From Candidatus Levyibacteriota bacterium (lineage in GTDB: Bacteria > Patescibacteriota > Microgenomatia > Levybacterales > UBA12049): a stretch of 64,000 nucleotides of DNA. The position numbers and the translations under genes are program-made. The DNA is taken from contig JACPLG010000003.1 of NCBI GenBank assembly GCA_016186625.1, forward strand, positions 98,576 to 162,575. The letters are read 5' to 3'. Positions 1-64,000 of this stretch are shown here, piece by piece. How positions within the stretch are numbered: position 1 is the stretch's first letter; each line of letters starts with the position of its first letter. The notes beneath the pieces are model-generated. The model had not been told where the DNA came from. It saw only the letters and a program-made list of their open reading frames with translations, and searched no databases.

Positions 1-187
1 TCTATGAAGCATACAGAAATAAAAAGGATGCGAAAAGAAGAGAGTTATATTTAAAATCCAATCGCGGGAGAACTACTCTTATGACCATGCTAAAGGAGTA
101 CTTTAGCATGAGTCAGGTATAGAATTGTATCTGACAATGTTGAAAGAATATTTTGTCAAAAACAATAAGTAAACTGAGCAAAGCTAC

Positions 188-385
188 ATGGGAACAATTG
201 AGAGGGGCGAGCGCAACCCAACCCTTATGAAGGTTTACAACATCGCAAAAGCCCTCAATAGCTTATCAACCGTAGCCCCGCCTGCCGAAGCTATGCTTTG
301 CATTGCGGGCAGGGAAAATCGTCAGTTCGACAAGCTCACTGCTATAGCCCACGGGGGAGCAAAAGTTCTTGACAACCTTCCTTAG
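188..385 (+). CDS. hypothetical small protein; C-terminal part resembles the end of an XRE-type HTH domain; possible fragment
   Basis: ORF track 65 aa (ERNPTLMKVYNIAKALN motif); no clear RBS; at the window edge. Confidence 0.2.
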   Translation: MGTIERGERNPTLMKVYNIAKALNSLSTVAPPAEAMLCIAGRENRQFDKLTAIAHGGAKVLDNLP

Positions 386-440
386 TAGTGATAATATGCC
401 CCATAGTTCTTTTCTGCCCGATTCCTGCCCCTAAATTATC

Positions 441-674
441 ATGTTAGTTTGGCTTTTGGCTTTTTTAATTTTTGCTTTTGGTATTGCTGCCCCGACTTTT
501 GCCGCCTCCTATAATTCTGCCGGTGGTTTGGTTATTAATAAAGCAGCAATCAAAGCGGTTGACAATTCCCCGGTTTTAACTTCTTGTGAAGAAGACAAGC
601 GCTGTGACGAGCCCGAAGGTCCGGGTAAGTCCCAAGATGCCGGCCCGCCCGGCGGCGGCCCCGGCCCACATTGA
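441..674 (+). CDS. small membrane or secreted protein with hydrophobic N-terminus and Pro/Gly-rich C-terminus
   Basis: 77-aa ORF; N-terminal TM/signal-like MLVWLLAFLIFAFGIAAPTFAAS; low-complexity tail. Confidence 0.3.
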   Translation: MLVWLLAFLIFAFGIAAPTFAASYNSAGGLVINKAAIKAVDNSPVLTSCEEDKRCDEPEGPGKSQDAGPPGGGPGPH

Positions 675-792
675 AGTATTGACCCAGGATGGCTTGACAA
701 ACCTGATTTTATGGAGGATAATCCACGCAAACACTTTGGGAAAGCCCACCTTCGCATGAAGCTATGGTGGGTAAAGGAGGTGAAGAAAGAAA

Positions 793-1335
793 ATGATTAA
801 TAAAAAAATTTGGGCAGCAATAGGTGGCGCAGCACTTTTGGCAGCTGTTGCATTACCGGCACTGGCAGCAACCGACCAGGGCGTTACTGCGACGGTCACT
901 CCTCAGAATATTTCTATTATCGTTTCGCCTACGTCTGTTGACTATGGCACAGTCGCAGTCCCTTCAGTGGACCTCGTTCCTACGGGTGATACGATTATCG
1001 GTGCCACCAATGATGGAAACATTACAGAAACCTTTAACATTAAAGGTGCCAATGCTACTGGTACAACTAAAACATGGACTATCGTCGATGGAGCGCCAGG
1101 TGGAGCGGAGACATTTAATTACAACCACAAATACGCTGATTGTGGTGTTGGTGACTCAACTTGTACAACCCAAGATGCAGTTAACAACATGACCACCGGT
1201 TACGAAACCCTTGAAGCTGGTGTAGCAGCAGGATCTAGTGATTACTTTAGGTTGAGACTTAGCACACCGACTGAGACTGGCGGTGATACTAGCGAACACT
1301 CAACCACGGTTACTGTTCAGGCAGTGGCAACCTAA
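793..1335 (+). CDS. secreted protein with signal peptide, unknown function, upstream of subtilase
   Basis: Strong SD AAGGAGGTG 8 nt upstream of ATG; N-terminal signal peptide AALLAAVALPALAA; Thr/Gly-rich mature region. Confidence 0.6.
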   Translation: MINKKIWAAIGGAALLAAVALPALAATDQGVTATVTPQNISIIVSPTSVDYGTVAVPSVDLVPTGDTIIGATNDGNITETFNIKGANATGTTKTWTIVDGAPGGAETFNYNHKYADCGVGDSTCTTQDAVNNMTTGYETLEAGVAAGSSDYFRLRLSTPTETGGDTSEHSTTVTVQAVAT

Positions 1336-1446
1336 AGCGGTTGCGGGACGTACCATTCGGTACATCCTTAAAAGTTGCGGATTTGGGGAGGAAAAATCTA
1401 GGACGTCAGGCGTTCTTGTGATATAATTGCCGCGCTCAGGAGATTT

Positions 1447-3624
1447 ATGCGACCGCTTTTTGCTGTTCAGTTAACAATTTTCTTTCTTTTTATCGCCTTT
1501 TTTGTTCTTGCCCTGAGCATGTCGAATGGGTTTGCCCAGGAAAAGAGAGAGCCCCAAGTAACTGTCACTTCTGAATTTTTTCAAGCTCCTCAAAAATTTG
1601 ATAAAGTTGACCGCAATGCCAACAAGATTCTAGAAGACTTAGAAGAGTTGATCGGTCCCGCAACGCCCCAAGATCGTTTTGATGTTATTGTTATGGCAGA
1701 AAAATCAATTGATGAAATTTTGGGGAACCTAAAATCTCGCCATGGAGAATTTTCCGAAACTTTTACCTACCCTTCCATTAACGGTTTTGCCGCCAATTTA
1801 ACCAAAGGCCAAATTATCGCATTTTCCCAAGATCTCGATATTAAACAAGTTGAATTTGACGCGCCCGTCTACCCGCATCTTGATACTTCTCAACAATGGT
1901 TCGGCACTACCAAAGCCCGCAGTGATTTTGGCGTTGACGGAGATAAAGCCAACAATGGTGCAAAAACCTATTCCAAAGACGATATTGTGGTTGCCGTTTT
2001 GGACACCGGCATTGATCCCAACCATGTAGATTTGGGGCCGGGCAAGATAATCGGCTGGAAAGACATCAATAACAATCAGGCCGGGCCGTATGATGAAACA
2101 GGCGCCTGCGGCGGTCACGGAACCCATGTTTCCTCAATGGCCACGGGTGAAGGTGACGGAAACGCCAATCTTAAGGGAGTAGCTCCGGCTGCTGCTCTGG
2201 TTGGCATAAAAGTTTTAAGCGAGCGGTTTGTCCAGGGTGCGATTCGCTGTACTGCTAGCCTTTCCGAGGTTGTAGCCGGAGTCCAGTGGATGATTGATAA
2301 TAAAGCCACTTATGGAATTGAGGTTGGCAATATGAGCTTGGGGGCAGCCGGTTGTTCCGACGGCACGGATTCGCTTTCAACAATTGTCAACACTGCGGTG
2401 GACAACGGCATTGTGATGACTGTTTCTGCCGGCAATGAAGGACCCAAACCTTGTTCTATTGGTTCACCGGCGGCGGCCGAAAAAGCTATCACCGTTGGCG
2501 CCATGGCCGATGTTACTCCGGGAGCTTCCTTTGCCAATGCCTGCGGCGACAATGACCTGCCCAATGCCGGCTTTTATCTGGCTTGTTTTTCATCAAGAGG
2601 GTTAACCGCAGATGGCAGAATCAAACCCGACATCGCCTCACCCGGTGTTTTTATTCGGGCAGCCAAAGCCGGAACAACCAGCGATTATATTGTTTATTCC
2701 GGCACCAGCATGTCCTCCCCGTTTACGGCCGGAGTTGCCGCTTTGATGCTTGATGCCAACTCCGCACAAACCCCGGCTCAAATAAAACAGAAAATCGGCG
2801 ACACTGCCCTGGATTGGGGACCGGCCGGCAAGGATGTCGATTACGGCTCCGGCCGTCTTCAGGGGTATGAAGCCGTTAAATCAGCCGGTTCATTTTCCGG
2901 CACCGGCCCCAGCGTTCCTGCCCACTTTTTTAACCAAGGGACTATAACCGCTTCCGACCCCCAGGACATTTGGAGCATCAATGTTACCGACGCTTCGCTT
3001 CCTTTAGCCATTACCATGATCATGCCGGATTGGTCAGGTGCCAGAAATCCGGATTTTGATATGCAGCTGCGCGATCCGGACGGTAACTTAATTGCCACCT
3101 CGCTTAGTGCCACAAGACAGGAAACAATCGGAGTCCAGCCGGCAAAAACAGGTACCTATCAGTTAAGAGTTTATAGATACGCTGGATCAGGGTCTTATTT
3201 TTTCGATGTCTCCTTTGGCGAGGCGGCGGTGGCCATCTCTCTGACAACCGACGGAACGACTCCCTTTGGCATTTTGCCCCTTGGTGCAACCCGCGATACC
3301 ACGCCAACCGGCACCAATGATGTGCAGACAGTCCAAGTTGATACAGGCCCGGCTAATCTTTCTGTCCGCTCAACTGCTTTTTCAGATGGAGCCGATATTT
3401 GGACGCTTGGGGCTACAAATGGATCAAATCAGGTAAAATGGGAGTTTTCCAAAGACGCAGCTGCCTGGAACACTTTTTCTTCTGCCGACACTCTATTCAC
3501 TCTTGATAACAATGTTGCACAAGGCGCTACTCGTGACCTATACTTAAGATTAACCATGCCAACATCAACAGCATCTAATAATGAACACGCGGGAACTGTT
3601 ACAATAGTTGCAAGTTCACCCTAA
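1447..3624 (+). CDS. secreted subtilisin-like serine protease (peptidase S8) with C-terminal pre-peptidase (PPC) domain
   Basis: Catalytic triad motifs VAVLDTGID (Asp), HGTHVSSMATG (His), GTSMSSPFTAGVAAL (Ser); signal peptide; AGGAG SD; C-terminal QLRVYRYAGSGSYFFDVSF PPC-like region. Confidence 0.9.
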   Translation: MRPLFAVQLTIFFLFIAFFVLALSMSNGFAQEKREPQVTVTSEFFQAPQKFDKVDRNANKILEDLEELIGPATPQDRFDVIVMAEKSIDEILGNLKSRHGEFSETFTYPSINGFAANLTKGQIIAFSQDLDIKQVEFDAPVYPHLDTSQQWFGTTKARSDFGVDGDKANNGAKTYSKDDIVVAVLDTGIDPNHVDLGPGKIIGWKDINNNQAGPYDETGACGGHGTHVSSMATGEGDGNANLKGVAPAAALVGIKVLSERFVQGAIRCTASLSEVVAGVQWMIDNKATYGIEVGNMSLGAAGCSDGTDSLSTIVNTAVDNGIVMTVSAGNEGPKPCSIGSPAAAEKAITVGAMADVTPGASFANACGDNDLPNAGFYLACFSSRGLTADGRIKPDIASPGVFIRAAKAGTTSDYIVYSGTSMSSPFTAGVAALMLDANSAQTPAQIKQKIGDTALDWGPAGKDVDYGSGRLQGYEAVKSAGSFSGTGPSVPAHFFNQGTITASDPQDIWSINVTDASLPLAITMIMPDWSGARNPDFDMQLRDPDGNLIATSLSATRQETIGVQPAKTGTYQLRVYRYAGSGSYFFDVSFGEAAVAISLTTDGTTPFGILPLGATRDTTPTGTNDVQTVQVDTGPANLSVRSTAFSDGADIWTLGATNGSNQVKWEFSKDAAAWNTFSSADTLFTLDNNVAQGATRDLYLRLTMPTSTASNNEHAGTVTIVASSP

Positions 3625-3693
3625 ACCCATCGTGGTTTGGGGCTGCGCCGTAACCGTTAATAGCGCGGATTTTGCGGTTGCAGGGAGGTGATA

Positions 3694-4335
3694 ATGATGA
3701 GCAAAAAACTTTTGTCTATATTACTAATAATTTCAGCGGTTTTTGCGTTTACTTTTGCGAATTCCGCGGTTGCCAAGATTGGTGTGGGAGTCGGTTTGGG
3801 AAAAGTTCAAATTGATGAGAAGCTTTCTCCCGGCGGAATTTATAAATTGCCTACTCTTCCTGTTCTAAACACAGGCGATGAGGATGGAGATTACGAAGTT
3901 GAAGTTACTTATCTTTCCGACCAGCCGGAATTTCAGCCACCGGGTGAGTGGTTTACCTTCACTCCCCAAAGTTTTTCCCTTGATGCCGGCGGTTCACAAT
4001 TGGTTGAGGTATCATTAACTCTTCCGGTTGATGCCAGACCCGGCAATTATTTTGCTTTTTTGGAAGCCCATCCCAAGGCCAAGGGTGAAGGGGTGACTAT
4101 TGGCATTGCCGCTGCCACCAAGCTTAATTTTACAGTTAAGCCTGCCGGTGTATTGGGCGCTGCTATTGAGAGGCTGAGAAGCCTTCTTGAAAACAACGCT
4201 CCTTTCTCTTATATTATTATTGCCGTTGTTGGTGGTGTTTTAGTTCTAAGTTTATTGGTAGTAGTCGGCAGGAAATATTTAGCGGTGCAAATTCGCTTCA
4301 AAGGTAAGTCCGCTAAAAATAAGGAGGGAGGCTAA
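3694..4335 (+). CDS. cell-surface protein: signal peptide plus C-terminal TM anchor with basic tail
   Basis: SD GGGAGGTG; ORF-track start is GTG 3688, ATG 3694 more likely; N-terminal signal; C-terminal IIIAVVGGVLVLSLLVVVGRKY...KGKSAKNKEGG. Confidence 0.6.
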   Translation: MMSKKLLSILLIISAVFAFTFANSAVAKIGVGVGLGKVQIDEKLSPGGIYKLPTLPVLNTGDEDGDYEVEVTYLSDQPEFQPPGEWFTFTPQSFSLDAGGSQLVEVSLTLPVDARPGNYFAFLEAHPKAKGEGVTIGIAAATKLNFTVKPAGVLGAAIERLRSLLENNAPFSYIIIAVVGGVLVLSLLVVVGRKYLAVQIRFKGKSAKNKEGG

Positions 4336-4337
4336 AG

Positions 4338-4799
4338 TTGAGAACATTGGGAATCATCGCTAGTGGTTTTTTACTGCTAGCGACCGCTTTGGGGCCGGTT
4401 CATGCCCAGGGCGGTACTGTTTCCGCTACTGTCAGGCCTAACCCGCTGACTGTTTCTGTTTCCGCTCCCGACCCTGTCACTGTTGGCCAGTGGTTTTATA
4501 TCAAAGCCGAAGTAACCAATTTAGGTAATCAGGCCATCACCAACACCGTGGTCACCATCAATACACCAGCTGGGATAATCGTCCGGGGACAGAAAAAAAT
4601 TAAGATTGGCGATCTTACCGGCAGCCAGACTCAAACAGTTACTTGGCTCGCCAAAGCCAATAGCTCCGGTACTTTTATCATTCAGGTTGAAGCAACGGGT
4701 GATTTGGCCGGTGAACAAATCTCTTCATCCGATTCTCTCAGCATCTCCGCCGTCAGTTCTCTTGCCGCTTTCCTGTTCCGGCTAATCTTTAATGTCTAA
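4338..4799 (+). CDS. secreted DUF11/CARDB-like repeat-domain protein
   Basis: TTG start with AAGGAGGGAGG SD; signal peptide; motif EVTNLGNQAITNTVVTINTPAG typical of DUF11/CARDB adhesin-like domains. Confidence 0.55.
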   Translation: MRTLGIIASGFLLLATALGPVHAQGGTVSATVRPNPLTVSVSAPDPVTVGQWFYIKAEVTNLGNQAITNTVVTINTPAGIIVRGQKKIKIGDLTGSQTQTVTWLAKANSSGTFIIQVEATGDLAGEQISSSDSLSISAVSSLAAFLFRLIFNV

Positions 4800-5160
4800 A
4801 GTGTTCATGAAGAAGGTTTTCATCACCGTCCTTGTAGCTATCGTGATTGCTTTTGGCGCCAGTCTCATCTTATTAAACCGTCAACCGCCAAAAGACGAAT
4901 CCTACGCCCATGCTCCCGATTATTCTTGGGTTACCGGACAACTTCAATATCAGGACATTGAGGGTGGTTTCTGGATAATACGTTTTGGCAGCAGGGATGC
5001 TCCCTACAATGGCCAATTCGTTTTAGGAAAAGACTCGCGTTTGCAAAATTTTAAAAATGGCGATTTGGTAAAAATTACAGGCAAAATATCGCAGGACCAA
5101 ATTAGCATTTATCAAGCCGGTACCATTTACACCCTTCAGTCTATCGAATTTCTCAAATAA
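4792..5160 (+). CDS. membrane-anchored hypothetical protein
   Basis: 122-aa ORF with N-terminal TM helix; 8-nt overlap with upstream gene (operon). Confidence 0.45.
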   Translation: MSKVFMKKVFITVLVAIVIAFGASLILLNRQPPKDESYAHAPDYSWVTGQLQYQDIEGGFWIIRFGSRDAPYNGQFVLGKDSRLQNFKNGDLVKITGKISQDQISIYQAGTIYTLQSIEFLK

Positions 5161-5214
5161 ATCCCCTTATCCCACACCAGTATGTGCAGACACATAGGGA
5201 TTCGGTGGCGATAA

Positions 5215-5511
5215 TTAACATTTTACCTTCCCACATTCCATGTGGGAATACATTTTTCGAAGCTCTTTTTTTGCTTTTTCTAAAATTTTCTTTCTTTCGG
5301 GCGCTAAATTTTTACCGGCGCGGTTAATATAAAAATTAAGCATACTCATGGCGGATTGAAAAGGAGAGGCTTTCCGTCTGGTACTGACATCTGCTGAACG
5401 CTTAAGGCTCAAAGCAATTTTTTTGGGATCATCCCAGGTAAAAACCCCCTCCTCTAAATCCAGTGCGATACTATGTTTGGTAACCTCTCCTGACCATTTC
5501 TTTTTACTCAT
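5215..5511 (-). CDS. DUF3175 family protein
   Basis: Pattern KKWSxEVTxHSxALDLE...SAMSMLNFYINRAGKNL matches DUF3175; C-terminal 8 residues are encoded by the hairpin repeat at 5228-5248. Confidence 0.6.
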   Translation of the reverse strand: MSKKKWSGEVTKHSIALDLEEGVFTWDDPKKIALSLKRSADVSTRRKASPFQSAMSMLNFYINRAGKNLAPERKKILEKAKKELRKMYSHMECGKVKC

Positions 5512-5543
5512 ATAAGATTTACAGTTTTATCTTTGGTAAATTT

Positions 5544-6194
5544 CTATTCTGTTATTATGCGGATTCTTGATGAGACAAGATTTGCCAAGACATTAAGCTG
5601 CGATTTCATTTGCACTTGATATAGTCTTGGGCCTCTATCATAAATTAGTGCCGGGGAGATAAACTGATATGTGTCCTTAGTTCCGTCTCTGGTTACTTCC
5701 GAATTCCAAACGGCGTAATTATCGGTTTTATTAAAAAGTCGGACAGATACCTTTCCATTTGCAGTAGGAACATTAATGAATGCTTCAAAATGTACCTCTT
5801 TAATATTTTCGTAGGCGGCTATATCTGCTGTAGTAAGCGCTCCTCCTACATCTGCCCAATCAAGTGATTGATTAGTTCCGGAGCCAATATTAATATAGTA
5901 TTCCTTGGAGTCTGTTTTTTTGTTTACCTCTGTGGTAACTGGTTTGGGTGTTGGAGTGGGAGATGGTGTGGCAGTTGGTTCTTGAGAGATTGAGGGAGTT
6001 GCATTAATTATTGTAGCCGGCTCGTGGCTTTTTTTTGATTGAAGAATGAGATAGAAGATTCCGGCAAGTGAGATTAAAATAATTATCGAGATTATGGCAA
6101 ATGCTACTGCTACCCTTTTCTCGTCCCTGTGAAGTTCCTCTTCTTCTTCGTGAAGTTCCTCAAGAATTGAAGAATTGCCTATTTCTTTTGTCAC
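5544..6194 (-). CDS. membrane-anchored hypothetical protein with Pro/Thr-rich linker
   Basis: 216-aa ORF; N-terminal acidic region, one TM, PTPTPKP linker, extracytoplasmic domain. Confidence 0.55.
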   Translation of the reverse strand: MTKEIGNSSILEELHEEEEELHRDEKRVAVAFAIISIIILISLAGIFYLILQSKKSHEPATIINATPSISQEPTATPSPTPTPKPVTTEVNKKTDSKEYYINIGSGTNQSLDWADVGGALTTADIAAYENIKEVHFEAFINVPTANGKVSVRLFNKTDNYAVWNSEVTRDGTKDTYQFISPALIYDRGPRLYQVQMKSQLNVLANLVSSRIRIITE

Positions 6195-6249
6195 TTTTTA
6201 AGCTTATAAAAGAATTTTTAAAAAGTAAAGAATCCCCTCCGAAAACGGA

Positions 6250-6357
6250 GTGCTATAATTGCCCCAATGAATGATAGAATCTTGCTTCCCACATTCCAAG
6301 TGGGAAGGTACATTCAGACACCAAAAACCCTAAGCACAACTCTGCTACAATTGCCCC
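6250..6357 (+). repeat. ~110-bp interspersed repeat, copy 1: promoter-like motif at both ends, central hairpin CTTCCCACATTCCAAGTGGGAAG, embedded short ORF
   Basis: Near-identical to 12758-12865 (a few mismatches); hairpin at 6285-6307. Confidence 0.8.
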
Positions 6358-6435
6358 AATTTTCTTGTTGACAATATTTTTCTTTGGGAGTATGTTGCAA
6401 ATACAACCTATACAAGAAAGGGGGTGAAGAAATAA

Positions 6436-7197
6436 ATGGGTATTTCACAAACAAAGTGGACTTTGGGAATTGTTGCCATAGTAATAATTGCCGTTGCAGC
6501 AATTTTTGTCTACCAATCCAAAGTAAGTAACATTCCCTCAACTCAACCAACTTCGCAAGAGTCAACGACAATCGGTAAAATAACTGATATTACGTTTGTA
6601 AATCATATACAGGCAAAGCTACCTGAGCAGGACGTTTTCATTCAAAGTAAGGATGACTCTTCAAAGGTAATACGTGTTGAAGGCGAAACGGCAAGCGATC
6701 CATCAGTATTAGCTCAAACTGTCTATGCGACAGCTGTTGAAACACCGCATGACCCTTTTAAAGTGGGCGACAATCCCTTGGGGCCTTTTCAAAAAGGTGT
6801 TAATCTAGGATTCAACTTAGAAGACTGGCTGGCAGCAACGGGTAAAGGTACGTACAGTGTTGATGGCGATGATGCAGAGCTTTCTCTCTCATTTACAAAC
6901 CTTGTGCCAAATAGCACTTATACTGTTTGGTGTTCACGAATCACTTTCCCACCTACTCCAAATGTGGTGGACAGGCCATGTGGTGCAGCGGATGGCTCAG
7001 AGAATGTATTTACAACAGATGAGAATGGGAATGGTTTATTTTCAGTAAAAATGGAACCATTAGAACCAAGCACCAAAGAAACAGTATCGGCTATTGCACT
7101 TGCTTATCATAGTGATGGAAAAACATACGCGGAAAGTCCTGGCAATTTTGGACTTAACAGCCACGTACAGATTTTCTATCTTTTGCCGGCACAATAA
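6436..7197 (+). CDS. membrane-anchored hypothetical protein
   Basis: SD AAAGGGGGTGAAG; N-terminal TM; 253 aa. Confidence 0.6.
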   Translation: MGISQTKWTLGIVAIVIIAVAAIFVYQSKVSNIPSTQPTSQESTTIGKITDITFVNHIQAKLPEQDVFIQSKDDSSKVIRVEGETASDPSVLAQTVYATAVETPHDPFKVGDNPLGPFQKGVNLGFNLEDWLAATGKGTYSVDGDDAELSLSFTNLVPNSTYTVWCSRITFPPTPNVVDRPCGAADGSENVFTTDENGNGLFSVKMEPLEPSTKETVSAIALAYHSDGKTYAESPGNFGLNSHVQIFYLLPAQ

Positions 7198-7383
7198 TAG
7201 TTAGATAGATATCTGTCTCATACCTGTATGTTTATCTAGCCATATATTTTTTTGTGATAAAGTTGGTTACTTCCCTTGCCCTTCAGGGTGAAACCTTCAG
7301 GATGAATCCCTCGAAGTTCAGCATTGCATGAACGAAGTGGGGTGCTATAATTGCCCCAAAATTTTGCTATCCAAATTACATAG

Positions 7384-7758
7384 CTAATTTTTATTTAGTT
7401 TTTGTCTTTTAATACGAATGCCTGAGAGGGAAATTATAATCAAATTCCCTGAATAATCATTTTTCCTAAGTTTACTTAAGGCAGATTTTACAGCTTTATT
7501 AATGTAACCAGTAGAAAGTTCGTTTGGGAATCGTAGAATTACAATTCCACTATGAGACCCAAGCGGAAAGTTTAATATGTTTGAAAATCCTAAGTCAGCG
7601 GAAAATAAAACAGCTTTATTACCTTTGGCAAACTTAAATATTTCTATATCTGCCTTGCCTCTTAGGCCATGGTCTCTAACATCAAATACATTAAATCCTA
7701 GATTCGAGAGTACATTTGCTAAAGATTTGTGAAGATCCTCATCTATTAAGGCATTCAT
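7384..7758 (-). CDS. DUF5615-family (PIN-like) putative toxin
   Basis: Sequence pattern of DUF5615; 4-nt overlap with upstream DUF433 gene. Confidence 0.65.
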   Translation of the reverse strand: MNALIDEDLHKSLANVLSNLGFNVFDVRDHGLRGKADIEIFKFAKGNKAVLFSADLGFSNILNFPLGSHSGIVILRFPNELSTGYINKAVKSALSKLRKNDYSGNLIIISLSGIRIKRQKLNKN

Positions 7759-8012
7759 CTGAGGGCGACTTCTTCTTCCTCAACAAGTTTTGTGGCGTAC
7801 TTTAAAGCCGCTAAGACTTGCTGGCGAGTAAGTTCGTACTCTTTCATAACCTCATCTACGCTCATCCCTCCGGCAATTTTACCCACAACCACGTCAACCG
7901 GTACGCGCGTTTTTTCAATAATTGGTTTTCCAAAACGTACTTTTGGATCAACAATAATATGTGGAAAAATTTGCTTTTTCATACGACCACTAGTATAGCA
8001 TAACTTAATCAT
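7755..8012 (-). CDS. DUF433-family putative antitoxin
   Basis: IVDPKVRFGKPIIEKTRVPVDVVVGKIAGGMSVDEVMKEYELTRQQVLAALKYA is the canonical DUF433 pattern; start ATG 8012 is more plausible than ORF-track GTG 8036. Confidence 0.65.
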   Translation of the reverse strand: MIKLCYTSGRMKKQIFPHIIVDPKVRFGKPIIEKTRVPVDVVVGKIAGGMSVDEVMKEYELTRQQVLAALKYATKLVEEEEVALR

Positions 8013-8157
8013 GGTTTTTTCTTTGCATTTTTGCACTAGTTAAAATAACGACAGGTTTTCCTGATCGAGTGATTAAAACCTTTTTGTTTCCATAAAATAC
8101 CTCGTTTATTATTTCAGAAAAATTTTGTCGAGCCTGTTTTGCTGTTACCGTTTTCAC
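8005..8157 (-). CDS. Phd/YefM-like antitoxin N-terminal domain (50 aa), not in ORF track
   Basis: Manual translation VKTVTAKQARQNFSEIINEVFYGNKKVLITRSGKPVVILTSAKMQRKNHD parallels E. coli YefM (ARQNLS...ILITRQNG...VLMS); GTG start; its stop overlaps the ATG of the DUF433 gene (cATGATTAA). Confidence 0.5.
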   Translation of the reverse strand: MKTVTAKQARQNFSEIINEVFYGNKKVLITRSGKPVVILTSAKMQRKNHD

Positions 8158-8222
8158 ATCCTGATTTTATTTAACGCGATTACAAAAAAAGTTATAGAGT
8201 TATCTCTGCTATAATTGCCCCA

Positions 8223-8897
8223 ATGGATTTGGACAATAAAAGTGTGGTAATAGTTGGCGCCTCAAGCGGTTTGGGCAAAGCTTTGGCTAAACTTTTGTCC
8301 AAAGAGGGCACAAACTTATTTCTTATCTCAAGAAAAGTCGCCTTATCAAATATTCCCTCCGCTATAAAAATTGCTGCTGATGTAAGAAAAGCCGAAAATA
8401 TAAAAATAGCATTTGAGGAAATTGACAAACACACAGGTAGCATAGATCTTCTAATCAATTGTGCAGGCATAGGTCTTTTAAAAGATTTAAGGGAATCGAC
8501 AATAGAGGAAATAAATGATGTTATTGATACGGATTTAAAAGGGGCAATTTACGTAGCTCAGGAAGTTTATAAAAGAATGGCGGAGAAAGGATCGGGACAT
8601 ATCATAAATATTGTCTCTACTTCGGGACTCCGAGCCAGACCCATGGAGACAGTTTATTGCGCTGCAAAATGGGGACTTCGGGGATTTACAGAAAGTCTCC
8701 AAGTCGCTGGAGAAGAAACAGGAGTTAAGGTAACCGGAGTCTATCCGGGCGGAATGAAATCTGAAAATTTCTGGAAAATAACTCCAGGAAAAGATATAAG
8801 CGGCTTTATGGACCAAAATGAAGTCGCCCAAAAGATTATAGATTTAATCAAGGGGGATTACCAAAAAGAAGTAACAATAGAGCGTCCCAAAAAATAA
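8223..8897 (+). CDS. short-chain dehydrogenase/reductase (SDR) family oxidoreductase
   Basis: VVIVGASSGLGKA (TGxxxGxG), YCAAKWG (YxxxK); ATG 9 nt after TATAAT of the repeat motif. Confidence 0.85.
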   Translation: MDLDNKSVVIVGASSGLGKALAKLLSKEGTNLFLISRKVALSNIPSAIKIAADVRKAENIKIAFEEIDKHTGSIDLLINCAGIGLLKDLRESTIEEINDVIDTDLKGAIYVAQEVYKRMAEKGSGHIINIVSTSGLRARPMETVYCAAKWGLRGFTESLQVAGEETGVKVTGVYPGGMKSENFWKITPGKDISGFMDQNEVAQKIIDLIKGDYQKEVTIERPKK

Positions 8898-8906
8898 CTT
8901 CTCTGC

Positions 8907-8912
8907 TATAAT
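8907..8912 (+). promoter_or_regulatory. copy of TGCTATAATTGCCCC motif with no ORF downstream; candidate sRNA promoter
   Basis: Followed by ~110 nt of non-coding sequence ending in a perfect 10-bp palindrome TCAATGATTT/AAATCATTGA plus AGTTTT (9003-9028). Confidence 0.4.
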
Positions 8913-9050
8913 TGCCCCATTTATCCTTAGCCTCAAAAGGTCTCACCTTGCAAGGCTAAAACTCCATCGTCTAGTCTACGGTCTTATCTTCCATGGATTA
9001 ATTCAATGATTTAAATCATTGAAGTTTTCAGCTTCTGCTATAATTGCCCC

Positions 9051-9773
9051 ATGGACTCAGGAGATTTTCAGAGACGTTTTGAACAAGCACACAAACTCCT
9101 CACCCAGGAGACAACCAACCGAGAGAAATTTGAGGGAGTACGAACTTTGATAAAAGGTTATAATCCCAAAGTTGACAGCGCTTTAGAAAAAGTCTCCGGT
9201 GCTTTGTCTGATCTTGAAAAGCTTAAGGAAGGAGAAATAATTGAACTTAGCGCTCAACATTTACCCGAAAATTCGGAAGAAGAGAAGGAAAGAAAAAAGA
9301 AACTTTTAGCTTTTATTCGTTATTGGAAAGATTTAACTTCAGAAGTTGAAAGAGTTAGAAATGAGCTTTCTTCGCAAAACAACCAAAGCCCGTCCCAACA
9401 AGTCTCTGCTTTTGGAAAAATTGTCAAACTTGCAAAAGGACCATTTGGGGCAGTTACAATTGCTGCAGTTGCTATCGTTGCCGTACTGGGATTTATTAAT
9501 TTTCAAAAACCACCGGAAACGGTTCAGAATCAAGCGATCGATGAAAGTCCAAAACAAAAGATCCAAGTTATTGTAGTAGATGACAAAAAAATTCCTTTAA
9601 GCGAAGTTAGATCTGCAACTGGGAGTGAATGTGAAGGAAAAGCCCATTACCATGCAAGGGAGAATGGTGTTGCTGTGGCAATTGATGGAACGCAAGTCGT
9701 TGATCCAAATCCAACAAGCTGCGGCTATGGAAAAGTGGAAGAAGTTAAGATTGAAGAAATAGAACAACCCTAA
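9051..9773 (+). CDS. hypothetical bitopic membrane protein (cytoplasmic coiled-coil N-domain, one TM, extracytoplasmic C-domain)
   Basis: ATG directly follows the TGCTATAATTGCCCC motif; TM GAVTIAAVAIVAVLGFI. Confidence 0.5.
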   Translation: MDSGDFQRRFEQAHKLLTQETTNREKFEGVRTLIKGYNPKVDSALEKVSGALSDLEKLKEGEIIELSAQHLPENSEEEKERKKKLLAFIRYWKDLTSEVERVRNELSSQNNQSPSQQVSAFGKIVKLAKGPFGAVTIAAVAIVAVLGFINFQKPPETVQNQAIDESPKQKIQVIVVDDKKIPLSEVRSATGSECEGKAHYHARENGVAVAIDGTQVVDPNPTSCGYGKVEEVKIEEIEQP

Positions 9774-9793
9774 ACTTCTGCTATAATTTATGT

Positions 9794-10369
9794 ATGGCAG
9801 TAACATCTACAATGCTTCCGCTTGGCACAAAGGCACCGGATTTTAGTTTACCTGATGTTGTTTCAAATAAAACTGTAAACCTTGAAATCTTTAACGATAA
9901 AAAAGCACTTCTTGTTATGTTCATTTGTCGCCATTGTCCATATGTAAAACATGTCCAAAATGAAATAGCAAAAATCGGAAAAGATTATGAGGATAAAGAT
10001 TTGGGGATTGTCGCAATTAGTGCAAATGATGTTTCGGTTTATCCTGAAGACGGGCCGCAAAGTTTGAAAGAAATGGCAGATGAGTTAGGGTTTACTTTTC
10101 CCTATTTATATGATGAAGCACAAGAGGTTGCAAAAGCATACACTGCAGCTTGTACTCCGGATTTGTTTTTGTTCGATCATGATAGAAAATTAGTTTATAG
10201 AGGACAACTCGATGGGAGTCGGCCAGGCAATAACGAACCTGTAACTGGAAAAGATATAAGAGCGGCAATTGATGCGGTGCTTAATGATAGTGAAGTTTCA
10301 AAAGGCCAAAAACCGAGCATGGGCTGCAGCATTAAATGGAAGATCGGTAATGAACCTTCGTATTTCTAA
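9794..10369 (+). CDS. thioredoxin-fold (redoxin/TlpA-like) protein with CxxC
   Basis: KAPDFSLPD...LVMFICRHCPYV redoxin pattern; ATG 6 nt after TATAAT. Confidence 0.7.
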   Translation: MAVTSTMLPLGTKAPDFSLPDVVSNKTVNLEIFNDKKALLVMFICRHCPYVKHVQNEIAKIGKDYEDKDLGIVAISANDVSVYPEDGPQSLKEMADELGFTFPYLYDEAQEVAKAYTAACTPDLFLFDHDRKLVYRGQLDGSRPGNNEPVTGKDIRAAIDAVLNDSEVSKGQKPSMGCSIKWKIGNEPSYF

Positions 10370-10378
10370 AGAACTAAT

Positions 10379-11140
10379 TTATTTGTATTTTTTAATCAGT
10401 CCTTCAAAAGCGCGGAGCACTTCAAGAGGAGTTACGAAAACTATAGTGTTACTTTTGTCGGATGATAATTCCGAAAGAGTCTGCAGAGTACGGACGTGGA
10501 GACCTCCTGTAGTTTTGGCAAGCCTTCCAGCTGCAATAGCAATATTTTCCGCTGCTGCTTTTTCTCCTTCAGCCCGAATAACAATTGCCCGGCGCTCCCT
10601 TTCTGCTTCAGCCTGGCGTGCTATAACTCTTTTCATCTCTTCTGGCAAAATAATATCTTTTAACTCCACTGACTCTACCTTAATACCCCATGGATCTGTA
10701 GCCCTATCTATAATTGTCTGAATTTTTTTGGCAACTTGATCGCGCTTTGAGAGTAAATCGTCAAGAGAAGTTTCTCCAATTACATTTCTCATAGTTGTTT
10801 GAGCCAGCTGGGACACTGCATAAAAGAAATCCTCTACCTGCAAAACCGCCTTTTTTGCCTGATCTACGCGGTAATAAATGACAGCATTAACGCGGGCTGA
10901 AACATTATCCCGAGTGATTGCTTCCTGATCCGGAACGTCTACTGCCTTTACCCTGATGTCAATTCTTTGCCAGCCTTCTATAATAGGCCAAACAATTCTC
11001 CATCCGGGAACCATCTCGTCTCGAAATTTTCCAAAGCGGAAGCGGACTCCGCGCTCATATTGATTAACCTGTTTTATAGAGGGAATAAGAATTACCAAGA
11101 AAAAGATAATAATCCCAAGTGAAAAGACTGCAAAATCCAT
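10379..11140 (-). CDS. SPFH/band-7 (stomatin/prohibitin-like) membrane protein
   Basis: N-terminal TM plus ERGVRFRFGKF...; typical SPFH domain and coiled-coil tail. Confidence 0.85.
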   Translation of the reverse strand: MDFAVFSLGIIIFFLVILIPSIKQVNQYERGVRFRFGKFRDEMVPGWRIVWPIIEGWQRIDIRVKAVDVPDQEAITRDNVSARVNAVIYYRVDQAKKAVLQVEDFFYAVSQLAQTTMRNVIGETSLDDLLSKRDQVAKKIQTIIDRATDPWGIKVESVELKDIILPEEMKRVIARQAEAERERRAIVIRAEGEKAAAENIAIAAGRLAKTTGGLHVRTLQTLSELSSDKSNTIVFVTPLEVLRAFEGLIKKYK

Positions 11141-11229
11141 TTGGGAAGTATATTACATCAAAACATTTACATTATCAAATTAAGAAAACAGATTTTGAAA
11201 TTTCTATTCTCTGCTATAATTGCCCCGGT

Positions 11230-11667
11230 TTATTGCTTTATATACCTTTCTATTTCTTTTAGAAAATCATCCGGTGTTAGAATTTCTATTTGACGAAAGG
11301 TTTTCAATGTTAATAAATCACTATCTCCTGTTACAATAAAGCCAGATTTACCTTCAATTGCTGCTTCAAGTACTCTATTGTCGTCCTCATCTTCAAGGAT
11401 ATAAATAATTTCATCTGGATGGATAATTTTAAAATGTTTTTTTATGATTTTTTCTAACTGCTTGACTCTGATCAGCTCAAAATTAAATTTTTTGGTTAAA
11501 GTTTCTGTTAATTCAGCAAGGAGCACTGGAGAACTTATCCCAATAATTTGTTTTTCTAAAATGAGGCTATAAACTTGTTCTGGTTTTCCGCCAAATACTA
11601 GAGCGGAGATAATAACATTTGTGTCGAGGACTGCTTTAGGAGGCTTTTTTACCATGCCTAAATTCAT
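11230..11667 (-). CDS. PIN-domain toxin (VapC-like)
   Basis: VLDTNVIISAL N-terminal PIN motif; acidic residues D...E...D; overlaps upstream RHH gene. Confidence 0.75.
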   Translation of the reverse strand: MNLGMVKKPPKAVLDTNVIISALVFGGKPEQVYSLILEKQIIGISSPVLLAELTETLTKKFNFELIRVKQLEKIIKKHFKIIHPDEIIYILEDEDDNRVLEAAIEGKSGFIVTGDSDLLTLKTFRQIEILTPDDFLKEIERYIKQ

Positions 11668-11887
11668 AAACGATCTTATTTACTTCCTTTTCGCTTTTAA
11701 TCCCCATTTTTTTACCAACTTTTTTGCCATAGTCTAAAAGATCATTCCATTCCTGCCTGTCTTGCAAATAAACTCTTAAAGCCTCACGAATTAGCTCGCT
11801 TCTGTTGCGATATTCTTTTTTAGCAAGAATGTCTACTCTTTTGACTAAGTCTTTTGGAAGAGCAATGTTTAATGTTTGTGTTGCCAT
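11636..11887 (-). CDS. ribbon-helix-helix (CopG-like) antitoxin
   Basis: MATQTLNIALPKDLVKRVDILAKKEYRNRSELIREALRVYL RHH pattern; the matching minus-strand promoter is listed separately at 11896-11924. Confidence 0.65.
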   Translation of the reverse strand: MATQTLNIALPKDLVKRVDILAKKEYRNRSELIREALRVYLQDRQEWNDLLDYGKKVGKKMGIKSEKEVNKIVYEFRHGKKAS

Positions 11888-11895
11888 ATACAAAT

Positions 11896-11924
11896 ATTGT
11901 ATGTAATTGATATATCTTTGTCAA
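11896..11924 (-). promoter_or_regulatory. consensus sigma70-type promoter for the RHH-PIN operon (leaderless)
   Basis: Minus-strand TTGACA (11919-11924), 17-nt spacer, TACAAT (11896-11901), 8 nt to ATG at 11887. Confidence 0.6.
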
Positions 11925-12007
11925 CACTCAAAAACCATCATCTGCTATAATTGCCCCAAATTGCAAACAGCCCATTTTGCACTATTTAATCTCCCAGAAT
12001 AATTGTA

Positions 12008-12035
12008 TTGACAAAGTATGTACAGTTAGTATAAT
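12008..12035 (+). promoter_or_regulatory. consensus sigma70-type promoter for brnTA (leaderless)
   Basis: TTGACA (12008-12013), 16-nt spacer, TATAAT (12030-12035), 6 nt to GTG start 12042. Confidence 0.6.
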
Positions 12036-12041
12036 ATGTAA

Positions 12042-12323
12042 GTGAAATATAAGTTTGATTATTCGCTAGAGAAAGATTTAATTCTTAAAGAATCAAGAGG
12101 TGTTAGCTTTAGAGAAGTAATTCAAGCATACAGAACTGGGAAAAAGCTTGCTGACTATGAAAACAAAAGCAAAAAACACCCTAATCAAAGACTTTTAATT
12201 GTTAATATCAAAGGCTATGCATACGTTACGCCATATGTTATAGATGAAAAAAGGAAAAGAGTATTTTTAAAAACTGTATATCCAAGCAGCAAATTAACTA
12301 AGGAGTACATAAAAAAATTATGA
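12042..12323 (+). CDS. brnT: BrnT-like toxin (DUF497 ribonuclease)
   Basis: KFDYSLEKDLILKESRGVSFREVIQAY...RLLIVNIKGYAYVTPYV pattern of BrnT/DUF497; 4-nt overlap with downstream antitoxin. Confidence 0.65.
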   Translation: MKYKFDYSLEKDLILKESRGVSFREVIQAYRTGKKLADYENKSKKHPNQRLLIVNIKGYAYVTPYVIDEKRKRVFLKTVYPSSKLTKEYIKKL

Positions 12324-12628
12324 AAAAGAAAAAATTTGATCCATTTAAAAATCTTAAACTAGATAAATACGAACAGGAAATAGAAGATGCTCTTGAAAGA
12401 GAGGAATTTGTTCCTGTAGAAGACTCTTCGGAAATTAATAAAATATTGACAGAGGCTGCAAAAAATTATACCGAGCTTGAAAACAGCAAGAGTATAACTT
12501 TAAGAATTAAAAATATAGATCTAATAAAATTAAAAGCAAAAGCCGCAAGAAATAAAATTCCCTATCAGACTCTTATAAATTTACTTATAAAAGAATACAC
12601 AGAAGGCAAAACAAAAATATCATTGTAA
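12320..12628 (+). CDS. brnA: BrnA-like antitoxin
   Basis: Typical position and size after brnT; ITLRIKNIDLIKLKAKAARNKIPYQTLINLLIKEY matches the BrnA C-terminal RHH-like region. Confidence 0.6.
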   Translation: MKKKKFDPFKNLKLDKYEQEIEDALEREEFVPVEDSSEINKILTEAAKNYTELENSKSITLRIKNIDLIKLKAKAARNKIPYQTLINLLIKEYTEGKTKISL

Positions 12629-12757
12629 ATTCCTCAATTCTCATAGTTTGAAAAGGTGAGGGGTGCTTGCCCTGTTTACCCTGAACACTTGGAGGGAGCA
12701 ATGCCGAAGGGTTTACGCAGAGCGAAAGTGGGGTGCTTGCCCTGAGCAATGCCGAAG

Positions 12758-12865
12758 GACTATAATTGCCCCAATGAATAATAGAATCTTGCTTCCCACA
12801 TTCCAAGTGGGAAGGTACATTCAGACACCAAAAACCCTAAGCACAACTCTGCTATAATTGCCCCA
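12758..12865 (+). repeat. ~110-bp interspersed repeat, copy 2
   Basis: Near-identical to 6250-6357; hairpin 12792-12814; preceded by internal direct repeats GGGGTGCTTGCCCTG...GCAATGCCGAAGG x2 (12660-12758). Confidence 0.8.
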
Positions 12866-12867
12866 GA

Positions 12868-13083
12868 TCATTTTAGTCTTAAGAATTCTTCTTCGCTAGA
12901 CTCCGCTTGTTTGATTATGCCTCTTACTAGTCCTTTTTTGAGTTCTTTGGTGTGCATTGGAACAGGAATAATCTTCTTTGATTTGGGATTATACATAATA
13001 AGATGACTGCCGGTTTGTCTTTTCTTAATGTATCCGAGTTTTTGAAGAATTTTGACTATCTCTCTTGCTTTAAAACTAGCCAT
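12868..13083 (-). CDS. hicA: HicA-family mRNA interferase toxin
   Basis: REIVKILQKLGYIKKRQTGSHLIMYNPKSKKIIPVPMH is the canonical HicA (YcfA-like) pattern. Confidence 0.75.
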   Translation of the reverse strand: MASFKAREIVKILQKLGYIKKRQTGSHLIMYNPKSKKIIPVPMHTKELKKGLVRGIIKQAESSEEEFLRLK

Positions 13084-13347
13084 TTATAGAGATACTGCTG
13101 GATTTTGTACGGAAATTTGCGTGATGACAACATTTGACCCTTCTTGTGGAATTTCTTGCTTCTCTTCTTTAAGAACCTCTAAATACCCTTTCATAGCGTC
13201 TTTTATCATAGATACCGCTTCCTCAAAAGTCTCACCTTGACTTACACAGCCGGGAAGAGCTGGAACACTAACTACATAACCGCCTTCTTCAGCCGGTTCA
13301 AAAATAACAGTATATTTTAAGATTTTTTTAGAAAGAGATTTAGCCAT
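13084..13347 (-). CDS. hicB: HicB-family antitoxin
   Basis: YTVIFEPAEEGGYVVSVPALPGCVSQGETFEEAVSMIKDAMKGYLE HicB N-domain pattern; TATAAT 6 nt upstream of ATG (leaderless). Confidence 0.75.
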   Translation of the reverse strand: MAKSLSKKILKYTVIFEPAEEGGYVVSVPALPGCVSQGETFEEAVSMIKDAMKGYLEVLKEEKQEIPQEGSNVVITQISVQNPAVSL

Positions 13348-13586
13348 GCTCTAATTATATCACACCCAAACCTTATCTTCCTTGCCCCTCGAAGCTTTTT
13401 GCGAAGTGGGGTGCTATAATTGCCCCCCAAAAAAAGCCCTAATGGATAATATACTTCATTACTTTAAAGTATTGAAGTATATAATAATTTTTCCCTTTTT
13501 CCTCGTAGCATTTCTGTTTACACTGAGTAAAACCGAAGTGCTATAATTGCCCCGGGGGTTATTAATAAAAAAAATGACCCCTGAAT

Positions 13587-13898
13587 ATGTTTAATTTCTT
13601 ATCTGATTTAATCTATTTAATATTAGTTGGCTCAATATCGCTATTAACAATAATAGTTACAAAAAATAGCTTGTCAAAAAAGATATTAGCAAAAGATCCC
13701 AAGGCATTACTTATCAATAATTCCTTAATTATCTTTGGAATTATATTAATAATTATTGTATTTATTAAATATTCGTGGATTGCTGGAATTACAACAATAA
13801 CTATTGCTTTAATCATTTATATTATTATTGCTAGAATATTAGCACGTGCTCTCGAGAAAAATTTATTTGAGTCTCATAAAAAAGAAGGGCAAGAGTAA
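13587..13898 (+). CDS. small polytopic membrane protein (3 TM), unknown function, in AT-rich islet
   Basis: 103 aa, highly hydrophobic; local GC about 25%. Confidence 0.4.
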   Translation: MFNFLSDLIYLILVGSISLLTIIVTKNSLSKKILAKDPKALLINNSLIIFGIILIIIVFIKYSWIAGITTITIALIIYIIIARILARALEKNLFESHKKEGQE

Positions 13899-13978
13899 AT
13901 TCTTCAAAACATCTATAAAAACTTGACTCCGAGGCTAATGAATGGGAAAATGAGCGAGTATTATAGCTGTGGAATAAA

Positions 13979-14503
13979 ATGTTTGTTCCAAATATTAAAA
14001 CCAAAAATAAATTATTCGTACTCTCTTTTTTATCCTTGATGGCTATAATTATTTTTTTAAGTCTAAATAAAATGACAGTAAATTATAGGCTTTCGGCATT
14101 TCTAAGTTTAGCTGCAACTCTAACCTTTTTCTATACATATTTTAAAGAGGCAATATTTGATTGGCATGCTGATCCAAATAGTCAAACCATTAAAAAAATT
14201 AATGGTAAATTAGAAAAAACCTGGTTAGATAAACGAAAAGAATTGAAAGATAAAGAATCATTTATAAAAGATGCTCCTGCTGCTTGGGTGATTGAAGGAT
14301 ATATTCACGTGTTCCTAGGTTTAGCATTGGGCTGGTTTTTCTTTTGGATACTTTTAAATAGATTAAAATTTTTTGATGGAAAATTGGACCTCTCTTCATT
14401 AGGACTACCAGATCTAATTCTATTAATTGCTGGTTGGATCGGAATAAATGGTAGATTACCAACTATTGCTCACGCTGTCCAAGAATGGTTTAAGAGAAGC
14501 TAA
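13979..14503 (+). CDS. polytopic membrane protein (about 4 TM), unknown function
   Basis: 174 aa; AT-rich islet. Confidence 0.45.
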   Translation: MFVPNIKTKNKLFVLSFLSLMAIIIFLSLNKMTVNYRLSAFLSLAATLTFFYTYFKEAIFDWHADPNSQTIKKINGKLEKTWLDKRKELKDKESFIKDAPAAWVIEGYIHVFLGLALGWFFFWILLNRLKFFDGKLDLSSLGLPDLILLIAGWIGINGRLPTIAHAVQEWFKRS

Positions 14504-14571
14504 TAAATTTTAGCATTCTGATATACTTTCTTCTTGTAATCCCCGTAAAAGGATGTTATACTAGTATCAAC

Positions 14572-15351
14572 ATGCACGACATCAATCGCTTGCCACTATC
14601 TCAAATAAAACTATTGCTGCGTTTTTGGAATAATCCCAATAAAATAGGATTTGCTGAGGGAAGAGAAGAGGGAGGTAGTGTAAAGGAATTAAACAAAAAG
14701 GGTCTGATTGAACCAGCAGGGAAAATAGGGCGTAGAGTTAGATGGAGATTAGTCACTGGTAAACTCAACAGTCGAGATATTGATGTAATGATTGGCTTAA
14801 TCAAACACTCTCCAATTCCTGCCGAAGAGGAAAGCTTGATAGTTGAGCTTATAGGGGAAGCAAAAGATCTAGCGATACTAATATCAAGAAATATAGGTAC
14901 AAAAGGTTATCATTATTTTTTACAATCTTTTTTCTTGGTTCTTCGACAAATGGGCTATTTTTTTACTGAACACTCATCAACTATATTTCACTATAGCTCA
15001 GCTCTCTCTCAAGCCGAGGTAGAGATCTTGGAAAAAATCAGAGATATTCGTGATGCAATAGGACACCGAGAATCTCGAAAGAATTTTCTAACAGCTAATA
15101 TTAAACTAGTTGGAGGAATGTTTTTCAAAAATAACGATGTAGAAATTCAATATGGTAGAAATAAAATTTATTTAGTGGGTGAGATTCTTGCGATACATAA
15201 AAAAATGAGAAAGCTTTTTTCTAGCGCAGACGAACTCGCTTTTTTAAGTAGAAGCTATGGATGGCAGTATGACGAAAAAGAACTCCGAGAAGCCGAAAAA
15301 CAGTTGATAGAAAAACTCAAAAATCCAAAAGCTCTTATAAATTTAGAATAG
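14572..15351 (+). CDS. hypothetical cytoplasmic protein, possible N-terminal winged helix and R-x4-H (HEPN-like) motif
   Basis: 259 aa; motif IRDAIGHRESR; no recognisable enzyme family; assignment tentative. Confidence 0.45.
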   Translation: MHDINRLPLSQIKLLLRFWNNPNKIGFAEGREEGGSVKELNKKGLIEPAGKIGRRVRWRLVTGKLNSRDIDVMIGLIKHSPIPAEEESLIVELIGEAKDLAILISRNIGTKGYHYFLQSFFLVLRQMGYFFTEHSSTIFHYSSALSQAEVEILEKIRDIRDAIGHRESRKNFLTANIKLVGGMFFKNNDVEIQYGRNKIYLVGEILAIHKKMRKLFSSADELAFLSRSYGWQYDEKELREAEKQLIEKLKNPKALINLE

Positions 15352-15636
15352 TATTTTTTTAAAAACTAATTCTTACAAAGCTCTTGCATTATATTCCTTG
15401 ACATGTATACAGGTCGCTTTGCTCCAATTTCTAATTTCTAGTTACTAATTTCTAATCAATTCCATACAGAATTTCTATTGATAATTTTTTAAGAATGTTT
15501 AGAATATAAATATGAAGAAAAGTGCCATGACAGAGGGCTGGAATTCATCTCTTAACAAACTCGCCCGATCTTTATACTGATTTGTGCTCAATTTTAGTCT
15601 ATGCTAAGCTAAATACGGTTATTGTTTGCCTTGAGT

Positions 15637-17508
15637 ATGAATATAAAAAATAAGCTTTTGGGTTTTATTCAGCTTCCTATTCTTATTATCCTTATTGCTA
15701 CCGGGGCACTGGGTACTTTTACAGTAGTCAAAGGCCCGGAGCTTGTTGAGGAGTATAAGCAGGGACAGCTTCAAAAAGAGTTGGCACAAAAAAGCCTGCC
15801 TCAGGGCGCTGCAACTGCGGATACAATTCTTGTAGGATTTAGAACCGGAGTTCCCACCACCCAGCGGGATTTTATTCATCAAAAGCTTAGCATCGCTCTC
15901 AAAAAAAGAGTAAATCAAATAAATGCGGATGTTATTAACGTTCCTGCTGGGACGCCGGTTTCGGAACTTATTGATAAATACAGACAAAATCCTCAGGTGG
16001 AATATGCAGAGCCCAATTTCCTTGCCGCCGCATTTTTAACGCCAAATGACCCATATTACGGGAGCCAGTGGAATCTGCAAAAAGTTTTAGTGGAAGAAGC
16101 ATATGATCTTGCCAAAGGAGGAGGGGCGCTTATTGCTGTTGTTGATACGGGTGTTGACGGGAGCCATCCTGATCTATCGGGACTTGTTATTGAGGGATAT
16201 AACACAATTGATGAAAATAACAATTCTTTTGATGATCACGGTCATGGGACGCATGTTGCAGGAATTGCATCAGCCCAAACCGACAACGGGAGCGGTATTG
16301 CAAGCATGTCCTTTGCATCAAGTGTCCTGCCGGTAAAAGTACTCAATAAAGACGGAGTAGGCACATACGCCGATGTTTCGGAGGGGATAATTTATGCTTC
16401 GGACAACGGCGCCCGGATTGTCAATTTAAGCCTGGGCGGAAGCTCAGACTCAGAAACACTTAAAAGAGCTGTAAGATACGCACAGTCAAAGGGAAGTATT
16501 TTAGTTGCGGCGGCAGGCAACAGCGGTAATGATGCGCCTGTCTACCCGGCCGCCTATGAGGGTGTTTTGGCGGTTTCCGCATCAGATAAAAATGATAATT
16601 TGGCGCCGTTTTCAAGCTATGGCAGTAATATTTTTGCCGCATCTCCGGGCGTTTCTATTACCTCATCTGTTCCAGGAAGCGACTACAAGCAAGCAAGCGG
16701 AACGTCCATGGCAGCGCCGCATGTCTCAGGGCTTTTAGCTTTATCAATCTCTCACAAACCGGAATTATCCAACTCGGAACTTATTGATCAGATAAAACAA
16801 AACGCTGAAAAGGTGGGTCAATACAGCTACAATGAAGACGGATGGAACCCTTATTTTGGTTACGGCAGAATCAGTGCCGGAAAAACTCTTACTGCAATTT
16901 CATCGGATGAAACAACAGAAGAAGAGCCGGAGCCAACATTAGATACATCCTCTTCCTCCCGTCTTTCCAAACAGGCAAAAGTGCCCCAGGCATATTCATT
17001 TTCCTTTGACTTGCAGGGTGCTGTTGAGGCAGTGAACACCTTTGATAGCAAACTTACCCTGAAAGTGGGAGGAGGAACACCAAATGTTATGGAACGGCTT
17101 TCAGGCAATCTTATTGATGTATATATCAATTCACAAACCAGAATAAAATATCAAGGCAGGACAATTTCATTAACCCAGGTTTCAAGCGGTTCACAGCTTA
17201 ATATAAAAGGCAACATTATCCAAAACAGGCTTGTGGCGCTTGAAATAATTGTTCAATATCTTGCAACAGGACAGCCTATTGAGGCATTGCCAAATCAAAA
17301 TCAGAATCCTGGACAGGAAAATATCCCGCAATCCCAACAACAGGGTGAGCAGTCTCCTCAAGATTCAGGTCAATCATCGCAAGGCGGTGGAGCACCCCAA
17401 GTGCAATTGCCTCCTCAGGCAGGACAAGGTAAAGGAGTAAAGGGTATTTCTGTAATTTCATGGCTTCAGTTTATTCAGGAAAAAGCATTCGGATTATTTA
17501 ATAAGTGA
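15637..17508 (+). CDS. secreted subtilisin-like serine protease (peptidase S8) with Gln/Pro/Gly-rich C-terminus
   Basis: IAVVDTGVDGSHPDL, HGHGTHVAGIAS, SGTSMAAPHVSGLLAL; ORF-track TTG 15622, ATG 15637 preferred. Confidence 0.9.
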   Translation: MNIKNKLLGFIQLPILIILIATGALGTFTVVKGPELVEEYKQGQLQKELAQKSLPQGAATADTILVGFRTGVPTTQRDFIHQKLSIALKKRVNQINADVINVPAGTPVSELIDKYRQNPQVEYAEPNFLAAAFLTPNDPYYGSQWNLQKVLVEEAYDLAKGGGALIAVVDTGVDGSHPDLSGLVIEGYNTIDENNNSFDDHGHGTHVAGIASAQTDNGSGIASMSFASSVLPVKVLNKDGVGTYADVSEGIIYASDNGARIVNLSLGGSSDSETLKRAVRYAQSKGSILVAAAGNSGNDAPVYPAAYEGVLAVSASDKNDNLAPFSSYGSNIFAASPGVSITSSVPGSDYKQASGTSMAAPHVSGLLALSISHKPELSNSELIDQIKQNAEKVGQYSYNEDGWNPYFGYGRISAGKTLTAISSDETTEEEPEPTLDTSSSSRLSKQAKVPQAYSFSFDLQGAVEAVNTFDSKLTLKVGGGTPNVMERLSGNLIDVYINSQTRIKYQGRTISLTQVSSGSQLNIKGNIIQNRLVALEIIVQYLATGQPIEALPNQNQNPGQENIPQSQQQGEQSPQDSGQSSQGGGAPQVQLPPQAGQGKGVKGISVISWLQFIQEKAFGLFNK

Positions 17509-17531
17509 GAAAATGAAAAGGAGGTGAGAAA

Positions 17532-18242
17532 ATGTTAAAGAAACTAATATTATTAGTGCTTGCTTTATTTTTGTTTGCCGGAGTAGCGCAAGCCCAAACT
17601 GAAGAGTTACCGGATCCCGGTATTACACCGGACAGCCCGCTATATTTTTTTGATACCTTGGGAGAAAACATTGGTTTGTTTTTTGCTTTTGGAGATGAAG
17701 CAAAAACAAGAAAAGCTGTTGAAATTGCAAATGAAAAAGTAGCCGAAGCACAGGCAATGGCTGAAAAAGGTAATGAGGATGCGGCAGAAATTGCAGCAGA
17801 ACGTTATGGTAAGGTAATAAGTACGGCTGCTGAAAGTCTTGCAGCTTCGGCAAGAAGCGGTGAAGGCTTTGATGAAGCTTTGGCCCAGCTTATTGCACAG
17901 GCAACATCCATCCATTTAAGTGTTTTGGCCGATGTATATGACAGGGTTCCTGATCAGGCAAAGTCATCCATTGAGCGGGCAATGCAGGAAAGCGTTAGAG
18001 GAGGAGAAGAAGCATTGAATGCTGTTTCGGGAGAAAAACGAGAAGAGGTAATGCAACAAGTTGAGGAGAAAAGGCAAGAGGTTAAGCAAAAACTCGATAC
18101 CTTGCGTAAAGAAGGAAAACCAATTCCAAATATCCAAACGGGTAATGAACAGGGAGCGCCTGAAGGAGCAGGAGGAGCTGGTGGCGGAAACAGCGGAGCC
18201 CAAAATGTTGGAAGACCAGAGCAAGTTCCGGGAAGACCGTAA
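17532..18242 (+). CDS. secreted Ala/Glu-rich protein; possible in-frame continuation to 18385
   Basis: SD AAAGGAGGTGAG; signal peptide LLVLALFLFAGVAQAQ; the same frame continues after TAA 18240-18242 for 47 more protein-like codons. Confidence 0.55.
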   Translation: MLKKLILLVLALFLFAGVAQAQTEELPDPGITPDSPLYFFDTLGENIGLFFAFGDEAKTRKAVEIANEKVAEAQAMAEKGNEDAAEIAAERYGKVISTAAESLAASARSGEGFDEALAQLIAQATSIHLSVLADVYDRVPDQAKSSIERAMQESVRGGEEALNAVSGEKREEVMQQVEEKRQEVKQKLDTLRKEGKPIPNIQTGNEQGAPEGAGGAGGGNSGAQNVGRPEQVPGRP

Positions 18243-18426
18243 GAAGGTAAAGCTCGTGAATGGCGGATTAGTTCGCCAGAAGAAGGAAGACCCGGATTAT
18301 CAGATGCTGAAATTAAAGATCGGTTAGAAAGAACAGGATTGCCTGGTGACCAGGTTAAGTATTTCCTGAAAAGAATGGCTACCTAAGTTTATAGCCTAGA
18401 GATTTCTCTGATATAATAATTCCCCA

Positions 18427-19392
18427 ATGAAGAAAGTTATTCTGCTTTTGATTATTTTCCTCGCAGTTTTGGGACTACTTTTTTATTTTTTAAGTCTGCT
18501 TCTGCCTACCGGCAAAAGTGATAAAGTTGAAATAGTAATTTTAAAAACACAAAGAGGCGACTCCACGGCACTTGTCCTTGAAGAGAAAGGCTTTATCCGC
18601 TCTTTTGCGGCATTTAATGTTGCCTACATAATTTTAGGAAGTCCCAAAATTGAAGAAGGGGGATATTATTTTTCAAAAAATATGTCTACTTGGAAAATAA
18701 TTGATGAGCTAGCAGATGGTCCTGACTTAAAAGAAGTGGTAATCACAGAAGGCTTGCGAAAAGAGCAAATCGGTGAAAGACTTGGGAAAGTGCTGGGATG
18801 GACAGACGAGGAACTGGACAAATGGAATAATGTCTATACTGAAATGAAACCGGAATACACCGAGGGTGTATATTTTCCGGACACCTATCTTATTCCGGTT
18901 AAAGAAAGCGGTCCGCTTGTTGCTGCACGAATGATTAATAATTTTAATGAAAAATTTGCGCCATATTTTGAACAAGCAGCAGCAAAAAATATCAAGTGGA
19001 CTACAGTTTTAAAAATTGCATCTCTTATTGAGCGAGAAGCTGCAGGAAGAGAGGACATGTCGCTAATCTCAGGGATTATCTGGAATAGGCTTGAGAATAA
19101 TCAAAGACTGGACATTGATGCAACCATTCAATATGCTATTGGCAAAAGAAGTGGAAATTGGTGGTCACGAGTTAGTGGGTCTGATATTAGAAACACTGAC
19201 TCAGTATATAACACCTATAAATACTCCGGTCTTCCGCCAACACCTATTGCCAATCCCTCCCTTTCGGCAATCAAAGCTGCACTAAATCCCAGGCAAACAG
19301 AATGCTTTTATTACCTTCACTCAAGTGGCCAAATTTACTGCTCCGTTACTTACGAAGAACATTTGGAAAACATTAAAAAATATTTGAATTGA
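18427..19392 (+). CDS. mltG: endolytic murein transglycosylase MltG (YceG family)
   Basis: N-terminal TM; YceG-like motifs EREAAGREDMSLISGIIWNRL...YNTYKYSGLPPTPIANPSLSAIKAALNP. Confidence 0.85.
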   Translation: MKKVILLLIIFLAVLGLLFYFLSLLLPTGKSDKVEIVILKTQRGDSTALVLEEKGFIRSFAAFNVAYIILGSPKIEEGGYYFSKNMSTWKIIDELADGPDLKEVVITEGLRKEQIGERLGKVLGWTDEELDKWNNVYTEMKPEYTEGVYFPDTYLIPVKESGPLVAARMINNFNEKFAPYFEQAAAKNIKWTTVLKIASLIEREAAGREDMSLISGIIWNRLENNQRLDIDATIQYAIGKRSGNWWSRVSGSDIRNTDSVYNTYKYSGLPPTPIANPSLSAIKAALNPRQTECFYYLHSSGQIYCSVTYEEHLENIKKYLN

Positions 19393-19394
19393 TT

Positions 19395-21008
19395 TTAGTG
19401 CCAGAATTTTCGCTGCCCCGTGAAGACCATTGGAATTTTTGCTTTGTTCGCCATATCGATCGATGCCTGATCATTGACAGAACCCCCTTGTTGAATAATT
19501 GCTCCGATACCTGCTTTTGCTGCGAGTTTTACTGAGTCAGCAAACGGGAAAAAACTGTCACTTGCCAGAATTGCATGGCGAGCCAACTTACCCGCTTGCT
19601 CAAGTGCAATTTTTGTGGCCCTAACCCGGGAAGTTTGGCCAGATCCAATTCCTCTTGTCATAGGTAAATCTTTGTCAACAATAATTATGGTGTTTGAGCG
19701 AATTCTTCCGATAAATTTCCATGCTATTTTCATTTGTTCTAATTGTTTTTTTGTCGGCTTAAACTTTCCGGCAACTTTCCAGTTTAAAGAATTAAACCTA
19801 TCATCCCAATCCTGCATAACAAACCCGCCGTCAAAAAAACGCAAATGCTTTTTATTTGATCTTTTTCCTGGGATTTTTCCGAATATATAAATTCCCGTAC
19901 TTTTTCTGACATTTTTTATAAACTCCGACGCTTTATCTTCAATTGCTGGCGCTGCGATAATATCTATTAAAACCCCACTCTCTTCTTTAAATGCTGCAAA
20001 AGTTTTAGCTGTCTTAAAATCAATTGGCTTATTAAGAACAATTACTCCGCCAAAAGCTGACTGCGGATCTGCTTCAACAGCTCGTTCAAGCGCTTGTGAT
20101 GTTGAACTTCCCAGCGCGATTCCTGAGGGACTGTTGTGTTTTATGACAACGGCGCATGGTTCTTTAAAAATTCTCACTGATTCAAGTCCTGAGAAAATAT
20201 CTGTAAAATTTGTTGCCGAGAGGTCTCTTCCAGTTACTTTCTCAAGGTTTGCAAGAGGAGAATTTGTATTTGGCTCTATGTAAACAGCAGATTTTTGATG
20301 AGGATTATCACCATATCGCAAGTCGATCTTTTTTCTTCCCGGAATTGCTATTTCCTGGGGAAATTTATTTTTATTCGGCTCAAGATATATTGAAATTTGC
20401 GAATCGTAAAAAGATAAATGTCTAAATGCTTTTGCCGCAAGTTTTTGTCTTAAACGATTTGTCAAAAGTATACTACTATGTAGTAGTGTACTTAATGACT
20501 CATAATCTTTTGGGTCAACAATAACTAAAACGTTCTTGAAGTTTTTTGCTGCTGCTCTAATCATAGTTGGTCCACCAACATCAATACTCTCTATTGCATC
20601 TCCTACTTTAACTTTTGGATTTGCAATTGTTTGCTCAAAAGGATAAAGGTTGCAAACGACTATCTCAATATTTTTTATTTTTAATTTTTTTGCTTCTTTA
20701 ATGTGTTTTCTGTTTCTTCGGTCAAATAAAATTCCACCTTCTATTTGAAAACTGATGGTTTTCATTCTTCCGTCAAAACTTTCAGGATTACCGGTTATTT
20801 CTTGGATTGGAATAACCTTCAAACCCGCATCGATTAAAACTTTAGCAGTTCCTCCGGTTGAAATAATTTTATATCCGAGCAGACTAATGATCTTTGCAAA
20901 ATCTATAATTCCCGACTTATCAAAAACACTGATAAGAGCATATTTTTCCAAAGACTTCGAACTTTTGGCAGTTCCTTTGGGGATTTTCTTATTTGCTGCC
21001 ATAAACAA
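19395..21008 (-). CDS. purH: bifunctional AICAR transformylase / IMP cyclohydrolase PurH
   Basis: MGS-like N-domain ALISVFDKSGI...ISTGGTAKVL and AICARFT C-domain; 537 aa. Confidence 0.9.
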   Translation of the reverse strand: MFMAANKKIPKGTAKSSKSLEKYALISVFDKSGIIDFAKIISLLGYKIISTGGTAKVLIDAGLKVIPIQEITGNPESFDGRMKTISFQIEGGILFDRRNRKHIKEAKKLKIKNIEIVVCNLYPFEQTIANPKVKVGDAIESIDVGGPTMIRAAAKNFKNVLVIVDPKDYESLSTLLHSSILLTNRLRQKLAAKAFRHLSFYDSQISIYLEPNKNKFPQEIAIPGRKKIDLRYGDNPHQKSAVYIEPNTNSPLANLEKVTGRDLSATNFTDIFSGLESVRIFKEPCAVVIKHNSPSGIALGSSTSQALERAVEADPQSAFGGVIVLNKPIDFKTAKTFAAFKEESGVLIDIIAAPAIEDKASEFIKNVRKSTGIYIFGKIPGKRSNKKHLRFFDGGFVMQDWDDRFNSLNWKVAGKFKPTKKQLEQMKIAWKFIGRIRSNTIIIVDKDLPMTRGIGSGQTSRVRATKIALEQAGKLARHAILASDSFFPFADSVKLAAKAGIGAIIQQGGSVNDQASIDMANKAKIPMVFTGQRKFWH

Positions 21009-21075
21009 CTAGTTTTATATATGAAATTGGCCCACGGTGTCAAGAAGTTTAAAAAGTGCTATAATTCCACTCACT

Positions 21076-21663
21076 ATGGCTGTCAGAAAAGTTATCCAAG
21101 CAGGAGACAAAAAATTAAAAGCAAAAAATAAAATTGTTACAGATTTTAAAGGTGCAAAAATTCAGAAACTTATTAAAGATCTGATTTCTACCAATGAAAA
21201 GGCAAATTTAATCGGTATTGCCTCTCCTCAAATTGGAGAAAATTATATGGTCTTTGTAACTTATCCCAGAAATACAAGAGCTAGAAAACTTGGAAAAGGC
21301 GATAAATTAAGAGTTTATATAAATCCCAAAATCACATATAAATCCAAAAAGCAAAATTTGATTTACGAGGGCTGTGGTAGTGTTGCCAGTGGTGCAATTT
21401 TTGGACCAGTAAAGAGACCTGAAGAAATAGAGGTTGAGGCAATTGATGAAAAAGGGCAGAGATTTAGTCTGCGAGCGGACGGAATTTTAGCTCGGGTTAT
21501 TCAACACGAATATGATCATCTCCAGGGAATTGAATTTATTCAAAATGTGAACGATTATTCAAAAATTGTAGTTGAAGAGCATTACAGAAAAAATATAAGG
21601 AATTCTGCACAGCAGAAAAAGAATTCTTTAATTACTAAAATTGACTACAAGGTAGTAAAATAG
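21076..21663 (+). CDS. def: peptide deformylase
   Basis: Motifs IGIASPQIG, EGCGSV, QHEYDHLQG (HExxH); ATG 11 nt after TATAAT 21059-21064. Confidence 0.8.
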   Translation: MAVRKVIQAGDKKLKAKNKIVTDFKGAKIQKLIKDLISTNEKANLIGIASPQIGENYMVFVTYPRNTRARKLGKGDKLRVYINPKITYKSKKQNLIYEGCGSVASGAIFGPVKRPEEIEVEAIDEKGQRFSLRADGILARVIQHEYDHLQGIEFIQNVNDYSKIVVEEHYRKNIRNSAQQKKNSLITKIDYKVVK

Positions 21664-22586
21664 TCATAAACTGCTTTTGAGAAATTTGCAATAGACTCGA
21701 TTGCTTTCTTTACGTCATTTGTATCTGTCAAGACCACAATTATATAATCTCCTTTTGAAGAATAAACTATTCCTGCGTCGTGCTTAGCATTAAACAGCTC
21801 TCCAGTTTTGTGAGCCACCGGAGTATTTTTTTGTAAATATTTCGGTATTCTGTCATTTAGGGTTTGATTTTTAAGAATATCAACCATTTTTTCTGAATAA
21901 TCCTTATCAATGATTTCTCCTTTATAAAGTTTTTCAAAAAATAAGGAAGTATCCTCAGCAGTTGTCTGAGGCGGCTGCCGGAAATTTGAGTTTTTAAAAT
22001 TATAGTCTTTTAAAAATTGGATGACATTTGTTGTCCCTGAGCGGGAGGCAACAAGAAGAGCTGCATAATTATCAGAGATCGTAATCATCCGCTCAATTGC
22101 ATCACCAGTACTCATACTAATAAACCTCGGTTCTTCTTCCAGAGATGGGCTGGGGCTAAATCCTTCAAGGGTGGGTGTTGGAGTTGTTGTTGAAAGTGTA
22201 TCATCTAAATAACTAAGAGGAAGGGTAAGAACATCATCCTCACTAAGTAATCCATCCTTAATTTTCTGAAACGCAACTGCCATTATCCAAAGTTTATAAA
22301 GGCTGGCAGAATTAAATTTTTTGTTTTCATTATAAAAATAATTCTCTCCTGTTTTTAAATTTTTTATAACAATTGCATATTCCCCACTGTTGTTTAATAA
22401 ATGCTTCTCTGCAATATCCGCAAGTTTACTTTCACGGGTATCTGCTGGTAAAACAATAGCTCGGGATAAATTTTCTCTTTTTAAATTCTCCTCATTTTGC
22501 AAATTAGCTAAATAATAAATAACTGAAGGAATAAGAAATAGGGCCGATATAAAAAATAAGAGGATAATTAGCAATTTTATTTTCAC
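21645..22586 (-). CDS. class A beta-lactamase-fold serine hydrolase, membrane-anchored
   Basis: SxxK (SASLYK), SDN (ISDNYAA), KTG (HKTGE) motifs; N-terminal TM. Confidence 0.7.
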   Translation of the reverse strand: MKIKLLIILLFFISALFLIPSVIYYLANLQNEENLKRENLSRAIVLPADTRESKLADIAEKHLLNNSGEYAIVIKNLKTGENYFYNENKKFNSASLYKLWIMAVAFQKIKDGLLSEDDVLTLPLSYLDDTLSTTTPTPTLEGFSPSPSLEEEPRFISMSTGDAIERMITISDNYAALLVASRSGTTNVIQFLKDYNFKNSNFRQPPQTTAEDTSLFFEKLYKGEIIDKDYSEKMVDILKNQTLNDRIPKYLQKNTPVAHKTGELFNAKHDAGIVYSSKGDYIIVVLTDTNDVKKAIESIANFSKAVYDYFTTL

Positions 22587-22635
22587 TCACCAAATTTAAA
22601 CACAATTCGAGGTGTCAAACAAGTCCGAAAAATGA

Positions 22636-23022
22636 TTAAAATCCAAACTCCCTGGCAAACAAATCTGCCTCTTTTTCCTGTTTCCTAATTTCTTTTTTAG
22701 ACTGTCTCTCAAGTACGGAATTTCTATGCCCAAGAATTACATGTCCAATCTCATGTGCAATTGAATGGTAAATTTGTTTTTTGTTTTGTAATAAAAGATC
22801 ATCGCTTAAAAAAATAAGATGCTGACTTTTTAAGTCATCTCCTGTAAAAGTAAAAGCCCACGCATCTTCCAAAGAAGACATAAACCAGCATGTTTTTGTA
22901 ATTTTCGAAGTGATGTTTTTTGGCATCTCTGACAAAACCTCACAAACTGCTAGTTTCATCCTTTTAGTACCAACCAATTTGCCATTAAATTCATGATAAA
23001 TTTCACTTACATCTTTTTTCAT
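22636..23022 (-). CDS. small HExxH zinc-metallopeptidase-like protein (ImmA/IrrE/SprT-like)
   Basis: AHEIGHVILGH motif; 128 aa. Confidence 0.45.
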   Translation of the reverse strand: MKKDVSEIYHEFNGKLVGTKRMKLAVCEVLSEMPKNITSKITKTCWFMSSLEDAWAFTFTGDDLKSQHLIFLSDDLLLQNKKQIYHSIAHEIGHVILGHRNSVLERQSKKEIRKQEKEADLFAREFGF

Positions 23023-23068
23023 TTTAAAAATTATATCAGAAGACTGAAGGGGTTAAATGTGGCATCTG

Positions 23069-23554
23069 CTATTCATAACGAATTTCTATTCTGTCGCCGT
23101 CGCGCATATGGTAATTTTCAAAATCCCTATTTGCCTTTCCATTAACCAACATTTTAACAGCGGCCTCTGAGGAATTTTTAAATTCAAAAATTTGAGATGA
23201 ATTAAATTGCTTTTCCCAAATTTCAAAAAATCTTCCTAATCGAGTTTCATCTTTGGTTACTAATCCATTCATCTCCATATGAAGGATTCCTTCTGGAGCG
23301 TCATCGTGAGTATGGATCTCTTCGTGCTTTGTGGGCAAAATTCCAATATTCGCAGGGGTTTCTTGTTTTTCTCCGTTTACATAAATTTCAAGTCTTGGAT
23401 GCCAATGAAGCCCGTTTTCCGCCACAATTTGCTCTTCCGGAACAGAAGAGTTGTTGTTGCTTGATAATAGAAGAGCCCCGCCTATTAATATGGCAAGTGT
23501 AAAAATTCCTATCCCTCCTATAATTTTTATATCTTTGCTAAGTTGTATGCTCAT
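23069..23554 (-). CDS. membrane-anchored His-rich extracytoplasmic protein
   Basis: TM then HWHPRLEIYVNG...HEEIHTHDDAPEGILHMEMNG; start trimmed to avoid 90-bp overlap with upstream gene (uncertain). Confidence 0.4.
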   Translation of the reverse strand: MSIQLSKDIKIIGGIGIFTLAILIGGALLLSSNNNSSVPEEQIVAENGLHWHPRLEIYVNGEKQETPANIGILPTKHEEIHTHDDAPEGILHMEMNGLVTKDETRLGRFFEIWEKQFNSSQIFEFKNSSEAAVKMLVNGKANRDFENYHMRDGDRIEIRYE

Positions 23555-24131
23555 GACCTGTTCCACCGCAAGCATCGGAAATGTCCCAAAGATTGGCAAT
23601 TTGCTCAGAATCCCATCCGAAGTCAGCAATTAATTTCTTTGCTAATCCCTCATATGCGTCCCAATGCCAGCATTTGCAGCAGCACGGTCCTCCTTCATCA
23701 GACATTTTCATGGCTTCATTGTAGATAGTTTGCTGCTCGGAAGTTAATTCAATCTCCTCAAAAAATTTAAAAAGCTGTTTTGCCTGAGATGCTGAAATAT
23801 CATACGGATCGGTGGGGATAATCGAAATATCCTTATATTTTTTTAAACCTTCAATTTGCTCCTGATAAGCATGGCGATCCATTTTATCACAGCATGAACC
23901 CTGGATTCTTTGATCATCAGGATAATTAAAAACTATCTCCTTTTGAAGACCGCAATTATTACTTGTTTGCGAAACTAGATAATTAAACTTTTGGTCCGAA
24001 CCCGAAGCTGCATTTGCATCACCAAGCTCAATTTCTCCCTGAACATTATTAGTCGGTTTTTCCCAGTTAAAAGCCAAATATCCCAATACTCCAATTACCC
24101 CAATAAGCAGTAAAACTAAAAGATAACGCAT
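23538..24131 (-). CDS. membrane-anchored Cys-rich protein (SCC, PCCCKC, CGG motifs)
   Basis: Start ATG 24131 overlaps the stop of the upstream gene by 1 nt (TAATG); ORF-track upstream extension is unlikely. Confidence 0.5.
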   Translation of the reverse strand: MRYLLVLLLIGVIGVLGYLAFNWEKPTNNVQGEIELGDANAASGSDQKFNYLVSQTSNNCGLQKEIVFNYPDDQRIQGSCCDKMDRHAYQEQIEGLKKYKDISIIPTDPYDISASQAKQLFKFFEEIELTSEQQTIYNEAMKMSDEGGPCCCKCWHWDAYEGLAKKLIADFGWDSEQIANLWDISDACGGTGHEHTT

Positions 24132-24667
24132 TATTTTGTTACTCCCATCTCCTTCATGCTTTTGGAAACAAAATACAATGAAAAAGCAATAAGAACAAGA
24201 GCCAAAAGTGAGAACTCCAAACCCCGCAGGGGAAAAACGGCCAGTCCTCCTGAAACGCCTAAAAGTCCGATAAGTGCAGTATTGCATGCGGAACAGGCGG
24301 CACCAAAAGCCCCACCAAATATTCCGAAAAATCCGAAAACATTTGTGCGCCCAATAAATACCTTTGTTGTTCTTGTTTTAAGAATAACAAGAGAAATATT
24401 GAGTCCTGCCAGAAAAGAGACAAGAACAACCGCCAAAACATTTACCGGTCCTGCAATTTCCCAAACCATTTCAACTTGATTTATAAAAACCTTCCATAAA
24501 ATAGAAGGATCATAAGTTATTGCCAAAATTGAGGTGAAAACAGAAAAGCTGTTAATTACAATGTAGAAAGTAAAAAGAAAGATTGTTAAGATGCCAGTCA
24601 GGGTAACATAGGCTGGTTTATGTAAAAGAAGATTAATAGCGGCGATGAGTATTACAACTTTACTCAT
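24131..24667 (-). CDS. polytopic membrane protein with intramembrane CxxC (ACSACN)
   Basis: 178 aa, about 5 TM; lies between the DsbA-like and Cys-rich genes; possible redox partner (inference). Confidence 0.5.
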   Translation of the reverse strand: MSKVVILIAAINLLLHKPAYVTLTGILTIFLFTFYIVINSFSVFTSILAITYDPSILWKVFINQVEMVWEIAGPVNVLAVVLVSFLAGLNISLVILKTRTTKVFIGRTNVFGFFGIFGGAFGAACSACNTALIGLLGVSGGLAVFPLRGLEFSLLALVLIAFSLYFVSKSMKEMGVTK

Positions 24668-24673
24668 TTAATT

Positions 24674-25477
24674 TTACTGGATTGTATCAAGGGCTGCCTT
24701 AAATGACTCGAAAGGCTGGGCGCCCACAAGGATAGTTCCTTGGAATTTACCTTGTGAATTCGATTTTCCTATAAAAAACGTTGGAGTTCCGTTAGCACCA
24801 TACGCTGATGCGTCTGCCAAATCTTTATCAACTTCCTCCTTATACTTTTCAGAATCAAGACATGATTGAAGCGCACTGCCATTTAACCCTAAATCATTTG
24901 CAATAACCGATAATTGATCGAGTGCAAGTCCTGTTCCGTTTGATGTTGTCCGTTTAAAAATCTCATCGTGGTATTTGAAATAAGCAGTGTCTCCACCCTG
25001 TTCTCTAGCACACTCGGCAGCTTGGGATTCTTTATGTGCATTTTGGTGGAAATCTAAAGGTAAATCGCGAATTACAAGCTTAACTTTTCCAGTATCTATA
25101 TATTCACTTTTAATCTGAGGCAGTGTCTCATCAAAAAATCTTTTACAAAAAGGACACTCATAATCAACAAATTCAATCATCGTAATAGGAGCGTTTTTAT
25201 CTCCCATAACAGGATCATCATCAACTGAAACTTCAATCGGGCCTGTGGGCTGTTGTGGGGCTTGGGGATCTAAACCTTGAGCTATAGAAGAATTATTCCC
25301 AGATACGTTTTTTTCAAGATAAGTTACTTTTGTATATAAAACTCCAATTAAAAATGATGCAACAATGAGAAGTATTCCTAGAACATAGATAATATTTAAT
25401 TTGGAAATTTTAGAAACAATTGATAAGGCATTACTTTTTAATAAATTATTCCCAGATTTTTCACTTTCTGTTGGCAT
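24674..25477 (-). CDS. DsbA-family thiol:disulfide oxidoreductase, membrane-anchored
   Basis: FVDYECPFCKRF active site (CPFC); DsbA-like thioredoxin domain; N-terminal TM. Confidence 0.8.
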   Translation of the reverse strand: MPTESEKSGNNLLKSNALSIVSKISKLNIIYVLGILLIVASFLIGVLYTKVTYLEKNVSGNNSSIAQGLDPQAPQQPTGPIEVSVDDDPVMGDKNAPITMIEFVDYECPFCKRFFDETLPQIKSEYIDTGKVKLVIRDLPLDFHQNAHKESQAAECAREQGGDTAYFKYHDEIFKRTTSNGTGLALDQLSVIANDLGLNGSALQSCLDSEKYKEEVDKDLADASAYGANGTPTFFIGKSNSQGKFQGTILVGAQPFESFKAALDTIQ

Positions 25478-25528
25478 ACTACAAAGTGTAGTAGAATTTC
25501 CCTAAAATTGTCAAGTGGTAATAAATTA

Positions 25529-26536
25529 TTATTCCCGGGGTGTATAAAGGAATGAGGCATTTAATTTATCAAAAGATTTATTAGAGGAGTTTTCAAAGTA
25601 AGCTTTGCTGTAACTTTGAGAAGAACTGCAGGAATTTACACATTGATTAATATTACTGCATAGCATCAAAATATCTTGGCTTTCATCATGAATTTCATCT
25701 GCATACACAGGAGTTATTACCATAATAATAACTGCTACTGAAGATAGTAAGGTGAGAAAGAGATGTTTTAAACGAAACTGTCTGCGGTTATAATTTTTAT
25801 TTACCAATGAATAAATTCGAGGCTCAAGAGTCTCATAGTCGGCGATTGCCGCAACCGGAATTGTTTCAACTATAGGATATGACAGAAGTTTTTTGAGTGC
25901 TGAGATAAGCGGTTTCCTATCACCAATTCTAGCAACTGCAAATTTATCAGCTTTTATTTCTCGTTCAATTCTATATTTTCTAATAATATCCGAAAGCAGG
26001 GGGAAAAAGGGGAAAAATGAATGAAGAGCTGAGGCAACAAGCATTATAAAAGTATCATGATTTTTTAAATGATACTCTTCATGAAGAATTACCGCCTTTA
26101 TTTCTTTTTTTGAGAGGCGAGAAAGGAGCGCTTCTGATATATAAATTTTTTGTGCTCTTATGCCAAAACAAAAAGCAAACAGCTTATTTGATTCAATTAT
26201 TACTATTTTTTCCTTCAATCCATAATTTTTTATAAACTCTTTTTTTGAATAATCAATTTTTACTTTGTCAATAAGTTTATTTTTTAAAATTTGTATCCTG
26301 ATTATTAAAATTATAAATTTGATAACATAGATTGCTATTATAAGAAAAAATCCTATAAGAGGAATTATACTTAAGTAGTGGGGGATGTGAATTATAAAGC
26401 TACTTATAAATGACTGACAGTAATATATTGCGTGACCTATTAAAGGGAAGAGTTTTTGAATAATAAACAGTAGTGTTATTCCAAGTATTGCAAACAATCC
26501 TAAAAACAAAGCGAGATTTTTATTTATTCTTATCAT
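25529..26536 (-). CDS. BlaR1/MecR1-like M56 peptidase transmembrane domain protein, no penicillin-binding sensor domain; Cys-rich C-terminal tail
   Basis: 4 TM plus ILHEEYHLKNHD (HExxH of M56); 335 aa versus about 585 for full BlaR1. Confidence 0.7.
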   Translation of the reverse strand: MIRINKNLALFLGLFAILGITLLFIIQKLFPLIGHAIYYCQSFISSFIIHIPHYLSIIPLIGFFLIIAIYVIKFIILIIRIQILKNKLIDKVKIDYSKKEFIKNYGLKEKIVIIESNKLFAFCFGIRAQKIYISEALLSRLSKKEIKAVILHEEYHLKNHDTFIMLVASALHSFFPFFPLLSDIIRKYRIEREIKADKFAVARIGDRKPLISALKKLLSYPIVETIPVAAIADYETLEPRIYSLVNKNYNRRQFRLKHLFLTLLSSVAVIIMVITPVYADEIHDESQDILMLCSNINQCVNSCSSSQSYSKAYFENSSNKSFDKLNASFLYTPRE

Positions 26537-26900
26537 GTTCTTCTAGAATCTTTAAAAAATACTTTTTCTTTTTCTGGGGCAACTTATCTACACTTTCCGC
26601 AAACGAGGCAATTGCGCTGTCTCCAAACGAATTAATAAATCGTTTCAAAAATGTCTGAGCAACATTTTTAGTGTATGATTCTCTGCTTACTTTAGGCGAG
26701 TAAACATATCCCTCTTTCTCTATTTTTTTAATAACTAAACCTTTTTCATTCAAGCGATTAAGAAGCGTGGCTATTGTTGTGTATGCGTATTTTTTATCTT
26801 TATTTATTTTGTTTAGAACATCTCTTGTAGAGCATTTTTTAAATTCCCAAACTATATCCATTACTCTCTGCTCTAAGTTGCTTAAGGATTTTAATTTCAT
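26520..26900 (-). CDS. BlaI/MecI/CopY-family transcriptional repressor
   Basis: LSNLEQRVMDIVWEFKKCSTRDVLNKI...YAYTTIATLLNRLNEKGLV winged-helix penicillinase-repressor pattern; overlaps the M56 gene by 17 nt. Confidence 0.8.
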   Translation of the reverse strand: MKLKSLSNLEQRVMDIVWEFKKCSTRDVLNKINKDKKYAYTTIATLLNRLNEKGLVIKKIEKEGYVYSPKVSRESYTKNVAQTFLKRFINSFGDSAIASFAESVDKLPQKKKKYFLKILEEHDKNK

Positions 26901-26940
26901 ACTACATATTGTAGCAGATATTTAATGGTTCTTTTCTATC

Positions 26941-28389
26941 CTATATGCAACAACTTAACTTTGTAATATCTTGGGTAAATGAAAGCGCAACGAGTTTGAT
27001 TGACTCGGAAAGCGTTGGAAACATAGGTAGGGAATTAGCAACATCATCTATAGTATTTTTGTTTTTGATAAGCATCATCGCCTCTGCTATGAGTTCACCC
27101 GCATTAGGAGCTAAAATATGAACTCCCATAATCTGTTTTGTATCGGGATGAATTGCCATTTTAATAAGTCCTTCTGTTCTATTGAGGATTAAAGCTTTTG
27201 GAACATCTTTAAAAGAGACAGTCTTACACATACAAGTACCAAACTTTTCCATTTGCACTTCTTCGGTAAGTCCTACCCCTGCCAGTTGCGGATCCGTAAA
27301 AATAGTCCAGGGAACTGAGTTATAGTCTATACTGTTCTGCGTATCTTTGAGGGCATTTTCTGCTACCAGTGTTCCTTCTCTGCCTGCTGTTGTTTCTTGT
27401 CTTATAGGTAGATTGGTAACATCACCAACTGCAAAGATATGAGCTTGAGAAGTTTGAAAATGTTCATTTACTCTTACCGCTTGCTTGTCGGTAATTTCTA
27501 CTCCGGCTTTGTCAAGACTTAATCCTTTCGTATTTGGCGTTTTACCAGCTGCGAGTAAAATTTCATCGCCTGATACTTCTTCCACTTTACCATTAATACT
27601 ATAAGAAACAATCTTTTTGTCTCCTTCTTTTCTAGCACTCTTTACTTGGACATTTGTTTTAATGGAAATACCCTCTTCTGTAAGTATTTCTGTTAGTCTT
27701 GTAATTAGTTCTTCTTCTCCTCGGAAAATAGATGGTCCCCGGTGAAGAACTGTTACTTTTGTGCCAAACCGGGCATACATTTGAGCAAACTCAAGTCCTA
27801 CCGGTCCTGCTCCAATGACAATAAGTTCTTTTGGCTGTTGCTTAAGCTTTAAAGCCTCGATATGGGTTATATAACCTGTTTCTTTTATTCCTTCAATTGG
27901 AGGAACAGTCGCAGTTGAACCGGCTGCAATGATGAACTTCTTGGCTTGATATCTTTTTCCACCTTGTCCTGCCTGTCCGCCTCTGGAGGAAGATGTCGAA
28001 GGATCAACTTCTATTTCATTTGGGGAAACAAATACAGCCTGTCCTTCCAAATGAGTAACATTCTCTAAGTTACTGAGAACTTTTTCATATTTTTCAGCTC
28101 GTAATTTCGCCACCAGATCAAGTTCATATTGGACAACTCTTGCAAAATCAAAGTTTTTAATCTCAAGTTCTACTCCGGGAATACCATGGTGCTTTGCCTG
28201 ATGCATGATTTCACCTGCCCAGAGAAGTGTTTTAGATGGCACACAACCTACATTGACACACGTTCCACCAAGGGGCAAACCTTTATTTACCATTAAGGTT
28301 TTAGCTTTCAGTTCGCTTGCTTTAATGGCAGCGGCAAATGCTCCAGCTCCTCCGCCAATAATTATTAAATCAAAATTATTAATACTCAT
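26941..28389 (-). CDS. merA: class I pyridine nucleotide-disulfide oxidoreductase, mercuric reductase-like (core MerA without NmerA)
   Basis: GGTCVNVGCVPSK redox-active disulfide; FAD/NAD Rossmann motifs; C-terminal KLSCCI vicinal Cys pair as in MerA (LSCCAG). Confidence 0.6.
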   Translation of the reverse strand: MSINNFDLIIIGGGAGAFAAAIKASELKAKTLMVNKGLPLGGTCVNVGCVPSKTLLWAGEIMHQAKHHGIPGVELEIKNFDFARVVQYELDLVAKLRAEKYEKVLSNLENVTHLEGQAVFVSPNEIEVDPSTSSSRGGQAGQGGKRYQAKKFIIAAGSTATVPPIEGIKETGYITHIEALKLKQQPKELIVIGAGPVGLEFAQMYARFGTKVTVLHRGPSIFRGEEELITRLTEILTEEGISIKTNVQVKSARKEGDKKIVSYSINGKVEEVSGDEILLAAGKTPNTKGLSLDKAGVEITDKQAVRVNEHFQTSQAHIFAVGDVTNLPIRQETTAGREGTLVAENALKDTQNSIDYNSVPWTIFTDPQLAGVGLTEEVQMEKFGTCMCKTVSFKDVPKALILNRTEGLIKMAIHPDTKQIMGVHILAPNAGELIAEAMMLIKNKNTIDDVANSLPMFPTLSESIKLVALSFTQDITKLSCCI

Positions 28390-28440
28390 ACTTTAACCGC
28401 AATTCGGACACATAATCTTTCACCTCCTAAAAATCATAAA

Positions 28441-28746
28441 CTACGACATGAATTCTTTTAATGTTTTGGTAAACTCATTTTTCTTCATAGAATAATAGAC
28501 TGTCTGAGCTTCTTTTCTCCTTGTAACAAGCTCCAACTCCAAGAGTCTCTTGACGCTATGTGAGACAACAGAAATAGAAGTATCCAGAATTTTTGCCATT
28601 TCGCCAACAGAAATTTCAGGATAATGACAAAGAAGATAACAAATCTTTAAGCGAGTAGTATCTCCCACAACTCCTAATTGCTTGGCACAAGCAATAAGCT
28701 CCTTCTTATTTTTTAATTCCCTCTTGATTTGCAGATAGTCAGACAT
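28441..28746 (-). CDS. ArsR/SmtB-family metalloregulator
   Basis: HTH ICYLLCHYPEISVGEMAKILDTSISVVSHSVKRL; start set at MSDYLQ (ORF-track start 28794 possible). Confidence 0.6.
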   Translation of the reverse strand: MSDYLQIKRELKNKKELIACAKQLGVVGDTTRLKICYLLCHYPEISVGEMAKILDTSISVVSHSVKRLLELELVTRRKEAQTVYYSMKKNEFTKTLKEFMS

Positions 28747-28856
28747 GTATTTGAACGTATATTCAAATATACAAGCTGGGAATAGTAATGTCAAGAGGAT
28801 TAATTAATTCTTTCATACAGTAATTAAGTCTTTTTCAGCGCAAGTTTCATAATATT

Positions 28857-30932
28857 TTATAATTTTGTTCGCCGGAGTAGTAGGGCATTTGCAACTACAA
28901 TGATTGACGATGCAGACATTAAAACCGCGGCCCATTCGGGGCGAAGCAGTATTCCAAATGCGGGAAAAAGTACGCCCGCTGCCGTAGGTATTGCAAAAAC
29001 ATTATATCCTGTTGCCCATGCAAGATTCTGAACCATTTTGAAGTTGGTTTTGCGGGAAAGTGAAATTGCCTTAACAACATCTTGCAGATTATTTTTCATA
29101 AGTACTATTTCTGCTGATTCTACGGCAACGTCAGTTCCTGCCCCTATTGCAATTCCCATGTGTGCCTGAGTAAGACTTGGCGCATCATTCACGCCGTCCC
29201 CAACCATTGCCACAATATAGCCTTTATTCTGGAGTTCTTTGACTTTCTCAACTTTGTTACCAGGTAAAACTTCTGCAAAAACCGTATCAAGATTTAAAGC
29301 AAGACCAACTTCATCTGCCACTTCTTTTTTGTCCCCTGTCAGCATTGCTGTTTTTATGCCCATTTCGTGGAGCTTGTCAATCGCGGGACGGGACTCATCT
29401 CTTATTAAGTCGGACAATACGAAAGCGCCTGATAACTTTTTATCAATAGCAATATAAACTATTGTTCCTGCTTTTTTTGTCTTAAGTCTATTAATATCTT
29501 CTTTCTTAATACCTATCTCTTCCATCATGCGGCCGTTTCCCACAATAATTTCTTTATTATCAACCGTGCCCAAAGCGCCTTTGCCCGGATAAGATTTAAA
29601 ATTTTTAGGAGAAGGGGTCATAATTTTATGCTTTTTTGCTTCATTTACTATACCCATTGCTATTGAATGCTGGGAGGAGGATTCAACAGCTGCAGCAAGC
29701 CTTAATAGCTCCTCTTCCTCAACTACTGAATCTGATACGCGAACTGACTCTGCTATACCAAACTCTCCACGGGTAAGTGTCCCTGTTTTATCAAAAACTA
29801 CATAATTTATTTTCCGCGCTATCTCCAACCCTTTCATATCTTTTATTAAAATGCCGTTTTTAGCACCAAGTGTTGAGGTAATTGTTGTAACAGTTGGAAT
29901 AGCAAGGCCCAGCGCATGCGGGCAAGCAACAACCACAACCGCAACAGCAAGGGTTGATGCAAAGACTGCGCCTTGAGGATTAATAATTAGCCAATATATA
30001 AATGTTCCTGTTCCAATGGTTATTGCGGTTATTGTCAAAACGTTTGCGGCGCGGTCTGCAAGCTCCTGAACCTTTGGTTTTGATTCCTGTGCGTGTCTTA
30101 TCAAATCCATAATTTGGGAAATTGCCGTATCACTCCCTGTCTTTGTAACCTGAATCGTAAGCGACCCGTCCTGATTAATGGTTCCGCCTATAACTTTGTC
30201 TCCTTTTAATTTTCCTACGGGGCGGGATTCGCCTGTCACCATTGATTCATTAACAGAGCTTTCTCCATCCAAAACCTGTCCGTCAATTGGAATTTTTTCG
30301 CCCGGCTTGACAAGGAGTTTGTCACCTGATTTTACTTCATCGGTTTTAACATCAATAACCTTACCCTCTTTTAAAAGATGGGCTTGGGGCGGGATAAGTT
30401 TTGCAAGTTCTGAGAGCGCACCAGTTGTTCCACGAACCGCCCTCATCTCAAGCCAATGTCCAAGCAAAAATACTGAAATAAGAGTTGAAATTTCCCAAAA
30501 CAAAGACTCTCCGGGAAAAAGGAATGTAGCGGCAACTGAAAATGTATACCCAACAGTTATTGCCAGGGCAACAAGCGTCATCATTCCCGCATTCTTTGCA
30601 AAGAGTTCTCCCTTTGCGCCCCTAAAAAAAGGAACTCCCCCATAGAAAAATATAAATGTGCCAATGAAAAAAAGTGCAATTTCCCGGCCGGCAAAATCAA
30701 TACTTAATGAAAGCCAATTTTGAATATTTGGGGACAGAATCATTGCAAGAATAACAAAAGGAAGAGTTATGAAAAAACGCTTTTTGAATTCCTGCTCCAT
30801 TGAGGAATGATCTTCATGCTCAGACGCAGCAAGCGGGACAAGCTTCATTCCGCATTTTGGACAATTACCCGGTTTGTCCAGAATTATATCCGGATCCATA
30901 GGACAGGTATAAATTTTGTTATTCATATCCAT
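28857..30932 (-). CDS. heavy-metal translocating P1B-type ATPase (CPH-type, CopB-like) with N-terminal zinc-ribbon/YHS-like motif
   Basis: CPMDPD...CPKCGMKL; TGES; intramembrane CPH; DKTGTLT; GDGVNDAP. Confidence 0.9.
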
Positions 30933-30937
30933 TGTTG

Positions 30938-31237
30938 TTATTTTTTTGCCAGCCTGTTATATAATTCTACAAATGCGTATGACGTTACCCATGTTACTGC
31001 GGAAATTGTTACCAGCCCGTAAACAAGAGTTCCTAACGAAAGCTGAGTTTTTATTTTAATTGCTTCCAGGTTTAGCGAATGAACCCATGAATTTCCAATA
31101 CCAGCTACTAAGTCCGGAGCAACATAAGACAAGAGTGCGCAAGCTATAAAAAATATTGCTATAACTATTGTCGCAGCATTTGCAAAAGCGATAGATTTAA
31201 GCATAATTTTCACCTCCTTTACCCGCCGCTCAAGCAC
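30938..31237 (-). CDS. small membrane protein (3 TM)
   Basis: 99-aa hydrophobic ORF immediately upstream (in operon) of the ATPase. Confidence 0.4.
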
Positions 31238-31304
31238 TCTTTAAGGCGTGTATGGATAATACTGAAAAGCCTTAAAGTAAGCTTAGGCGGGCCTTTTAAA
31301 AAAC

Positions 31305-31733
31305 TTAGTATCCCCAACTCTTCTGCCACTCCGTCATCATGTTAATTTCACTCGTCTGGGCTTTTATGATGTCATCGGCAAGATTTTTTATTTCATCATG
31401 GCTTGCATTTTGTTGAGCCAACTTTGCCATCTCAATTGCTCCCCGATGATGAGGAATCATTTGCTCTATAAATGCTTTGTCAAAATCATCCCCTGTTTTT
31501 CCTTCTAATGCATTAACCATGCCACTCATGGACATTTCGTCTTCTCCCATCATCTGATCATGCATTTGACTCATTCCTTGAGAAAATAAATCCTGGTTAT
31601 TAACCATCTGGCGCATCCCCATCATTCCCATCATTCCCATATTATTAGAATTAACTGCGTTATTTGCAAAAATAACAGTAATAACTATTCCCGCAAGAAA
31701 TCCAATTATTGCGTATAAATATTCTGTTTTCAT
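31305..31733 (-). CDS. DUF305-family protein with Met-rich (MGMMGMMGM) segment
   Basis: PHHRGAIEMAKL DUF305 motif; N-terminal TM; Met-rich copper-binding-like stretch. Confidence 0.65.
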   Translation of the reverse strand: MKTEYLYAIIGFLAGIVITVIFANNAVNSNNMGMMGMMGMRQMVNNQDLFSQGMSQMHDQMMGEDEMSMSGMVNALEGKTGDDFDKAFIEQMIPHHRGAIEMAKLAQQNASHDEIKNLADDIIKAQTSEINMMTEWQKSWGY

Positions 31734-31737
31734 TTTT

Positions 31738-32580
31738 TCACCTCCTTTTGATTTTTTTAAAAATATAATAAATTAGTCCAAAAATTAAAATCAAAAATAA
31801 GATATTTAAGAGAAAATTATTGCCCAGATAATCATTAACTAGTATTCCCGCGTCCTGAATTACTTTTGCAAATCTCTCACTTTTTGCCATCGAAAGCTGA
31901 CCGCGAAGTGTTAGAACAAAAATAAAAATCCCGGCAGTTATAAAAATAGTGAAAGAAATAAAATTACTTACACTTACAAAATATTCCCTTCCAAATATTT
32001 TTAGAACAGTTAATTTGCTTTTTAGAATTTTAAGTTTGTCTATTTTGTCCGATAGGAAAAGAGAGATTAGAAGAAGAGGAACTATCATTCCCAAAACATA
32101 AACACCGCCTATAAGAAGTGATCCAATGAAGGTTGGTGACAAAAATGCCAGTGCTAATATACCGATTAGAACAGGTGCACAGCATGCGCTTGTTATTCCA
32201 GAGAAAATTCCAAGCGTAAATATAGACAAAACATCTACTTTTCCCTCATTCCTTGTAGGAAGATGAATCATAATAGGCGATTTAAGGCCAAGAAGTGAAG
32301 CAACTGCTACCAAAATCATAACAATTCCGCCAAGTATATATATAGTATCGTGATTTCTGTATAGAAATTGAGATATGAGCGCAACTCCTAAAACTGCGGG
32401 CATGAGTACTACAAAAATTCCTGCGCCAAAAACCAGAGTCATAGAGAGAACTTTTTCTTTCTCTTTAAATACGCTTCCTAAATAGGCAGGAAGTAGGAAT
32501 GTTATGCAACAAGGAGCAAAAAGCGCAATCATTCCTGCTACAAATGCCGCAATAAGTGAGATTTGAAAAATTCCATCCAT
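31738..32580 (-). CDS. CcdA/DsbD-fold transmembrane protein with vicinal Cys-Cys pairs in two TM helices
   Basis: FAPCCITFLLPAYLG and SACCAPVLIGIL occupy the positions of the CcdA TM1/TM4 cysteines; 280 aa, multi-TM. Confidence 0.6.
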   Translation of the reverse strand: MDGIFQISLIAAFVAGMIALFAPCCITFLLPAYLGSVFKEKEKVLSMTLVFGAGIFVVLMPAVLGVALISQFLYRNHDTIYILGGIVMILVAVASLLGLKSPIMIHLPTRNEGKVDVLSIFTLGIFSGITSACCAPVLIGILALAFLSPTFIGSLLIGGVYVLGMIVPLLLISLFLSDKIDKLKILKSKLTVLKIFGREYFVSVSNFISFTIFITAGIFIFVLTLRGQLSMAKSERFAKVIQDAGILVNDYLGNNFLLNILFLILIFGLIYYIFKKIKRR

Positions 32581-32582
32581 AT

Positions 32583-33518
32583 TTATGCCGAGCAGCTCCC
32601 TCCTTCTCCATCAAGACTTGGCCAGGGGATTTGTCCTACTCTTTCTCTAACCACGCCATATCCGTCTGAGCTTGAGAAAGTTTTGGATAAAAGCTCTTTA
32701 GGAGAAACTTTTGCAAACTCTCTTCCGTTTTCTTCAAAAAAGTAAGCAATATCTAAATATGTATCTGGAAACCAATATGTATTGAGTGCTAAAGCAGCTT
32801 TATAAATCTCTTCTTGTGATTTTCCTTGAGAAACCATCAACTCAATTAGCCCAAGCATTGCCATTCCGTGATTGCAATCGGGAAATGCTGTTGAGTTCCC
32901 ACAACATGGCCTGTAAATACTGCCTGCTATCTCCGAAACTGCTTTTTGCTGATCTTTAGAAAGTGTAATATAAGAATGTCCGGAATAATGATCCATTGGA
33001 TCTCCTACCCCCAAACTCCATCCGCCAGTTGATGCAAAAATTGAAGGATCACTCTCCACCATCATCTCTCCTTCTTCCAAGATCCGATTTCTATTGGCAA
33101 GTCCCAGTCCCCACAGTATATCTACCCAAAATTGCGAATTTTCCAAATTTACTTCTATTTGATCTTGTCCTTCTTCAAAATATTTATCCAAATCTTTTGG
33201 AAGCTCATCTCCCCCTGTTACTGCCTGAGCTAACTTCACCTTATCAATAACTCCATCCTCAACCATTCTTCTTCCAAGATCTGCCCATTTAATATTCAAT
33301 ACATAACTGTCTTTAATTACTTTGTTTTGTAGGGCAGAGAGTTTTTCCTCATCAATATTTTGTGATACATCAAAATCCGAAGAGTTGGAATTTTTTGAGG
33401 TTGTTTTTTCAAAAAGAACGCCAAGAAGAAACGTTGTAATAGAAAAAAGAATAATTAAAAGAATTTTCAAAAGAATATCCAAGACATTCTTCTTAAATTT
33501 TCTAATTTTTACTTTCAC
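32583..33518 (-). CDS. membrane-anchored hypothetical protein with PCC/C motif
   Basis: 311 aa; N-terminal TM; RPCCGNSTAFPDCNHG motif. Confidence 0.5.
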   Translation of the reverse strand: MKVKIRKFKKNVLDILLKILLIILFSITTFLLGVLFEKTTSKNSNSSDFDVSQNIDEEKLSALQNKVIKDSYVLNIKWADLGRRMVEDGVIDKVKLAQAVTGGDELPKDLDKYFEEGQDQIEVNLENSQFWVDILWGLGLANRNRILEEGEMMVESDPSIFASTGGWSLGVGDPMDHYSGHSYITLSKDQQKAVSEIAGSIYRPCCGNSTAFPDCNHGMAMLGLIELMVSQGKSQEEIYKAALALNTYWFPDTYLDIAYFFEENGREFAKVSPKELLSKTFSSSDGYGVVRERVGQIPWPSLDGEGGSCSA

Positions 33519-34024
33519 TTAACAACATTCCCTTCAAAAGAAAATTCAACGTAGGGATTGTCCGGATCATTTGTTTCAAAACTGACAAACCTTGAAATTT
33601 TACCTACTCCCTGTGGTCCATGATAAGCAGGATCAAACGCAGCAACTACTTCTCCCTCTTCTCCCGGCCGGAGTATTCCTTTCCAATCTGATGGAGCAGA
33701 CATTCCTTTCATTCCAAAACTTGGTCCGTCTTTTCCATTTTGCCTTAGAAAAACTTTTGTACACATACAAGAAGTTGTCATATTTGCTATCTCTAAATCT
33801 TTAGTTCCATTATTTCTAATAGGAAAACTGTGATATAGAATTCCGTCCGAAAAGCCTATATCGCCTACTGTTTTAGCGGCATGATCAATTAAAACCTCTG
33901 CTCCAGATATTGAGGAAAGCATCGCTTTTGTTTCTGTTTTGGATTTTGATGAAATAAAAATAGCTCCAATAATAATTGTGCCTACAACTAGACCTAGCAT
34001 GACAAAAAGTTTTAAATTATTCAC
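33515..34024 (-). CDS. DUF1573-domain protein, membrane-anchored
   Basis: FPIRNNGTKDLEIANMTTSCMCT matches the DUF1573 signature (N.G...L.I..v..sCgCT). Confidence 0.6.
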   Translation of the reverse strand: MNNLKLFVMLGLVVGTIIIGAIFISSKSKTETKAMLSSISGAEVLIDHAAKTVGDIGFSDGILYHSFPIRNNGTKDLEIANMTTSCMCTKVFLRQNGKDGPSFGMKGMSAPSDWKGILRPGEEGEVVAAFDPAYHGPQGVGKISRFVSFETNDPDNPYVEFSFEGNVVK

Positions 34025-34032
34025 TATTAATT

Positions 34033-34560
34033 TTATAAATATTTATTCGGACTCTTCTTAAATGTTTCAAAACATCCTGATGCACAGAAATAATATGAAA
34101 GGCCGTTTAAATCCAAGGCATATGATGCTGTTTTTGGACTAAGTCTCATTTTGCACACGGGATCATTAGTTAGAGGAACTAGATCTGTCATTTTTTTGGT
34201 AAGATTTTCCATTAAAGGATCGTTTTTACTTTTATGCTGCTCTACTAGAATCTCCCTCATTAAATCACTTGCTTTTATAAAATTTTTATGGGCAATTTTG
34301 TAGTAAATTTGCTTACCGTTTCTTTTTGTTGTTACAACATTTGCCTCTCGCAGAACTTGAAGGTGCTGGCTTAAATTTCCCTGTGGCAGGCTTAACATTT
34401 CCTGAATTTCACCAACAGTTAATTCCTGACTTCGAAGAAGCTGAAGAATTTCCAAGCGTTTTGGGTTGGACAGTGCTTTAAGCAGTTTTGCATGTAGACT
34501 AAACACTTCTGAATACATATTCGATATTTCGAATATATCATGGCGACAGACCACTGTCAA
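34033..34560 (-). CDS. ArsR-family regulator fused to C-terminal TRASH/YHS metal-binding domain
   Basis: ArsR HTH LSNPKRLEILQLLRSQELTVGEIQEML...HLQVLREANVV; C-terminal DPVCKMRL...YYFCASGCFETF (C-x19-C-x3-C). Confidence 0.75.
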   Translation of the reverse strand: MTVVCRHDIFEISNMYSEVFSLHAKLLKALSNPKRLEILQLLRSQELTVGEIQEMLSLPQGNLSQHLQVLREANVVTTKRNGKQIYYKIAHKNFIKASDLMREILVEQHKSKNDPLMENLTKKMTDLVPLTNDPVCKMRLSPKTASYALDLNGLSYYFCASGCFETFKKSPNKYL

Positions 34561-34591
34561 TATCTAAAATGGTATAATTTATTACGACCCT

Positions 34592-35125
34592 GTGAGATTT
34601 AATCCAAGAATATTAATTATAGTAATTATTGCAATTTCACTTATATTTATCGGTATATTTTATTTATTCAATTCCAAACAGAGTAACCAATCACAGACCT
34701 CATCCACTACTCAAAATTCGTCTGAGATAACATCAGAAAAATTTGATTATAAGGCTTCCTTTGCAATTTATACTAATGGCACTTTCAGAATCTTCGAAGA
34801 TCCAAAATATCACAATCTCTCAGAAGATGTTTATATTGGTTCCAGTAATCCGAACATTGTAAATATTAAAAAGGCAAATATAACATGGGATAATTTTTTC
34901 AAAACTCTTCCTATGAGTTTAAGAAAGGATTGTTTAACTACCGGAACAATCCAAACTTTTTGTACAAATGGAGAGTTTGTTTTGCAATTTTATATAAATG
35001 GTACTCGAAACCAATCTGCGCTTGATCAAGTGATAAATCTTGGAGATAAACTGCTTGTAACTTTTGAGCGAGAAAATTCACCAGTAATCCAGAGTCAGAT
35101 TTCTTCAATTCCGGACTCTAACTGA
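34592..35125 (+). CDS. membrane-anchored hypothetical protein
   Basis: 177 aa; N-terminal TM; followed by hairpin ACCTGCCTTTAGAGGCAGGT. Confidence 0.5.
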   Translation: MRFNPRILIIVIIAISLIFIGIFYLFNSKQSNQSQTSSTTQNSSEITSEKFDYKASFAIYTNGTFRIFEDPKYHNLSEDVYIGSSNPNIVNIKKANITWDNFFKTLPMSLRKDCLTTGTIQTFCTNGEFVLQFYINGTRNQSALDQVINLGDKLLVTFERENSPVIQSQISSIPDSN

Positions 35126-35360
35126 AAATTCTTTATGATACCAAATATGCTAATATTAACCTGCCTTTAGAGGCAGGTGATAACAAATGAGTAGAAATAT
35201 TTTAATTGCAATTGGAGTTGTTTTCTTGCGAGTCAACAAAACAACAAATCCGCTGATTCACTAGTGCAAAAAGAAGAAAAAACATCGTGGATAAGTCCGG
35301 AAACGAGATTACTAGATGGAATGGCACAGATTTTGAAGAAGTAATTGCTAATATTAAATA

Positions 35361-37103
35361 ATGAGTTTGCTTTTGATATTCGCTTTAGTCTCTGGGCTAA
35401 TTACAATTCTAGCGCCGTGTATATGGCCGCTTCTTCCTATTATTCTCTCTGCAACTGCAACAGGCGGACATAGAAAACCTCTTGGAATAACACTTGGAAT
35501 AATTATCAGTTTTGGGATCGTAACCTTAACAATTTCATATATTGTCAGAATTATTCCGTTTGATCCAAATATTCTTCGTATATTTTCAGTAATTGTGATT
35601 ACAACTTTGGGATTAACGCTCCTTATTCCAAAACTCTCAGGAATTTTAGAAGGCTATGTCAGTAGGCTGTCAGGAAAATTTGCAATTCAGCGTCAGGGAA
35701 ACGGATTTTGGGCGGGGCTGATTACTGGTTTTGCCCTGGGAATTGTTTGGACTCCATGTGCCGGACCAATTCTTGCAACAATTGCAACTCTTGCTGCAAC
35801 ACAGCAGGTAAATAGCTCAATAATATTAGTTACTATTGTATATGTAATTGGCGTTGGAATCCCTCTTTTTCTTTTTGCAATCCTTGGAAGAAGAATTTTC
35901 TCAGGTTCCAAACTTTTATCTCCCTATCTAGGAAAAATTCAACAGGTGTTTGGGGCGATTATGATAATAACTGCAATTTTAATATTTACAAATTATGATA
36001 AGACACTTCAGGCAAAACTTCTTGATCTTTTTCCTTCATACGGAAATTTTATTATTAATCTAGAAAGTAATGAAAAAGTTAAAAAACAGCTTGATAATTT
36101 AAGGGGTGGAACAAACAAGGGAGACGAGATGATTGGAAAACCTTTTGAAATGCCAAAAAGCAACAACCTTCCCAATTTGGGAACAGCACCTGAGTTTGTG
36201 GGAATAAGTAATTGGCTTAACAGTAAACCTTTGATGATGGAGGGGCTTAAAGGAAAAGTAGTTTTGATAGATTTTTGGACTTACACTTGTATTAATTGTA
36301 TTAGAACTCTTCCCCACGTAACTTCCTGGTACAACAAATATAATGATCAGGGATTTGTAGTGGTTGGTGTTCATACTCCTGAATTTGAATTTGAAAAAGA
36401 TACAGGAAACGTTGAGAATGCCATTGCCCAATACAAAATTCTTTATCCAGTTGCGCAAGACAATGACTATGCCACTTGGAATGCCTACTCTAATCAATAT
36501 TGGCCGGCAAAGTATTTGATCGACAAAGATGGTAATATCCGATATGCACATTTTGGAGAAGGAAAATATGAAGAAACAGAGAAAGCAATTCAAGAACTGC
36601 TCAGGCAAGCTGGCCAAAAAGTAGATTCCTCTTTAGAACAAATGCCGGATCAGACACCAAGGATGCGGCTTTCACCCGAAACTTATCTTGGATCAGCACG
36701 AATGCAATACTATTATCCTTCAGGAACCTTATCGAACGGAAAATCCAATTTTAAACTCGAAGAAAACCCATCGCCTAACTCTTTTAGTCTGGGCGGAGAA
36801 TGGGAAATAAGCGATGAGTATTCCGGTCCTTCTAAAAATTCAACTTTAACAATTAATTTCTACGCAGACAAGGTTTTTCTTGTTTTAAAACCGCAAAGTT
36901 CAAATTCTGCGACAAGAATTTATATAGATGGTAAACTCGTGGATTCTAATAATCAAGGAACAGACGTAAAAAACGGAATTATGAATATTGATTCTGATAG
37001 GCTTTATAATTTAGTAGACCTACAAAACGGACCGGAAACACACACCTTAAAAATCGAATTCTTAACTCCTGGGGTAAAAGCTTTTGCTTTTACTTTTGGT
37101 TAA
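35361..37103 (+). CDS. DipZ-like protein: CcdA/DsbD transmembrane domain fused to thioredoxin-like and C-terminal beta-sandwich domain
   Basis: ILAPCIWPLLP and WTPCAGPILA (CcdA TM cysteines); thioredoxin-like WTYTCINCIRTLPH. Confidence 0.85.
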   Translation: MSLLLIFALVSGLITILAPCIWPLLPIILSATATGGHRKPLGITLGIIISFGIVTLTISYIVRIIPFDPNILRIFSVIVITTLGLTLLIPKLSGILEGYVSRLSGKFAIQRQGNGFWAGLITGFALGIVWTPCAGPILATIATLAATQQVNSSIILVTIVYVIGVGIPLFLFAILGRRIFSGSKLLSPYLGKIQQVFGAIMIITAILIFTNYDKTLQAKLLDLFPSYGNFIINLESNEKVKKQLDNLRGGTNKGDEMIGKPFEMPKSNNLPNLGTAPEFVGISNWLNSKPLMMEGLKGKVVLIDFWTYTCINCIRTLPHVTSWYNKYNDQGFVVVGVHTPEFEFEKDTGNVENAIAQYKILYPVAQDNDYATWNAYSNQYWPAKYLIDKDGNIRYAHFGEGKYEETEKAIQELLRQAGQKVDSSLEQMPDQTPRMRLSPETYLGSARMQYYYPSGTLSNGKSNFKLEENPSPNSFSLGGEWEISDEYSGPSKNSTLTINFYADKVFLVLKPQSSNSATRIYIDGKLVDSNNQGTDVKNGIMNIDSDRLYNLVDLQNGPETHTLKIEFLTPGVKAFAFTFG

Positions 37104-37230
37104 ACTTATCTTCCTGTCCCTCTTCTTCTTCCTCTTTTTCTTTTAGCAAACTGGCCTTTGCCAAGCCTTTTTCTTTTTGACCTCGCCATATCCCTCCTTT
37201 ATTTTATTTTAACATAACATTGATTTTGTT

Positions 37231-38214
37231 TTGATTAAATTTTATAATTCCGCAATGAGTTTGGAACGGGAAGGCAGAGCAGATTTCTCAACTGAAACTT
37301 ATCAAATAGGTGCAATGGGGGTTAAAGTCAGCTCAAGAGTTTTGCTTCCAAGTCAAGAGGGAATGATCATTCCCGATAGAAGGATTTTAGAAGAATCAAT
37401 AGTTTTCTTGCCAGGTTGGGGAGTAGATTCAAATTCTAGATCCGCATCTTTAATCGGACAATCTTTTGCTGATGCCGGCGGACAAAGTACGCTAGTTGTT
37501 GATACACAACCAAATGGTGTAGCAAGAGACTCTCTTTTTAGAGAATCTGTGGCTATTGCTGATTTTTTACGAAATCTAGGACTAAGAAGAATAACTTTAG
37601 TGGGTTACTCTGAAGGCGGGATTAAGGCTGCTAATTTAGCTGTTATATTACAGGATTCAGAAATAGAAATTGATGGACTAGTTTTAATGGATCCTATGGG
37701 ATTATACCGGCAAAAACAAACTGGTTTATTTTTGGGTTTTTTTAAAAATGCTTTTCGAAGTGCTCAAAGCCTAAGAGATACTAATATCGTAGATAGACGG
37801 GATTTATTCAGTCGCGGATTCCAATCAGCCGGAGATCTTGCGCTTAATCTTTTAAGAGAAGCTATAAGAATGAAAGGAAAATATCCAAAGAGAATTGTAT
37901 CCCAAGCCAAAAATATGGCAGCAGCAAATCCTAGATTTGGTGAGGTTGATCTGCCCATTGTTTTAATACAAGGAGCTCAAGATCCAGTGTCTAATCCAGA
38001 TCGAACTCTCCCGGGATATAAGGATAAAAAACCGATTGAGAGACAGGAAGCTCTTCAGAGAACTATTTTCCCAAGGAGTCCCTATATCAGAATGGTTACT
38101 GGAGAAAAGTCTCCCATTCATACAATGCCTATATTAAGAGCCGAACAAATTGCTAGAGTTTCACTAAGATTAATCGGGAGATTTCAAAAAGGACAAGTCA
38201 ATTCTCCAACCTAA
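37231..38214 (+). CDS. alpha/beta-hydrolase fold protein
   Basis: GYSEGG nucleophile elbow (GxSxG); 327 aa. Confidence 0.55.
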   Translation: MIKFYNSAMSLEREGRADFSTETYQIGAMGVKVSSRVLLPSQEGMIIPDRRILEESIVFLPGWGVDSNSRSASLIGQSFADAGGQSTLVVDTQPNGVARDSLFRESVAIADFLRNLGLRRITLVGYSEGGIKAANLAVILQDSEIEIDGLVLMDPMGLYRQKQTGLFLGFFKNAFRSAQSLRDTNIVDRRDLFSRGFQSAGDLALNLLREAIRMKGKYPKRIVSQAKNMAAANPRFGEVDLPIVLIQGAQDPVSNPDRTLPGYKDKKPIERQEALQRTIFPRSPYIRMVTGEKSPIHTMPILRAEQIARVSLRLIGRFQKGQVNSPT

Positions 38215-38776
38215 TTTTATATTCGTCTCTAACTTCTTCACCAAATTTTTCCATTAACTTCTTAAGTTTTGGCGTTATTACATAAGTGCAATACGGCGCA
38301 TCTTTATTTTTTTCAAAATAGCTTTTGTGGTAATCTTCTGCAATATAGAAGTTTTTGAACGGCTCTATTGTTGTAACAATTGGCCGAGAGAAAACCTTTT
38401 CCTGTTCTAAATCTTTTATAAACTTTTGAGCAATATCATTCTGCTTTGCAGAATGATAAAAAACAACCGATCTATACTGCTCTCCAACATCATTTCCTTG
38501 CTGATTTGGCGTTGTGGGGTCATGGGTATAGAAGAAAACCTCAAGAAGCTTTTCATATGCGATTTCCGAAGGGTCAAACTCTATCTGGATTGCCTCGGCA
38601 TGCCCAGTTGTGCCTTCACAAACTTGCTCATATGTTGGGTTTTCGATCGAACCTCCGCTATATCCGGGCAAAACCGAGGAAACGCCTTTTAATCTTTTAA
38701 AAATTGCCTCCGTACACCAAAAACAACCGCCTCCGAAGCTAGCTATTTCGTTATTAGTTTTTTGTGTAACCAGCAT
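38198..38776 (-). CDS. msrA: peptide methionine sulfoxide reductase MsrA
   Basis: [13 protein letters not shown] active-site motif; full-length 192 aa. Confidence 0.9.
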   Translation of the reverse strand: MLVTQKTNNEIASFGGGCFWCTEAIFKRLKGVSSVLPGYSGGSIENPTYEQVCEGTTGHAEAIQIEFDPSEIAYEKLLEVFFYTHDPTTPNQQGNDVGEQYRSVVFYHSAKQNDIAQKFIKDLEQEKVFSRPIVTTIEPFKNFYIAEDYHKSYFEKNKDAPYCTYVITPKLKKLMEKFGEEVRDEYKIRLEN

Positions 38777-38816
38777 TATAGTATAAAATAATTAACTAAT
38801 AGAATTTTCATATACA

Positions 38817-39938
38817 TTATTTTTCAAAAGTTTCAATAGAATTAGCCGCACGCAAATAAAGGGCGGCGCTCCACATTTGTTTTTTCTCACCATGACCTCT
38901 TCCATCAATAGGATTATACCATTCATAGAAACCTTCAAGCCGGTCCCAAATAGCCATCTGCTCTCTTGCCAAATCGAAATGTTTCATTTTTACTAAAGCT
39001 AAAATAGCATACCCATGGATAAAAGGCCAAACAACCGAAAATTGATTTGTCCTCTCATGCGGTTGAAATTGGGAAAGCTCATGCGGAAACTGCATATCAT
39101 TTGCTTTGTATCCAAAAGGTGTTTTCATATCCTCCAATTTTTTTATAATTTTCCCATGTCGATCTTCCGGAATAAAATCCCACAGTATCGCAAGCGAGTG
39201 ACCAAGTGTGTCAAAGGTAAAACTTCCAGGAGTATCATTATAAAAATATCCATTCCAGAATTTTTCCTCGATGTTTGTTTGTAATATTGCCGCTTCAGAA
39301 CTCTTACCATTAAGAATATATGCCCTCCAAAGCATAAGATTTACACTAAAAACAAATTTATCAGATAAAGTATAGACAATATCGCGCCAATCAGATCCTA
39401 CAACTAAACCATCCTGCATCAAGTGTTTCTTGATATAGTTAAATGCCTTACTTATATGGGGAACAAGTAAATTATTAACATTGACATCAGCAGTCCTCTC
39501 TATATATTCATAAGAGGCTATAATGAATAAAATTTCGTTATCAGCATACCAAAAAAGCCATCTGCGAAAATTAAGCCGATTGGAGGCAATTGCATACTTC
39601 TGAGACAACATAAGCTTGCGGAATAAAAACTCCCATTCGCTTGCAATTTCTTCTTTGAATAATTTTAGGGCAAAAAGAGTACGATTTTTTGTAAATCTAG
39701 CTGGGATACTCCCTGATCGATGCTGCCTAGCGGCAATAGCGGAAAGATGTTTGAGGGCAATATTGCGATTTTTCAATTCTAGTAATGCGTTAAGACCTGC
39801 TAAAGCAAAATCGCGTGTCCAATATTGATCTCGATAACGATCACAGCCTGCTGAAATACCCAAAGTTCCAATAGAGCAATTAACAATTGATTGTGCCTCT
39901 CGTAACTTGTTTATCCGTTCTTTAAAGTTTAAACTCAT
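38817..39938 (-). CDS. six-hairpin glycosidase-like protein (GH100/GH63/amylo-1,6-glucosidase-like)
   Basis: Trp/aromatic-rich (alpha/alpha)6-like pattern; family assignment tentative. Confidence 0.45.
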   Translation of the reverse strand: MSLNFKERINKLREAQSIVNCSIGTLGISAGCDRYRDQYWTRDFALAGLNALLELKNRNIALKHLSAIAARQHRSGSIPARFTKNRTLFALKLFKEEIASEWEFLFRKLMLSQKYAIASNRLNFRRWLFWYADNEILFIIASYEYIERTADVNVNNLLVPHISKAFNYIKKHLMQDGLVVGSDWRDIVYTLSDKFVFSVNLMLWRAYILNGKSSEAAILQTNIEEKFWNGYFYNDTPGSFTFDTLGHSLAILWDFIPEDRHGKIIKKLEDMKTPFGYKANDMQFPHELSQFQPHERTNQFSVVWPFIHGYAILALVKMKHFDLAREQMAIWDRLEGFYEWYNPIDGRGHGEKKQMWSAALYLRAANSIETFEK

Positions 39939-40195
39939 ACAAAAACTATTTTTAATAGCAGCAGTTACGGTGGGCTTTCTCCATCATGGGCAATAACATC
40001 TCCTGCAAGAGTTGCTTTTTCCATATTATTATTATTATAACGTATAGAAAATTATAGAATGAGGCCGGACAAGAATAATATGAAGTTTTAAAGTTGTTTG
40101 CAATTGGATTTGCAGTAGAATCTACGGGGATTACCATTGCAATTATTTTGTTTGTATTTGCTTATAAATAATTAAAATCTCAAAATTCTCCCAAC

Positions 40196-40292
40196 AATTA
40201 CTCCAATAATGGTTGCATAACCGAGGAAACGCCCTTTAATCTTTTAAAAATAGCTTCCGTGCACCAAAAACACCCGCCTGCCACGGTTGCCC
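40196..40292 (-). pseudogene. duplicated fragment of msrA 5' end (encodes about [18 protein letters not shown]), no start codon
   Basis: About 80 nt about 85% identical to 38672-38745 inside msrA. Confidence 0.55.
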
Positions 40293-40352
40293 TGGCATAG
40301 CGGGCAGGCCCGCCTGCAAACGTTGCCTTCTCCACTAGTTAATTATAGCATC

Positions 40353-41174
40353 CTAGGAGGTCGTTACGCTTTGAGCCGAGTCTACTTCTACTCTTCGGGG
40401 AATTAAATTCTTTCTTCTTCTCGGCCTTTTGACTTCTATTGGCCTGTATTTATCGACATTATCAATCTCAACTCTTGGTTTCATTGATATGACAATTCCT
40501 TCAACAGGAACTCCATCAACAATTAGTTGAGCGAGTCTTCTGTTTCTCCTTGCCTCATCCGTCCTTTGCAGTAAGTGCTCTTTTAAAAATCTCTCATCTA
40601 CTCCTCCGCCAAGAAGAGCGTACCTTATTATTCTAACGGCACTTTGTGGAGTAAGTCTGGTACCATCCGAAGTTTCCAGCTCGCCATCAAACGTCAGTGC
40701 AATAACAGTTCGGGGAACATAAACTTGTCCAGCAGCCTCCTCACCAATTGACTCTTTTATTACTGGATCATCAAACAAAACTTCTCTTTGAGCTACAGCA
40801 TTAACATTAAAATTTCCATGATCGGGATCCCTATGAATACCAATAACTCCTAATTCTCCTGCATATAATATTATCCCTTCTTTAACTTCCGGAAGCCTCT
40901 CATCATGTTGTTGTTCAATCCAAGCTGCTTCTCTACCCATGGTATCAAGAATTACGACTTGATCAGAAGTTATACCTGATGTATCCGTTCCTCTTTCAAC
41001 TCTTAAAGAAACGCCTTGTATGTCCGTTGGCGCATCAACAATTTTGCTACGCCTTGGCTTTGATAATCCTAATTGCTCTTCAGCCCAAGCCTGAACTTCT
41101 GGAGCTATTCCTGTTACTTCCGCTGGAATTGGTGGTCTCTCTCCTACTGCCATAGTCATTGGATTATAGACCAT
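40353..41174 (-). CDS. hypothetical protein, unknown family, basic C-terminus
   Basis: 273-aa ORF with good codon structure; no recognisable motif; flanked by the msrA fragment and a GC-rich palindrome. Confidence 0.45.
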   Translation of the reverse strand: MVYNPMTMAVGERPPIPAEVTGIAPEVQAWAEEQLGLSKPRRSKIVDAPTDIQGVSLRVERGTDTSGITSDQVVILDTMGREAAWIEQQHDERLPEVKEGIILYAGELGVIGIHRDPDHGNFNVNAVAQREVLFDDPVIKESIGEEAAGQVYVPRTVIALTFDGELETSDGTRLTPQSAVRIIRYALLGGGVDERFLKEHLLQRTDEARRNRRLAQLIVDGVPVEGIVISMKPRVEIDNVDKYRPIEVKRPRRRKNLIPRRVEVDSAQSVTTS

Positions 41175-41231
41175 AAACTTAATCTGTCAAGCAAGGATCA
41201 AACCATCAAACTTTTATGCTATAATTTAGCC

Positions 41232-41840
41232 ATGAAAAACACTTTTTCTCCTAGCGTGTTTTTTGATTTGTCAGACTTCAAACATAAGGAGATTTTTGAA
41301 GTAGAGAATGTTTGGGAGACAGTTTCAAAAATTTCTGATTTTATACGCAACAATAATGGGCCAAAGAATGTTGTCATAGGAAAAGGAACAGTTATTGAGG
41401 AAGGCGCTTTGATTAAAGGTCTGGCAATAATTGGTGATAATTGCTTTATTGCCCACGGAGCTTATATCAGAGAAGGTGCAATAATTGGTGACAATGTAAA
41501 AATTGGCCATTGCGTTGAGATTAAAAATAGCGTTATTCTTAATAATACCAATGTTGCCCACTTCAACTATGTAGGAGACAGCATAGTAGGAAACGATGTA
41601 AATATTGGCGGTGGAGCAATTATTGCTAACTTTAGGCTTGATGGTCAAACAATAAAAATTAAATACAATGGGAAGCATTTTGACACTAATCTTAAAAAGC
41701 TTGGTGCAATTGTAGGAGATAAAAGCAAAATTGGCGTAAACTCAGTTTTGAATCCCGGGACAATTCTCTCCAGAAACTCCAAAGTTTTTCCATTAACCAG
41801 TGTTTTTGGAACTCATTTTAACGAAGATGTAATCAAATGA
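41232..41840 (+). CDS. left-handed beta-helix (hexapeptide-repeat) acyl/acetyltransferase-like protein
   Basis: Repeating [LIV]GxxxxI hexapeptides (IGDNCFIAHGAYIREGAIIGDNVKIGHCVEIKNSVI...); ATG 7 nt after TATAAT. Confidence 0.7.
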   Translation: MKNTFSPSVFFDLSDFKHKEIFEVENVWETVSKISDFIRNNNGPKNVVIGKGTVIEEGALIKGLAIIGDNCFIAHGAYIREGAIIGDNVKIGHCVEIKNSVILNNTNVAHFNYVGDSIVGNDVNIGGGAIIANFRLDGQTIKIKYNGKHFDTNLKKLGAIVGDKSKIGVNSVLNPGTILSRNSKVFPLTSVFGTHFNEDVIK

Positions 41841-42454
41841 GAGGCAAAAGAATAATCCTATTTGACATTGATGGAACTATTTTTGATGCTTTATCATTTA
41901 TAGAAGGCTTCTATCAGACTATTTCTCAAGTTTTTAATTTATCAGATCAAGATATTGGTAAGATAAAAAAAATCTACAAAAAGACTAAAGAAAAATATGA
42001 CTATTTTTATCCCCCTTATTTTGAAAGCAAAATCACAAAGATATTTCCTAAAATTCTGGGAGATGAACTTCATAAAATCCTTTGGAATGTTGATTTATTT
42101 GAAAAAAACGTGTATAAAGACGCTTCTGCTATTAATAGCTTAACAAACATAGTAATTGGAATACTCTCAAAAGGAGATTCCGATTTCCAGAGACAAAAAA
42201 TAAAATTCATAAAAAACTTAGCAGAAGAAAACATTCATGTTTTTAAGAATAAAATTGAAAATCTTGGGCAGGTTTTAAAAAAATACAATGATTATGAAAT
42301 CTTTCTTGTGGATAATGAGACTGAGGTCTTAAGAAAGGCAAAAGCTCTAAATCGCAGCGTTATTACAATACTTATTAATAGGAATGGTAAACAACAGGAA
42401 GATAATGGGATTATTAAGATAAAAAATCTTGAAGAGATTAAAAAAATAATATGA
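41837..42454 (+). CDS. HAD-superfamily hydrolase
   Basis: ILFDIDGTIFD motif I; 4-nt overlaps with neighbours (operon). Confidence 0.6.
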   Translation: MRGKRIILFDIDGTIFDALSFIEGFYQTISQVFNLSDQDIGKIKKIYKKTKEKYDYFYPPYFESKITKIFPKILGDELHKILWNVDLFEKNVYKDASAINSLTNIVIGILSKGDSDFQRQKIKFIKNLAEENIHVFKNKIENLGQVLKKYNDYEIFLVDNETEVLRKAKALNRSVITILINRNGKQQEDNGIIKIKNLEEIKKII

Positions 42455-43440
42455 CAAAAATTCCAAAAGTTGTAACAATTGGCGGAGGCACAGGAAGTTA
42501 TGTTACTTTAATGGGACTTAAAAAGTATGATTTTAAGTTGACCGCAATAGTAACAATGACTGACACAGGAGGGTCAAGCGGAAAACTGCGAGATGAACTT
42601 GGAGTACTTCCTCCGGGAGACGTAAGGCAATGTCTTGTTGCTCTTTCTGAATCTTCCAAACTTTTGCGGGACATGTTTAATTACAGATTTGAGGAAGGCG
42701 CATTAAAGGGTCACAGTTTTGGAAATATTTTCTTATCAACTCTTGAAAAAAATACGGGGAGCATGAAAAAGTCAATTTCTGAGATTGGGAAAATTCTTCG
42801 AATTAAAGGTAGTGTTGTTCCTATCACATTTACAAAAAATACAAATCTTTGTGTTGATCTTTCGGATGGAAAAACTATTGTTGGAGAAACCCACATTGAT
42901 GTTGTTGAAAAAATGCAGCACAGAGCAAGAATTGTTAGGGCTTATCTAAAGCCGGAAGCACAGCTTAATAATGATGCAAAATTAGCTATTGAAAAAGCGG
43001 ATTTTATTGTCATAGGACCAGGGGACTTATACACAAGTATAATCCCAAATATTCTTGTCAAGGATGTTCCTAATGTTATCAAAAGTTCAAAAGCCAAGAA
43101 AATATTTGTAATGAACTTAATGACAAAATTTGGCCAAACAACTAACTATAGCGCCCGGGATCACATTGATGCTTTGGAAAAAACCTTAGGAAAAGGAATA
43201 CTTAATTATGTCTTGATAAATTCAAAGTTGCCTCGCCGGACAACCTTAGCCTGGTATGAAGAATATGGAGAAGAACCGGTTGCAGATGATTTAACGAAAA
43301 CAGATTTTAAAGTAATTAGAAAAAGTCTAATAAGAGATGTCATTATTAAGGCAGATGAAAACGACGCGCTGAGGAGGGGAATTATCAGACATGATCCGGA
43401 AAAATTAGCAAAAGAAATTATTAGGATAATCTATGGATAA
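42451..43440 (+). CDS. yvcK: gluconeogenesis factor YvcK/CofD-family protein (UPF0052)
   Basis: VVTIGGGTGSYVTLMGLKKY...AIVTMTDTGGSSGKLR signature. Confidence 0.85.
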   Translation: MTKIPKVVTIGGGTGSYVTLMGLKKYDFKLTAIVTMTDTGGSSGKLRDELGVLPPGDVRQCLVALSESSKLLRDMFNYRFEEGALKGHSFGNIFLSTLEKNTGSMKKSISEIGKILRIKGSVVPITFTKNTNLCVDLSDGKTIVGETHIDVVEKMQHRARIVRAYLKPEAQLNNDAKLAIEKADFIVIGPGDLYTSIIPNILVKDVPNVIKSSKAKKIFVMNLMTKFGQTTNYSARDHIDALEKTLGKGILNYVLINSKLPRRTTLAWYEEYGEEPVADDLTKTDFKVIRKSLIRDVIIKADENDALRRGIIRHDPEKLAKEIIRIIYG

Positions 43441-43536
43441 AAAAAACGAATATAACTGGCTTAAAACTTTAACAATAGGTTTTGGGGTTGCTTCTTTAGG
43501 AATTGCACTGGCAATTTTTCTCTATTTTATTTCAAA

Positions 43537-44043
43537 CTAAACTTTAAATAATCTTCCTACAACTAATCCTATTAAAGTTGCCGCGCCTCCTAAAATAAAA
43601 ATTTCAATTGCACTTTTAAAAGGATTGACTTTAACAATATGAGCTTTAAGATAACCAAGAATGAATAATCCACATAATGCAAAAACTACGCTAATAGTTA
43701 TGGATAACGGAAGTTTAAATAAGATTATTGGCGTCAGCGGAACAAGACCTCCTAGAAAATAAGAGAAAAACATGAGGCCTCCAACAAGATATAAGTTGTC
43801 TGTGTGTTTTCCTGATTTATCCATTTGATGAACTGCCTTCTCGCTCATGTATTGTCCTGCTCCCATAGATAAAGACTCTACTGTAATTGTGACTAGTCCT
43901 GCAAGAATTACCAGTTCTTTGCTGTTACTTCCGGCCGCAACTCCTGCAATTACTCCGGTAGTTGAAACTAATGAATCTTGAAAACCGAATATGATACTTC
44001 TTAGATAATCTTCATGCATATCTAAATTTCCTAAAAATCTCAT
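43537..44043 (-). CDS. VIT1/CCC1-family membrane protein (iron/manganese transporter-like)
   Basis: GFQDSLVSTTGVIAGVAAG motif; 168 aa, multi-TM. Confidence 0.7.
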   Translation of the reverse strand: MRFLGNLDMHEDYLRSIIFGFQDSLVSTTGVIAGVAAGSNSKELVILAGLVTITVESLSMGAGQYMSEKAVHQMDKSGKHTDNLYLVGGLMFFSYFLGGLVPLTPIILFKLPLSITISVVFALCGLFILGYLKAHIVKVNPFKSAIEIFILGGAATLIGLVVGRLFKV

Positions 44044-44096
44044 CTTTTATATTTTAACAAATTGACAAACTATTTATATTCTGGAATAATTTTTAA

Positions 44097-44270
44097 ATGG
44101 CAAAGCCTAGAAAGAATTATGGAAAAAGGCCTCTTTGGCAATGGGTTGTTTTTTATCTAATTATTGGAGGGGTGATATATGCGCTGATTTACTATTCAGG
44201 AGTTATTAAGGCAGGAAATAACAATTATTCTACGAATTATGATTCAGCCCTCTACGACTTAGTGGAGTAA
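44097..44270 (+). CDS. small single-TM protein (57 aa), not in ORF track
   Basis: TTGACA at 44062 and an AT-rich -10; ATG about 7 nt later; MAKPRKNYGKRPLWQWVVFYLIIGGVIYALIYY. Confidence 0.35.
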   Translation: MAKPRKNYGKRPLWQWVVFYLIIGGVIYALIYYSGVIKAGNNNYSTNYDSALYDLVE

Positions 44271-44319
44271 AAATCATAGTTTACATCCCGTCCTCTTGGT
44301 AATATACTACATAGCATTG

Positions 44320-44739
44320 ATGGAATTTATTAAGAAAAATTTTGCGCAGCTTGCTCTTCTTCAGGCCCTCTTAGCAACTTTAGGCAGTCTTTATTTTAGT
44401 GAAATTTTAAAATTTCCTCCCTGTGTCCTTTGCTGGTATCAGCGAATTTTCATGTACCCTTTGGTAGTAATTCTTGCTGTCGGAATTTGGAAAAAGGATA
44501 AGAATCTTCCCTATTTTGTTTTACCTCTTAGCGTCTTAGGAGCGGCTACGGCAATTTATCATAACCTCTTATACTATAAAATTATCCCTGAGTCGCAAGC
44601 GCCTTGCACTCTTGGAATCTCATGCACAACTAAATTTATTGAGTGGGCGGGGTTTATAACAATTCCATTTTTGTCTTTGTCTTCTTTTATAACAATTACA
44701 ATCCTAATGCTTCTTTACAAAAAATATTCAAAATCTTAG
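44320..44739 (+). CDS. DsbB/BdbC-family disulfide bond formation protein
   Basis: PPCVLCWYQRIFMYPL (CxxC in TM1 as in DsbB CVLCIYER); 4 TM. Confidence 0.75.
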   Translation: MEFIKKNFAQLALLQALLATLGSLYFSEILKFPPCVLCWYQRIFMYPLVVILAVGIWKKDKNLPYFVLPLSVLGAATAIYHNLLYYKIIPESQAPCTLGISCTTKFIEWAGFITIPFLSLSSFITITILMLLYKKYSKS

Positions 44740-44749
44740 AAATATCTTT

Positions 44750-45145
44750 ATGGAACTTTTGATAAACTCTGTGACTAAGGATCAAGTTATTGATATTACC
44801 CAAAAAGTGAGCAAATTAATTTCGGAAAAAAATTTTAAAAAGGGGATCTGTTCTATTTTTGTAAAACACACAACCTGTGCAGTTACTACTGCAGATCTTG
44901 ATCCGGGAACAGACAAAGATCTGATTAATTTTCTTAGAAAAATCTCTCCAAATATTTCCTATAATCATCCTCATGATCCCACTCATACTCCTGACCATCT
45001 TCTTTCATCAGTGATTGGAACCAGTGTGGCAATACCTGTTGAGAATAGGGAACTTGAATTGGGAACATGGCAAAGAATTATTTTGGTAGAATTGAATGGC
45101 CCAAAGCAAAGAAAAATAAAAATAAGTTTTTTAGAAGAAACATAA
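44750..45145 (+). CDS. YjbQ-family protein (UPF0047, secondary thiamine-phosphate synthase-like)
   Basis: ICSIFVKHTTCAVTTADLDPG...HPHDPTHTPDHLLSSVIGTSVAIPV pattern. Confidence 0.75.
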   Translation: MELLINSVTKDQVIDITQKVSKLISEKNFKKGICSIFVKHTTCAVTTADLDPGTDKDLINFLRKISPNISYNHPHDPTHTPDHLLSSVIGTSVAIPVENRELELGTWQRIILVELNGPKQRKIKISFLEET

Positions 45146-45216
45146 TCCATTTTGCGACAGGCAAATGTTACAAAATGGACAAAAAATCTAGGGAAAATAA
45201 GAAAAGATCTAGCCTA

Positions 45217-46299
45217 TTAACCTAAATAATCTTTGAGTTTGTTTCCACGGGAGGGGTGGCGAAGTTTTCGCAAAGACTTTGCTTCAATTTGTCTTATTCG
45301 CTCTCTGGTTACCGCAAACATTTTTCCTACTTCTTCCAAAGTTTTTGGACGTCCGTCTTTTAGTCCAAATCTTTCTTCTAAAACTCGTCTTTCCCTGTCA
45401 GATAATGTTCCTAAAACCTGGTCCACCTGTTCTTTCAAAAGTTCCCTACTGGCAGAGTCAAAAAGAGTGGGTGCAGCAGCATCATGGATAAAATCTCCAA
45501 GTCGCGAATCCTCTTCATCAGAAACCGGTGACTCAAGGCTTGCCGGTTCTTGAGAAATTTTTATAATTTCAAGTGCTTTATCAGGATCAATCTCCAAAAC
45601 TTTTGCAACTTCCTCTGGAGTTGGTTCACGGCCTAATTCTTGCATTAATTTTCTTGAGGCTCGCAAAAATCTATTGATATTCTCAACCATATGTACCGGA
45701 ATTCTAATTGTTCGCGCCTGATCTGCAATTGCACGAGTAATGGACTGCCTAATCCACCAAGTTGCGTAAGTTGAAAATTTAAATCCTCTTCTCCAATCAT
45801 ATTTTTCAACTGCCCTAATTAAACCCTGATTCCCCTCCTGAATTAAATCAAGTAAAGTGAGTCCGCGGCCAACATATTTTTTGGCAATTGAAACAACCAA
45901 ACGAAGATTTGAATTAACTAATATTTTTTTTGCTTCCTCGTCTCCCTTCTCTACTCTTTTGGCAAGAATTATTTCCTGATCAAAATTAAGAAGTGGAATC
46001 CTTCCAATTTCCTTAAGATACATTCTGACAGGATCACTTACTGTTCCTTCTGTAAGAACAGTAAGTGCTTCCAACTCTTTTTCTAAATCTTCTATTGGCT
46101 TTTCATTTTCTGCTCCTTCTGCTACCGATTCAAAAACATCAATATCCGACTTTAATAATTTATCGTACAAAGAATCCAACTCTTGGATGTGTTCCTCAGG
46201 TTTTGGAAAAATTGATAGAATTTCCTCCTGGGTTATGTACCCTCGTTTTTTTGCTGAATTAACAATATCTTGTAAAATATCTGGGATATTTTTTGTCAT
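45217..46299 (-). CDS. rpoD: RNA polymerase primary sigma factor (sigma-70 family)
   Basis: Regions 1.2-4 present; [34 protein letters not shown]. Confidence 0.9.
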
Positions 46300-46335
46300 A
46301 GTAATATTTTAACACAGAAGCTTCTCAATTTAAAG

Positions 46336-48087
46336 CTAAGCCGAGGCAATTTGAGAGACAATAGCTGAGATTTCTTCTCGAAGTTTTTTTATTTCCCAAT
46401 CATTCTTTTTTGTATTTTTAAAAGTTTCACTTATTTCTCTTATTCTGTTTTTGAGAAAAAAAACCCTAAGCTCTTTAGAAACTTTTATTGCTTCTTCGCT
46501 CACTTTTTCTGCATTTTCAAATTTTGGTAAAAGCATCAAAAAACACTTATCAAAAACAGGAAGAAGCTCTTTTGCCAAATTTTTAGATAGGTTCTTTATA
46601 TCAAACTGTTTAAATTTTTTAGACAGAATAAGAAATTCTGAAAGAATTTTCCCTATACTGGGGACTAAAAACTCATAATTTATAAGGATTTCTTTTGATT
46701 TTAGATATTCGTCTTTTGGATTTTTGCTTTGAATAATTAAAGCAAGCAAATATTCTTCAAGCATTTCACGTCTATCTAATTTTTTAAGTTTTTGAAAAAC
46801 TTTCTCATTTTTCCCTTCAGTTTTTCTATCTAATTGTCTAAGAAGAGATTCATATGAAGTGTTTACTTCCCTACTTAACTTCTTAAGGTAATGTTCTTTG
46901 ACAATTTCATTTTGGATCATGGAGATTAACGGAAGTAATTCATCGGTTACTGCTTTTTTACCACTTGCTGAGTTTATATCATTTTCGGAAGTTAGTTTTG
47001 AAATAAAAAAATCATAAATTTCTATATCATTCTTGATTGCTTTTTTAAATGCCGAAGGATTCTTTTTTATTGCCTCGTCTGGATCTTTTCCTGAAGGGAC
47101 TATTACTGAGACCATAAGTCCCCTTTTTTCCAAAAAAGGTATGCTTCTTTTCATTGCCAAAATCCCGGCTGAATCTTGATCAAGACAAAGTGCAGTTTTA
47201 GGAGCAAAACGGGAAAGTAAAAGTGCCTGAGGCTCTGTTAGTGCTGTGCCTTTGAGCGCTACAACATTTGTGATTCCTTCTTTGTATGCTGAGATAACAT
47301 CAAACTCGCCTTCCATAACTATTGTTGATCCCTGCTTTTTAATTTCATCTTTTGCCAAATTCAATCCAAAAAACATACCGCCCTTGTGGTATACAAGTGT
47401 ATCTTTGGTGTTTATGTATTTAGGTCCAAAATCTTTCTCAGTTAGAGTTCTTCCGGAAAATCCAGCCACATTGCCTCTATGATCAATTAGAGGAAAAATA
47501 ATTCTTCCTCTAAAAAAATCAATGACTCTATTTTCTCTTTGGAACGAAAGTCCTGCTTCAATTAGATCATTTTTGCTAAATTTCTTTTTATTAATTAGAT
47601 AGTTGGACAGGTCTTCTCCCCTAAAAGGAGCAAAACCGATATTAAAAGTTTTAATTAACTTATCTGTAAGTTTTCTATGCTTAACCAAATACTCCAATGC
47701 TTCTTTTCCTGCAGAGTGCTTTGTCAAAACAAAATTATAATATTCAGCCGCCAATTTATTCAAAGAATAAATAAGTTCTTTTTTGGAAGAGGAAAAAGGC
47801 GTACCGTAAGTTTTAATCTCAATCCCTGCTTTTTTGCCTAAAATTCTAAGGGCTTCGATAAATTCCAAATTTTCATATTCCATGAGAAACGTGAAGGCAT
47901 CTCCTCCTTTTCCGCAGCCAAAACAATGCCAAATCTGCCTCTCAGGAGAAACAACAAAGGAAGGAGTATTTTCGCTGTGAAAAGGACAAATTGTCGTAAA
48001 ATTCCTTCCCATTTTTTTTAGAGGAAGGTATTCGGAAATAAATCCAACAATGTCTATTTTTTCGCGAACTCGGGATGCCTGGTCCAT
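46336..48087 (-). CDS. dnaG: DNA primase DnaG
   Basis: Zinc-binding CPFHSENTPSFVVSPERQIWHCFGCGKGGD; TOPRIM EGEFDVIS...; classic dnaG-rpoD order. Confidence 0.9.
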   Translation of the reverse strand: MDQASRVREKIDIVGFISEYLPLKKMGRNFTTICPFHSENTPSFVVSPERQIWHCFGCGKGGDAFTFLMEYENLEFIEALRILGKKAGIEIKTYGTPFSSSKKELIYSLNKLAAEYYNFVLTKHSAGKEALEYLVKHRKLTDKLIKTFNIGFAPFRGEDLSNYLINKKKFSKNDLIEAGLSFQRENRVIDFFRGRIIFPLIDHRGNVAGFSGRTLTEKDFGPKYINTKDTLVYHKGGMFFGLNLAKDEIKKQGSTIVMEGEFDVISAYKEGITNVVALKGTALTEPQALLLSRFAPKTALCLDQDSAGILAMKRSIPFLEKRGLMVSVIVPSGKDPDEAIKKNPSAFKKAIKNDIEIYDFFISKLTSENDINSASGKKAVTDELLPLISMIQNEIVKEHYLKKLSREVNTSYESLLRQLDRKTEGKNEKVFQKLKKLDRREMLEEYLLALIIQSKNPKDEYLKSKEILINYEFLVPSIGKILSEFLILSKKFKQFDIKNLSKNLAKELLPVFDKCFLMLLPKFENAEKVSEEAIKVSKELRVFFLKNRIREISETFKNTKKNDWEIKKLREEISAIVSQIASA

Positions 48088-48201
48088 ATCCTGAAAATTT
48101 CTAAATCCTAATTTCTAATTTCTAAACATTTAGGTTAATTAGGTCAATTTCTTGGCTATTGTACCACGCCTAACTTGCAAGTGCGAGTCAAGTTGGGGTA
48201 A

Positions 48202-50239
<2,038 letters not shown>

Positions 50240-50266
50240 GGAAGATATACCTGGTATATTAGTCCT

Positions 50267-51625
50267 ATGATATCGAAAATGAAAAACCTAATTAATACTC
50301 TAAATGCAATCTCTCCGATTGACGGAAGGTATAGAAATCATGTTGAAGAATTATCGGATTACTCATCTGAGTTTGCTTTTATTAAATATCGAACAGAAAT
50401 TGAAATCCGCTATTTGATCGCTCTTTCTAAAATCGGAATATTTCGAAAATTAAGTAATAACGAACAAAAAATTTTCAATAAGCTGATTGAAAATCTTGAC
50501 ATTGATGAGGCAGAAAAAGTTAAAGATATCGAAGAAACCACACGACACGATGTTAAAGCTATCGAGTACTATCTTAAAGAAAAACTTTCAAACACAACTC
50601 TCTCAGATATTTTAGAATTCATTCATTTTGGCCTCACTTCGGAGGATGTAAATAATCTGGCAATTAGACTCATGTTAAAAGATGCAATCCAAATTGTTAT
50701 TTTGAAGAAATTACAAAACTTAAGTAAGGAAATTTTAAATCAAACAAACAAATACAAAAAACTCCCAATGCTTGGAAGAACTCATGGACAGGCAGCGCTC
50801 CCAACAACTCTAGGAAAGGAGTTTTTAGTTTTTTACGAAAGAATTAATATCGAACTAAAGATACTGCAAGCTTTCAAATTAAAGGGAAAGTTAAATGGCG
50901 CTGTTGGTAATTATAGCGCGCTAAATTTTGCCTATCCCAAAATTGACTGGAGAAAATTTTCAAAAGACTTTGTTACTTCTTTTGGTTTGGAAGTGAATCA
51001 AACAACAAATCAAATTGCGCCTTATGAGGATATAATTTATATTTTTCAAACTCTTCAGAGAATAAACGGGATTTTGCTTGATTTTAATCAGGACATGTGG
51101 CGATATATTTCAGATGGATGGTTAATCCAAGAAAATAAAAAGGGAGAAATTGGCTCCTCAACAATGCCCCAGAAAATAAATCCGATTATGTTTGAAAATA
51201 GTGAAGGAAACTTGATAATTGCCAACTCATTAATCGAAGGGTTTACGAGTAAACTTCCACTCTCTCGTTTGCAACGCGATTTATCAAATAGCACAATTTC
51301 AAGAAATTTCGGACTAACCCTTGCCTATTGTTTATTGGCCTACAAGAATTGTTTATCAGGACTGCTTCGCATCAAAGTAAACGAGAATAAGATTATTGAC
51401 GACCTAAACAGTGATTGGTCAATTCTTTCGGAAGCGGTTCAAATTTATCTTAAGAAACAAGGAGTTAAAAAAGGATATGAAATATTAAAAGACTTAACTC
51501 GGGGAGAAAAAATGGGCAGAGATGATTTTCTAAGAATGGTTGATAAACTTCCGCTCAATAAAAATCAGAAAGACGAACTTAAAAAGTTAACTCCTCAAAA
51601 CTATATCGGTATTACTTATCCATAA
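50267..51625 (+). CDS. purB: adenylosuccinate lyase
   Basis: ISPIDGRYRN...; fumarate-lyase signature SSTMPQKINPIMFEN. Confidence 0.85.
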   Translation: MISKMKNLINTLNAISPIDGRYRNHVEELSDYSSEFAFIKYRTEIEIRYLIALSKIGIFRKLSNNEQKIFNKLIENLDIDEAEKVKDIEETTRHDVKAIEYYLKEKLSNTTLSDILEFIHFGLTSEDVNNLAIRLMLKDAIQIVILKKLQNLSKEILNQTNKYKKLPMLGRTHGQAALPTTLGKEFLVFYERINIELKILQAFKLKGKLNGAVGNYSALNFAYPKIDWRKFSKDFVTSFGLEVNQTTNQIAPYEDIIYIFQTLQRINGILLDFNQDMWRYISDGWLIQENKKGEIGSSTMPQKINPIMFENSEGNLIIANSLIEGFTSKLPLSRLQRDLSNSTISRNFGLTLAYCLLAYKNCLSGLLRIKVNENKIIDDLNSDWSILSEAVQIYLKKQGVKKGYEILKDLTRGEKMGRDDFLRMVDKLPLNKNQKDELKKLTPQNYIGITYP

Positions 51626-51675
51626 TGACCATGGCATACCTCGATTGCAAAAACCTTTGGAAATTGTTTTTTATT

Positions 51676-52539
51676 TTAAGAAGTGGTGACGCTATCCCAA
51701 TCAGAGGAAAATTTTTCAATTCCTTTATCCGTTAGGGTATGTTTTATATCAAACTGATCCCAATTATTTTCTAAATTAAGCTCCTTATACGAAATGTTTA
51801 AAAGTGAACCTTTATTATATTCATAACTTTCCAAACCTTCTAAATGGCGTTCCCCAAGTTCTTCATAAATTTTTGCCGGTGCAGTTATAATATCTGATCC
51901 TAATTTTACAGCATATTTAAGATGGTCAATACTTCTAACACTTGCAGTCAAAACTTCAACATGTCTATCACTATCCTTAAACATTTTAATAATATTTTTT
52001 ATAAGATCCATGCCGTTTTCTCCTATATCATCTAGTCTTCCGATAAAAGGAGAAACAAAAACATCACCTTTTTTTGCTCCTTTTGTTGCACAGTAAACTG
52101 CTGCTGCCTGTTCCTGGGAAAAACAAAGTGTCATATTAACTCTTATACCTAAATCGATTGATCTTCTTGCGGCAATTAACCCTTCTCTGTTAATCGGAAA
52201 TTTAATATGTGCATTTGGAATCCAGGTATACATTTCTTTGGCTTGGCTTAGCATTTCATTTGCAGTTGAATCCTTATCTGCATAAACTTCAATTGACACA
52301 AATCCTTCTGGAATTAATTTTGATATTTTCCCAACAGTGTCTTTGTAGAAATTTAAAAGCTCTTCCCGCTTTACCTTCTCTCTTCCACTTAATAAACTTT
52401 TAATAGCTGGATTTTTAATAGCAAGAGTGGGATTTGTAGTCTGACCGTCAAGCCGGCCAATTAATTTTATTACTTCCGCTGTTTCATTTGGATCGGCGCT
52501 GTCTAAAAATAATCTTGTTTTTATATTGTTAAGGCTCAT
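51676..52539 (-). CDS. tal: transaldolase-family protein
   Basis: LFLDSADPNE and GQTTNPTLA motifs. Confidence 0.8.
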   Translation of the reverse strand: MSLNNIKTRLFLDSADPNETAEVIKLIGRLDGQTTNPTLAIKNPAIKSLLSGREKVKREELLNFYKDTVGKISKLIPEGFVSIEVYADKDSTANEMLSQAKEMYTWIPNAHIKFPINREGLIAARRSIDLGIRVNMTLCFSQEQAAAVYCATKGAKKGDVFVSPFIGRLDDIGENGMDLIKNIIKMFKDSDRHVEVLTASVRSIDHLKYAVKLGSDIITAPAKIYEELGERHLEGLESYEYNKGSLLNISYKELNLENNWDQFDIKHTLTDKGIEKFSSDWDSVTTS

Positions 52540-52643
52540 TTTTTATGATATTTACTTGTCACATTTTAGCTTCCCACTTGACATGTGGGAACTCGGGTAT
52601 AGTTCTTGTTTGGTATCTTCTAAAATTGGTATAAAAAGTTTAT

Positions 52644-52892
52644 TCATATTCCTAGAACATTATTTATTTTTTCTTTGTCAAAACCCAAAATATTTACTAC
52701 CGTTCCATCGTCTTTTGTGATATGAGTACAAGGCACACCCATTGATCCGCATGAATCAATTGACGCCTGCATTTCTTCGGGCTGCTGATCAATTAAAACA
52801 TCTTCAAATTGAATATTTTTCTCACTTAAGTATTGTTTTAACATTTTGCAATAAGGACATGTTGTTGTTGAGTAAATTTTTACTTTTGGCAT
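52644..52892 (-). CDS. glutaredoxin/NrdH-like redoxin
   Basis: VKIYSTTTCPYCKMLKQYL (CPYC). Confidence 0.8.
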   Translation of the reverse strand: MPKVKIYSTTTCPYCKMLKQYLSEKNIQFEDVLIDQQPEEMQASIDSCGSMGVPCTHITKDDGTVVNILGFDKEKINNVLGI

Positions 52893-52916
52893 ATTACTAA
52901 TTCACCTCCTTTAGTT

Positions 52917-53201
52917 TTATTTTACACTTTTTAAATTAAATTTCTCATCAGGATCTAAATAATCATTATCCTCATAACACCAGATAAATGAGTGTTCATC
53001 AGCCGGATATGAGGCCATAACTTGATGTCCTGTTTTTGCTGCATGAATCCTCATATGCTGGGCGCATGAATCACAGCAGCCAACATATCCGCAAGTCAAA
53101 CAAACTCTCTGGCCGAAAGGACAAAAATGATTTTCTTCGCACTTTTCAACTCTTGGACCAACAAATTTTTTTGGTAAATGCTTACACTCGGCTATCTTCA
53201 T
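52917..53201 (-). CDS. UBP-type zinc-finger (zf-UBP) domain protein
   Basis: CxHL...C..C...C-C..C..H...H Cys/His spacing of the Znf-UBP domain. Confidence 0.55.
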   Translation of the reverse strand: MKIAECKHLPKKFVGPRVEKCEENHFCPFGQRVCLTCGYVGCCDSCAQHMRIHAAKTGHQVMASYPADEHSFIWCYEDNDYLDPDEKFNLKSVK

Positions 53202-53206
53202 ATTAA

Positions 53207-54196
53207 TTAATTCCTATAAAGCTCTGTATCGGGATGAAACGCCGCCCAGGCAAACCAGAAAAGACGAATTGGTATAACTTCCTCTTGCGTTTGTAAATTT
53301 GTGGCTTTAATCTGTCCAGAATCAGTTCGTTCCAATCTAATCGACGTGTTTCCAACAGTATCCTCTATTATTTTTTTCTTATCAAAAACGCTTTCAGGAT
53401 AGGCTTTTGATAATCCATCTAACTCAACACCATAAACTACGGTTTTTATCTGGAGTTGTCTGTTTAAATCCTTAACTCCAAAGTAAATTTCATCATCCTG
53501 CTCATAAGTGCCATAAGGGTATTGATCATAATTCCTTGAAAAACCTGTATCCCTTGATAAAACCAAAGTATCAGGGTGTTCTTTATACCACTCTCCCCAG
53601 GTAGTTGTAACAATAGGAATTTGTTTTAATTTTTCGTTTCTTCTTGCCCCGGGACCAACAATTGCCTCGCCTGTGATTTGCTGCCATAAATTCCCTTCAT
53701 ACCTGTCATACATAACCAGATCTGAGTTATGGAGTTTTCCTGATACCCCAAATTCGGTTATTACCCTGTTAACCTTTCTTTCAAACGCAACAGCTGAGCC
53801 ACAAAGAGGACAAAAAGTAACAGCAACAGGTTTATTCAGGAGAGTATCATTTACTATTTCATGCCAGTTCATTATTCTCTGAGGATACGCTCTTTGTACG
53901 CCCTCATAATCAATTGCAAAGACTATATCATTGTCATTTAACCACCCAGCTTCATTTGCGCTTTCAAATTTTGGATTATCTATTGATGGAATACAGTCTT
54001 TTCCTCCAAAGCATCCTTGTAAAAGGTCTTCTGGTTTTATTTTTGCACCGGAAAAATCAGTTTGAAATGAAACTTTGTTAACAACAGTAGAACCTGGCTC
54101 TGCTTCTTCAAACGATTGGAAACTATACTGCCCTCCTATCCATGTTAGTAAGGTTGATAGAAAAAATATGGGAATTAAAAAAATCATGTTAAACAT
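53207..54196 (-). CDS. DUF3179-like secreted/membrane-anchored protein
   Basis: IPSIDNPKF and CPLC motifs; N-terminal TM. Confidence 0.5.
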   Translation of the reverse strand: MFNMIFLIPIFFLSTLLTWIGGQYSFQSFEEAEPGSTVVNKVSFQTDFSGAKIKPEDLLQGCFGGKDCIPSIDNPKFESANEAGWLNDNDIVFAIDYEGVQRAYPQRIMNWHEIVNDTLLNKPVAVTFCPLCGSAVAFERKVNRVITEFGVSGKLHNSDLVMYDRYEGNLWQQITGEAIVGPGARRNEKLKQIPIVTTTWGEWYKEHPDTLVLSRDTGFSRNYDQYPYGTYEQDDEIYFGVKDLNRQLQIKTVVYGVELDGLSKAYPESVFDKKKIIEDTVGNTSIRLERTDSGQIKATNLQTQEEVIPIRLFWFAWAAFHPDTELYRN

Positions 54197-54644
54197 CTTT
54201 TATTTTTTCCAGTATCAGATCGAAATTTCCACCTACCCATCTATCTAATTCGCTGTCGTTTTCGTCAAGTAAAATGAGCGTTGATTGCATTGTAACCTTA
54301 TGCTTTGATTTCATTTTCTTATCATTATCATAATCAACTTTAAGAATTGTGGTATTTCTTGGTAGTTCTCCTGCCCTTTCTTTAATTTCCTTATCTAGGA
54401 CGACACAATTGACACACCATCTTAATGCTGCAAAAAATAATAAAGTTTTCCCATTCTTTTGAGATAGCGCTAAATTACTTTCAGAATAGTCACGGTAATT
54501 TTTAAGATCCATTAAAACTCTGTTTGAGGATTTATCTAAATTACTTTCTTTTTGGGATTTACTAAAGCCATCTTTAAGAAGTAGAAAAGCAGCCACAATT
54601 AAACCGAGAGCTATAAAAATAATAAAAAAATTAAACGATTTCAT
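54189..54644 (-). CDS. membrane-anchored thioredoxin-fold protein (WCVNC)
   Basis: N-terminal TM; LLFFAALRWCVNCVVLDKE CxxC. Confidence 0.6.
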   Translation of the reverse strand: MKSFNFFIIFIALGLIVAAFLLLKDGFSKSQKESNLDKSSNRVLMDLKNYRDYSESNLALSQKNGKTLLFFAALRWCVNCVVLDKEIKERAGELPRNTTILKVDYDNDKKMKSKHKVTMQSTLILLDENDSELDRWVGGNFDLILEKIKDV

Positions 54645-55060
54645 ATTTTTTTAAGTTTTTCAAGTAAACTCAAAATTTTATTTGTTTCACTATTTCTGAT
54701 AATGAAGTAGCAAATTAGCTGTCCGCATTTTCTAAAGTCCACCAGTCCCAGATCTTTTAAGCTTGACAGAGCATGGGATATTGCTGACTGTGATAAATCA
54801 AGAGTAATAGAAATATCGCTTACAGAAATTTCTTCCACTTCATTAAGCAATAAGTATATTTTTAACTTAGTTGGATCCAAAAGATATCTTGCAATCCTAT
54901 GAATTTTTTCTTCTTCTTGCAAAAGTCTCATTTTTCTTTGAAAAGATTTTATCTTCCCATCAGGAAAGTAATGTGGATGCCCTTTGTGGGAATCTATATA
55001 TGAACGTATGAACATATATTCATATATATACACCTTTTCACCTTCTTTGTCAACCAACAA
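54641..55060 (-). CDS. ArsR-like HTH transcriptional regulator
   Basis: LLLNEVEEISVSDISITLDLSQSAISHALSSLKDLGLV winged HTH. Confidence 0.55.
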   Translation of the reverse strand: MLVDKEGEKVYIYEYMFIRSYIDSHKGHPHYFPDGKIKSFQRKMRLLQEEEKIHRIARYLLDPTKLKIYLLLNEVEEISVSDISITLDLSQSAISHALSSLKDLGLVDFRKCGQLICYFIIRNSETNKILSLLEKLKKI

Positions 55061-55102
55061 TTAAGTTTTATAACATGAGATGATATTTGGTATTATATTG
55101 AT

Positions 55103-56629
55103 ATGCTTGCAAAGGTTAATTCCGCAGCTATTATTGGGCTAAATGCCACTCCTGTTGAGGTAGAAGTAGATATCTCATCCCAAGGTCTTCCCTCTTTTAC
55201 AATTGTTGGACTTCCGGACAAAGCAGTTGAAGAAGCAAAAGAAAGGGTGAGGTCTGCTCTTAAAAACACCGGTGCAGAATTTCCGGCAAAACGAATTACA
55301 GTTAATCTTGCTCCAGCAGATCTTCCAAAAGAAGGAGCACTTTATGACCTTCCAATTGCTTTGGGGGTTTTAATTGCAAGCGAACAAATAAGGGTAAAAA
55401 TCGGATATTTTCTTTTCATGGGAGAATTATCTTTGGAGGGAAAATTAAGACATACTCCAGGAGCTTTGTCCATGGCGATTCTGGGAAAAGAAAAAAAATT
55501 AACTTCATTTTTTCTTCCTCATCAAAATGCAAAAGAAGCAGCAATCATAAAAGGGATTGACATAATTCCACTAACTTCCTTACATGAGCTTCTTGATCAT
55601 TTGTCAGAAACAAAAATTATCAAAAAACAAAAACATACATCTCTTGAGAATTTCTCAAAAGAAGATTTTGAATTTGATATGAGAGACATAAAAGGACAGG
55701 AACAGGCAAAGAGGGCCATGGAAATCTCCGCTGCAGGAGGACATAACATTATTTTAAAAGGCCCGCCTGGTGCGGGAAAAACCTTACTTGCCCGCACTTT
55801 CCCATCAATTCTTCCCAAACCAACTTTTGAGGAGGCAATTGAAATCACAAAAATTTATAGCATATCAGGCCTACTTGACAGAGAAAGTCTTGTTATAAAA
55901 CGTCCCTTCCGCTCCCCCCATCATACTACCTCCCATATTGGACTTATTGGCGGAAGCAATGTTCCAAAACCTGGAGAAATTTCTCTTGCTCACCGCGGTG
56001 TTTTATTCTTGGATGAATTTCCTGAATTTCCCCGTCACGTTTTGGAAGCAATGCGCCAACCCATGGAAGACGGATTTGTAACAATTTCTAGAGCCTCCGG
56101 AAGAATTACTTTTCCTGCAAAATTTATATTAGTGGCAGCCCAAAACCCCTGTCCTTGCGGATATTTAGGAGATCCCACGCACGAATGCCGTGACTCAACT
56201 TCTGAAATCTTGCGCTATCAAAAGAAAGTTTCAGGCCCAATACTGGATAGGATTGACATCCATCTTGATGTTCCAGCTGTAAAAGTGGAAAAGTTAACAG
56301 AACAAAAAACACCATCTGGCCCTACTTCTTCTGAGGTTAGAAAAATAATCCAAAAAGCAAGAGACTTACAAACAAAAAGATTCAGAAAAGAAAAGATTCT
56401 TTCAAATTCAGAAATGAATAACAAGTTAATTAAAAAATATTGTCAGCTTTCCAATGAATCTTTGGAAATTTTAAAGCTTGCAGTTACCAAGCTAAATCTC
56501 TCTGCCCGCTCTTACAATAAAATTATAAAAGTAAGCCGCACCATTGCAGACCTTGATAGTTCGAAAGAAATCAAACCCAACCACATCGCAGAAGCTTTGC
56601 AATATAGACCTAAATTAACAGAGATATAA
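55103..56629 (+). CDS. comM: YifB/ComM-family Mg-chelatase-like AAA+ ATPase
   Basis: Lon-like N-domain; Walker A GPPGAGKTLLAR; 508 aa. Confidence 0.85.
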   Translation: MLAKVNSAAIIGLNATPVEVEVDISSQGLPSFTIVGLPDKAVEEAKERVRSALKNTGAEFPAKRITVNLAPADLPKEGALYDLPIALGVLIASEQIRVKIGYFLFMGELSLEGKLRHTPGALSMAILGKEKKLTSFFLPHQNAKEAAIIKGIDIIPLTSLHELLDHLSETKIIKKQKHTSLENFSKEDFEFDMRDIKGQEQAKRAMEISAAGGHNIILKGPPGAGKTLLARTFPSILPKPTFEEAIEITKIYSISGLLDRESLVIKRPFRSPHHTTSHIGLIGGSNVPKPGEISLAHRGVLFLDEFPEFPRHVLEAMRQPMEDGFVTISRASGRITFPAKFILVAAQNPCPCGYLGDPTHECRDSTSEILRYQKKVSGPILDRIDIHLDVPAVKVEKLTEQKTPSGPTSSEVRKIIQKARDLQTKRFRKEKILSNSEMNNKLIKKYCQLSNESLEILKLAVTKLNLSARSYNKIIKVSRTIADLDSSKEIKPNHIAEALQYRPKLTEI

Positions 56630-56668
56630 ATATCATTACGGATATACTAGTATATCCGTATTAAACAC

Positions 56669-57556
56669 ATGGAGAATCAATTTTCTAATAATCAAGCCTC
56701 ACCGAATTATTACAAGAGGAGAATTGCTGCAATCTTTGTTTTTGCAATTTTTTTTATGTTCCTTGGTCGTCATCTCACATTTCTTCCAACAATTAATCTA
56801 TCCACAAATCCTAAAGAAGTTGATTTAAAAAATGACATTGAAAAAATTATAAAAGATAGGAAGGGTTTTTATTCCATCTATTATAAAGACATAATGTCTG
56901 GAATTTTTTTTGCAATGGATGAGAAACAGATTCAAACTGGCGCATCAATTAATAAACTCCCGATAATTTCGGCACTTTATTATTTAGATAAAAACGGGAA
57001 ATTAAAACTCGATGATAAAATTACAATTCAAGAGTCTGACGTACAAGATTATGGAACAGGATCCATTCGTTATCAAACTATGCCACAGACTTATTCTCTG
57101 CGAAATCTTGCAAAGCTTGCATTAAAAGAATCTGACAATACAGCAGCCCACGTTTTGTCATTAAAAATTGGAGAAGAAAACGTACAAAAACTGGTTGACT
57201 CATGGGGGCTTAAGCAAACCAGCATGGTAAATAATAAAACTACAGTTTATGACATGGCAATTTTATTTGAAAAAATTTACAAAGGAGAAATTGCCAATCC
57301 AGAAAATTCTAAAGAGCTTTTAGAATTCTTAACAGATTCAAACATCGAAGACCGCCTTCCTGCTAAGTTACCATCAAACACAAAAGTTTATCATAAAACC
57401 GGAGACGGAGAAGGATTTATCCACGACATTGGAATAATTGAAACAGAAAAAGGCGCTTATTATCTAGGGGTCATGACATCAGATATTGGAGATCAAGAAG
57501 AACAAACAAAATCCACTATCGCCGAGATTTCAAAAAAAGTCTTTACCTATTTTTAA
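56669..57556 (+). CDS. class A beta-lactamase-fold serine hydrolase (paralog of 21645-22586)
   Basis: SxxK (GASINK), SDN (ESDNTAA), KTG (HKTGDGEG); N-terminal TM. Confidence 0.7.
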   Translation: MENQFSNNQASPNYYKRRIAAIFVFAIFFMFLGRHLTFLPTINLSTNPKEVDLKNDIEKIIKDRKGFYSIYYKDIMSGIFFAMDEKQIQTGASINKLPIISALYYLDKNGKLKLDDKITIQESDVQDYGTGSIRYQTMPQTYSLRNLAKLALKESDNTAAHVLSLKIGEENVQKLVDSWGLKQTSMVNNKTTVYDMAILFEKIYKGEIANPENSKELLEFLTDSNIEDRLPAKLPSNTKVYHKTGDGEGFIHDIGIIETEKGAYYLGVMTSDIGDQEEQTKSTIAEISKKVFTYF

Positions 57557-57980
57557 CCTGTTCCTTAATGCTTGAAAAAACGTGGTCAACAACACTGTCT
57601 TGAATTGTGCTTCCTCTTGCTTGACTAGACATATTGGGGTCTCGTAGACCTAGATGGCCTGCTAAAGCAAGGTCATAATTTTCACCAAATGCATACCCAA
57701 TCGGAGCAGAATCAAATTCGAAAAAGTATCCATCACGAGAACTATCTCTTTTAATTTCTACAAATGAAAGTATAAATTCATTCCTCCCCACAACAAGCAT
57801 GTATCCAACATTTCCTGTCAACTCTGCTATTATTTGCTCATTTCTTGCAATTACCACTAATCCTCCTGAAAAAGAAATTTCTGTTCGGCGATGGACGCGG
57901 TCTTTCCTCATTTGACGAACTACCCTACCTTCGGCATATTGAAATGTTTGTATAGAACTAAGTCCTTGTTCTACCGCCAT
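57543..57980 (-). CDS. hypothetical protein, possibly LURP-one-related/tubby-like fold (DUF567)
   Basis: 145-aa ORF; weak pattern similarity only. Confidence 0.35.
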   Translation of the reverse strand: MAVEQGLSSIQTFQYAEGRVVRQMRKDRVHRRTEISFSGGLVVIARNEQIIAELTGNVGYMLVVGRNEFILSFVEIKRDSSRDGYFFEFDSAPIGYAFGENYDLALAGHLGLRDPNMSSQARGSTIQDSVVDHVFSSIKEQVKNR

Positions 57981-58024
57981 ATAATAGTCGATGGATTATA
58001 GGTTTGAGGGTAGTAAAAGTCAAT

Positions 58025-59059
58025 CTAGAGGAGTTTTTGTTGGGATTTGCTCGAAGTGTCCTCAAACGGCAGACCGAAATGTTGGTAGGCAAATTTTGTG
58101 GCAACGCGGCCGCGAGGAGAACGCTTAATAAAACCGAGCTGCATAAGATATGGCTCAATTACATCCTCAATTGTTGAAATATCTTCAGAGATGGTGGATG
58201 CCATTGTTTCAATTCCCACAGGTCCTCCCCCGTGTTTTTCAATTAAAGCCTTTAAATATCTAATATCATTATTGTCCAAACCAAGTGAATCAACTTCCAG
58301 CAGACTGAGCGCTTTGTCGGTTAAGTCTTTTGTAATTTTCCCTTCTCCATGAACTTGAGCGAAGTCGCGAACTCTTTTCAAAAGCTTTAGCGCAATCCTT
58401 GGTGTACCCCTGGCTCTAATTGATATTTCTGAAATCGAATCCCTATCTATTGCTGTTTTTAATTTTTGCGCACCGCGCTTAATAATCTCCTCAAGTTCTT
58501 TGGGGCTATAAAAATTAAGTCTGTGAACTACTCCAAAACGGTCTCTAAGAGGAGCGGAAAGAAGACCAATTCTAGTAGTTGCTCCTACTATTGTAAATTG
58601 AGGCAGATCCAAGCGTAGCGTCCTGGCACTAGGTCCTTTGCCAATGACTATGTCCAGGGCATAATCTTCCATAGCCGGGTACAGCGTTTCCTCAACGACT
58701 TTGTTGAGACGGTGCACCTCATCAATAAATAAAATGTCTCCTTTCTCAAGATTTGTAAGAATTGATGCCAGATCTCCCGCCCGTTCAATTGCCGGGCCAC
58801 TTGTTACTTTAATGTTTACTTCCATTTCTTTGGCAATAAGGTGAGAAATGGTGGTTTTCCCAAGCCCCGGAGGGCCATATAATAGTATGTGTTCTATTGG
58901 CTCTTTTCTTTTTTTGGCAGCGGAAATTGCTATTTGGAGTGCTTTTTTTATGTTTTCTTGACCAAAAAACTCCTCCCACTCTTTAGCCCGTAGCGATACG
59001 AACAAAACCTCTTCTTCGGGCGTTTCGTTTTCTGTCTTCTTTTTAGTTGGCTTAGCCAT
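58025..59059 (-). CDS. ruvB: Holliday junction branch-migration helicase RuvB
   Basis: [18 protein letters not shown] Walker A; AAA+ plus winged-helix. Confidence 0.9.
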
Positions 59060-59065
59060 AAATTC

Positions 59066-59185
59066 TGTTATCTGTTTTCAGTTGTCGGTTATCAGTAATT
59101 TGTCTGCCAGTTTTCAGTTTGTCAGTCGGATTAACTGAAAACCGATTAACTTGTATCCGAAAACAGAAAACCGAGAACCGATAAC
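59066..59185. repeat. imperfect long inverted repeat in the ruvB-ruvA intergenic region
   Basis: GTTATCTGTTTTCAGTTGTCGGTTATCAG... pairs with ...CTGAAAACCGATTAAC...CGAAAACAGAAAACCGAGAACCGATAACTG. Confidence 0.5.
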
Positions 59186-59187
59186 TG

Positions 59188-59757
59188 CTACTTACCTAAA
59201 AATTTCAGTGCTAACTTGATCTTCTCCTCTGCTGTTTCAGCTTTGGAATCAATATTTTTTAGAGCTTCTCGAGCTTCTTTAGATGAAAATCCAAAACTTT
59301 GAAGAGCTTGTAAAGCCTCACTATTTTCGGGAGATTCTTCGCTTGAAAGATCCAGACTGCCAGTATCTCCAAGCTTACTTTTAAGCTCGATTATTATTTT
59401 CTGAGCATTTTTCTTGCCCAATCTTGGAATTCCCTCAAAAACACTTGTATCTCCTTTTATAACTGCATTTACTACCTCTTCCCGGGTTAAAAAAGAAAAA
59501 ATTGACATTGCAGTTCTTGGTCCAATTCCGGAAACAGAGAGTAAATTTTCAAAAAGTTTTAAATCAGCAAGTTCAGAAAATCCAAAAAGCTCCAACGCAT
59601 CTTCTCTAACATGGGTGTAAGTAAAAAGTGAAACTTCGCTATTTGTTTTTGATAAAACTTTTGAAGACACCAATACTCTGTAGCCTACCCCTCCTGTCTC
59701 TACCAAAATATGATTTCCATCTGTAAGTATAATTTTTCCCCGAATTGAACCAATCAT
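59188..59757 (-). CDS. ruvA: Holliday junction DNA-binding protein RuvA
   Basis: MIGSIRGKII...GGVGYRVLVS; HhH motifs. Confidence 0.9.
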   Translation of the reverse strand: MIGSIRGKIILTDGNHILVETGGVGYRVLVSSKVLSKTNSEVSLFTYTHVREDALELFGFSELADLKLFENLLSVSGIGPRTAMSIFSFLTREEVVNAVIKGDTSVFEGIPRLGKKNAQKIIIELKSKLGDTGSLDLSSEESPENSEALQALQSFGFSSKEAREALKNIDSKAETAEEKIKLALKFLGK

Positions 59758-59775
59758 AAAAAAAGTTACTAGATA

Positions 59776-60282
59776 CTAGTTATTAGATATTAGTTTGCCA
59801 AGTTTCGAACTAAAAGCATGAGTTATGGCAACTGCCAAAGCATCAGAAGTATCATCTATTTTTGGAATTTTTTCAAGTTTCAAAATCACTTTTACCATTT
59901 GGCCTATCTGATTCTTATCTGCCCTACCATATCCGGTTAGCGCCATCTTTACCTGAAGAGGCGTATAGATCGCGACATCAAGTTTGTTTTGCCCGGCCAG
60001 AAGCAATACTACTCCCCTGGCTTGTCCTACTGTAAAAGCCGTTTTTGCATTAGTGCTGAAAAATAACTCTTCAATACTTAGCACATCAGGCTTATATTCT
60101 TTTATGAATTTTTCAATCTGCGAACTTATTATAAGAAGCCTCTCCTCAATCGGCGAATTCGCCCTAGTCTCAATACACCCAGAGTTTCGAATTTCGAGTT
60201 TCGAATTTCGAGTTTCTATGATTCCCCATCCGCATCTTCCAATCCCCGGATCAACACCTAAAATAATCATAATTTCAAACAA
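59776..60282 (-). CDS. ruvC: crossover junction endodeoxyribonuclease RuvC
   Basis: ILGVDPGIGRCGWGIIE RNase H-fold; contains an internal 14-nt tandem repeat at 60177-60212. Confidence 0.85.
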   Translation of the reverse strand: MFEIMIILGVDPGIGRCGWGIIETRNSKLEIRNSGCIETRANSPIEERLLIISSQIEKFIKEYKPDVLSIEELFFSTNAKTAFTVGQARGVVLLLAGQNKLDVAIYTPLQVKMALTGYGRADKNQIGQMVKVILKLEKIPKIDDTSDALAVAITHAFSSKLGKLISNN

Positions 60283-60333
60283 TTATAACAGACCTTGTGT
60301 TCGATCAAGCTTTTTTGTTAAAATATCAGGATC

Positions 60334-61098
60334 ATGAAACGGTTTTTGCTAACTGCTGAGAAGCGAAAAATTACGGGAAAACAAGTTAAAAAGCTTAGGC
60401 GTGAAGGGATACTTCCTGCAAATGTTTATGGAAAAGACATAAAATCCCAATCCCTACAGCTTCCTCTGACAGAATTTCAAAAAGTTTTTTCAGAAGCTGG
60501 AGAAACAGGATTGGTTGACCTTAAAGTGAATGGGCAGACAATACCGGTTCTAATTCACAATCTTCACACAGATTATAGGAATACTCCACTTCACGCCGAC
60601 TTTTTCAAAGTAAATCTCAAAGAAAAAGTTACTGCTATGATTCCAATCGAATTTGTGGGTGTTGCAAAAGCAGAAACTGACAAAATTGGACTTTTGGAAA
60701 AAATTACAAATGAGATTGAGGTTGAAGCGCTACCAACAGAGCTTCCTGAAAAATTTGAGCTAAATGTTGAACCACTCGCCAACATTGATGATCAAATTAC
60801 AATTGAAATGCTTCACCGACCAAAGGATGTTGAAATCCTGTCTGATCCGAATCTAGTTATTGCTAAAATTGGAGAATTAGTAACTAAAGAGGCGGCAGAG
60901 CAAGCAGCCGCAGAGGCAGCGGCAGCCGAGGCAGCGGCAGCAGAAGGCGCTCCTGAGGGAGAAGAAGGAGAAGCTGCGGAAGAAGAAGCACCAGCTGAAG
61001 GTGAAGCTAAACCAGAAGGCGAAGGCGCAAAGCCTCCAGAAGGTGGACAACCTCAAGCGCAAGACGAACCTAAGTCAGAAGAAAAGCCAAAAGAATAA
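60334..61098 (+). CDS. rplY: ribosomal protein L25/Ctc with Ala/Glu-rich C-terminal extension
   Basis: TAEKRKITGKQVKKLRREGILPANVYGKD. Confidence 0.85.
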   Translation: MKRFLLTAEKRKITGKQVKKLRREGILPANVYGKDIKSQSLQLPLTEFQKVFSEAGETGLVDLKVNGQTIPVLIHNLHTDYRNTPLHADFFKVNLKEKVTAMIPIEFVGVAKAETDKIGLLEKITNEIEVEALPTELPEKFELNVEPLANIDDQITIEMLHRPKDVEILSDPNLVIAKIGELVTKEAAEQAAAEAAAAEAAAAEGAPEGEEGEAAEEEAPAEGEAKPEGEGAKPPEGGQPQAQDEPKSEEKPKE

Positions 61099-61201
61099 TT
61101 TTTAAATTAACCTAATTAGTCTAATTGCTCTAATTTCTAAACAAATCCCAATTTCAAAATCCCAAAATTTAGGTCAATTAGGTCAATTAGGAATTAGAAA
61201 T

Positions 61202-61633
61202 TTAAAAATTGCTCAGCAACTTTTCCAGCTCTCTCCCCTCCTCAAAGTTAGGATCAAATTCCAGACTTTTGTCAAGATTATTTCGGGATTCATCAATATT
61301 CTTAAGTTGAAAACTTAAAAGAGCAAGGTTAAAATAAGCATCTCTAAACTTAGGGTGTGTTCTTACTTCGCTTTCCCAGAAAGCTATTTCATTTAAAACC
61401 TTAGTTTTCTCATCAATTAAGATTTTTTGCTTGATAAAATTTGAATACAAATCTAAAGATATTATTAGGATTGCAGCAAGGATAACGACAAACCCAACAA
61501 AAAAAACAGTCTCATCCCGATTAAGTTTCTCGGGAATAATTCGGTAAATACTCGGGAATTGTTTGGATTCCTTCGCTTTCCCCTTCTTGTAAACTTTCTT
61601 TGTTTGTTTTCTTTTAAATTTCATTGTAATCAC
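61202..61633 (-). CDS. membrane-anchored hypothetical protein with TPR-like C-terminus
   Basis: 143 aa; basic N-terminus, one TM. Confidence 0.45.
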   Translation of the reverse strand: MITMKFKRKQTKKVYKKGKAKESKQFPSIYRIIPEKLNRDETVFFVGFVVILAAILIISLDLYSNFIKQKILIDEKTKVLNEIAFWESEVRTHPKFRDAYFNLALLSFQLKNIDESRNNLDKSLEFDPNFEEGRELEKLLSNF

Positions 61634-61667
61634 TGAATCACAGAATTGTCCACTGAACCAACAGAAT

Positions 61668-64000
61668 TCAATTTTCAGTGTTTTCTGTGGACTTCTCAGT
61701 GCTTTTCTGCGCTTGCAAGGGCCACGGCTCTGTAATTAATAACCGATTATTTCCCGAGAATTTCCCGAATATCTCTTCGGTAATAAACGGCATGAAAGGA
61801 TGAAGAAGCGCAAGTTGAATCATGAAGCATGAATTAAGAATTAAGAAGGAGTTCTCGTTAATCCGTTTCTTGACATCTTCAATATATTTATCCGCAAACT
61901 CGTGCCAAATAAATTCGTAAAGTCCCTCAGCTGCCAGATTAAATTCAAACTTCTCAATATGCCTAGTGGTTTTTTCAATCAATTCCTCTACTTTATCGAC
62001 CATTTCTTTATCGACTTTCTCAATTGCTAAATTATTCAATTGTTCGATTGTTAGGCTATTTGGAATTTGTGATTTGGGATTTAGGGCTTCCCGTTTCATT
62101 GAAATGAAACGGGCAATGTTCCACAATTTATTTGAAAAATTTCTTGCAGCTTGAAGCTTTCCATAAAATAGCGCTTGATCATTCCCGGTTGCATTACCAT
62201 AAATTAGCGCGAAGCGAATAGAATCAGCTCCATACTCATCGACGAGTTCGAGAGGATCCACTACATTTCCCTTGCTCTTGCTCATTTTCTTGCCATACGG
62301 ATCTTTTACCAAGCCATGAAATAAAACTTGTTTAAAAGGAACTTCCCCAGTAATGTAAATTCCAAGCATTACCATGCGTGTTACCCAAGCCTTTAAAATA
62401 TCATAAGCAGTCTCCATAATACTTGTTGGATAAAAGGTTTCAAAAAGTGTCTCTATATTTTCTAATTCTTCAAGAGGACGAAATTCATAAGAGTATGAAT
62501 AAGCCTTTGTTTTAGGATTGACTTTTGCATTCTGATTTCTTAGCTTTAAAGCTTTTATTAACTCATCTAATGATTTATAGGTTTTAAAATGAGATTCATC
62601 TTTATAGTTGATCTTCTCAATAATTGTTTCTTCTGCTTCCTTGACAATTCCATATCCAAATAGTTCACCTGTTTGAGTATTTTTAAACAAAACCTTATCC
62701 CCAACTTTGAAATTATGATCTCTTAATCTATAAGTTTTTGTTTTTCCTTTTAGAACCTGATCAGCCACATCTTCATCAAAACCCATTTTGGGAAGTGAAT
62801 AATTCGTTTTTAAAGTCACATATGGCCATTGGCCTGAGGAAAACCAAGTATCAAAGGTGTCTGTGTCTTGAGTTAATTTTTTGGAAGTACACTTCGCACA
62901 TTTTTTGGGAGTTTCTCCTTCCGTAACAATCCAATGGGAATTTTCGCATTTCCAGGCAGGAATCCTAATCCCCCACACAATTTGGCGGGAAATATTCCAA
63001 TCCTCAAGCCCCTCAAGCCATTGGAAATAAATTGATTCAAAATTTTTAGGGTAGATTTTAATTTTTCCTTCTTTTACCACTTTTATTGCTCCTTTTTTAA
63101 GGCCCTCAACTTTTACAAACCATTGCTCCAATGGAAGCGACTCAATGGGATTTTTGCATTTATAACAAAGAGGGGTTCTATTGATATAACTCTCGTCTAT
63201 TTTTTCAAGCATTCCTTTTTTCTTCATCTCCTCAACTACTTCCGTTCTGGCTTGTTTGATATATAGTCCCGAAAACTTACCGGCTTTTTCGTTCATTTTG
63301 CCATCGTAATTTATTACCTGAACAAGGGGAAGATTGTGGCGCTTTCCTACATCAAAATCCTGGAAGTCATGTGCCGGAGTTATTTTTACAACTCCCGTTC
63401 CAAAAGAAGGATCTACAAACACATCAGCAATAACTTTTATTTTTGCTTTTCCTATGACTGTCTCAATTTCAATTTCTTTTCCAATATACTCTTTATACCT
63501 TTTGTCCGCAGGATTGACTGCAACGGCGGTATCACCAAATTTAGTTTCTGGCCTGGTAGTTGCCAAAACTAGGGGCCCGTACTTTATGTAGTAAAGCGGG
63601 TTTTTTCTTTCTTCATAAATTACTTCCAAATCAGAAAAGCTTGTTCCGTCATATGTACAATAATTTACCAATCGATAGTCTCTGTAAATTAAGCCATCGT
63701 CATACATTTTTTTGAATGTTTTATAGACAAGCCTAACAATATCAGGATCTAGTGTATATTTTTGCCGCGACCAGTCTAATGAAAAACCTAAACGCCTAAG
63801 TTGGCGCTCAATCCCTCCCCTATTCTCATTTACATAATTTTCAATCATTTTATAAAGAGTTTCTCGGTCATAATCTAATCTTGACTTCCCTTCTTCTTTA
63901 AGTTTTTTCTCAAAAACAAATTGGGTTTCAATTCCAGCGTGATCTGTCCCCGGAAGCCACAAAGACTTATCTCCCTTCATTCTGTGGTATCTAATAAGAA
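61668..64000 (-). CDS. valS: valyl-tRNA synthetase, N-terminus lies beyond the window end
   Basis: LPGTDHAGIETQ, WNISRQIVWGIRIP, KMSKSKGNVVDP; the ORF is open at 64000. Confidence 0.9.
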   Translation of the reverse strand, partial: LIRYHRMKGDKSLWLPGTDHAGIETQFVFEKKLKEEGKSRLDYDRETLYKMIENYVNENRGGIERQLRRLGFSLDWSRQKYTLDPDIVRLVYKTFKKMYDDGLIYRDYRLVNYCTYDGTSFSDLEVIYEERKNPLYYIKYGPLVLATTRPETKFGDTAVAVNPADKRYKEYIGKEIEIETVIGKAKIKVIADVFVDPSFGTGVVKITPAHDFQDFDVGKRHNLPLVQVINYDGKMNEKAGKFSGLYIKQARTEVVEEMKKKGMLEKIDESYINRTPLCYKCKNPIESLPLEQWFVKVEGLKKGAIKVVKEGKIKIYPKNFESIYFQWLEGLEDWNISRQIVWGIRIPAWKCENSHWIVTEGETPKKCAKCTSKKLTQDTDTFDTWFSSGQWPYVTLKTNYSLPKMGFDEDVADQVLKGKTKTYRLRDHNFKVGDKVLFKNTQTGELFGYGIVKEAEETIIEKINYKDESHFKTYKSLDELIKALKLRNQNAKVNPKTKAYSYSYEFRPLEELENIETLFETFYPTSIMETAYDILKAWVTRMVMLGIYITGEVPFKQVLFHGLVKDPYGKKMSKSKGNVVDPLELVDEYGADSIRFALIYGNATGNDQALFYGKLQAARNFSNKLWNIARFISMKREALNPKSQIPNSLTIEQLNNLAIEKVDKEMVDKVEELIEKTTRHIEKFEFNLAAEGLYEFIWHEFADKYIEDVKKRINENSFLILNSCFMIQLALLHPFMPFITEEIFGKFSGNNRLLITEPWPLQAQKSTEKSTENTEN

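Follow-up and report, generated by a model that had tools for sequence, protein, structure and literature searches.

A Phd-type gene beside a DUF433–DUF5615 cassette

Three co-oriented genes follow one another on the reverse strand of the window, the 64-kb stretch of DNA analysed here. The first (8005..8157, reverse strand), which we call mini-Phd, starts with GTG and encodes 50 aa that make up a Phd/YefM N-terminal DNA-binding/dimerisation domain and a short basic tail. It is followed by a gene for a DUF433 (COG2442) protein, a predicted DNA-binding antitoxin (7755..7982, reverse strand; 75 aa from the ATG at 7982; PF04255, 71.6 bits), and by a gene for a DUF5615 PIN-like protein, the predicted toxin (7384..7758, reverse strand; 124 aa; PF18480, 67.6 bits, with a weak PIN_10 match). 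On the other side of mini-Phd, the ATG of a divergent SDR gene lies at 8223. An earlier note on this DNA had proposed that a truncated, unlisted Phd/YefM-like ORF is translationally coupled to the DUF433–DUF5615 pair, forming a three-gene toxin–antitoxin (TA) module. The 50-codon ORF and its quoted peptide were recovered exactly, and the head-to-tail placement on one strand, with no terminator-like site between mini-Phd and DUF433, was confirmed. The word 'unlisted' holds for the ORF list used in that note but not for NCBI, where the entry 'Phd/YefM family antitoxin [Candidatus Levybacteria bacterium]' has the identical sequence; an exact-sequence look-up of the protein in the contig index gave no match.

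The assignment to the Phd/YefM family is supported by several independent comparisons. The mini-Phd protein matches PF02604 with 43.6 bits (E = 2.6e-11; gathering cut-off 29.8) and TIGR01552 with 41.4 bits (cut-off 20.8). Since both scores exceed their cut-offs, the objection foreseen in the earlier note, that a PF02604 search might give no significant match, falls away. Residues 1–41 of E. coli YefM align to mini-Phd without gaps, in agreement with the proposed likeness to the N-terminal half of YefM, and in this same alignment R10 and R31 of the two proteins fall opposite each other. Both arginines are invariant across 14 members of the mini-Phd family, and in YefM they are indispensable for operator binding (PMC4803016). 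The AF2 model (pLDDT 89.8) has the order strand-helix-helix-strand-strand-helix, and its top Foldseek matches are the Phd N-terminal domain (4ZM2, 4ZLX and 3HS2) and YefM (2A6Q), with TM scores of 0.76–0.79, so that the N-terminal fold expected of a Phd/YefM protein is found in both model and structural search. Against the crystallised Phd N-terminal domain, free (4ZLX) or operator-bound (4ZM0/4ZM2), the TM score is 0.77–0.79. Moreover, a profile search of PDB sequences with mini-Phd gave five matches, namely four P1 Phd chains and one M. tuberculosis RelB antitoxin. The C-terminal disordered toxin-binding segment of Phd/YefM proteins is absent, as had been claimed: the protein stops at residue 50, covers profile positions 1–46 of 74 in PF02604, and ends in a short, poorly conserved tail of 7–12 basic residues. 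Sequence and predicted structure together mark the 50-codon ORF as a true gene of the Phd/YefM type, restricted to the N-terminal DNA-binding/dimerisation domain.

The two genes downstream overlap by 4 nt on the same strand (ATGA at 7755–7758), just as the earlier note had read them. The COG2442/DUF433 family is described as a predicted DNA-binding antitoxin whose only conserved partner is PIN, and the DUF433–PIN pair is predicted to be a TA system (PMC2701414). The DUF5615 protein has 192 relatives at E ≤ 1e-10, and all 120 of those listed match PF18480. Thus, by its domains and layout, the pair at 7384–7982 appears to be a typical DUF433–PIN-like TA module, with the toxin and antitoxin roles predicted. 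By its homology, it is also an autonomous cassette. In blastn, the segment 7367..8003 (reverse strand) aligns over 638 positions, with 86% DNA identity, to another, unrelated contig without a phd gene (locus L064), and this homology runs from 2 nt past the mini-Phd stop to 17 nt past the DUF5615 stop. The nearest DUF5615 relatives examined (n = 3; 82, 71 and 64% identity) belong to two-gene modules with a divergent gene upstream. The DUF433–DUF5615 pair is present at L064 and L066–L070, and no Phd was found near these three close relatives at any of the six loci, all of which include DNA upstream of DUF433.

These observations bear on the possibility that mini-Phd has an antitoxin or co-antitoxin role of its own, binding DUF5615 and neutralising this PIN-like toxin. 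Phd–PIN pairs do exist, such as a 77-aa Phd adjoining a PIN gene at another mini-Phd locus (L010), and PHD–PIN pairing is frequent (PMC2701414). However, mini-Phd lacks the toxin-binding region of Phd/YefM antitoxins and has only its variable basic tail in that place, and DUF5615 already has a cognate DUF433 joined to it by the canonical 4-nt overlap. We therefore regard this explanation as very improbable.

The claim of translational coupling rested on the string cATGATTAA, in which the mini-Phd stop was thought to overlap the start of DUF433. The string is present (ATG at 8012–8010, TAA at 8007–8005), but this ATG is probably not the DUF433 start. DUF433 proteins of three relatives are 75–78 aa long and begin with MKKQIF, MKKQIY and MREMRKQLF, and for this reason we favour the ATG at 7982–7980, 22 nt past the mini-Phd stop, as the most likely start on comparative grounds. 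A start at the ATG at 8012 or at a GTG at 8036 was rejected because of the starts of the relatives and the position of the homology breakpoint. The 22-nt spacer (7983..8004, reverse strand) holds what appears to be an extended -10 of the cassette itself, TGCTATACT, with TG at 8000–7999 and TATACT at 7997–7992, 9 nt ahead of the DUF433 ATG. An TTATGATATACT element is likewise found 8–9 nt ahead of the DUF433 ATG in L064, L066 and L067, where the L066 spacing is counted to an internal Met; at the called start of L066, the ATG abuts TTATGATATACT. Translational coupling is thus not supported, the overlapping ATG lying outside the cassette homology and the family-typical start 22 nt downstream, behind an extended -10. 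Nevertheless, since the three genes are co-oriented, mini-Phd and DUF433 are 22 nt apart and no terminator-like site separates them, they may well be co-transcribed, albeit across a gap with a conserved extended -10.

A conserved short family and its upstream element

Versions of mini-Phd of 46–56 aa are encoded at 33 other distinct loci. Over 561 pairs of family members, the mean pS is 0.78 and the mean pN 0.12; between the window copy and its two closest relatives, dN/dS is 0.07–0.08 with dS >1. Substitution patterns in the aligned genes thus show mini-Phd to be a family of ∼50 aa in Microgenomates (Candidatus Levy-, Davies- and Woykebacteria) under strong purifying selection. The window protein comprises the whole Phd/YefM N-terminal domain and, after it, a short lysine-rich tail of variable sequence. 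The window copy keeps all 19 family-invariant residues, and its tail resembles those of L010 and L012 (TSAKPQRKKN and TPARSQRKKS). No relatives were found in viral contigs, and the window contains no other Phd-like gene.

The earlier note had itself raised a decayed full-length phd gene, revealed by a frameshift or sequencing error, as an alternative; insertion of the cassette could also have cut such a gene short. The coverage of PF02604 at positions 1–46 alone, and a cassette boundary only 2 nt past the mini-Phd stop, would fit such a history. However, all 33 other distinct members stop at 46–56 aa in quite different contexts, the tail resembles those of L010 and L012, and selection against amino-acid change is strong. 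A sequencing error is unlikely because, over the ORF, the window agrees 100% with independent Logan assemblies from three sequencing runs. A decayed or frameshifted phd was therefore rejected, and the remnant explanation as a whole is extremely improbable. The short length, which the earlier note had called truncation, is the conserved state of the whole family.

In 29 of the 33 other loci, a nearly invariant element, TTGTCAATA..TACAAAGTGTATCAAATGTACACAATTTGCAT, lies 37–54 nt ahead of the mini-Phd start codon, its core at a fixed distance from the start. The same conserved element can also be written TTGTCAATA..GTGTATCAAATGTACACAATTTGCAT. This operator-like element contains TGTA/TGTACA repeats and adjoins the -35 of the family promoter, whose -10 is ∼7 nt ahead of the ATG and so points to a leaderless mRNA. 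TGTACA is also the core of yefM-yoeB operators (PMC1802561). The upstream element could serve otherwise, as the site of a different factor or as the 3' flank of an RNA-like block. In many Microgenomates genomes mini-Phd is located between this RNA-like block, an undescribed and putatively structured RNA of ∼400 nt, and sodN-sodX. The block had no Rfam match, whether the threshold was the gathering score or E ≤ 0.1, and a permissive 600-nt scan also gave none; ARAGORN found no tRNA or tmRNA in it, and its low-threshold calls were inconsistent. Inspection by eye suggested likenesses of the block to a tmRNA 3' end and to RNase P motifs, for which no support was obtained.

The window copy has lost most of this upstream context. 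A -10 hexamer, TAAAAT (8164..8169, reverse strand), is found 6 nt ahead of the GTG, a leaderless-type spacing, and may act as its promoter; the closest relative (L010) has the same layout of TAAAAT, 6 nt and GTG. However, the -35 position reads ACTTTT, and a search for the operator core that allowed up to 3–4 mismatches found none in the 400 nt upstream or anywhere else in the 64-kb window. Only the window copy and L014 demonstrably lack the element; among the remaining exceptions, L011 keeps a degenerate version and L033 is truncated at the contig end. Where other genomes have the mini-Phd operator, the window carries TGCTATAATTGCCCC (8207..8221, forward strand), a motif of the extended -10 type that stops 1 nt short of the SDR ATG. 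There are 11 exact copies of TGCTATAATTGCCCC, all in the same orientation, versus 0.18 expected by chance. A second copy (7343..7357, forward strand) points antisense into the 3' end of DUF5615 and also has a weak hairpin/terminator-like score.

The missing operator and -35 could mean that the window gene is a stranded relic, intact but cut off from its control elements by rearrangement, poorly or constitutively expressed and heading for loss. The retention of TAAAAT alone, at one of only two loci demonstrably lacking the element, agrees with this. Yet the ORF is intact with every family-invariant residue, and its low dN/dS persists despite dS >1; in addition, promoters of the extended or -10-only kind seem frequent in this genome, so that we consider a relic improbable.

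Neighbours of mini-Phd and the three-gene reading

The genes next to mini-Phd vary among the 33 other loci, and no constant toxin partner (Doc, YoeB, RelE/ParE or PIN) was found. TA-type neighbours downstream include convergent PIN–Phd, BrnT–BrnA, Gp49–HTH, MNT–HEPN, RelB–ParE/YafQ and PIN, and among the others are convergent DUF3850, DUF2283, small membrane ORFs and unknown proteins. At ∼10 loci, the gene downstream is convergent. At ∼10 of the 31 informative loci, a co-directional ORF starts within ∼5 nt of the mini-Phd stop or overlaps it, and two kinds of these ORFs are toxin genes; such close co-directional ORFs hint at a functional link of mini-Phd with downstream cassettes, beyond a neutral neighbourhood. 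Mini-Phd is 0–5 nt upstream of BrnT–BrnA (L015 and L047) and of Gp49–HTH (L020), which makes a Phd-type module ahead of TA pairs a recurring theme. It lies 80–130 nt upstream of MNT–HEPN, of RelB–ParE/YafQ and of a pair formed by an unassigned ORF and PIN. One MAG (JACOYE01) has two mini-Phd copies (L015 and L020), each ahead of a different TA pair. At L030 and L033, mini-Phd is followed by a 58-aa protein whose match to a RelB-like antitoxin is confined to the 43 C-terminal residues of the latter, an arrangement that may represent a split antitoxin.

With DUF433–DUF5615, however, the association was not seen again. Conservation of the trio in related genomes had been suggested as a check, and a tblastn search (E ≤ 1) found no DUF433/DUF5615 relative within ∼3 kb of any of the 33 other mini-Phd loci, while the three DUF5615 relatives have no Phd. 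A Phd-type module ahead of a TA pair thus recurs at the family level, with BrnT–BrnA and Gp49–HTH, but at none of the 33 other loci with this pair. No sodN was found in the window. SDR relatives gave no usable 'empty site', the identical SDR contigs simply re-assembling the window, and a 70%-identical SDR relative (P0293) has a different neighbourhood.

A functional three-gene operon, in which mini-Phd would be a separate regulator of DUF433–DUF5615 or a portable head for any downstream TA cassette, could account for the shared strand, the short gap and the absence of a terminator-like site. It would also suit the close spacing to other TA pairs and the two differently partnered copies in one MAG, and there are precedents for TA systems in which the third component is a separate regulator (PMC7167474). 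Weighing against it, the cassette keeps a conserved promoter element inside the spacer, a DNA-binding fold is already provided by DUF433, and the trio was found at this locus only, with convergent downstream genes at several others. Furthermore, a three-component system would have a site for its regulator at the operon promoter, and the family operator core is missing at the locus and in the window. We therefore consider a three-gene operon unlikely. In its broader form, which we can put forward only tentatively, this reading makes mini-Phd a portable 'regulatory head', a DNA-binding domain naturally detached from an antitoxin that would, through its operator and leaderless promoter, give autoregulated transcription to heterologous TA cassettes inserted behind its stop. 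Cassettes found in this position are BrnTA, Gp49–HTH, RelBE-like, MNT–HEPN, PIN and, here, DUF433–DUF5615.

The explanation that we favour, with a probability of about 0.6, is that mini-Phd is a domain-only DNA-binding regulator of the Phd type, set beside an autonomous TA cassette by rearrangement, and that there is no dedicated three-gene module. The protein would form a dimer and bind DNA as a small transcriptional (auto)repressor. The window gene would have been split from its family context with only the -10 and the coding sequence left; its upstream side would now be the promoter of the divergent SDR gene, and its downstream side would adjoin a DUF433–DUF5615 cassette that brought its own extended -10 promoter. 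Since the cassette has its own antitoxin and promoter and the mini-Phd context is lost, mini-Phd would be neither the antitoxin of DUF5615 nor a dedicated third component of the cassette. Transcription could still run through from mini-Phd to DUF433–DUF5615, but this would be incidental.

Relation to known systems and significance

Mini-Phd shares its N-terminal fold, its sequence family and the DNA-binding residues R10/R31 with Phd/YefM antitoxins such as phage P1 Phd and E. coli YefM, and its upstream element shares the TGTACA hexameric core with yefM-yoeB operators. In contrast to these antitoxins, it lacks both the C-terminal segment that binds the toxin and a cognate Doc/YoeB/RelE toxin, its promoter is of the leaderless type, and the gene stands alone among variable neighbours. 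Its TGTA repeats are ∼9 bp apart, whereas yefM-yoeB operators have paired palindromes 12 bp apart. A close structural counterpart is the engineered Phd N-terminal domain (4ZLX and 3HS2; DNA complexes 4ZM0/4ZM2), with 47–58 residues near mini-Phd in length and with the same fold (rmsd 1.6–2.1 Å over 47–49 residues). Since these structures exist, a fragment of domain length can fold, and full-length-derived chains bind operator DNA. However, the engineered domains are laboratory truncations, while the domain-only form of mini-Phd is natural and conserved.

The order of genes recalls omega-epsilon-zeta and paaR-paaA-parE, where the gene of a small DNA-binding protein also comes first, followed by antitoxin and toxin. 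In both of these systems the trio is conserved and the antitoxin has no DNA-binding domain, whereas the mini-Phd–DUF433–DUF5615 trio is unique to this locus, its DUF433 has a DNA-binding fold of its own and its cassette has its own promoter. The paaR-paaA-parE system is named in PMC7167474. As a COG2442/DUF433–PIN-like module (Makarova et al. 2009), the window pair is typical, the adjoining mini-Phd being its sole oddity. Mini-Phd also resembles orphan antitoxin genes, which belong to antitoxin families and have no cognate toxin. Orphans reported to date are mostly full-length genes left behind by decayed pairs, whereas the mini-Phd family is conserved, consists of the domain alone and carries a conserved regulatory element of its own. 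Stand-alone antitoxin entries have been listed for Synechocystis (PMC4963859).

For the window itself, the outcome is chiefly a correction: what looked like a 'three-gene TA module' would be a stand-alone gene and an ordinary DUF433–DUF5615 cassette in chance or lineage-specific juxtaposition, and its 50-aa gene was already annotated. For the family, it suggests that a type II antitoxin reduced to its DNA-binding half can persist as an independent small regulator, a candidate function. If the regulatory head were real, it would be a lineage-specific landing pad for TA modules, and mini-Phd ahead of unrelated TA pairs in CPR genomes offers a testable case of the modular assembly and turnover of TA operons.

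A short Phd-type gene and its family

The earlier note had read a 50-codon ORF on the minus strand at 8005-8157, and both ORF and peptide were re-derived exactly: the gene starts with GTG, stops with TAA and encodes VKTVTAKQARQNFSEIINEVFYGNKKVLITRSGKPVVILTSAKMQRKNHD (here mini-Phd). Its assignment to Phd/YefM was borne out by two profiles, PF02604 PhdYeFM_antitox (43.6 bits, E 2.6e-11; gathering cut-off 29.8), of which positions 1-46 of 74 are covered, and TIGR01552 (41.4 bits; cut-off 20.8). The gene had also been called unlisted, which holds for the ORF table that accompanied that note only; the identical protein has an NCBI entry already, under the name 'type II toxin-antitoxin system Phd/YefM family antitoxin [Candidatus Levybacteria bacterium]', and its contig measures 171,713 bp. 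From 7956 or 8146 onwards, a stretch that takes in the ORF, the window agrees at every position with Logan assemblies from three sequencing runs (100% identity).

Among 5.8 billion proteins searched, 15 relatives (48-68 aa) were found, all of which share the N-terminus MKTVTAK.ARQNF.E..NE and end shortly past ..SGKP.V.. with a lysine-rich tail. With the loci that GTDB genomes and JGI metagenomes contributed (L012-L063), the deduplicated set comprised 33 other distinct mini-Phd loci, with ORFs of 46-56 aa and MAG titles naming Levybacteria, Daviesbacteria, Woykebacteria, Microgenomates or Patescibacteria. Four records (L013, L016, L022, L023) are titled 'uncultured Gammaproteobacteria bacterium' despite typical Microgenomates-type mini-Phd loci, and these titles are probably placeholders or wrong labels. 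The remoter matches come from delta-proteobacterial and other MAGs and, at 82-90 aa, are Phd proteins of the ordinary kind. When 1.84 billion cluster representatives were searched exhaustively with a profile, the top five (E <= 5.3e-18; 56-77 aa as called, two with N-terminal extensions) clearly belonged to the mini-Phd family; below them came the Phd family at large, for the most part 80-100 aa, with other short entries scattered in.

Over codons 2-41, 561 pairs gave a mean pS of 0.78, with synonymous sites near saturation, against a mean pN of 0.12, and dN/dS between the window gene and its two closest relatives (L010, L012) was 0.07-0.08. A recent pseudogene or chance ORF is thus excluded. 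The earlier note had left room for a decayed or frameshifted phd gene or a sequencing error; given this dN/dS and the identical assemblies of the three runs, a truncated pseudogene or an error is scarcely credible. On sequence grounds, mini-Phd is a real gene, short by design.

AlphaFold2, run on the family alignment, predicted a confident fold (pLDDT 89.8; E2-5, H6-11, H13-23, E27-31, E34-39, H42-49). The best Foldseek matches in the PDB (query-normalised TM-scores 0.71-0.79, rmsd 1.2-2.3 A) were phage P1 Phd on its operator (4ZM2, 4ZM0), 'PHD truncated to residue 57' (3HS2), the 'N-terminal DNA binding domain of the antitoxin Phd' (4ZLX), the YefM-YoeB complex (2A6Q) and the VapB46 N-domain; a profile search of PDB sequences also retrieved Phd. 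Residues R10 and R31 are invariant across the family, and in an ungapped alignment they correspond to R10 and R31 of what we take to be the YefM sequence. Mutation of these YefM residues abolishes operator binding (review PMC4803016). By sequence and fold, mini-Phd is a member of a known family, annotated as such already. Unlike the antitoxins of that family, it has no C-terminal toxin-binding segment, and with the cognate toxin also absent, two of their defining features are missing. As modelled, it is a natural counterpart of the Phd DNA-binding domain that was made in the laboratory.

Proposed promoter and upstream region

A core, GTGTATCAAATGTACAC (<=4 mismatches), lies upstream of the start codon in 29 of the 33 other loci, at a distance of 37-54 nt (3 nt in L034), within a longer conserved element TTGTCAATA..TACAAAGTGTATCAAATGTACACAATTTGCAT; the L011 copy is degenerate and that of L033 is cut by the contig end. 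Within the element, TGTA(C/T)(A/C) units stand ~9 bp from each other, and one is the palindrome TGTACA. The element continues into a -35-like TTGCAT or TTGACT, followed after ~17 nt by a TAnAAT hexamer and after a further ~6-8 nt by ATG or GTG. This spacing points to an mRNA with no leader or almost none. In E. coli and many other bacteria, YefM binds paired palindromes built around a TGTACA core, with centres 12 bp apart (PMC1802561), in contrast to the ~9 bp between TGTA units here. We infer that mini-Phd binds the operator-like element as a repressor of its own promoter.

Of this arrangement, the proximal part is retained in the window (...CTTTTTTTGTAAT...TAAAAT, 6 nt, GTG); the L010 counterpart reads TTGACTTTTGTAAT...TAAAAT, 6 nt, GTG. 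Upstream of about -40 its sequence differs and reads, on the other strand, TGCTATAATTGCCCC, which stops 1 nt short of the ATG (8223) of a divergent SDR gene. Neither the operator core nor a second Phd-like gene was found anywhere in the window. It is rather improbable that the window gene is a stranded, poorly expressed relic in its Levybacteria genome.

The motif TGCTATAATTGCCCC, an extended -10 (TGnTATAAT) followed by TGCCCC, occurs in the window in 10 exact copies and 3 with 1-2 mismatches (chance expectation 0.18), all on the plus strand (6251, 6343, 7343, 8207, 8904, 9036, 11212, 11943, 12758, 12850, 13412 and 13539), within ~7 kb only (6251-13553), except for a weaker copy at 1419. The copies at 8207 and 9036 end 0-1 nt ahead of annotated ATGs, and those at 6251 and 12758 end 1 nt ahead of an ATG that opens just a short ORF; the others have no ORF behind them. 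Where an ATG adjoins, the arrangement suggests leaderless mRNAs. A ~107-nt repeat (6251-6357 and 12758-12864, ~6.5 kb apart) carries two such promoter-like motifs, with near-identical sequence between them. One of the copies (7338-7358, +), just past the DUF5615 stop and antisense to DUF5615-DUF433-phd, also scores as a weak hairpin or terminator-like site; it could give rise to an antisense RNA over the toxin-antitoxin cassette or provide the SDR gene with a long 5' leader.

Outside the window, at least 24 of the 33 loci have a conserved ~400-nt block upstream of mini-Phd, on the same strand (for example L012:2460-2873, L021:254-669, L001:3426-3858), GC-richer by eye and devoid of a convincing ORF. 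RNAalifold predicted 85 pairs, 30 of them changed on both sides, as against 13.1 +/- 2.3 in shuffles (0/500) and 1-7 when partners were slid. Rfam gave no match to the block at any of the thresholds applied, and neither a tRNA nor a tmRNA was called in it; it is a candidate for an undescribed or very divergent structured RNA. At L030, an array of 16 tRNA genes (100-1811, -) lies upstream on the opposite strand and ends ~410 nt before the mini-Phd start.

The DUF433-DUF5615 cassette

Downstream of mini-Phd, also on the minus strand, lie DUF433 (7755-7982; PF04255, 71.6 bits) and DUF5615 (7384-7758; PF18480, 67.6 bits, with a weak PIN_10 match), which overlap by the 4-nt ATGA at 7755-7758, as had been noted. 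The first reading placed the DUF433 start at the ATG of 'cATGATTAA' (8012-8010) and proposed translational coupling to mini-Phd. In blastn, the window matches a related cassette (L064) from 8003 to 7367 (86% identity, 638 aligned positions), that is, from 2 nt past the phd stop (TAA 8007-8005) to 17 nt past the DUF5615 stop. The ATG at 8012-8010 falls outside this homology, inside the coding part of phd, and shares the DUF433 reading frame just because 10 codons happen to be stop-free. The relatives' starts favour 7982-7980: DUF433 begins MKKQIF or MKKQIY in L064 and L067, and the L066 protein, called from MREMRKQLF, has an internal Met at the family-typical position. The product is then 75 aa.

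In L064, L066 and L067, an extended -10 (TGnTATACT type), TTATGATATACT, stands ahead of DUF433, 8-9 nt from the family-typical ATG (the called L066 ATG abuts it). The window counterpart is GTTATGCTATACT, with TG at 8000-7999 and TATACT at 7997-7992, 9 nt before the ATG. TTATG(A/C)TATACT is thus common to cassettes of different genomes (window 7992-8000), which suggests that they travel with their own promoter and are translated from leaderless mRNAs. Because a 22-nt spacer holding this element separates the genes, translational coupling is unsupported; since no terminator-like site was found between them, read-through from mini-Phd is possible.

Neighbours of mini-Phd and the three-gene reading

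The earlier note's three-gene toxin-antitoxin module is not borne out, and the arrangement is not conserved. In tblastn with the window proteins (E<=1), no DUF433 or DUF5615 occurred within ~3 kb of mini-Phd at any of the 33 loci. The closest DUF5615 relatives examined (82, 71 and 64% identity) belong to plain two-gene modules, each with DUF433 of 75-78 aa, a 4-nt overlap, a divergent upstream gene and no Phd alongside. For five mini-Phd relatives, the gene index gave a convergent DUF3850 gene with a 4-nt overlap, HicB-HicA upstream with a convergent ORF downstream, a co-directional 247-aa unknown protein, a convergent PIN plus full-length Phd (in an 86%-identical Levybacteria relative) and an IS21/HEPN neighbourhood. 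In the literature, COG2442/DUF433 is predicted to be a DNA-binding antitoxin whose sole conserved gene neighbours are PIN-family toxins (PMC2701414), and many such pairs are listed for Synechocystis (PMC4963859). That mini-Phd is the direct antitoxin of DUF5615 is very improbable.

The downstream genes, with domain names from Pfam, fall into three groups. At ~10 loci, a co-directional ORF begins within ~5 nt of the mini-Phd stop or overlaps it: BrnT then CopG-type BrnA (L015, L047), Gp49/HigB-like then an HTH_3 protein (L020), hydrophobic ORFs of 64-65 aa (L014, L018, L037), a 58-aa ORF (L030, L033) or a 289-aa unknown protein (L016). At ~11, co-directional genes follow at 36-182 nt, among them MNT-HEPN (L019), RelB-ParE/YafQ (L024), an ORF without Pfam match then PIN (L045), DUF2283 (L040) and DUF5674 (L021); at ~10, they are convergent. 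Two mini-Phd copies occur in a single MAG, JACOYE01, where they head different toxin-antitoxin pairs (L015, L020). The 58-aa ORF, 4-5 nt after mini-Phd in L030 (2389-2565) and likewise in L033, aligns with the L024 RelB-like antitoxin over the C-terminal 43 residues alone (35% identity, E 3e-10), and ~200 nt beyond it in L030 is a 404-aa Fic-domain protein; this fits either cassette decay at the site or a split-antitoxin arrangement.

In 11 loci (L006, L015, L016, L018, L022, L024, L040, L042, L045, L047, L049), sodN (Ni-SOD), absent from the window, lies co-directionally 320-1520 nt downstream, followed in 9 of the 11 by an S26 (maturation) peptidase. The insert between mini-Phd and sodN differs in nearly every locus and is often a toxin-antitoxin pair; the site therefore behaves as a variable slot, and looks like one often filled by such genes within an otherwise syntenic region.

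This recurrent placement ahead of other pairs would favour a real three-gene operon with mini-Phd as an extra regulator, by analogy with omega-epsilon-zeta or paaR-paaA-parE. However, the partner is not conserved, the cassette has its own promoter, DUF433 has its own DNA-binding fold and the family operator is missing, and we regard such an operon as unlikely. We favour, with a probability of roughly 60%, a Phd-type protein that stands alone and consists of the DNA-binding domain only; it is probably a small autorepressor, and in this Levybacteria genome it would have been separated from its operator and now adjoins an autonomous DUF433-DUF5615 cassette. The literature searched contained no description of a conserved Phd family that naturally consists of this one domain and has an operator-like element of its own. 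Taken by itself, the feature in the window is ordinary; it is the family-level pattern of mini-Phd, and the RNA-like block beside it in other genomes, that are worth following up.

What the first reader, a model, noticed from the sequence alone, without database searches (positions are those of the whole stretch)
13560..15620. Very AT-rich 2-kb islet encoding two small polytopic membrane proteins plus a wHTH/possible-HEPN protein: candidate uncharacterised defence or abortive-infection module
GC falls to roughly 25-30% here versus about 40% in the flanks, which suggests horizontal acquisition. The islet sits immediately downstream of the TA island and is entered from a TGCTATAATTGCCCC copy (13539). 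It has three co-directional ORFs with no recognisable enzymatic family: 103 aa with about 3 TM, 174 aa with about 4 TM, and a 259-aa soluble protein. The soluble protein has an N-terminal winged-helix-like segment and an R-x4-H motif (IRDAIGHRESR) reminiscent of HEPN RNases. A pairing of membrane effectors with a HEPN-like protein is a recurrent theme in abortive-infection systems. A 270-bp AT-rich spacer with CTAATTTCTAA repeats follows.
Basis: inference. Interest (0 to 1): 0.6.

Follow-up and report, generated by a model that had tools for sequence, protein, structure and literature searches.

The report
Orphan genes; one HEPN-like protein
The AT-rich stretch holds three real but unrelated rare genes rather than a three-part defence system, and only the 259-residue protein is notable, because it belongs to a small unclassified family whose invariant motif suggests an RNA-cutting (HEPN-type) defence or toxin enzyme.

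Summary
The three co-directional ORFs (103, 174 and 259 aa), the TGCTATAATTGCCCC copy at 13539 and the R-x4-H motif are all present.

The source is a Candidatus Levybacteria (CPR) genome. The three genes do not form a conserved module. None of 12 independent lineages of the 259-aa family carries either membrane gene nearby. Neither do 3 other lineages of the 174-aa family or 1 other lineage of the 103-aa family.

The 259-aa protein has two separable domains. The N-terminal ~78 aa is a basic, winged-helix-like module. It also occurs alone and with a different C-terminus. The C-terminal ~180 aa is helical. It also occurs alone and fused to the end of type-I-like methylase-specificity proteins.

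Across 29 diverged sequences R160, H165, D189 and G195 are invariant. The motif sits at the end of the third helix, as in HEPN RNases. Matches to four HEPN families are all below threshold, and Foldseek is inconclusive.

Verdict: p259 is probably a new HEPN-like family acting as a solo conflict or defence effector. The membrane-effector pairing is not supported. Interest is modest.

The parts
13539..13553 (+). Last of 13 same-strand copies of TGCTATAATTGCCCC. It reads as an extended -10-like element (TGnTATAAT plus 6 nt) 33 nt upstream of the p103 start codon.
   Evidence: 13 matches against 0.16 expected, all on the + strand, all between 1419 and 13553. Flanks are listed.
13587..13898 (+). 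p103: a 103-aa small membrane protein with about 3 TM segments. One other lineage is known (P0031, 53% identity). Function unknown.
   Evidence: In L016 its homologue follows DUF433, HicA and HicB and precedes a class-I tRNA synthetase, with no p174 or p259 relative nearby.
13979..14503 (+). p174: a 174-aa membrane protein with 3-4 TM segments and an invariant C-terminal motif IGINGRLPTIAHxVQxW. Three other lineages are known. Function unknown.
   Evidence: The neighbours of its homologues differ in every lineage: an XRE HTH in L010, a 133-aa unknown in L012, a 257-aa unknown in L014. A promoter-like site lies at 13923-13951.
14534..14562 (+). Promoter-like site for p259 (TTGTAA-17-TATACT with TG). 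Its -10 ends 9 nt before the ATG, which implies a near-leaderless mRNA (inference).
   Evidence: This is a consensus match only; the number of such sites is not above shuffles.
14572..14805 (+). p259 N-terminal module, residues 1-78. It is basic and winged-helix-like, with G34, P48, G50 and W58 invariant and the motif GRRxRW. The module is separable from the C-domain.
   Evidence: It occurs as 70-185-aa proteins and with a different C-terminal domain in P0023, P0024, P0062 and P0063. Model topology is helix, helix, beta-hairpin. MarR-type Foldseek hits are weak. There is no Pfam or PDB sequence support.
14809..15348 (+). p259 C-terminal domain, residues 80-259. It is helical with a beta-hairpin insert and is the candidate HEPN-like RNase domain.
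   Evidence: Stand-alone ~180-aa homologues exist, and the domain is fused to the C-terminus of N6_Mtase + Methylase_S proteins. The domain model has pLDDT 75.8 and pTM 0.76. For the HEPN evidence.
15049..15066 (+). R160-D-A-I-G-H165, the invariant R-x4-H motif.
   Evidence: R and H are present in 29 of 29 sequences, D/N/H follows R in 27 of 29, and A is at +2 in 26 of 29. The motif lies at the C-terminal end of helix 147-163.
15136..15156 (+). D189-VEIQY-G195, a conserved beta-hairpin after the motif, with D and G invariant.
   Evidence: Strands 189-194 and 198-201 appear in the model. In the extended hhalign it aligns loosely with EDGEV-YA of the pEK499 HEPN.
15352..15636 (.). AT-rich intergenic region upstream of the S8 peptidase gene. 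It carries four ATTTCTA cores (15427-15477) and a promoter-like site (15478-15505). It is most likely the control region of the peptidase gene and not part of the islet.
   Evidence: The peptidase was called as 623 aa from the ATG at 15637 in L001. There is no remnant of the HNH partner gene here.

Best explanation
The 'islet' is the distal edge of an AT-rich accessory region (toxin-antitoxin pairs and small cassettes) in a Candidatus Levybacteria genome. It holds three independently distributed, independently promoted rare genes, not one system.

**The two membrane genes**
- p103 and p174 are small membrane proteins of unknown function. Each belongs to its own tiny family.

**The 259-aa protein**
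- p259 is a two-domain soluble protein.
- A separable, basic, winged-helix-like N-terminal module is joined to a ~180-aa helical domain.
- The helical domain is best read as a new, unclassified family of the HEPN superfamily.

**Inferred mechanism**
- The C-domain dimerises as HEPN domains do, and uses R160 and H165 as a metal-independent endoribonuclease site. The invariant D189-G195 hairpin may also contribute.
- The N-module binds nucleic acid or senses a trigger, and gates the nuclease.
- RNA cleavage on activation arrests the cell or the invader.

**What is shown**
- The genes are real and conserved.
- The three-gene arrangement is not conserved.
- The domains are modular, the motif is invariant, and R-M fusions exist.

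**What is inferred**
- The HEPN fold, RNase activity, the sensor role of the N-module and a defence role.
For: **Source and rarity**
- The source is a Candidatus Levybacteria MAG. The family has 24 hits among 5.8e9 clusters and 50 representatives among 1.84e9.
- It occurs in 3 of 185,579 species genomes.
- It is absent from IMG/VR, plasmids and phages.

**No module**
- tblastn of p103, p174 and p259 against all fetched loci shows no co-occurrence outside L001-L004, which come from the same population.
- Clustering of neighbours in 11 lineages finds one recurrent neighbour only, an HNH/beta-rich protein in 3 lineages. It is absent here.
- A sixth full-length lineage (L032) has neither that partner nor the membrane genes.

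**Modularity**
- Searches show each domain occurring without the other.
- P0049 and P0055 are N6_Mtase + Methylase_S + this domain.

**Motif**
- R160, H165, D189 and G195 are present in 29 of 29 sequences, and D/N/H follows R in 27 of 29.
- The motif's position at the end of the third helix matches the published HEPN description (PMC3710099).

**Sequence hints of HEPN**
- HEPN_Apea: E 0.014 in P0058 and E 0.074 for the family consensus.
- RiboL-PSP-HEPN: E 0.21. pEK499_p136: E 0.23.
- The Apea and RiboL-PSP stretches span the motif. The member and stretch behind the pEK499_p136 hit were not traced.
- hhalign against the pEK499 HEPN nuclease gives P 0.018-0.024, motif on motif, and the score of 19.9 is reached by 0 of 150 shuffles.
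- HepT chains recur among the weak Foldseek hits.

**Context**
- Homologues sit in variable, mobile-looking regions with serine recombinases, XRE, DUF3800 and TA genes.
Against: **HEPN assignment not established**
- No HEPN model is matched at its curated cut-off. The best is 16.3 bits against 24.4.
- NCBIfam, PADLOC and PHROGs give nothing.
- Foldseek against the PDB gives no hit with E below 1. The HepT hits are at E about 5 with TM about 0.33.
- The model is of low confidence (pLDDT below 50) exactly around and after the motif, at residues 164-184.
- The weak sequence hits are all anchored on the motif, so they are not independent of it.

**Defence role not established**
- Several stand-alone homologues sit among housekeeping genes. 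One follows recR directly. That is not typical of defence islands.
- No antitoxin or immunity partner is conserved.

**Co-transcription not excluded**
- No + strand terminator-like site separates the three genes, so they may be transcribed together in this genome.
Confidence: 0.55

Rival explanations
1. The three genes form one abortive-infection module in which the HEPN-like protein senses infection or cleaves RNA, and the two polytopic membrane proteins act as effectors that depolarise the cell.
For: - The genes are co-directional with short gaps of 80 and 68 bp, and no + strand terminator-like site lies between them.
- The islet sits beside TA pairs.
- The same arrangement is found in four other assemblies, but all are from the same sample series and are 100% identical.
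Against: - There is no co-occurrence in 12 lineages of the p259 family, 3 of p174 and 1 of p103.
- None of the three gives a PADLOC hit.
- Each gene has its own promoter-like site.
- The p103 homologue lies next to a tRNA synthetase gene, and p174 homologues have different partners in each lineage.
Confidence: 0.07
2. p259 is a DNA-binding regulator or other non-catalytic protein. The winged-helix-like module binds DNA. The helical C-domain serves dimerisation or ligand binding, and its R/H pair binds a nucleotide or other ligand rather than catalysing cleavage.
For: - The top structural hits of the full model are MarR-family regulators.
- The HEPN name itself comes from nucleotide-binding domains, and non-catalytic HEPN members exist.
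- Some homologues sit among housekeeping genes such as recR.
Against: - The C-domain is more often found without the N-module, and is fused to R-M methylase-specificity proteins.
- According to PMC3710099, non-catalytic HEPN domains have lost the Rx4-6H motif. Here R and H are invariant in 29 of 29, with the typical polar residue after R.
Confidence: 0.2
3. The C-domain is a new, non-HEPN nucleic-acid-binding or DNase domain linked to restriction-modification. Its conserved beta-hairpin plus helix (DVEIQYG...) would be the functional core, and the R-x4-H resemblance would be convergent.
For: - D189 and G195 are as invariant as R and H.
- One member (P0041) gives a near-threshold hit to DUF3276 over hairpin plus helix. 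E is 3.5e-4 and the score 21.1 bits against a 23.1 cut-off. I read DUF3276 as PUR-like from memory; that was not checked here.
- In P0049 and P0055 the domain stands where an effector might be expected in a methylase-specificity fusion with no recognised nuclease domain.
- There is no significant structural match to HEPN.
Against: - The pEK499 HEPN nuclease also has beta-type sequence after its RNSVAH motif and aligns colinearly over about 140 columns.
- A beta-hairpin right after the motif is known in the Csx1 HEPN family.
- The DUF3276 hit comes from 1 of 27 members.
Confidence: 0.13

Closest known systems
pEK499_p136-like HEPN family (Pfam PF18736; 'HEPN family nuclease' WP_000528932 on E. 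coli plasmid pEK499)
   Same: - Small (~170 aa) stand-alone protein with phi-R-N/D-x-phi-A/G-H at the end of a helix.
- Non-helical, beta-type sequence follows the motif, and then a helix.
- hhalign aligns motif to motif (P about 0.02, 0 of 150 shuffles) and is colinear over about 140 columns at low stringency.
- The family is reported in R-M and Pgl contexts.
   Different: - The match is far below any membership threshold. hmmscan gives E 0.23 in one member only.
- The window protein carries an extra N-terminal module and about 40 extra C-terminal helical residues.
- tblastn finds no match in 72,556 plasmids.
ApeA / Apea-like HEPN (Pfam PF18739)
   Same: - This is the best Pfam hit of the family: E 0.014 for P0058 and E 0.074 for the family consensus, both spanning the motif.
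- ApeA-type HEPN genes are reported embedded in R-M operons.
   Different: - Scores of 13.9-16.3 bits are below the 24.4-bit cut-off.
- ApeA proteins carry a ~300-aa beta-rich N-terminal domain, not a ~78-aa winged-helix-like module.
EC042_2821-type HEPN proteins (wHTH + HEPN + REase, in R-M operons; Anantharaman et al. 2013)
   Same: They combine a winged-helix module with a HEPN domain and are linked to restriction-modification.
   Different: - No sequence match was detected.
- p259 has no REase or zinc-ribbon domain.
- The comparison rests on the paper's table, not on a test done here.
HepT/MntA (HEPN-MNT) type II/VII toxin-antitoxin
   Same: - HepT chains (7bxo, 6m6u) are the only functionally coherent group among the weak Foldseek hits. 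They align over about 100 columns at rmsd 5-6 A.
- HepT is a small Rx4H RNase toxin.
   Different: - The hits are at E about 5 and prob about 0.1.
- No nucleotidyltransferase antitoxin gene, or any other conserved partner, lies next to family members.
Csx1-type HEPN (CRISPR-associated)
   Same: [quoted passage not shown] That is the same position as the DVEIQYG hairpin here.
   Different: There is no CARF domain, no CRISPR context and no sequence match.

Membership tests
HEPN superfamily | Conserved Rx4-6H motif with a polar residue (N/D/H) right after R | tested here: met
   R160 and H165 are present in 29 of 29 sequences, and D/N/H follows R in 27 of 29. The criterion is taken from PMC3710099.
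HEPN superfamily | [quoted passage not shown] | tested here: inconclusive
   The AlphaFold models show helices 84-107, 112-132 and 147-163, with a short insert helix at 139-144. R160 lies in the last turn and H165 just after it. A hairpin and helix 202-218 follow. pLDDT is below 50 for residues 164-184, and helix packing was not inspected.
HEPN superfamily | Significant sequence or profile match to a recognised HEPN family | tested here: inconclusive
   Three HEPN families appear among 14 weak Pfam hits of 27 members, all below cut-off. hhalign against the pEK499 HEPN gives P 0.018-0.024, and 0 of 150 shuffles reach the score. NCBIfam gives nothing.
HEPN superfamily | Structural similarity to a solved HEPN domain | tested here: inconclusive
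HEPN superfamily | Metal-independent endoRNase activity that depends on R and H | not testable with these tools
   This needs biochemistry.
Multi-gene abortive-infection or defence system (membrane effectors + HEPN) | Components co-occur in operons across unrelated genomes | tested here: not met
   There is no co-occurrence in any of 16 independent lineages of the three families.
Multi-gene abortive-infection or defence system (membrane effectors + HEPN) | Match to a known defence-system model | tested here: not met
   PADLOC gives no hit for p103 or p174. For p259 it gives only a 21-residue AbiEi stretch at E 0.012. Family members P0018, P0040 and P0058 have no hit.
Winged helix-turn-helix | Helix-turn-helix followed by a beta-hairpin wing; match to wHTH families | tested here: inconclusive
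   The model shows H9-20, H38-42 and strands 46-52 and 55-60, with the basic GRRVRWRL segment on the wing. MarR-type Foldseek hits are at E 0.5-3 and prob up to 0.87. Neither Pfam nor the PDB gives a wHTH hit for 22 members.
HEPN-MNT type toxin-antitoxin | Adjacent nucleotidyltransferase (MNT) antitoxin gene | tested here: not met
   There is no conserved neighbour in 11 lineages apart from an HNH/beta-rich protein in 3.

The most novel reading that the evidence does not exclude
The ~180-aa domain founds a new branch of HEPN-like nucleases, with an Rx4H motif followed by an invariant D...G beta-hairpin. In CPR bacteria it would act as a single-protein abortive-infection or defence effector, and elsewhere as the effector arm of methylase-specificity fusions.

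The ~78-aa N-module would be a portable sensor or adaptor that is swapped between different effector domains.

Separately, the 13 same-strand copies of a perfect extended -10-like 15-mer at unit boundaries could mark a new kind of site-specific cassette accretion. In that reading each inserted unit regenerates a promoter-bearing attachment site.
Probability: 0.25. Interest if true: 0.55.

Novelty: new member of a known kind. Interest (0 to 1): 0.3.

Why it matters
**If the HEPN reading holds**
- It adds a rare, unclassified family to the HEPN RNase superfamily. The family is found mostly in CPR and groundwater bacteria.
- It gives a compact candidate single-gene immunity or toxin effector.
- It has clear test residues: R160, H165, D189 and G195.
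- It has a separable N-terminal module that looks like an exchangeable sensor.

**The negative result**
- Gene adjacency in one genome, plus a GC dip caused largely by membrane-protein codon content, was not enough to infer a system.

**Overall**
- A new HEPN-like family is an expected kind of discovery, so the overall significance is modest.

Tried and rejected
**Family scans**
- Pfam, NCBIfam, PADLOC and PHROG scans of the three proteins gave no significant hit.
- phmmer and profile searches against PDB sequences returned only noise.
- An NCBIfam scan of all 27 C-domain members returned only noise.
- A Pfam scan of 22 N-module members gave no wHTH family.

**Structure searches**
- Foldseek of the full model and of the C-domain model against the PDB, and of the C-domain model against BFVD, gave nothing with E below 0.3.

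**Sequence searches in other collections**
- tblastn of p259, P0058 and the family consensus against plasmids, and of p259 against phages, gave no relevant match.
- The family is absent from IMG/VR.

**Specific ideas tested and dropped**
- The 257-aa protein upstream of a p174 homologue (L014) might have been a p259 analogue. BLASTP gives E 0.87 and Pfam gives nothing. Rejected.
- The spacer after p259 might have been a remnant of the HNH partner gene. tblastn finds no trace. Rejected.
- Rfam and tRNA scans of the window found nothing, so there is no tRNA-type integration site.
- The 15-mer occurs only as single copies in IMG/VR: 67 contigs with one match each and no arrays.
- Global-mode hhalign against the pEK499 HEPN is uninformative.
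Full report
**1. What is in the sequence**

The three + strand ORFs exist as described: 13587-13898 (103 aa), 13979-14503 (174 aa) and 14572-15351 (259 aa). An exact TGCTATAATTGCCCC lies at 13539-13553. IRDAIGHRESR is residues 159-169 of the 259-aa protein.

Simple hydropathy gives about three TM segments for p103, three to four for p174 and none for p259. None of the three has a significant match in Pfam, NCBIfam, PADLOC or PHROGs.

The exact proteins are on record as hypothetical proteins HYW63_00850 and HYW63_00860 of a Candidatus Levybacteria MAG. The window is therefore a CPR (Microgenomates) genome.

**2. Composition**

- The islet's GC is 31.2% against 37.3% for the window. The sd of 2-kb windows is 3.8%.
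- It is the lowest 2-kb stretch of the 64 kb, but a second stretch near 25-27 kb is within 0.5%.
- The upstream flank (TA genes, 11-13.5 kb) is also low, at 29-37%. Only the downstream S8 peptidase flank is 41-47%.
- By gene, p103 is 24%, p174 is 30% and p259 is 35%.
- By GC3, p103 and p174 are at the 3rd-4th percentile of 68 ORFs, and p259 is at the 41st.

The dip is real but modest. It comes mostly from two Ile/Leu/Phe/Lys/Asn-rich membrane genes and from intergenic DNA. It continues the AT-rich accessory region upstream rather than marking a discrete islet.

**3. Are the three genes a module?**

Each protein has homologues elsewhere, so all three are real genes.

| Protein | Homologues found |
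|---|---|
| p103 | one other lineage, 53% identity |
| p174 | three other lineages, 37-63% identity, invariant C-terminal IGINGRLPTIAHxVQxW |
| p259 | 24 clusters among 5.8e9; 50 representatives among 1.84e9 |

I fetched the DNA around homologues of each. I then searched all loci with all three proteins.

- Outside four contigs of the same sample series, which are 100% identical, no locus carries two of the three genes.
- This holds for 12 independent lineages of the p259 family, 3 of p174 and 1 of p103.
- Clustering all neighbours within 4 kb in 11 lineages gave a single recurrent neighbour. It is a 275-aa protein with an HNH domain (ZorE/PtuB-like hits) and a beta-rich C-domain in L007 and L008. 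L009 has a 231-aa version carrying only that C-domain.
- The partner accompanies 3 of 6 full-length p259 lineages. It is absent from the window, including the spacer, and from L005 and L032.
- The p103 homologue follows DUF433, HicA and HicB and precedes a tRNA synthetase gene.
- p174 homologues follow an XRE HTH, a 133-aa unknown or a 257-aa unknown, depending on lineage.
- In the window each gene has its own promoter-like site: the 15-mer at 13539, then 13923-13951, then 14534-14562. No + strand terminator-like site lies between the genes, so co-transcription here is not excluded.

The three genes are neighbours, not a conserved system.

**4. The 259-aa protein**

Alignments show two separable parts.

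*N-terminal module (residues 1-78).*
- Conserved pattern: LPLxQ...GFAEGxxEGGxxKELxxKGxIEPxGKxGRRIRW, with G34, P48, G50 and W58 invariant.
- It occurs as 70-185-aa proteins, and joined to a different C-terminal domain in P0023, P0024, P0062 and P0063.

*C-terminal domain (residues 80-259).*
- It occurs as stand-alone ~180-aa proteins in Omnitrophica, Parcubacteria, Uhrbacteria and other metagenomic lineages.
- In P0049 (872 aa) and P0055 (820 aa) it forms the C-terminal end of HsdM-like N6_Mtase + one Methylase_S target-recognition domain.
- Across 29 sequences down to about 24% identity, four residues are invariant: R160, H165, D189 and G195.
- The residue after R160 is D, N or H in 27 of 29 sequences, and A follows in 26 of 29.

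**5. Is the C-domain a HEPN domain?**

The defining features, from Anantharaman et al. 2013 (PMC3710099), are these:
- an Rx4-6H motif with a polar N/D/H after R;
- frequent inserts between helices 2 and 3.

*Motif and fold.*
- The motif criterion is met.
- The full-length AlphaFold model has pLDDT 71.3 and the domain model 75.8 with pTM 0.76.
- Both give helices 84-107, 112-132 and 147-163, with a short helix at 139-144. The motif ends the third long helix. A hairpin (189-201) and helix 202-218 follow, plus extra C-terminal helices.
- The order fits the HEPN description. A hairpin right after the motif has a precedent in Csx1.
- The model is unreliable (pLDDT below 50) for residues 164-184.

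*Sequence tests.*
- Among the 14 weak Pfam hits of 27 members, three are HEPN families: Apea E 0.014, RiboL-PSP E 0.21 and pEK499_p136 E 0.23.
- The Apea and RiboL-PSP stretches span the motif. I did not trace which member gave the pEK499_p136 hit.
- The family consensus has HEPN_Apea as its only hit, at E 0.074.
- I fetched the annotated 'HEPN family nuclease' of plasmid pEK499 and compared it with the family profile.
- hhalign's best local alignment puts IRDAIGHR on MRNSVAHF, with P 0.018-0.024.
- The score of 19.9 was reached by none of 150 shuffles (mean 12.1, sd 1.9, maximum 17.8).
- At low stringency the alignment is colinear over about 140 columns, with FKNNDVEIQYG opposite FRESQEDGEV-YA.

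*Against.*
- Nothing reaches a curated cut-off, and NCBIfam gives nothing.
- Foldseek finds no PDB hit with E below 1. HepT chains appear only at E about 5.
- All the weak sequence hits lean on the same motif.

**6. The winged helix**

The model shows helix 9-20, a short helix 38-42 and a beta-hairpin 46-60 carrying GRRVRWRL. The top Foldseek hits of the full model are MarR-family regulators, but they are weak (E 0.5-3, prob up to 0.87). Pfam and PDB sequence searches of 22 members give no wHTH family. The wHTH is plausible and not shown.

**7. Most likely function**

- The invariant catalytic-type motif, the domain's life as a solo protein and its fusion to methylase-specificity proteins match the pattern described for HEPN RNases in conflict systems.
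- So do its N-module being swapped between different C-domains, its HNH-nuclease partner in half of the full-length lineages, and its variable, often mobile-looking neighbourhoods. Those neighbourhoods include serine recombinases, XRE, DUF3800 and TA genes.
- I therefore propose a solo RNase effector. The C-domain would dimerise and cleave RNA through R160 and H165, and the N-module would bind nucleic acid or gate activity. All of these steps are inferred.
- Some stand-alone homologues lie among housekeeping genes, one directly after recR. No immunity partner is conserved. A regulatory or other non-toxic role therefore stays open.

**8. The membrane proteins and the spacer**

p103 and p174 remain of unknown function. 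Nothing links them to p259 beyond adjacency in this genome.

The 270-285-bp spacer is the upstream region of the S8 peptidase gene. It carries four ATTTCTA cores (15427-15477) and a promoter-like site. The exact CTAATTTCTAA occurs once. Similar AATTTCTAA clusters lie in two other intergenic regions.

**9. Novelty and verdict**

The family is absent from Pfam (2025 copy), NCBIfam, PADLOC and PHROGs. It is very rare: 3 of 185,579 species genomes, and none in IMG/VR, plasmids or phages.

It is best filed as a probable new member of the HEPN superfamily with an unusual N-module. The three-gene abortive-infection reading is not supported. Interest is modest (0.3). The array of promoter-like 15-mers upstream may deserve its own look.

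Noticed in passing
window 1419-13553: There are thirteen copies of TGCTATAATTGCCCC (11 exact or one mismatch), all on the + strand, and none in the remaining 50 kb. The expected number is 0.16. The motif reads as a perfect extended -10 plus a 6-nt discriminator. The ATG of + strand genes follows at 0-1 nt (8223, 9051), which suggests leaderless mRNAs. It also sits 3-27 nt beyond the stop codons of three minus-strand TA operons (7343, 11212, 12850). It therefore marks unit boundaries whatever the gene orientation, as in a cassette array built by repeated insertion at one site. I saw no recombinase-sized ORF in 1-19000, though these ORFs were not scanned against family models. In IMG/VR the motif occurs only as single copies, in 67 contigs.
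   Followed up: partly
window 6246-6358 and 12753-12865; hairpin also at 5227-5248: A 113-nt repeat at 96% identity. Each copy is bounded by two copies of the 15-mer and contains the hairpin CTTCCCACATTCCAAGTGGGAA. A 27-aa mini-ORF starts right after the first 15-mer.
   Followed up: no
window 13442-13546: A 34-aa hydrophobic mini-ORF (MDNILHYFKVLKYIIIFPFFLVAFLFTLSKTEVL) lies between the 15-mer copies at 13412 and 13539. It could be a small membrane peptide gene or a chance ORF.
   Followed up: no
window 15427-15477, 48088-48125, 61131-61141: Clusters of AATTTCTAA-type repeats occur in three intergenic regions. These are upstream of the S8 peptidase gene, between divergent genes at 48088-48216, and between convergent genes at 61099-61201. 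They may be a genome-wide regulatory or structural motif.
   Followed up: partly
L007 6829-7656, L008 6788-7615, L009 2134-2829 (-): Full-length p259 homologues in 3 of 6 lineages are adjacent to a protein with a shared ~170-aa beta-rich C-domain. In two of them that protein also has an N-terminal HNH nuclease domain with ZorE/PtuB-like PADLOC hits. This may be a two-gene nuclease pair. The partner is missing from the window.
   Followed up: partly
proteins P0049 (872 aa) and P0055 (820 aa): The C-domain of p259 is fused to the C-terminus of HsdM_N + N6_Mtase + a single Methylase_S recognition domain. No recognised nuclease domain is present, so this domain may be the effector arm of a single-chain R-M-like enzyme.
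   Followed up: partly
proteins P0023, P0024, P0062, P0063 and the ~20 short N-module proteins (P0054, P0061-P0078): The ~78-aa N-module of p259 exists alone and joined to an unrelated ~100-aa C-terminal domain. It looks like a portable adaptor or sensor domain.
   Followed up: partly
window 13979-14503 and P0026-P0029: The p174 family has an invariant C-terminal stretch, IGINGRLPTIAHxVQxW, after its last TM segment. In one lineage the gene sits 16 nt after an XRE-type HTH gene.
   Followed up: no
protein P0041, residues 97-155: One member of the C-domain family gives a near-threshold hit to DUF3276 over the beta-hairpin plus following helix. E is 3.5e-4 and the score 21.1 bits against a 23.1 cut-off. 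I recall DUF3276 as a PUR-like nucleic-acid-binding repeat; that was not checked here.
   Followed up: no
window 1447-3624 and 15622-17508: Two subtilisin-type S8 peptidase genes bracket the whole accessory and TA region. Only the second has Pfam support (PF00082); the first is assigned from reading its translation. The first is preceded by a degenerate copy of the 15-mer (1419), and the second follows the islet.
   Followed up: no

Follow-up and report, generated by a model that had tools for sequence, protein, structure and literature searches.

A probable mosaic of copper, mercury and disulfide stress units in a Levybacteria chromosome

For mercury, a simple archaeal-type operon in which arsR and merA occur without transporters is already on record (PMC3466566), and MerA has already been described in CPR bacteria (PMC8261052). 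For copper, DUF305 proteins are the CopM family of copper-binding resistance proteins (PMC4335983), and two reports give a precedent for copper-induced reductive Dsb pathways (PMC3322552; bioRxiv 10.1101/2020.08.17.255257). The locus compared with these systems is a cluster of the Candidatus Levybacteria chromosome, from an uncultured Levybacteria (CPR) genome, and it was analysed within a window of 64 kb (the whole stretch of DNA under analysis).

The array is probably a mosaic of three adjacent stress units under separate predicted control regions. Since a copper-export operon (unit I), an inserted mercury-reductase cassette (unit II) and a BlaI-controlled disulfide/envelope operon (unit III) lie side by side, the genes do not form the one integrated mercury island that an earlier sequence-only reading had proposed; the observation behind that reading was confirmed and its interpretation was partly supported.

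Extent and composition of the array

All 16 minus-strand genes of 22636-34560 were found in the ORF list with the motifs ascribed to them, their domain assignments were upheld by Pfam and TIGR matches, and the co-directional run reaches further than first thought, to a class-A beta-lactamase-like gene at 21645. The cysteine/thiol theme carries on to the plus strand in a divergent pair:

34592-37103, plus strand: 177-aa anchored protein (family unknown) and a DipZ-like CcdA-redoxin-Thioredoxin_10 fusion, the latter at 35361-37103 (ORFs, domain search)

CC dipeptides were present in 4/19 genes of 21645-37103 vs 1/58 ORFs in the rest of the window, bearing out the recurrence of vicinal cysteines in four proteins, and the Cys content was 1.22% vs 0.66% in ORFs elsewhere. 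Across 50 to 120 homologues per family, all CC/Cys motifs were invariant. Similar soft-metal/thiol mixtures recur in other CPR genomes, and the proposed devotion of the cluster to soft-metal and thiol-redox handling is supported.

It is very unlikely that a compact genome has brought unrelated units together by chance, their cysteine theme being that of Cys-rich exported CPR proteins. Such a juxtaposition would fit the high gene density and long co-directional runs of CPR genomes, flanks made up of housekeeping genes without mobility genes, and a GC content that is only mildly raised in the region, but the CC enrichment argues against it, as do the recurring gene combinations. In two other loci (L060, L064) a copper ATPase likewise stands immediately before the BlaI-DsbA unit, and in a third (L047) only inserted merA, merR and glutaredoxin genes part the two; the triad of DUF1573, PCC and CcdA-like genes described below occurs together with merA in L018 and L034, and in part also in L013; and DsbA lies less than 10 kb from the triad in 13/31 loci.

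Intergenic gaps were all below 70 nt and a terminator scan revealed no convincing intrinsic terminator between the three units, so read-through coupling them is possible; transcript boundaries are inferred. Promoter-like sites across the region numbered 51 vs 48 expected by chance, CPR promoter rules not being established. The best two matches (11/12 each) sit exactly upstream of the two ArsR genes, and a perfect palindrome overlaps each of them. The supposed TTG starts (28794, 34560) are in fact -35 hexamers of these sites; 28746 is the most likely start of the ArsR beside merA, and 34518 that of the ArsR-YHS protein.

The copper operon and its cysteine triad

Unit I (34560 to 28857) consists of the following features, in the direction of transcription:

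34517-34560, minus strand: P_cu element, with the predicted promoter TTGACA-17-TATATT (34560-34532, 11/12 match) and the perfect palindrome ATATTCGA-N4-TCGAATAT (34517-34536, unique in the 64-kb window)
34033-34518, minus strand: ArsR/SmtB repressor fused to a YHS/TRASH metal-binding domain (HTH_5 E 6e-15; YHS E 1e-10; NF033788)
33515-34024, minus strand: DUF1573 exported Ig-like protein (domain search, homologue alignment), C86, C88 (CxC) and M105 invariant, H135 near-invariant (56/57 homologues)
32583-33518, minus strand: 311-aa membrane-anchored 'PCC' ectodomain protein, invariant RPCCxNxTxFPDCNHGMA and C-terminal Cys
31738-32580, minus strand: CcdA-fold membrane protein, 280 aa, with doubled active-site cysteines C24C25 and C133C134 (profile comparison)
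31305-31733, minus strand: CopM-like DUF305 protein, Met-rich with an HH motif, exported and copper-binding (DUF305 E 1.5e-19)
30938-31237, minus strand: DUF5676 two-helix membrane protein with invariant Cys and His (domain search, homologue alignment)
28857-30932, minus strand: P1B copper ATPase with CPH and DKTGT motifs and an N-terminal HMBD (TIGR01511 578 bits, cut-off 397)

Unit I is copper-linked. In the 31 well-flanked metagenome loci holding the doubled-Cys CcdA gene, the neighbours were DUF1573 (31/31, adjoining), the PCC protein (29/31, adjoining), CsoR (27/31), CopA (26/31), an HMA chaperone (16/31), cupredoxin (15/31) and DUF5676 (15/31), the last being a recurring companion of the copper ATPase. 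The CsoRs that the triad follows bear the Cu(I) C-H-C fingerprint and hold the position of ArsR-YHS in related loci. True MerA was found in 0/31 of these loci, and the genome GCA_016182185 carries the triad (L001) on one contig and merA (L028) on another. The sequence-only reading, which was to fall if the CC-containing proteins were not conserved neighbours of the reductase in other genomes, thus fails for the CcdA-like and PCC proteins.

ArsR-YHS is predicted to regulate unit I in response to copper. It would sit on the palindrome overlapping the -10 element and leave this operator once Cu(I) is bound by the TRASH-type cysteines; the inducer, here as in the other units, is inferred. The CPH-type ATPase would then export copper, and the CopM-like protein would bind copper outside the cell. 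DUF1573, the PCC ectodomain and the doubled-Cys CcdA protein would together form a cysteine relay outside the cytoplasm, by which exposed thiols are protected or restored during copper stress.

Both of the less familiar triad members belong to large families. The 280-aa protein has no Pfam match of its own, and its family profile (at least 2068 homologues) matches CcdA (PDB 5VKV) with E 4e-8; in both CC pairs it is the leading Cys that aligns with a CcdA active-site Cys. The PCC protein (at least 5545 homologues, uncharacterised) has no Pfam family, and its predicted structure (pLDDT 86.4) gave no match among solved folds in a PDB comparison. The accessory families of the mosaic are novel, and several of its cysteine-motif proteins, as members of large uncharacterised families, are worth experiments.

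For the triad, we lean towards a thiol-disulfide electron relay fed via the CcdA fold. Direct transfer of Cu(I) comes a close second, and the direction of electron or metal flow is a prediction in both. It is possible, if doubtful, that the CcdA-like protein is no electron carrier and instead transports Cu(I) (or Hg(II)) by alternating access at a four-thiolate site, with DUF1573 and PCC serving as its metallochaperones outside the cytoplasm, so that the triad would be the copper counterpart of MerP-MerT. The doubling of both active-site cysteines is invariant in the 120 homologues examined, and with the invariant His or Met beside the Cys motifs (His77 in the CcdA-like protein, H217 and M219 in the PCC motif, M105 in DUF1573, along with its near-invariant H135) the vicinal pairs suit metal ligation no less than electron transfer. 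The triad cassette is CsoR-controlled, has cupredoxin and HMA neighbours and lacks a thioredoxin-fold partner, and the Pfam LysE/DsbD clan fold also houses metal transporters such as CadD, NicO and MntP. Against a metal carrier stand the homology to CcdA with the catalytic Cys positions aligned, the PCC domain taking DsbA's fusion position on the CxxC membrane scaffold (see below), its fusion to rhodanese in L061, and the little physiological sense of inducing copper import when copper is already high. Another point against a carrier is that DUF1573 occurs in selenocysteine variants, the motif being UGC (PMC9312934), as is typical of redox-active sites.

The arsR-merA cassette

Unit II (28794 to 26941) comprises three features:

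28748-28794, minus strand: P_mer element, with the predicted promoter TTGACA-17-TATATT (28794-28766, 11/12 match) and the perfect palindrome TATTTGAA-N6-TTCAAATA (28748-28769, unique in the window)
28441-28746, minus strand: ArsR-type mer repressor with three cysteines, invariant in 22 sequences (domain search, alignment)
26941-28389, minus strand: MerA catalytic core without NmerA, with C44/C49, Y101, F457 and C480/C481 (TIGR02053)

The reductase scored 501.8 bits against TIGR02053 (cut-off 454.45), its top PDB matches were the MerA structures 5x1y and 4ywo, and it carries all published sequence hallmarks (active-site CxxxxC, Tyr264 equivalent, Phe605 and C-terminal CC). Judged by these features it is a genuine core-only MerA of archaeal type, as the suspected MerA-like identity had implied. 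An ArsR gene lies directly upstream of merA in 28/43 related loci, and in 10 related mer loci the start of arsR bears the palindrome core TTTGAA-N6-TTCAAA with zero mismatches. The three-Cys ArsR would bind TATTTGAA-N6-TTCAAATA and be freed from it by Hg(II), and MerA would use NAD(P)H to turn Hg(II) into volatile Hg(0); the cassette has no dedicated importer.

Profile searches found no MerR-family, MerT, MerP, MerC or MerF gene in the region, in agreement with the stated absence of classical merR/merT/merP. Taking this arrangement as non-canonical did not hold, the window's arsR-merA resembling the transporter-free archaeal-type operon cited above. The cassette (about 1.9 kb) is discrete and inserted: it is missing from the closest syntenic relative, L064, whose order (CopB, BlaI, BlaR1, DsbA, CxxC membrane protein, 8-Cys protein, His-rich protein, beta-lactamase) is that of the window minus arsR-merA, with aligned junctions.

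The BlaI-type unit and its relatives beside merA

Unit III (26914 to 21645) contains:

26902-26914, no strand assigned: BlaI-type palindrome CTACA-N3-TGTAG abutting the blaI start codon
26520-26900, minus strand: BlaI-family repressor with one Cys (Penicillinase_R E 1.9e-25)
25529-26536, minus strand: BlaR1-like M56 membrane metalloprotease, 335 aa, HEEYH (Peptidase_M56 E 1e-15, residues 49-207)
25479-25514, minus strand: promoter-like site TTGACA-18-TACACT upstream of dsbA (25514-25485) and second BlaI-type palindrome abutting the dsbA start codon (25479-25491)
24674-25477, minus strand: membrane-anchored DsbA (Thioredoxin_4 E 3e-33; DSBA E 2.5e-21)
24131-24667, minus strand: 178-aa membrane protein with CxxC within a transmembrane helix (no Pfam family)
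23538-24131, minus strand: anchored ectodomain protein with eight invariant Cys (SCC, PCCCxC; alignment), corrected to 197 aa with its start at 24131
23069-23629, minus strand: anchored His-rich ectodomain protein with invariant H75, H77, H106, H108 and H117, its true start probably internal to the ORF
22636-23022, minus strand: small HExxH protein, M78/M48-like (weak matches), not conserved in L064
21645-22586, minus strand: class-A beta-lactamase-like protein, last gene of the run (Beta-lactamase2 E 2e-45), at the same position in L064

With its single Cys, the BlaI protein is not CopY-like. The BlaR1-like protein has no penicillin-binding sensor domain and no Pfam match outside the M56/M48 peptidase region. 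CTACA-N3-TGTAG occurs just twice in the 64 kb; the site at the blaI start is held at the same position in L008, L010, L047, L051, L059, L060 and L064, and in the last three the motif is also present just before dsbA. These two operators would control blaI-blaR1 and the dsbA operon, in which DsbA would work with the CxxC membrane protein as a candidate DsbB/VKOR-like recycling partner, the unit being rounded off by the 8-Cys and His-rich ectodomain proteins and the beta-lactamase-like enzyme. The DsbA, CxxC membrane and 8-Cys genes are adjacent in L051, L059, L060 and L064, the 8-Cys gene coming last in the latter three, and merA also recurs beside the BlaI-DsbA unit in L008, L010, L047 and L051. 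The 8-Cys protein (predicted structure, pLDDT 90) has no Pfam family and no match among solved folds.

A single non-canonical mercury (soft-metal) island would have the doubled-Cys CcdA, PCC, 8-Cys and CxxC membrane proteins replace MerT/MerP, catching Hg(II) outside and moving it across the membrane on cysteine pairs to the MerA C-terminal CC. This is unlikely, although a genuine MerA, the regional enrichment and invariance of CC motifs and several relatives of unit III genes speak for it. The CxxC membrane family comprises 475 representative clusters, including a CxxC-membrane-DsbA fusion (P0484) and CxxC-membrane-PCC fusions (L016, L024, L028, L034, P0394). In the four L-numbered loci the operon order is arsR, 8-Cys homologue, fusion gene and merA; L035 has an operon of this type without the fusion gene, and other CPR mer loci carry merC or merF in the same slot. 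Mer-linked members also bear a second, cytoplasm-side Cys pair, as do MerT and MerF.

The window's own CxxC membrane protein, homologous to the mer-linked cluster c8, lacks this second pair. Its gene and the 8-Cys gene stand behind a BlaI-type operator with DsbA, and the closest relatives of the CxxC membrane protein have no merA nearby. Together with the 0/31 count for the CcdA-like and PCC genes, which follow Cu(I)-type CsoR, and with an arsR-merA that has its own predicted promoter and operator and is absent from L064, this argues against a single island, and no protein of the region matched MerT, MerP, MerC or MerF. The proposed tie of CC/CxxC proteins to merA stands for relatives of the CxxC membrane, 8-Cys and PCC proteins in some CPR genomes, but not for the window's CxxC membrane and 8-Cys genes. 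Since the CxxC membrane superfamily was enriched near CPR merA (14/43 loci vs 2/80 background loci, p = 5.5e-6) and its gene lies at most 41 bp from merA in five loci, some functional tie to mercury remains plausible.

Composition and boundaries of the gene array

Between 22636 and 34560, sixteen open reading frames were read on the minus strand by the sequence-only reading, and both these frames and the domain content given for them are borne out by ORF calls and domain searches. The co-directional run reaches further, to 21645, where it ends with a class-A beta-lactamase-like gene. The units and genes discussed here are as follows.

Features of the array and its flanks
34560-28857, minus strand, copper unit
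33515-34024, minus strand, DUF1573 protein
32583-33518, minus strand, PCC311, a 311-aa protein with an RPCC-motif (PCC) ectodomain, identical to HYW63_00960
31738-32580, minus strand, CcdA-CC, a 280-aa CcdA-like protein with doubled cysteines, identical to HYW63_00955
28794-26941, minus strand, arsR-merA cassette
26914-21645, minus strand, predicted BlaI/BlaR1-like unit
24131-24667, minus strand, CxxC membrane protein, 178 aa
23538-24131, minus strand, 8-Cys (Cys-rich) protein, start at 24131, 197 aa
34592-35125, plus strand, anchored 177-aa protein of unknown family
35361-37103, divergent, DipZ-like CcdA-thioredoxin fusion
38198-38776, minus strand, MsrA (peptide methionine sulfoxide reductase)

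The TTG triplets at 28794 and 34560 are -35 hexamers of promoter-like sites and not starts. On evidence that includes homologue alignments, the start of the merA-adjacent ArsR is most likely 28746 and that of ArsR-YHS 34518. Vicinal CC pairs were found in 4 of the 19 genes of the region versus 1 of 58 ORFs elsewhere in the window, the cysteine content is 1.22% versus 0.66%, and the CC and other Cys motifs are invariant inside each family in homologue alignments. No convincing intrinsic terminators were seen between the units, so read-through is possible, and promoter-like matches overall are at chance level. The genes for MerA, copper ATPases and the BlaI-DsbA unit are recurrently close to each other in CPR genomes (related loci L047, L051, L060, L064 and L008/L010), which suggests that clustering has been selected for, even with separate regulation.

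The MsrA gene just past the cluster encodes another oxidative-damage repair function. The 177-aa gene is divergent from the promoter of the ArsR-YHS regulator of the copper unit, so the control region may be common to both, and in L024 a homologue with 45% identity is encoded some 7 kb upstream of the mer operon. At the other end of the window, positions 1-5000 have a GC content of 0.45-0.51 compared with about 0.35 elsewhere, code for small DUF11/CARDB-like proteins and for a subtilase of 725 aa that has a PPC domain, and gave neither an rRNA nor another Rfam match. Rfam (gathering threshold) and tRNA scans of the full 64 kb window likewise returned no match.

The arsR-merA cassette

The MerA-like reductase is a genuine MerA by the sequence criteria of Boyd and Barkay (PMC3466566) and Christakis et al. 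(PMC8261052), with 501.8 bits to TIGR02053 (cut-off 454.45). Assignment to lipoamide dehydrogenase or another flavoprotein was rejected, since the lipoamide dehydrogenase model scored 369.3, under its cut-off of 408.8, and the five best PDB matches are all MerA, the closest solved relatives being 5x1y and 4ywo. The active-site CxxxxC is formed by C44/C49 (C207/C212 in Bacillus RC607 numbering; alignment GGTCVNVGCVPSK), and the C-terminus, KLSCCI, carries C480/C481 (C628/C629 equivalent), which align with the CC of 5x1y and 4ywo. Y101, aligned with 5x1y, is the Tyr264 equivalent, and F457 occupies position 605, as in Metallosphaera MerA (4ywo), where Tyr is the bacterial and Phe an accepted archaeal-type state (PMC8261052). 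No NmerA domain was found in this protein, and an exact-sequence look-up gave no match. The window MerA is predicted to reduce Hg(II) with NADPH.

A genome scan returned about 43 loci from many CPR phyla with a MerA 63-80% identical to that of the window; a CPR MerA clade, sister to a Thermococci/Archaeoglobi clade, was already present in Christakis et al. 2021 (PMC8261052). An ArsR homologue lies directly upstream of merA in 28 of the 43 loci. In the window this ArsR is co-oriented with merA and has an ArsR-family HTH (NF033788, 59.8 bits, cut-off 55), and three cysteines are invariant in 22 sequences of the family. Its predicted operator is a perfect 8-6-8 palindrome (28748-28769) overlapping the -10 element of a promoter-like TTGACA-17-TATATT, and the core TTTGAA-N6-TTCAAA occurs with no mismatch in the arsR promoter region of 10 related mer loci.

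The cassette resembles the simple mer operons under ArsR-type control that are known from Archaea and some Actinobacteria (merR-merH-merA of Sulfolobus solfataricus; the ArsR-type repressor of Streptomyces lividans) and the CPR MerA clade in its core-only MerA, Phe605 and ArsR-family repressor directly upstream; an arsR-merA operon without transporters is a known simple archaeal-type arrangement (PMC3466566). Also as in those operons, merT, merP, merC and merF are all missing. For merT and merP this had been proposed from the sequence, and it holds: no protein encoded in 21645-37103 matched MerT, MerP, MerC or MerF, with MerC and MerF readily detected in L027 and L031. Unlike the simple archaeal operons, the window has no stand-alone TRASH protein beside merA, the sole TRASH/YHS domain being a fusion part of the copper-unit regulator, and a copper ATPase gene and a BlaI regulon flank the inserted cassette. 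The mercury part is ordinary, one further member of the CPR MerA clade in a simple ArsR-regulated arrangement.

The position of the cassette was compared with L064, the closest syntenic relative, in which the gene order is CopB (67% identical), BlaI, BlaR1, DsbA (88%), CxxC membrane protein (87%), 8-Cys protein (80%), His-rich protein and beta-lactamase, which is the order of the window minus arsR-merA. When the junctions were aligned (window 28795-28860 and 26915-26945 against the copB-blaI intergenic region of L064, 1590-1720), the 3' flank of copB was seen to run directly into the blaI operator in L064, with about 1.9 kb between them in the window. On this synteny, arsR-merA is an insertion. 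The two edges of the insert carry similar short sequences, AATCCTCT and AATATCT, which could be a recombination or target-site footprint.

Many CPR mer loci have nothing between arsR and merA, same as in the window. Elsewhere the slot holds merC (8 loci), merF (L031), thioredoxin-like and CcdA-like genes (L029 and L025), or an 8-Cys homologue together with a fusion of about 490 aa of a CxxC membrane domain and a PCC domain (L016, L024, L028 and L034).

In the mer operons of L029 (7683-11401), L025 (2700-6770), L027 (8690-11410) and L045, the stretch from arsR to merA includes thioredoxin-like and CcdA-like genes as well as genes for small CxxC membrane proteins of clusters c8 and c36, and some of these operons also have a dual-specificity-phosphatase-like gene (c9). 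We know of no earlier report of this operon composition. Records labelled 'uncultured Gammaproteobacteria bacterium ... binchicken' (L008, L009, L012, L014, L019, L021, L024-L026, L046 and L047) encode a MerA 74-80% identical to the Levybacteria protein and CPR-type neighbours, so these taxonomic labels look unreliable.

The copper unit and the DUF1573-PCC-CcdA triad

The copper ATPase of the window contains FDKTGT, ACPHAL (the CPH motif) and an N-terminal HMBD, and scored 578.4 bits with TIGR01511 (cut-off 397). It is like P1B-3/CopB-type copper ATPases in its CPH motif and in lying above the copper-ATPase cut-off, and differs in that its N-terminus is the HMBD, a zinc-ribbon-like domain, and not a His-rich tail or HMA domain. 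The DUF305 protein (71 bits, cut-off 27) has a PHH motif, Met runs and the N-terminal helix of an exported protein; DUF305 is the family of CopM, copper-binding resistance proteins (PMC4335983). It shares with CopM the Met-rich composition and the HH motif, and has one DUF305 domain, not two.

In four independent contexts of CcdA-CC homologues, the order is CsoR, DUF1573, PCC protein and CcdA-CC, followed by a copper ATPase with DUF5676, and in some also by genes for cupredoxin and HMA; merA is absent from all four. A metagenome scan with the CcdA-CC family profile gave 80 loci, and neighbours were counted in the 31 that extended 2.5 kb or more upstream and 5 kb or more downstream. Genes for DUF1573 (31 of 31), PCC (29), CsoR (27) and CopA (26) were the most frequent, followed by HMA (16), DUF5676 (15), cupredoxin (15) and DsbA (13). 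A true MerA was found in none of these 31 loci, a CcdA-CC relative is present in only 3 of the 43 mer loci, and in one genome the triad (L001) and merA (L028) are on separate contigs. By these associations, the CcdA-CC, PCC and DUF1573 triad is tied to copper, not mercury.

The cassette-linked CsoRs have the Cu(I) fingerprint Cys ... His-x3-Cys, judged against a Bacillus CsoR reference sequence. A persulfide-sensing CstR as the cassette regulator was rejected on the presence of this C-H-C fingerprint of copper CsoR. In the window, CsoR gives way to an ArsR-YHS fusion, which has a promoter-like site of its own and a perfect palindrome (34517-34536) that occurs only once in the 64 kb.

The sequence-only reading had proposed a single, integrated mercury or soft-metal island. 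This reading is partly supported. The MerA is real; the region as a whole is best read as a mosaic in three parts, namely a copper operon, a simple mer cassette that was inserted, and a regulon for envelope and disulfide functions, and a single mercury island is rejected for CcdA-CC and PCC311 by the metagenome counts and by the synteny with L064. The region is best described as a cluster of known kind with novel accessory families, and its value lies in these accessory genes, the most interesting being the pair of CxxC membrane and PCC domains and the doubled-Cys CcdA cassette. The triad has thousands of members and almost always follows a Cu(I)-type CsoR in the neighbourhood of a copper pump, and literature searches on DUF5676, on DUF1573 with copper and on CcdA with CsoR gave no description of the cassette.

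PF02683 (DsbD_TM) did not match the window CcdA-CC at E <= 0.01, many of its homologues carry this domain, and the family profile matches CcdA 5VKV (E 4e-8), indicating a divergent relative and not a typical member. The first Cys of each CC pair aligns with a catalytic Cys of CcdA, and the second is extra and invariant. CcdA-CC shares with CcdA/DsbD electron transporters and copper-tolerance reductive pathways (ScsB-ScsC; Pseudomonas DsbDEG) the CcdA fold, both catalytic Cys positions and a copper-regulated cassette co-encoding exported Cys-motif proteins. It differs in the doubling of every catalytic Cys to CC and in a window protein under Pfam DsbD_TM detection. Its conserved partners are DUF1573 and a PCC protein of apparently novel fold; no extracytoplasmic partner of thioredoxin fold was found in the cassette.

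The favoured mechanism is an electron relay in which the CcdA fold would feed the PCC protein and DUF1573, so that thiols at the cell surface would stay reduced during copper stress. It is favoured because the catalytic positions of CcdA are kept, DUF1573 has selenocysteine variants (PMC9312934), and copper-induced reductive Dsb systems are known (PMC3322552; bioRxiv 10.1101/2020.08.17.255257). Direct transfer of Cu(I) is a serious rival to this electron relay; in favour of the transfer are the doubling of the cysteines, the invariance of His and Met, and the lack of a partner with a thioredoxin fold.

Fusions of a DsbD_2 membrane domain with cupredoxin recur in CPR metal clusters (L005, 14125-15102; L047, 12748-13782; L060, 7426-8460; L063, 12822-13841), with an HMA chaperone gene immediately after the fusion in L005, L060 and L063.

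The BlaI/BlaR1-like unit and the CxxC membrane and PCC families

The low-coordinate third of the array is a predicted BlaI/BlaR1-like regulon. CTACA-N3-TGTAG occurs exactly twice in 64 kb, abutting the start codons of blaI (26902-26914) and dsbA (25479-25491), and was found at both positions in L059, L060 and L064 and at the blaI position in L008, L010, L047 and L051. The unit is like the BlaI-BlaR1-BlaZ regulon in its BlaI-family repressor, its M56 HExxH membrane protease, these palindromic TACA/TGTA putative operators at promoters and the class-A beta-lactamase-like gene downstream. In contrast to that regulon, the BlaR1-like protein (335 aa) has no penicillin-binding sensor, with no transpeptidase or PBP domain match, and the operon encodes mainly DsbA and exported proteins rich in Cys or His. 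That BlaI is a copper repressor of the CopY type was rejected, since it contains a single Cys and lacks a CxCxxxxCxC tail. The loci of the closest 8-Cys relatives, which are without merA, encode in this order BlaI, a BlaR1-like protein, (YkuD), DsbA, a CxxC membrane protein, the 8-Cys protein, (a His-rich protein) and (a beta-lactamase-like protein), and a DPANN contig has the order DsbA, 8-Cys protein, His-rich protein.

Accessory protein families of the array
PCC311 family: at least 5545 homologues; no Pfam family; model pLDDT 86.4; no match among solved folds (best E 1.9)
8-Cys family: at least 458 homologues; model pLDDT 90; no match among solved folds
CxxC membrane family: 475 representative clusters; no Pfam family

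Both PCC-type proteins thus have confident predicted structures that are unmatched among solved folds. In PCC311, RPCCxNxTxFPDCNHGMA and one C-terminal Cys are invariant. A possible common PCC...C-x-H core with the 8-Cys protein (hhalign probability 26%, E 7e-4; consistent sub-threshold HMM matches in the same region) is a weak signal that hints at homology.

The CxxC membrane family is homologous to the mer-linked subgroup c8 (hhalign probability 92.8%). Homology to MerC was not accepted, the likeness being confined to 31 columns at the CxxC helix in subgroup c8. A family member lies close to merA in 14 of 43 CPR mer loci versus 2 of 80 background CPR loci (p = 5.5e-6), within 3 kb of merA on the same strand in 12 loci and abutting merA in five; in this sample, no accessory gene accompanies CPR merA more often. 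In some members the membrane domain is joined via one extra transmembrane helix to DsbA (P0484) or to PCC (P0394 and the four mer-locus fusions). These fusions and adjacencies show a CxxC membrane domain that appears to work with an exported Cys-active domain, DsbA or PCC. Such a pairing would work like DsbB/VKOR and DsbA, and just as well like MerT and MerP.

As in the MerP-MerT, MerC and MerF uptake relays, Cys pairs are found inside transmembrane helices and in exported partner proteins, and CxxC relatives in other CPR genomes fill the transporter slot between arsR and merA and, in c8 and most fusions, have a second, cytoplasm-side Cys pair. Unlike these transporters, the window protein has no membership in their families, has the membrane CxxC only and is paired with DsbA behind a predicted BlaI-type operator. 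The likeness to DsbB or VKOR (including natural VKOR-thioredoxin fusions) lies in a small multi-helix protein with a membrane-embedded CxxC, beside DsbA and in P0484 fused to it; the differences are the missing sequence similarity, the single Cys pair and the fact that no quinone site can be inferred. For the window protein, a thiol-disulfide relay with DsbA is favoured on account of the DsbA neighbour behind the BlaI-type operator and the missing second Cys pair.

A wider proposal is tentative, and we consider it possible but on the unlikely side. The CxxC membrane family and the PCC-type ectodomains (311-aa, 8-Cys and fusions) might form an unrecognised membrane-to-ectodomain Cys relay of CPR and DPANN, either a DsbB/VKOR-like DsbA recycler in mostly quinone-less cells or a MerT/MerP-like Hg(II)/Cu(I) uptake path recruited into mer operons, and the doubled-Cys CcdA might be a CcdA fold turned from electron to soft-metal carrier. 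All functional statements made here are drawn from sequence. Ultra-small bacteria lack most respiratory and low-molecular-weight thiol systems. The accessory families are testable candidates for how such bacteria maintain functional cysteines at the cell surface during copper or mercury stress, and they may show how these bacteria make disulfide bonds at all.

Further domain combinations were seen in these families. P0484, the CxxC-membrane-DsbA fusion, is 417 aa long, and P0453, a CxxC membrane family member of 430 aa, has a different Cys-rich C-terminal domain (CSYCCGS...NCGCAH) resembling a variant PCC motif. A second kind of PCC fusion partner is rhodanese, in a 401-aa protein of L061 (10337-11542), where the cluster order is CsoR, a 184-aa gene, DUF1573, a 170-aa gene, the rhodanese-PCC fusion, DUF5676, DUF2703 and CopA.
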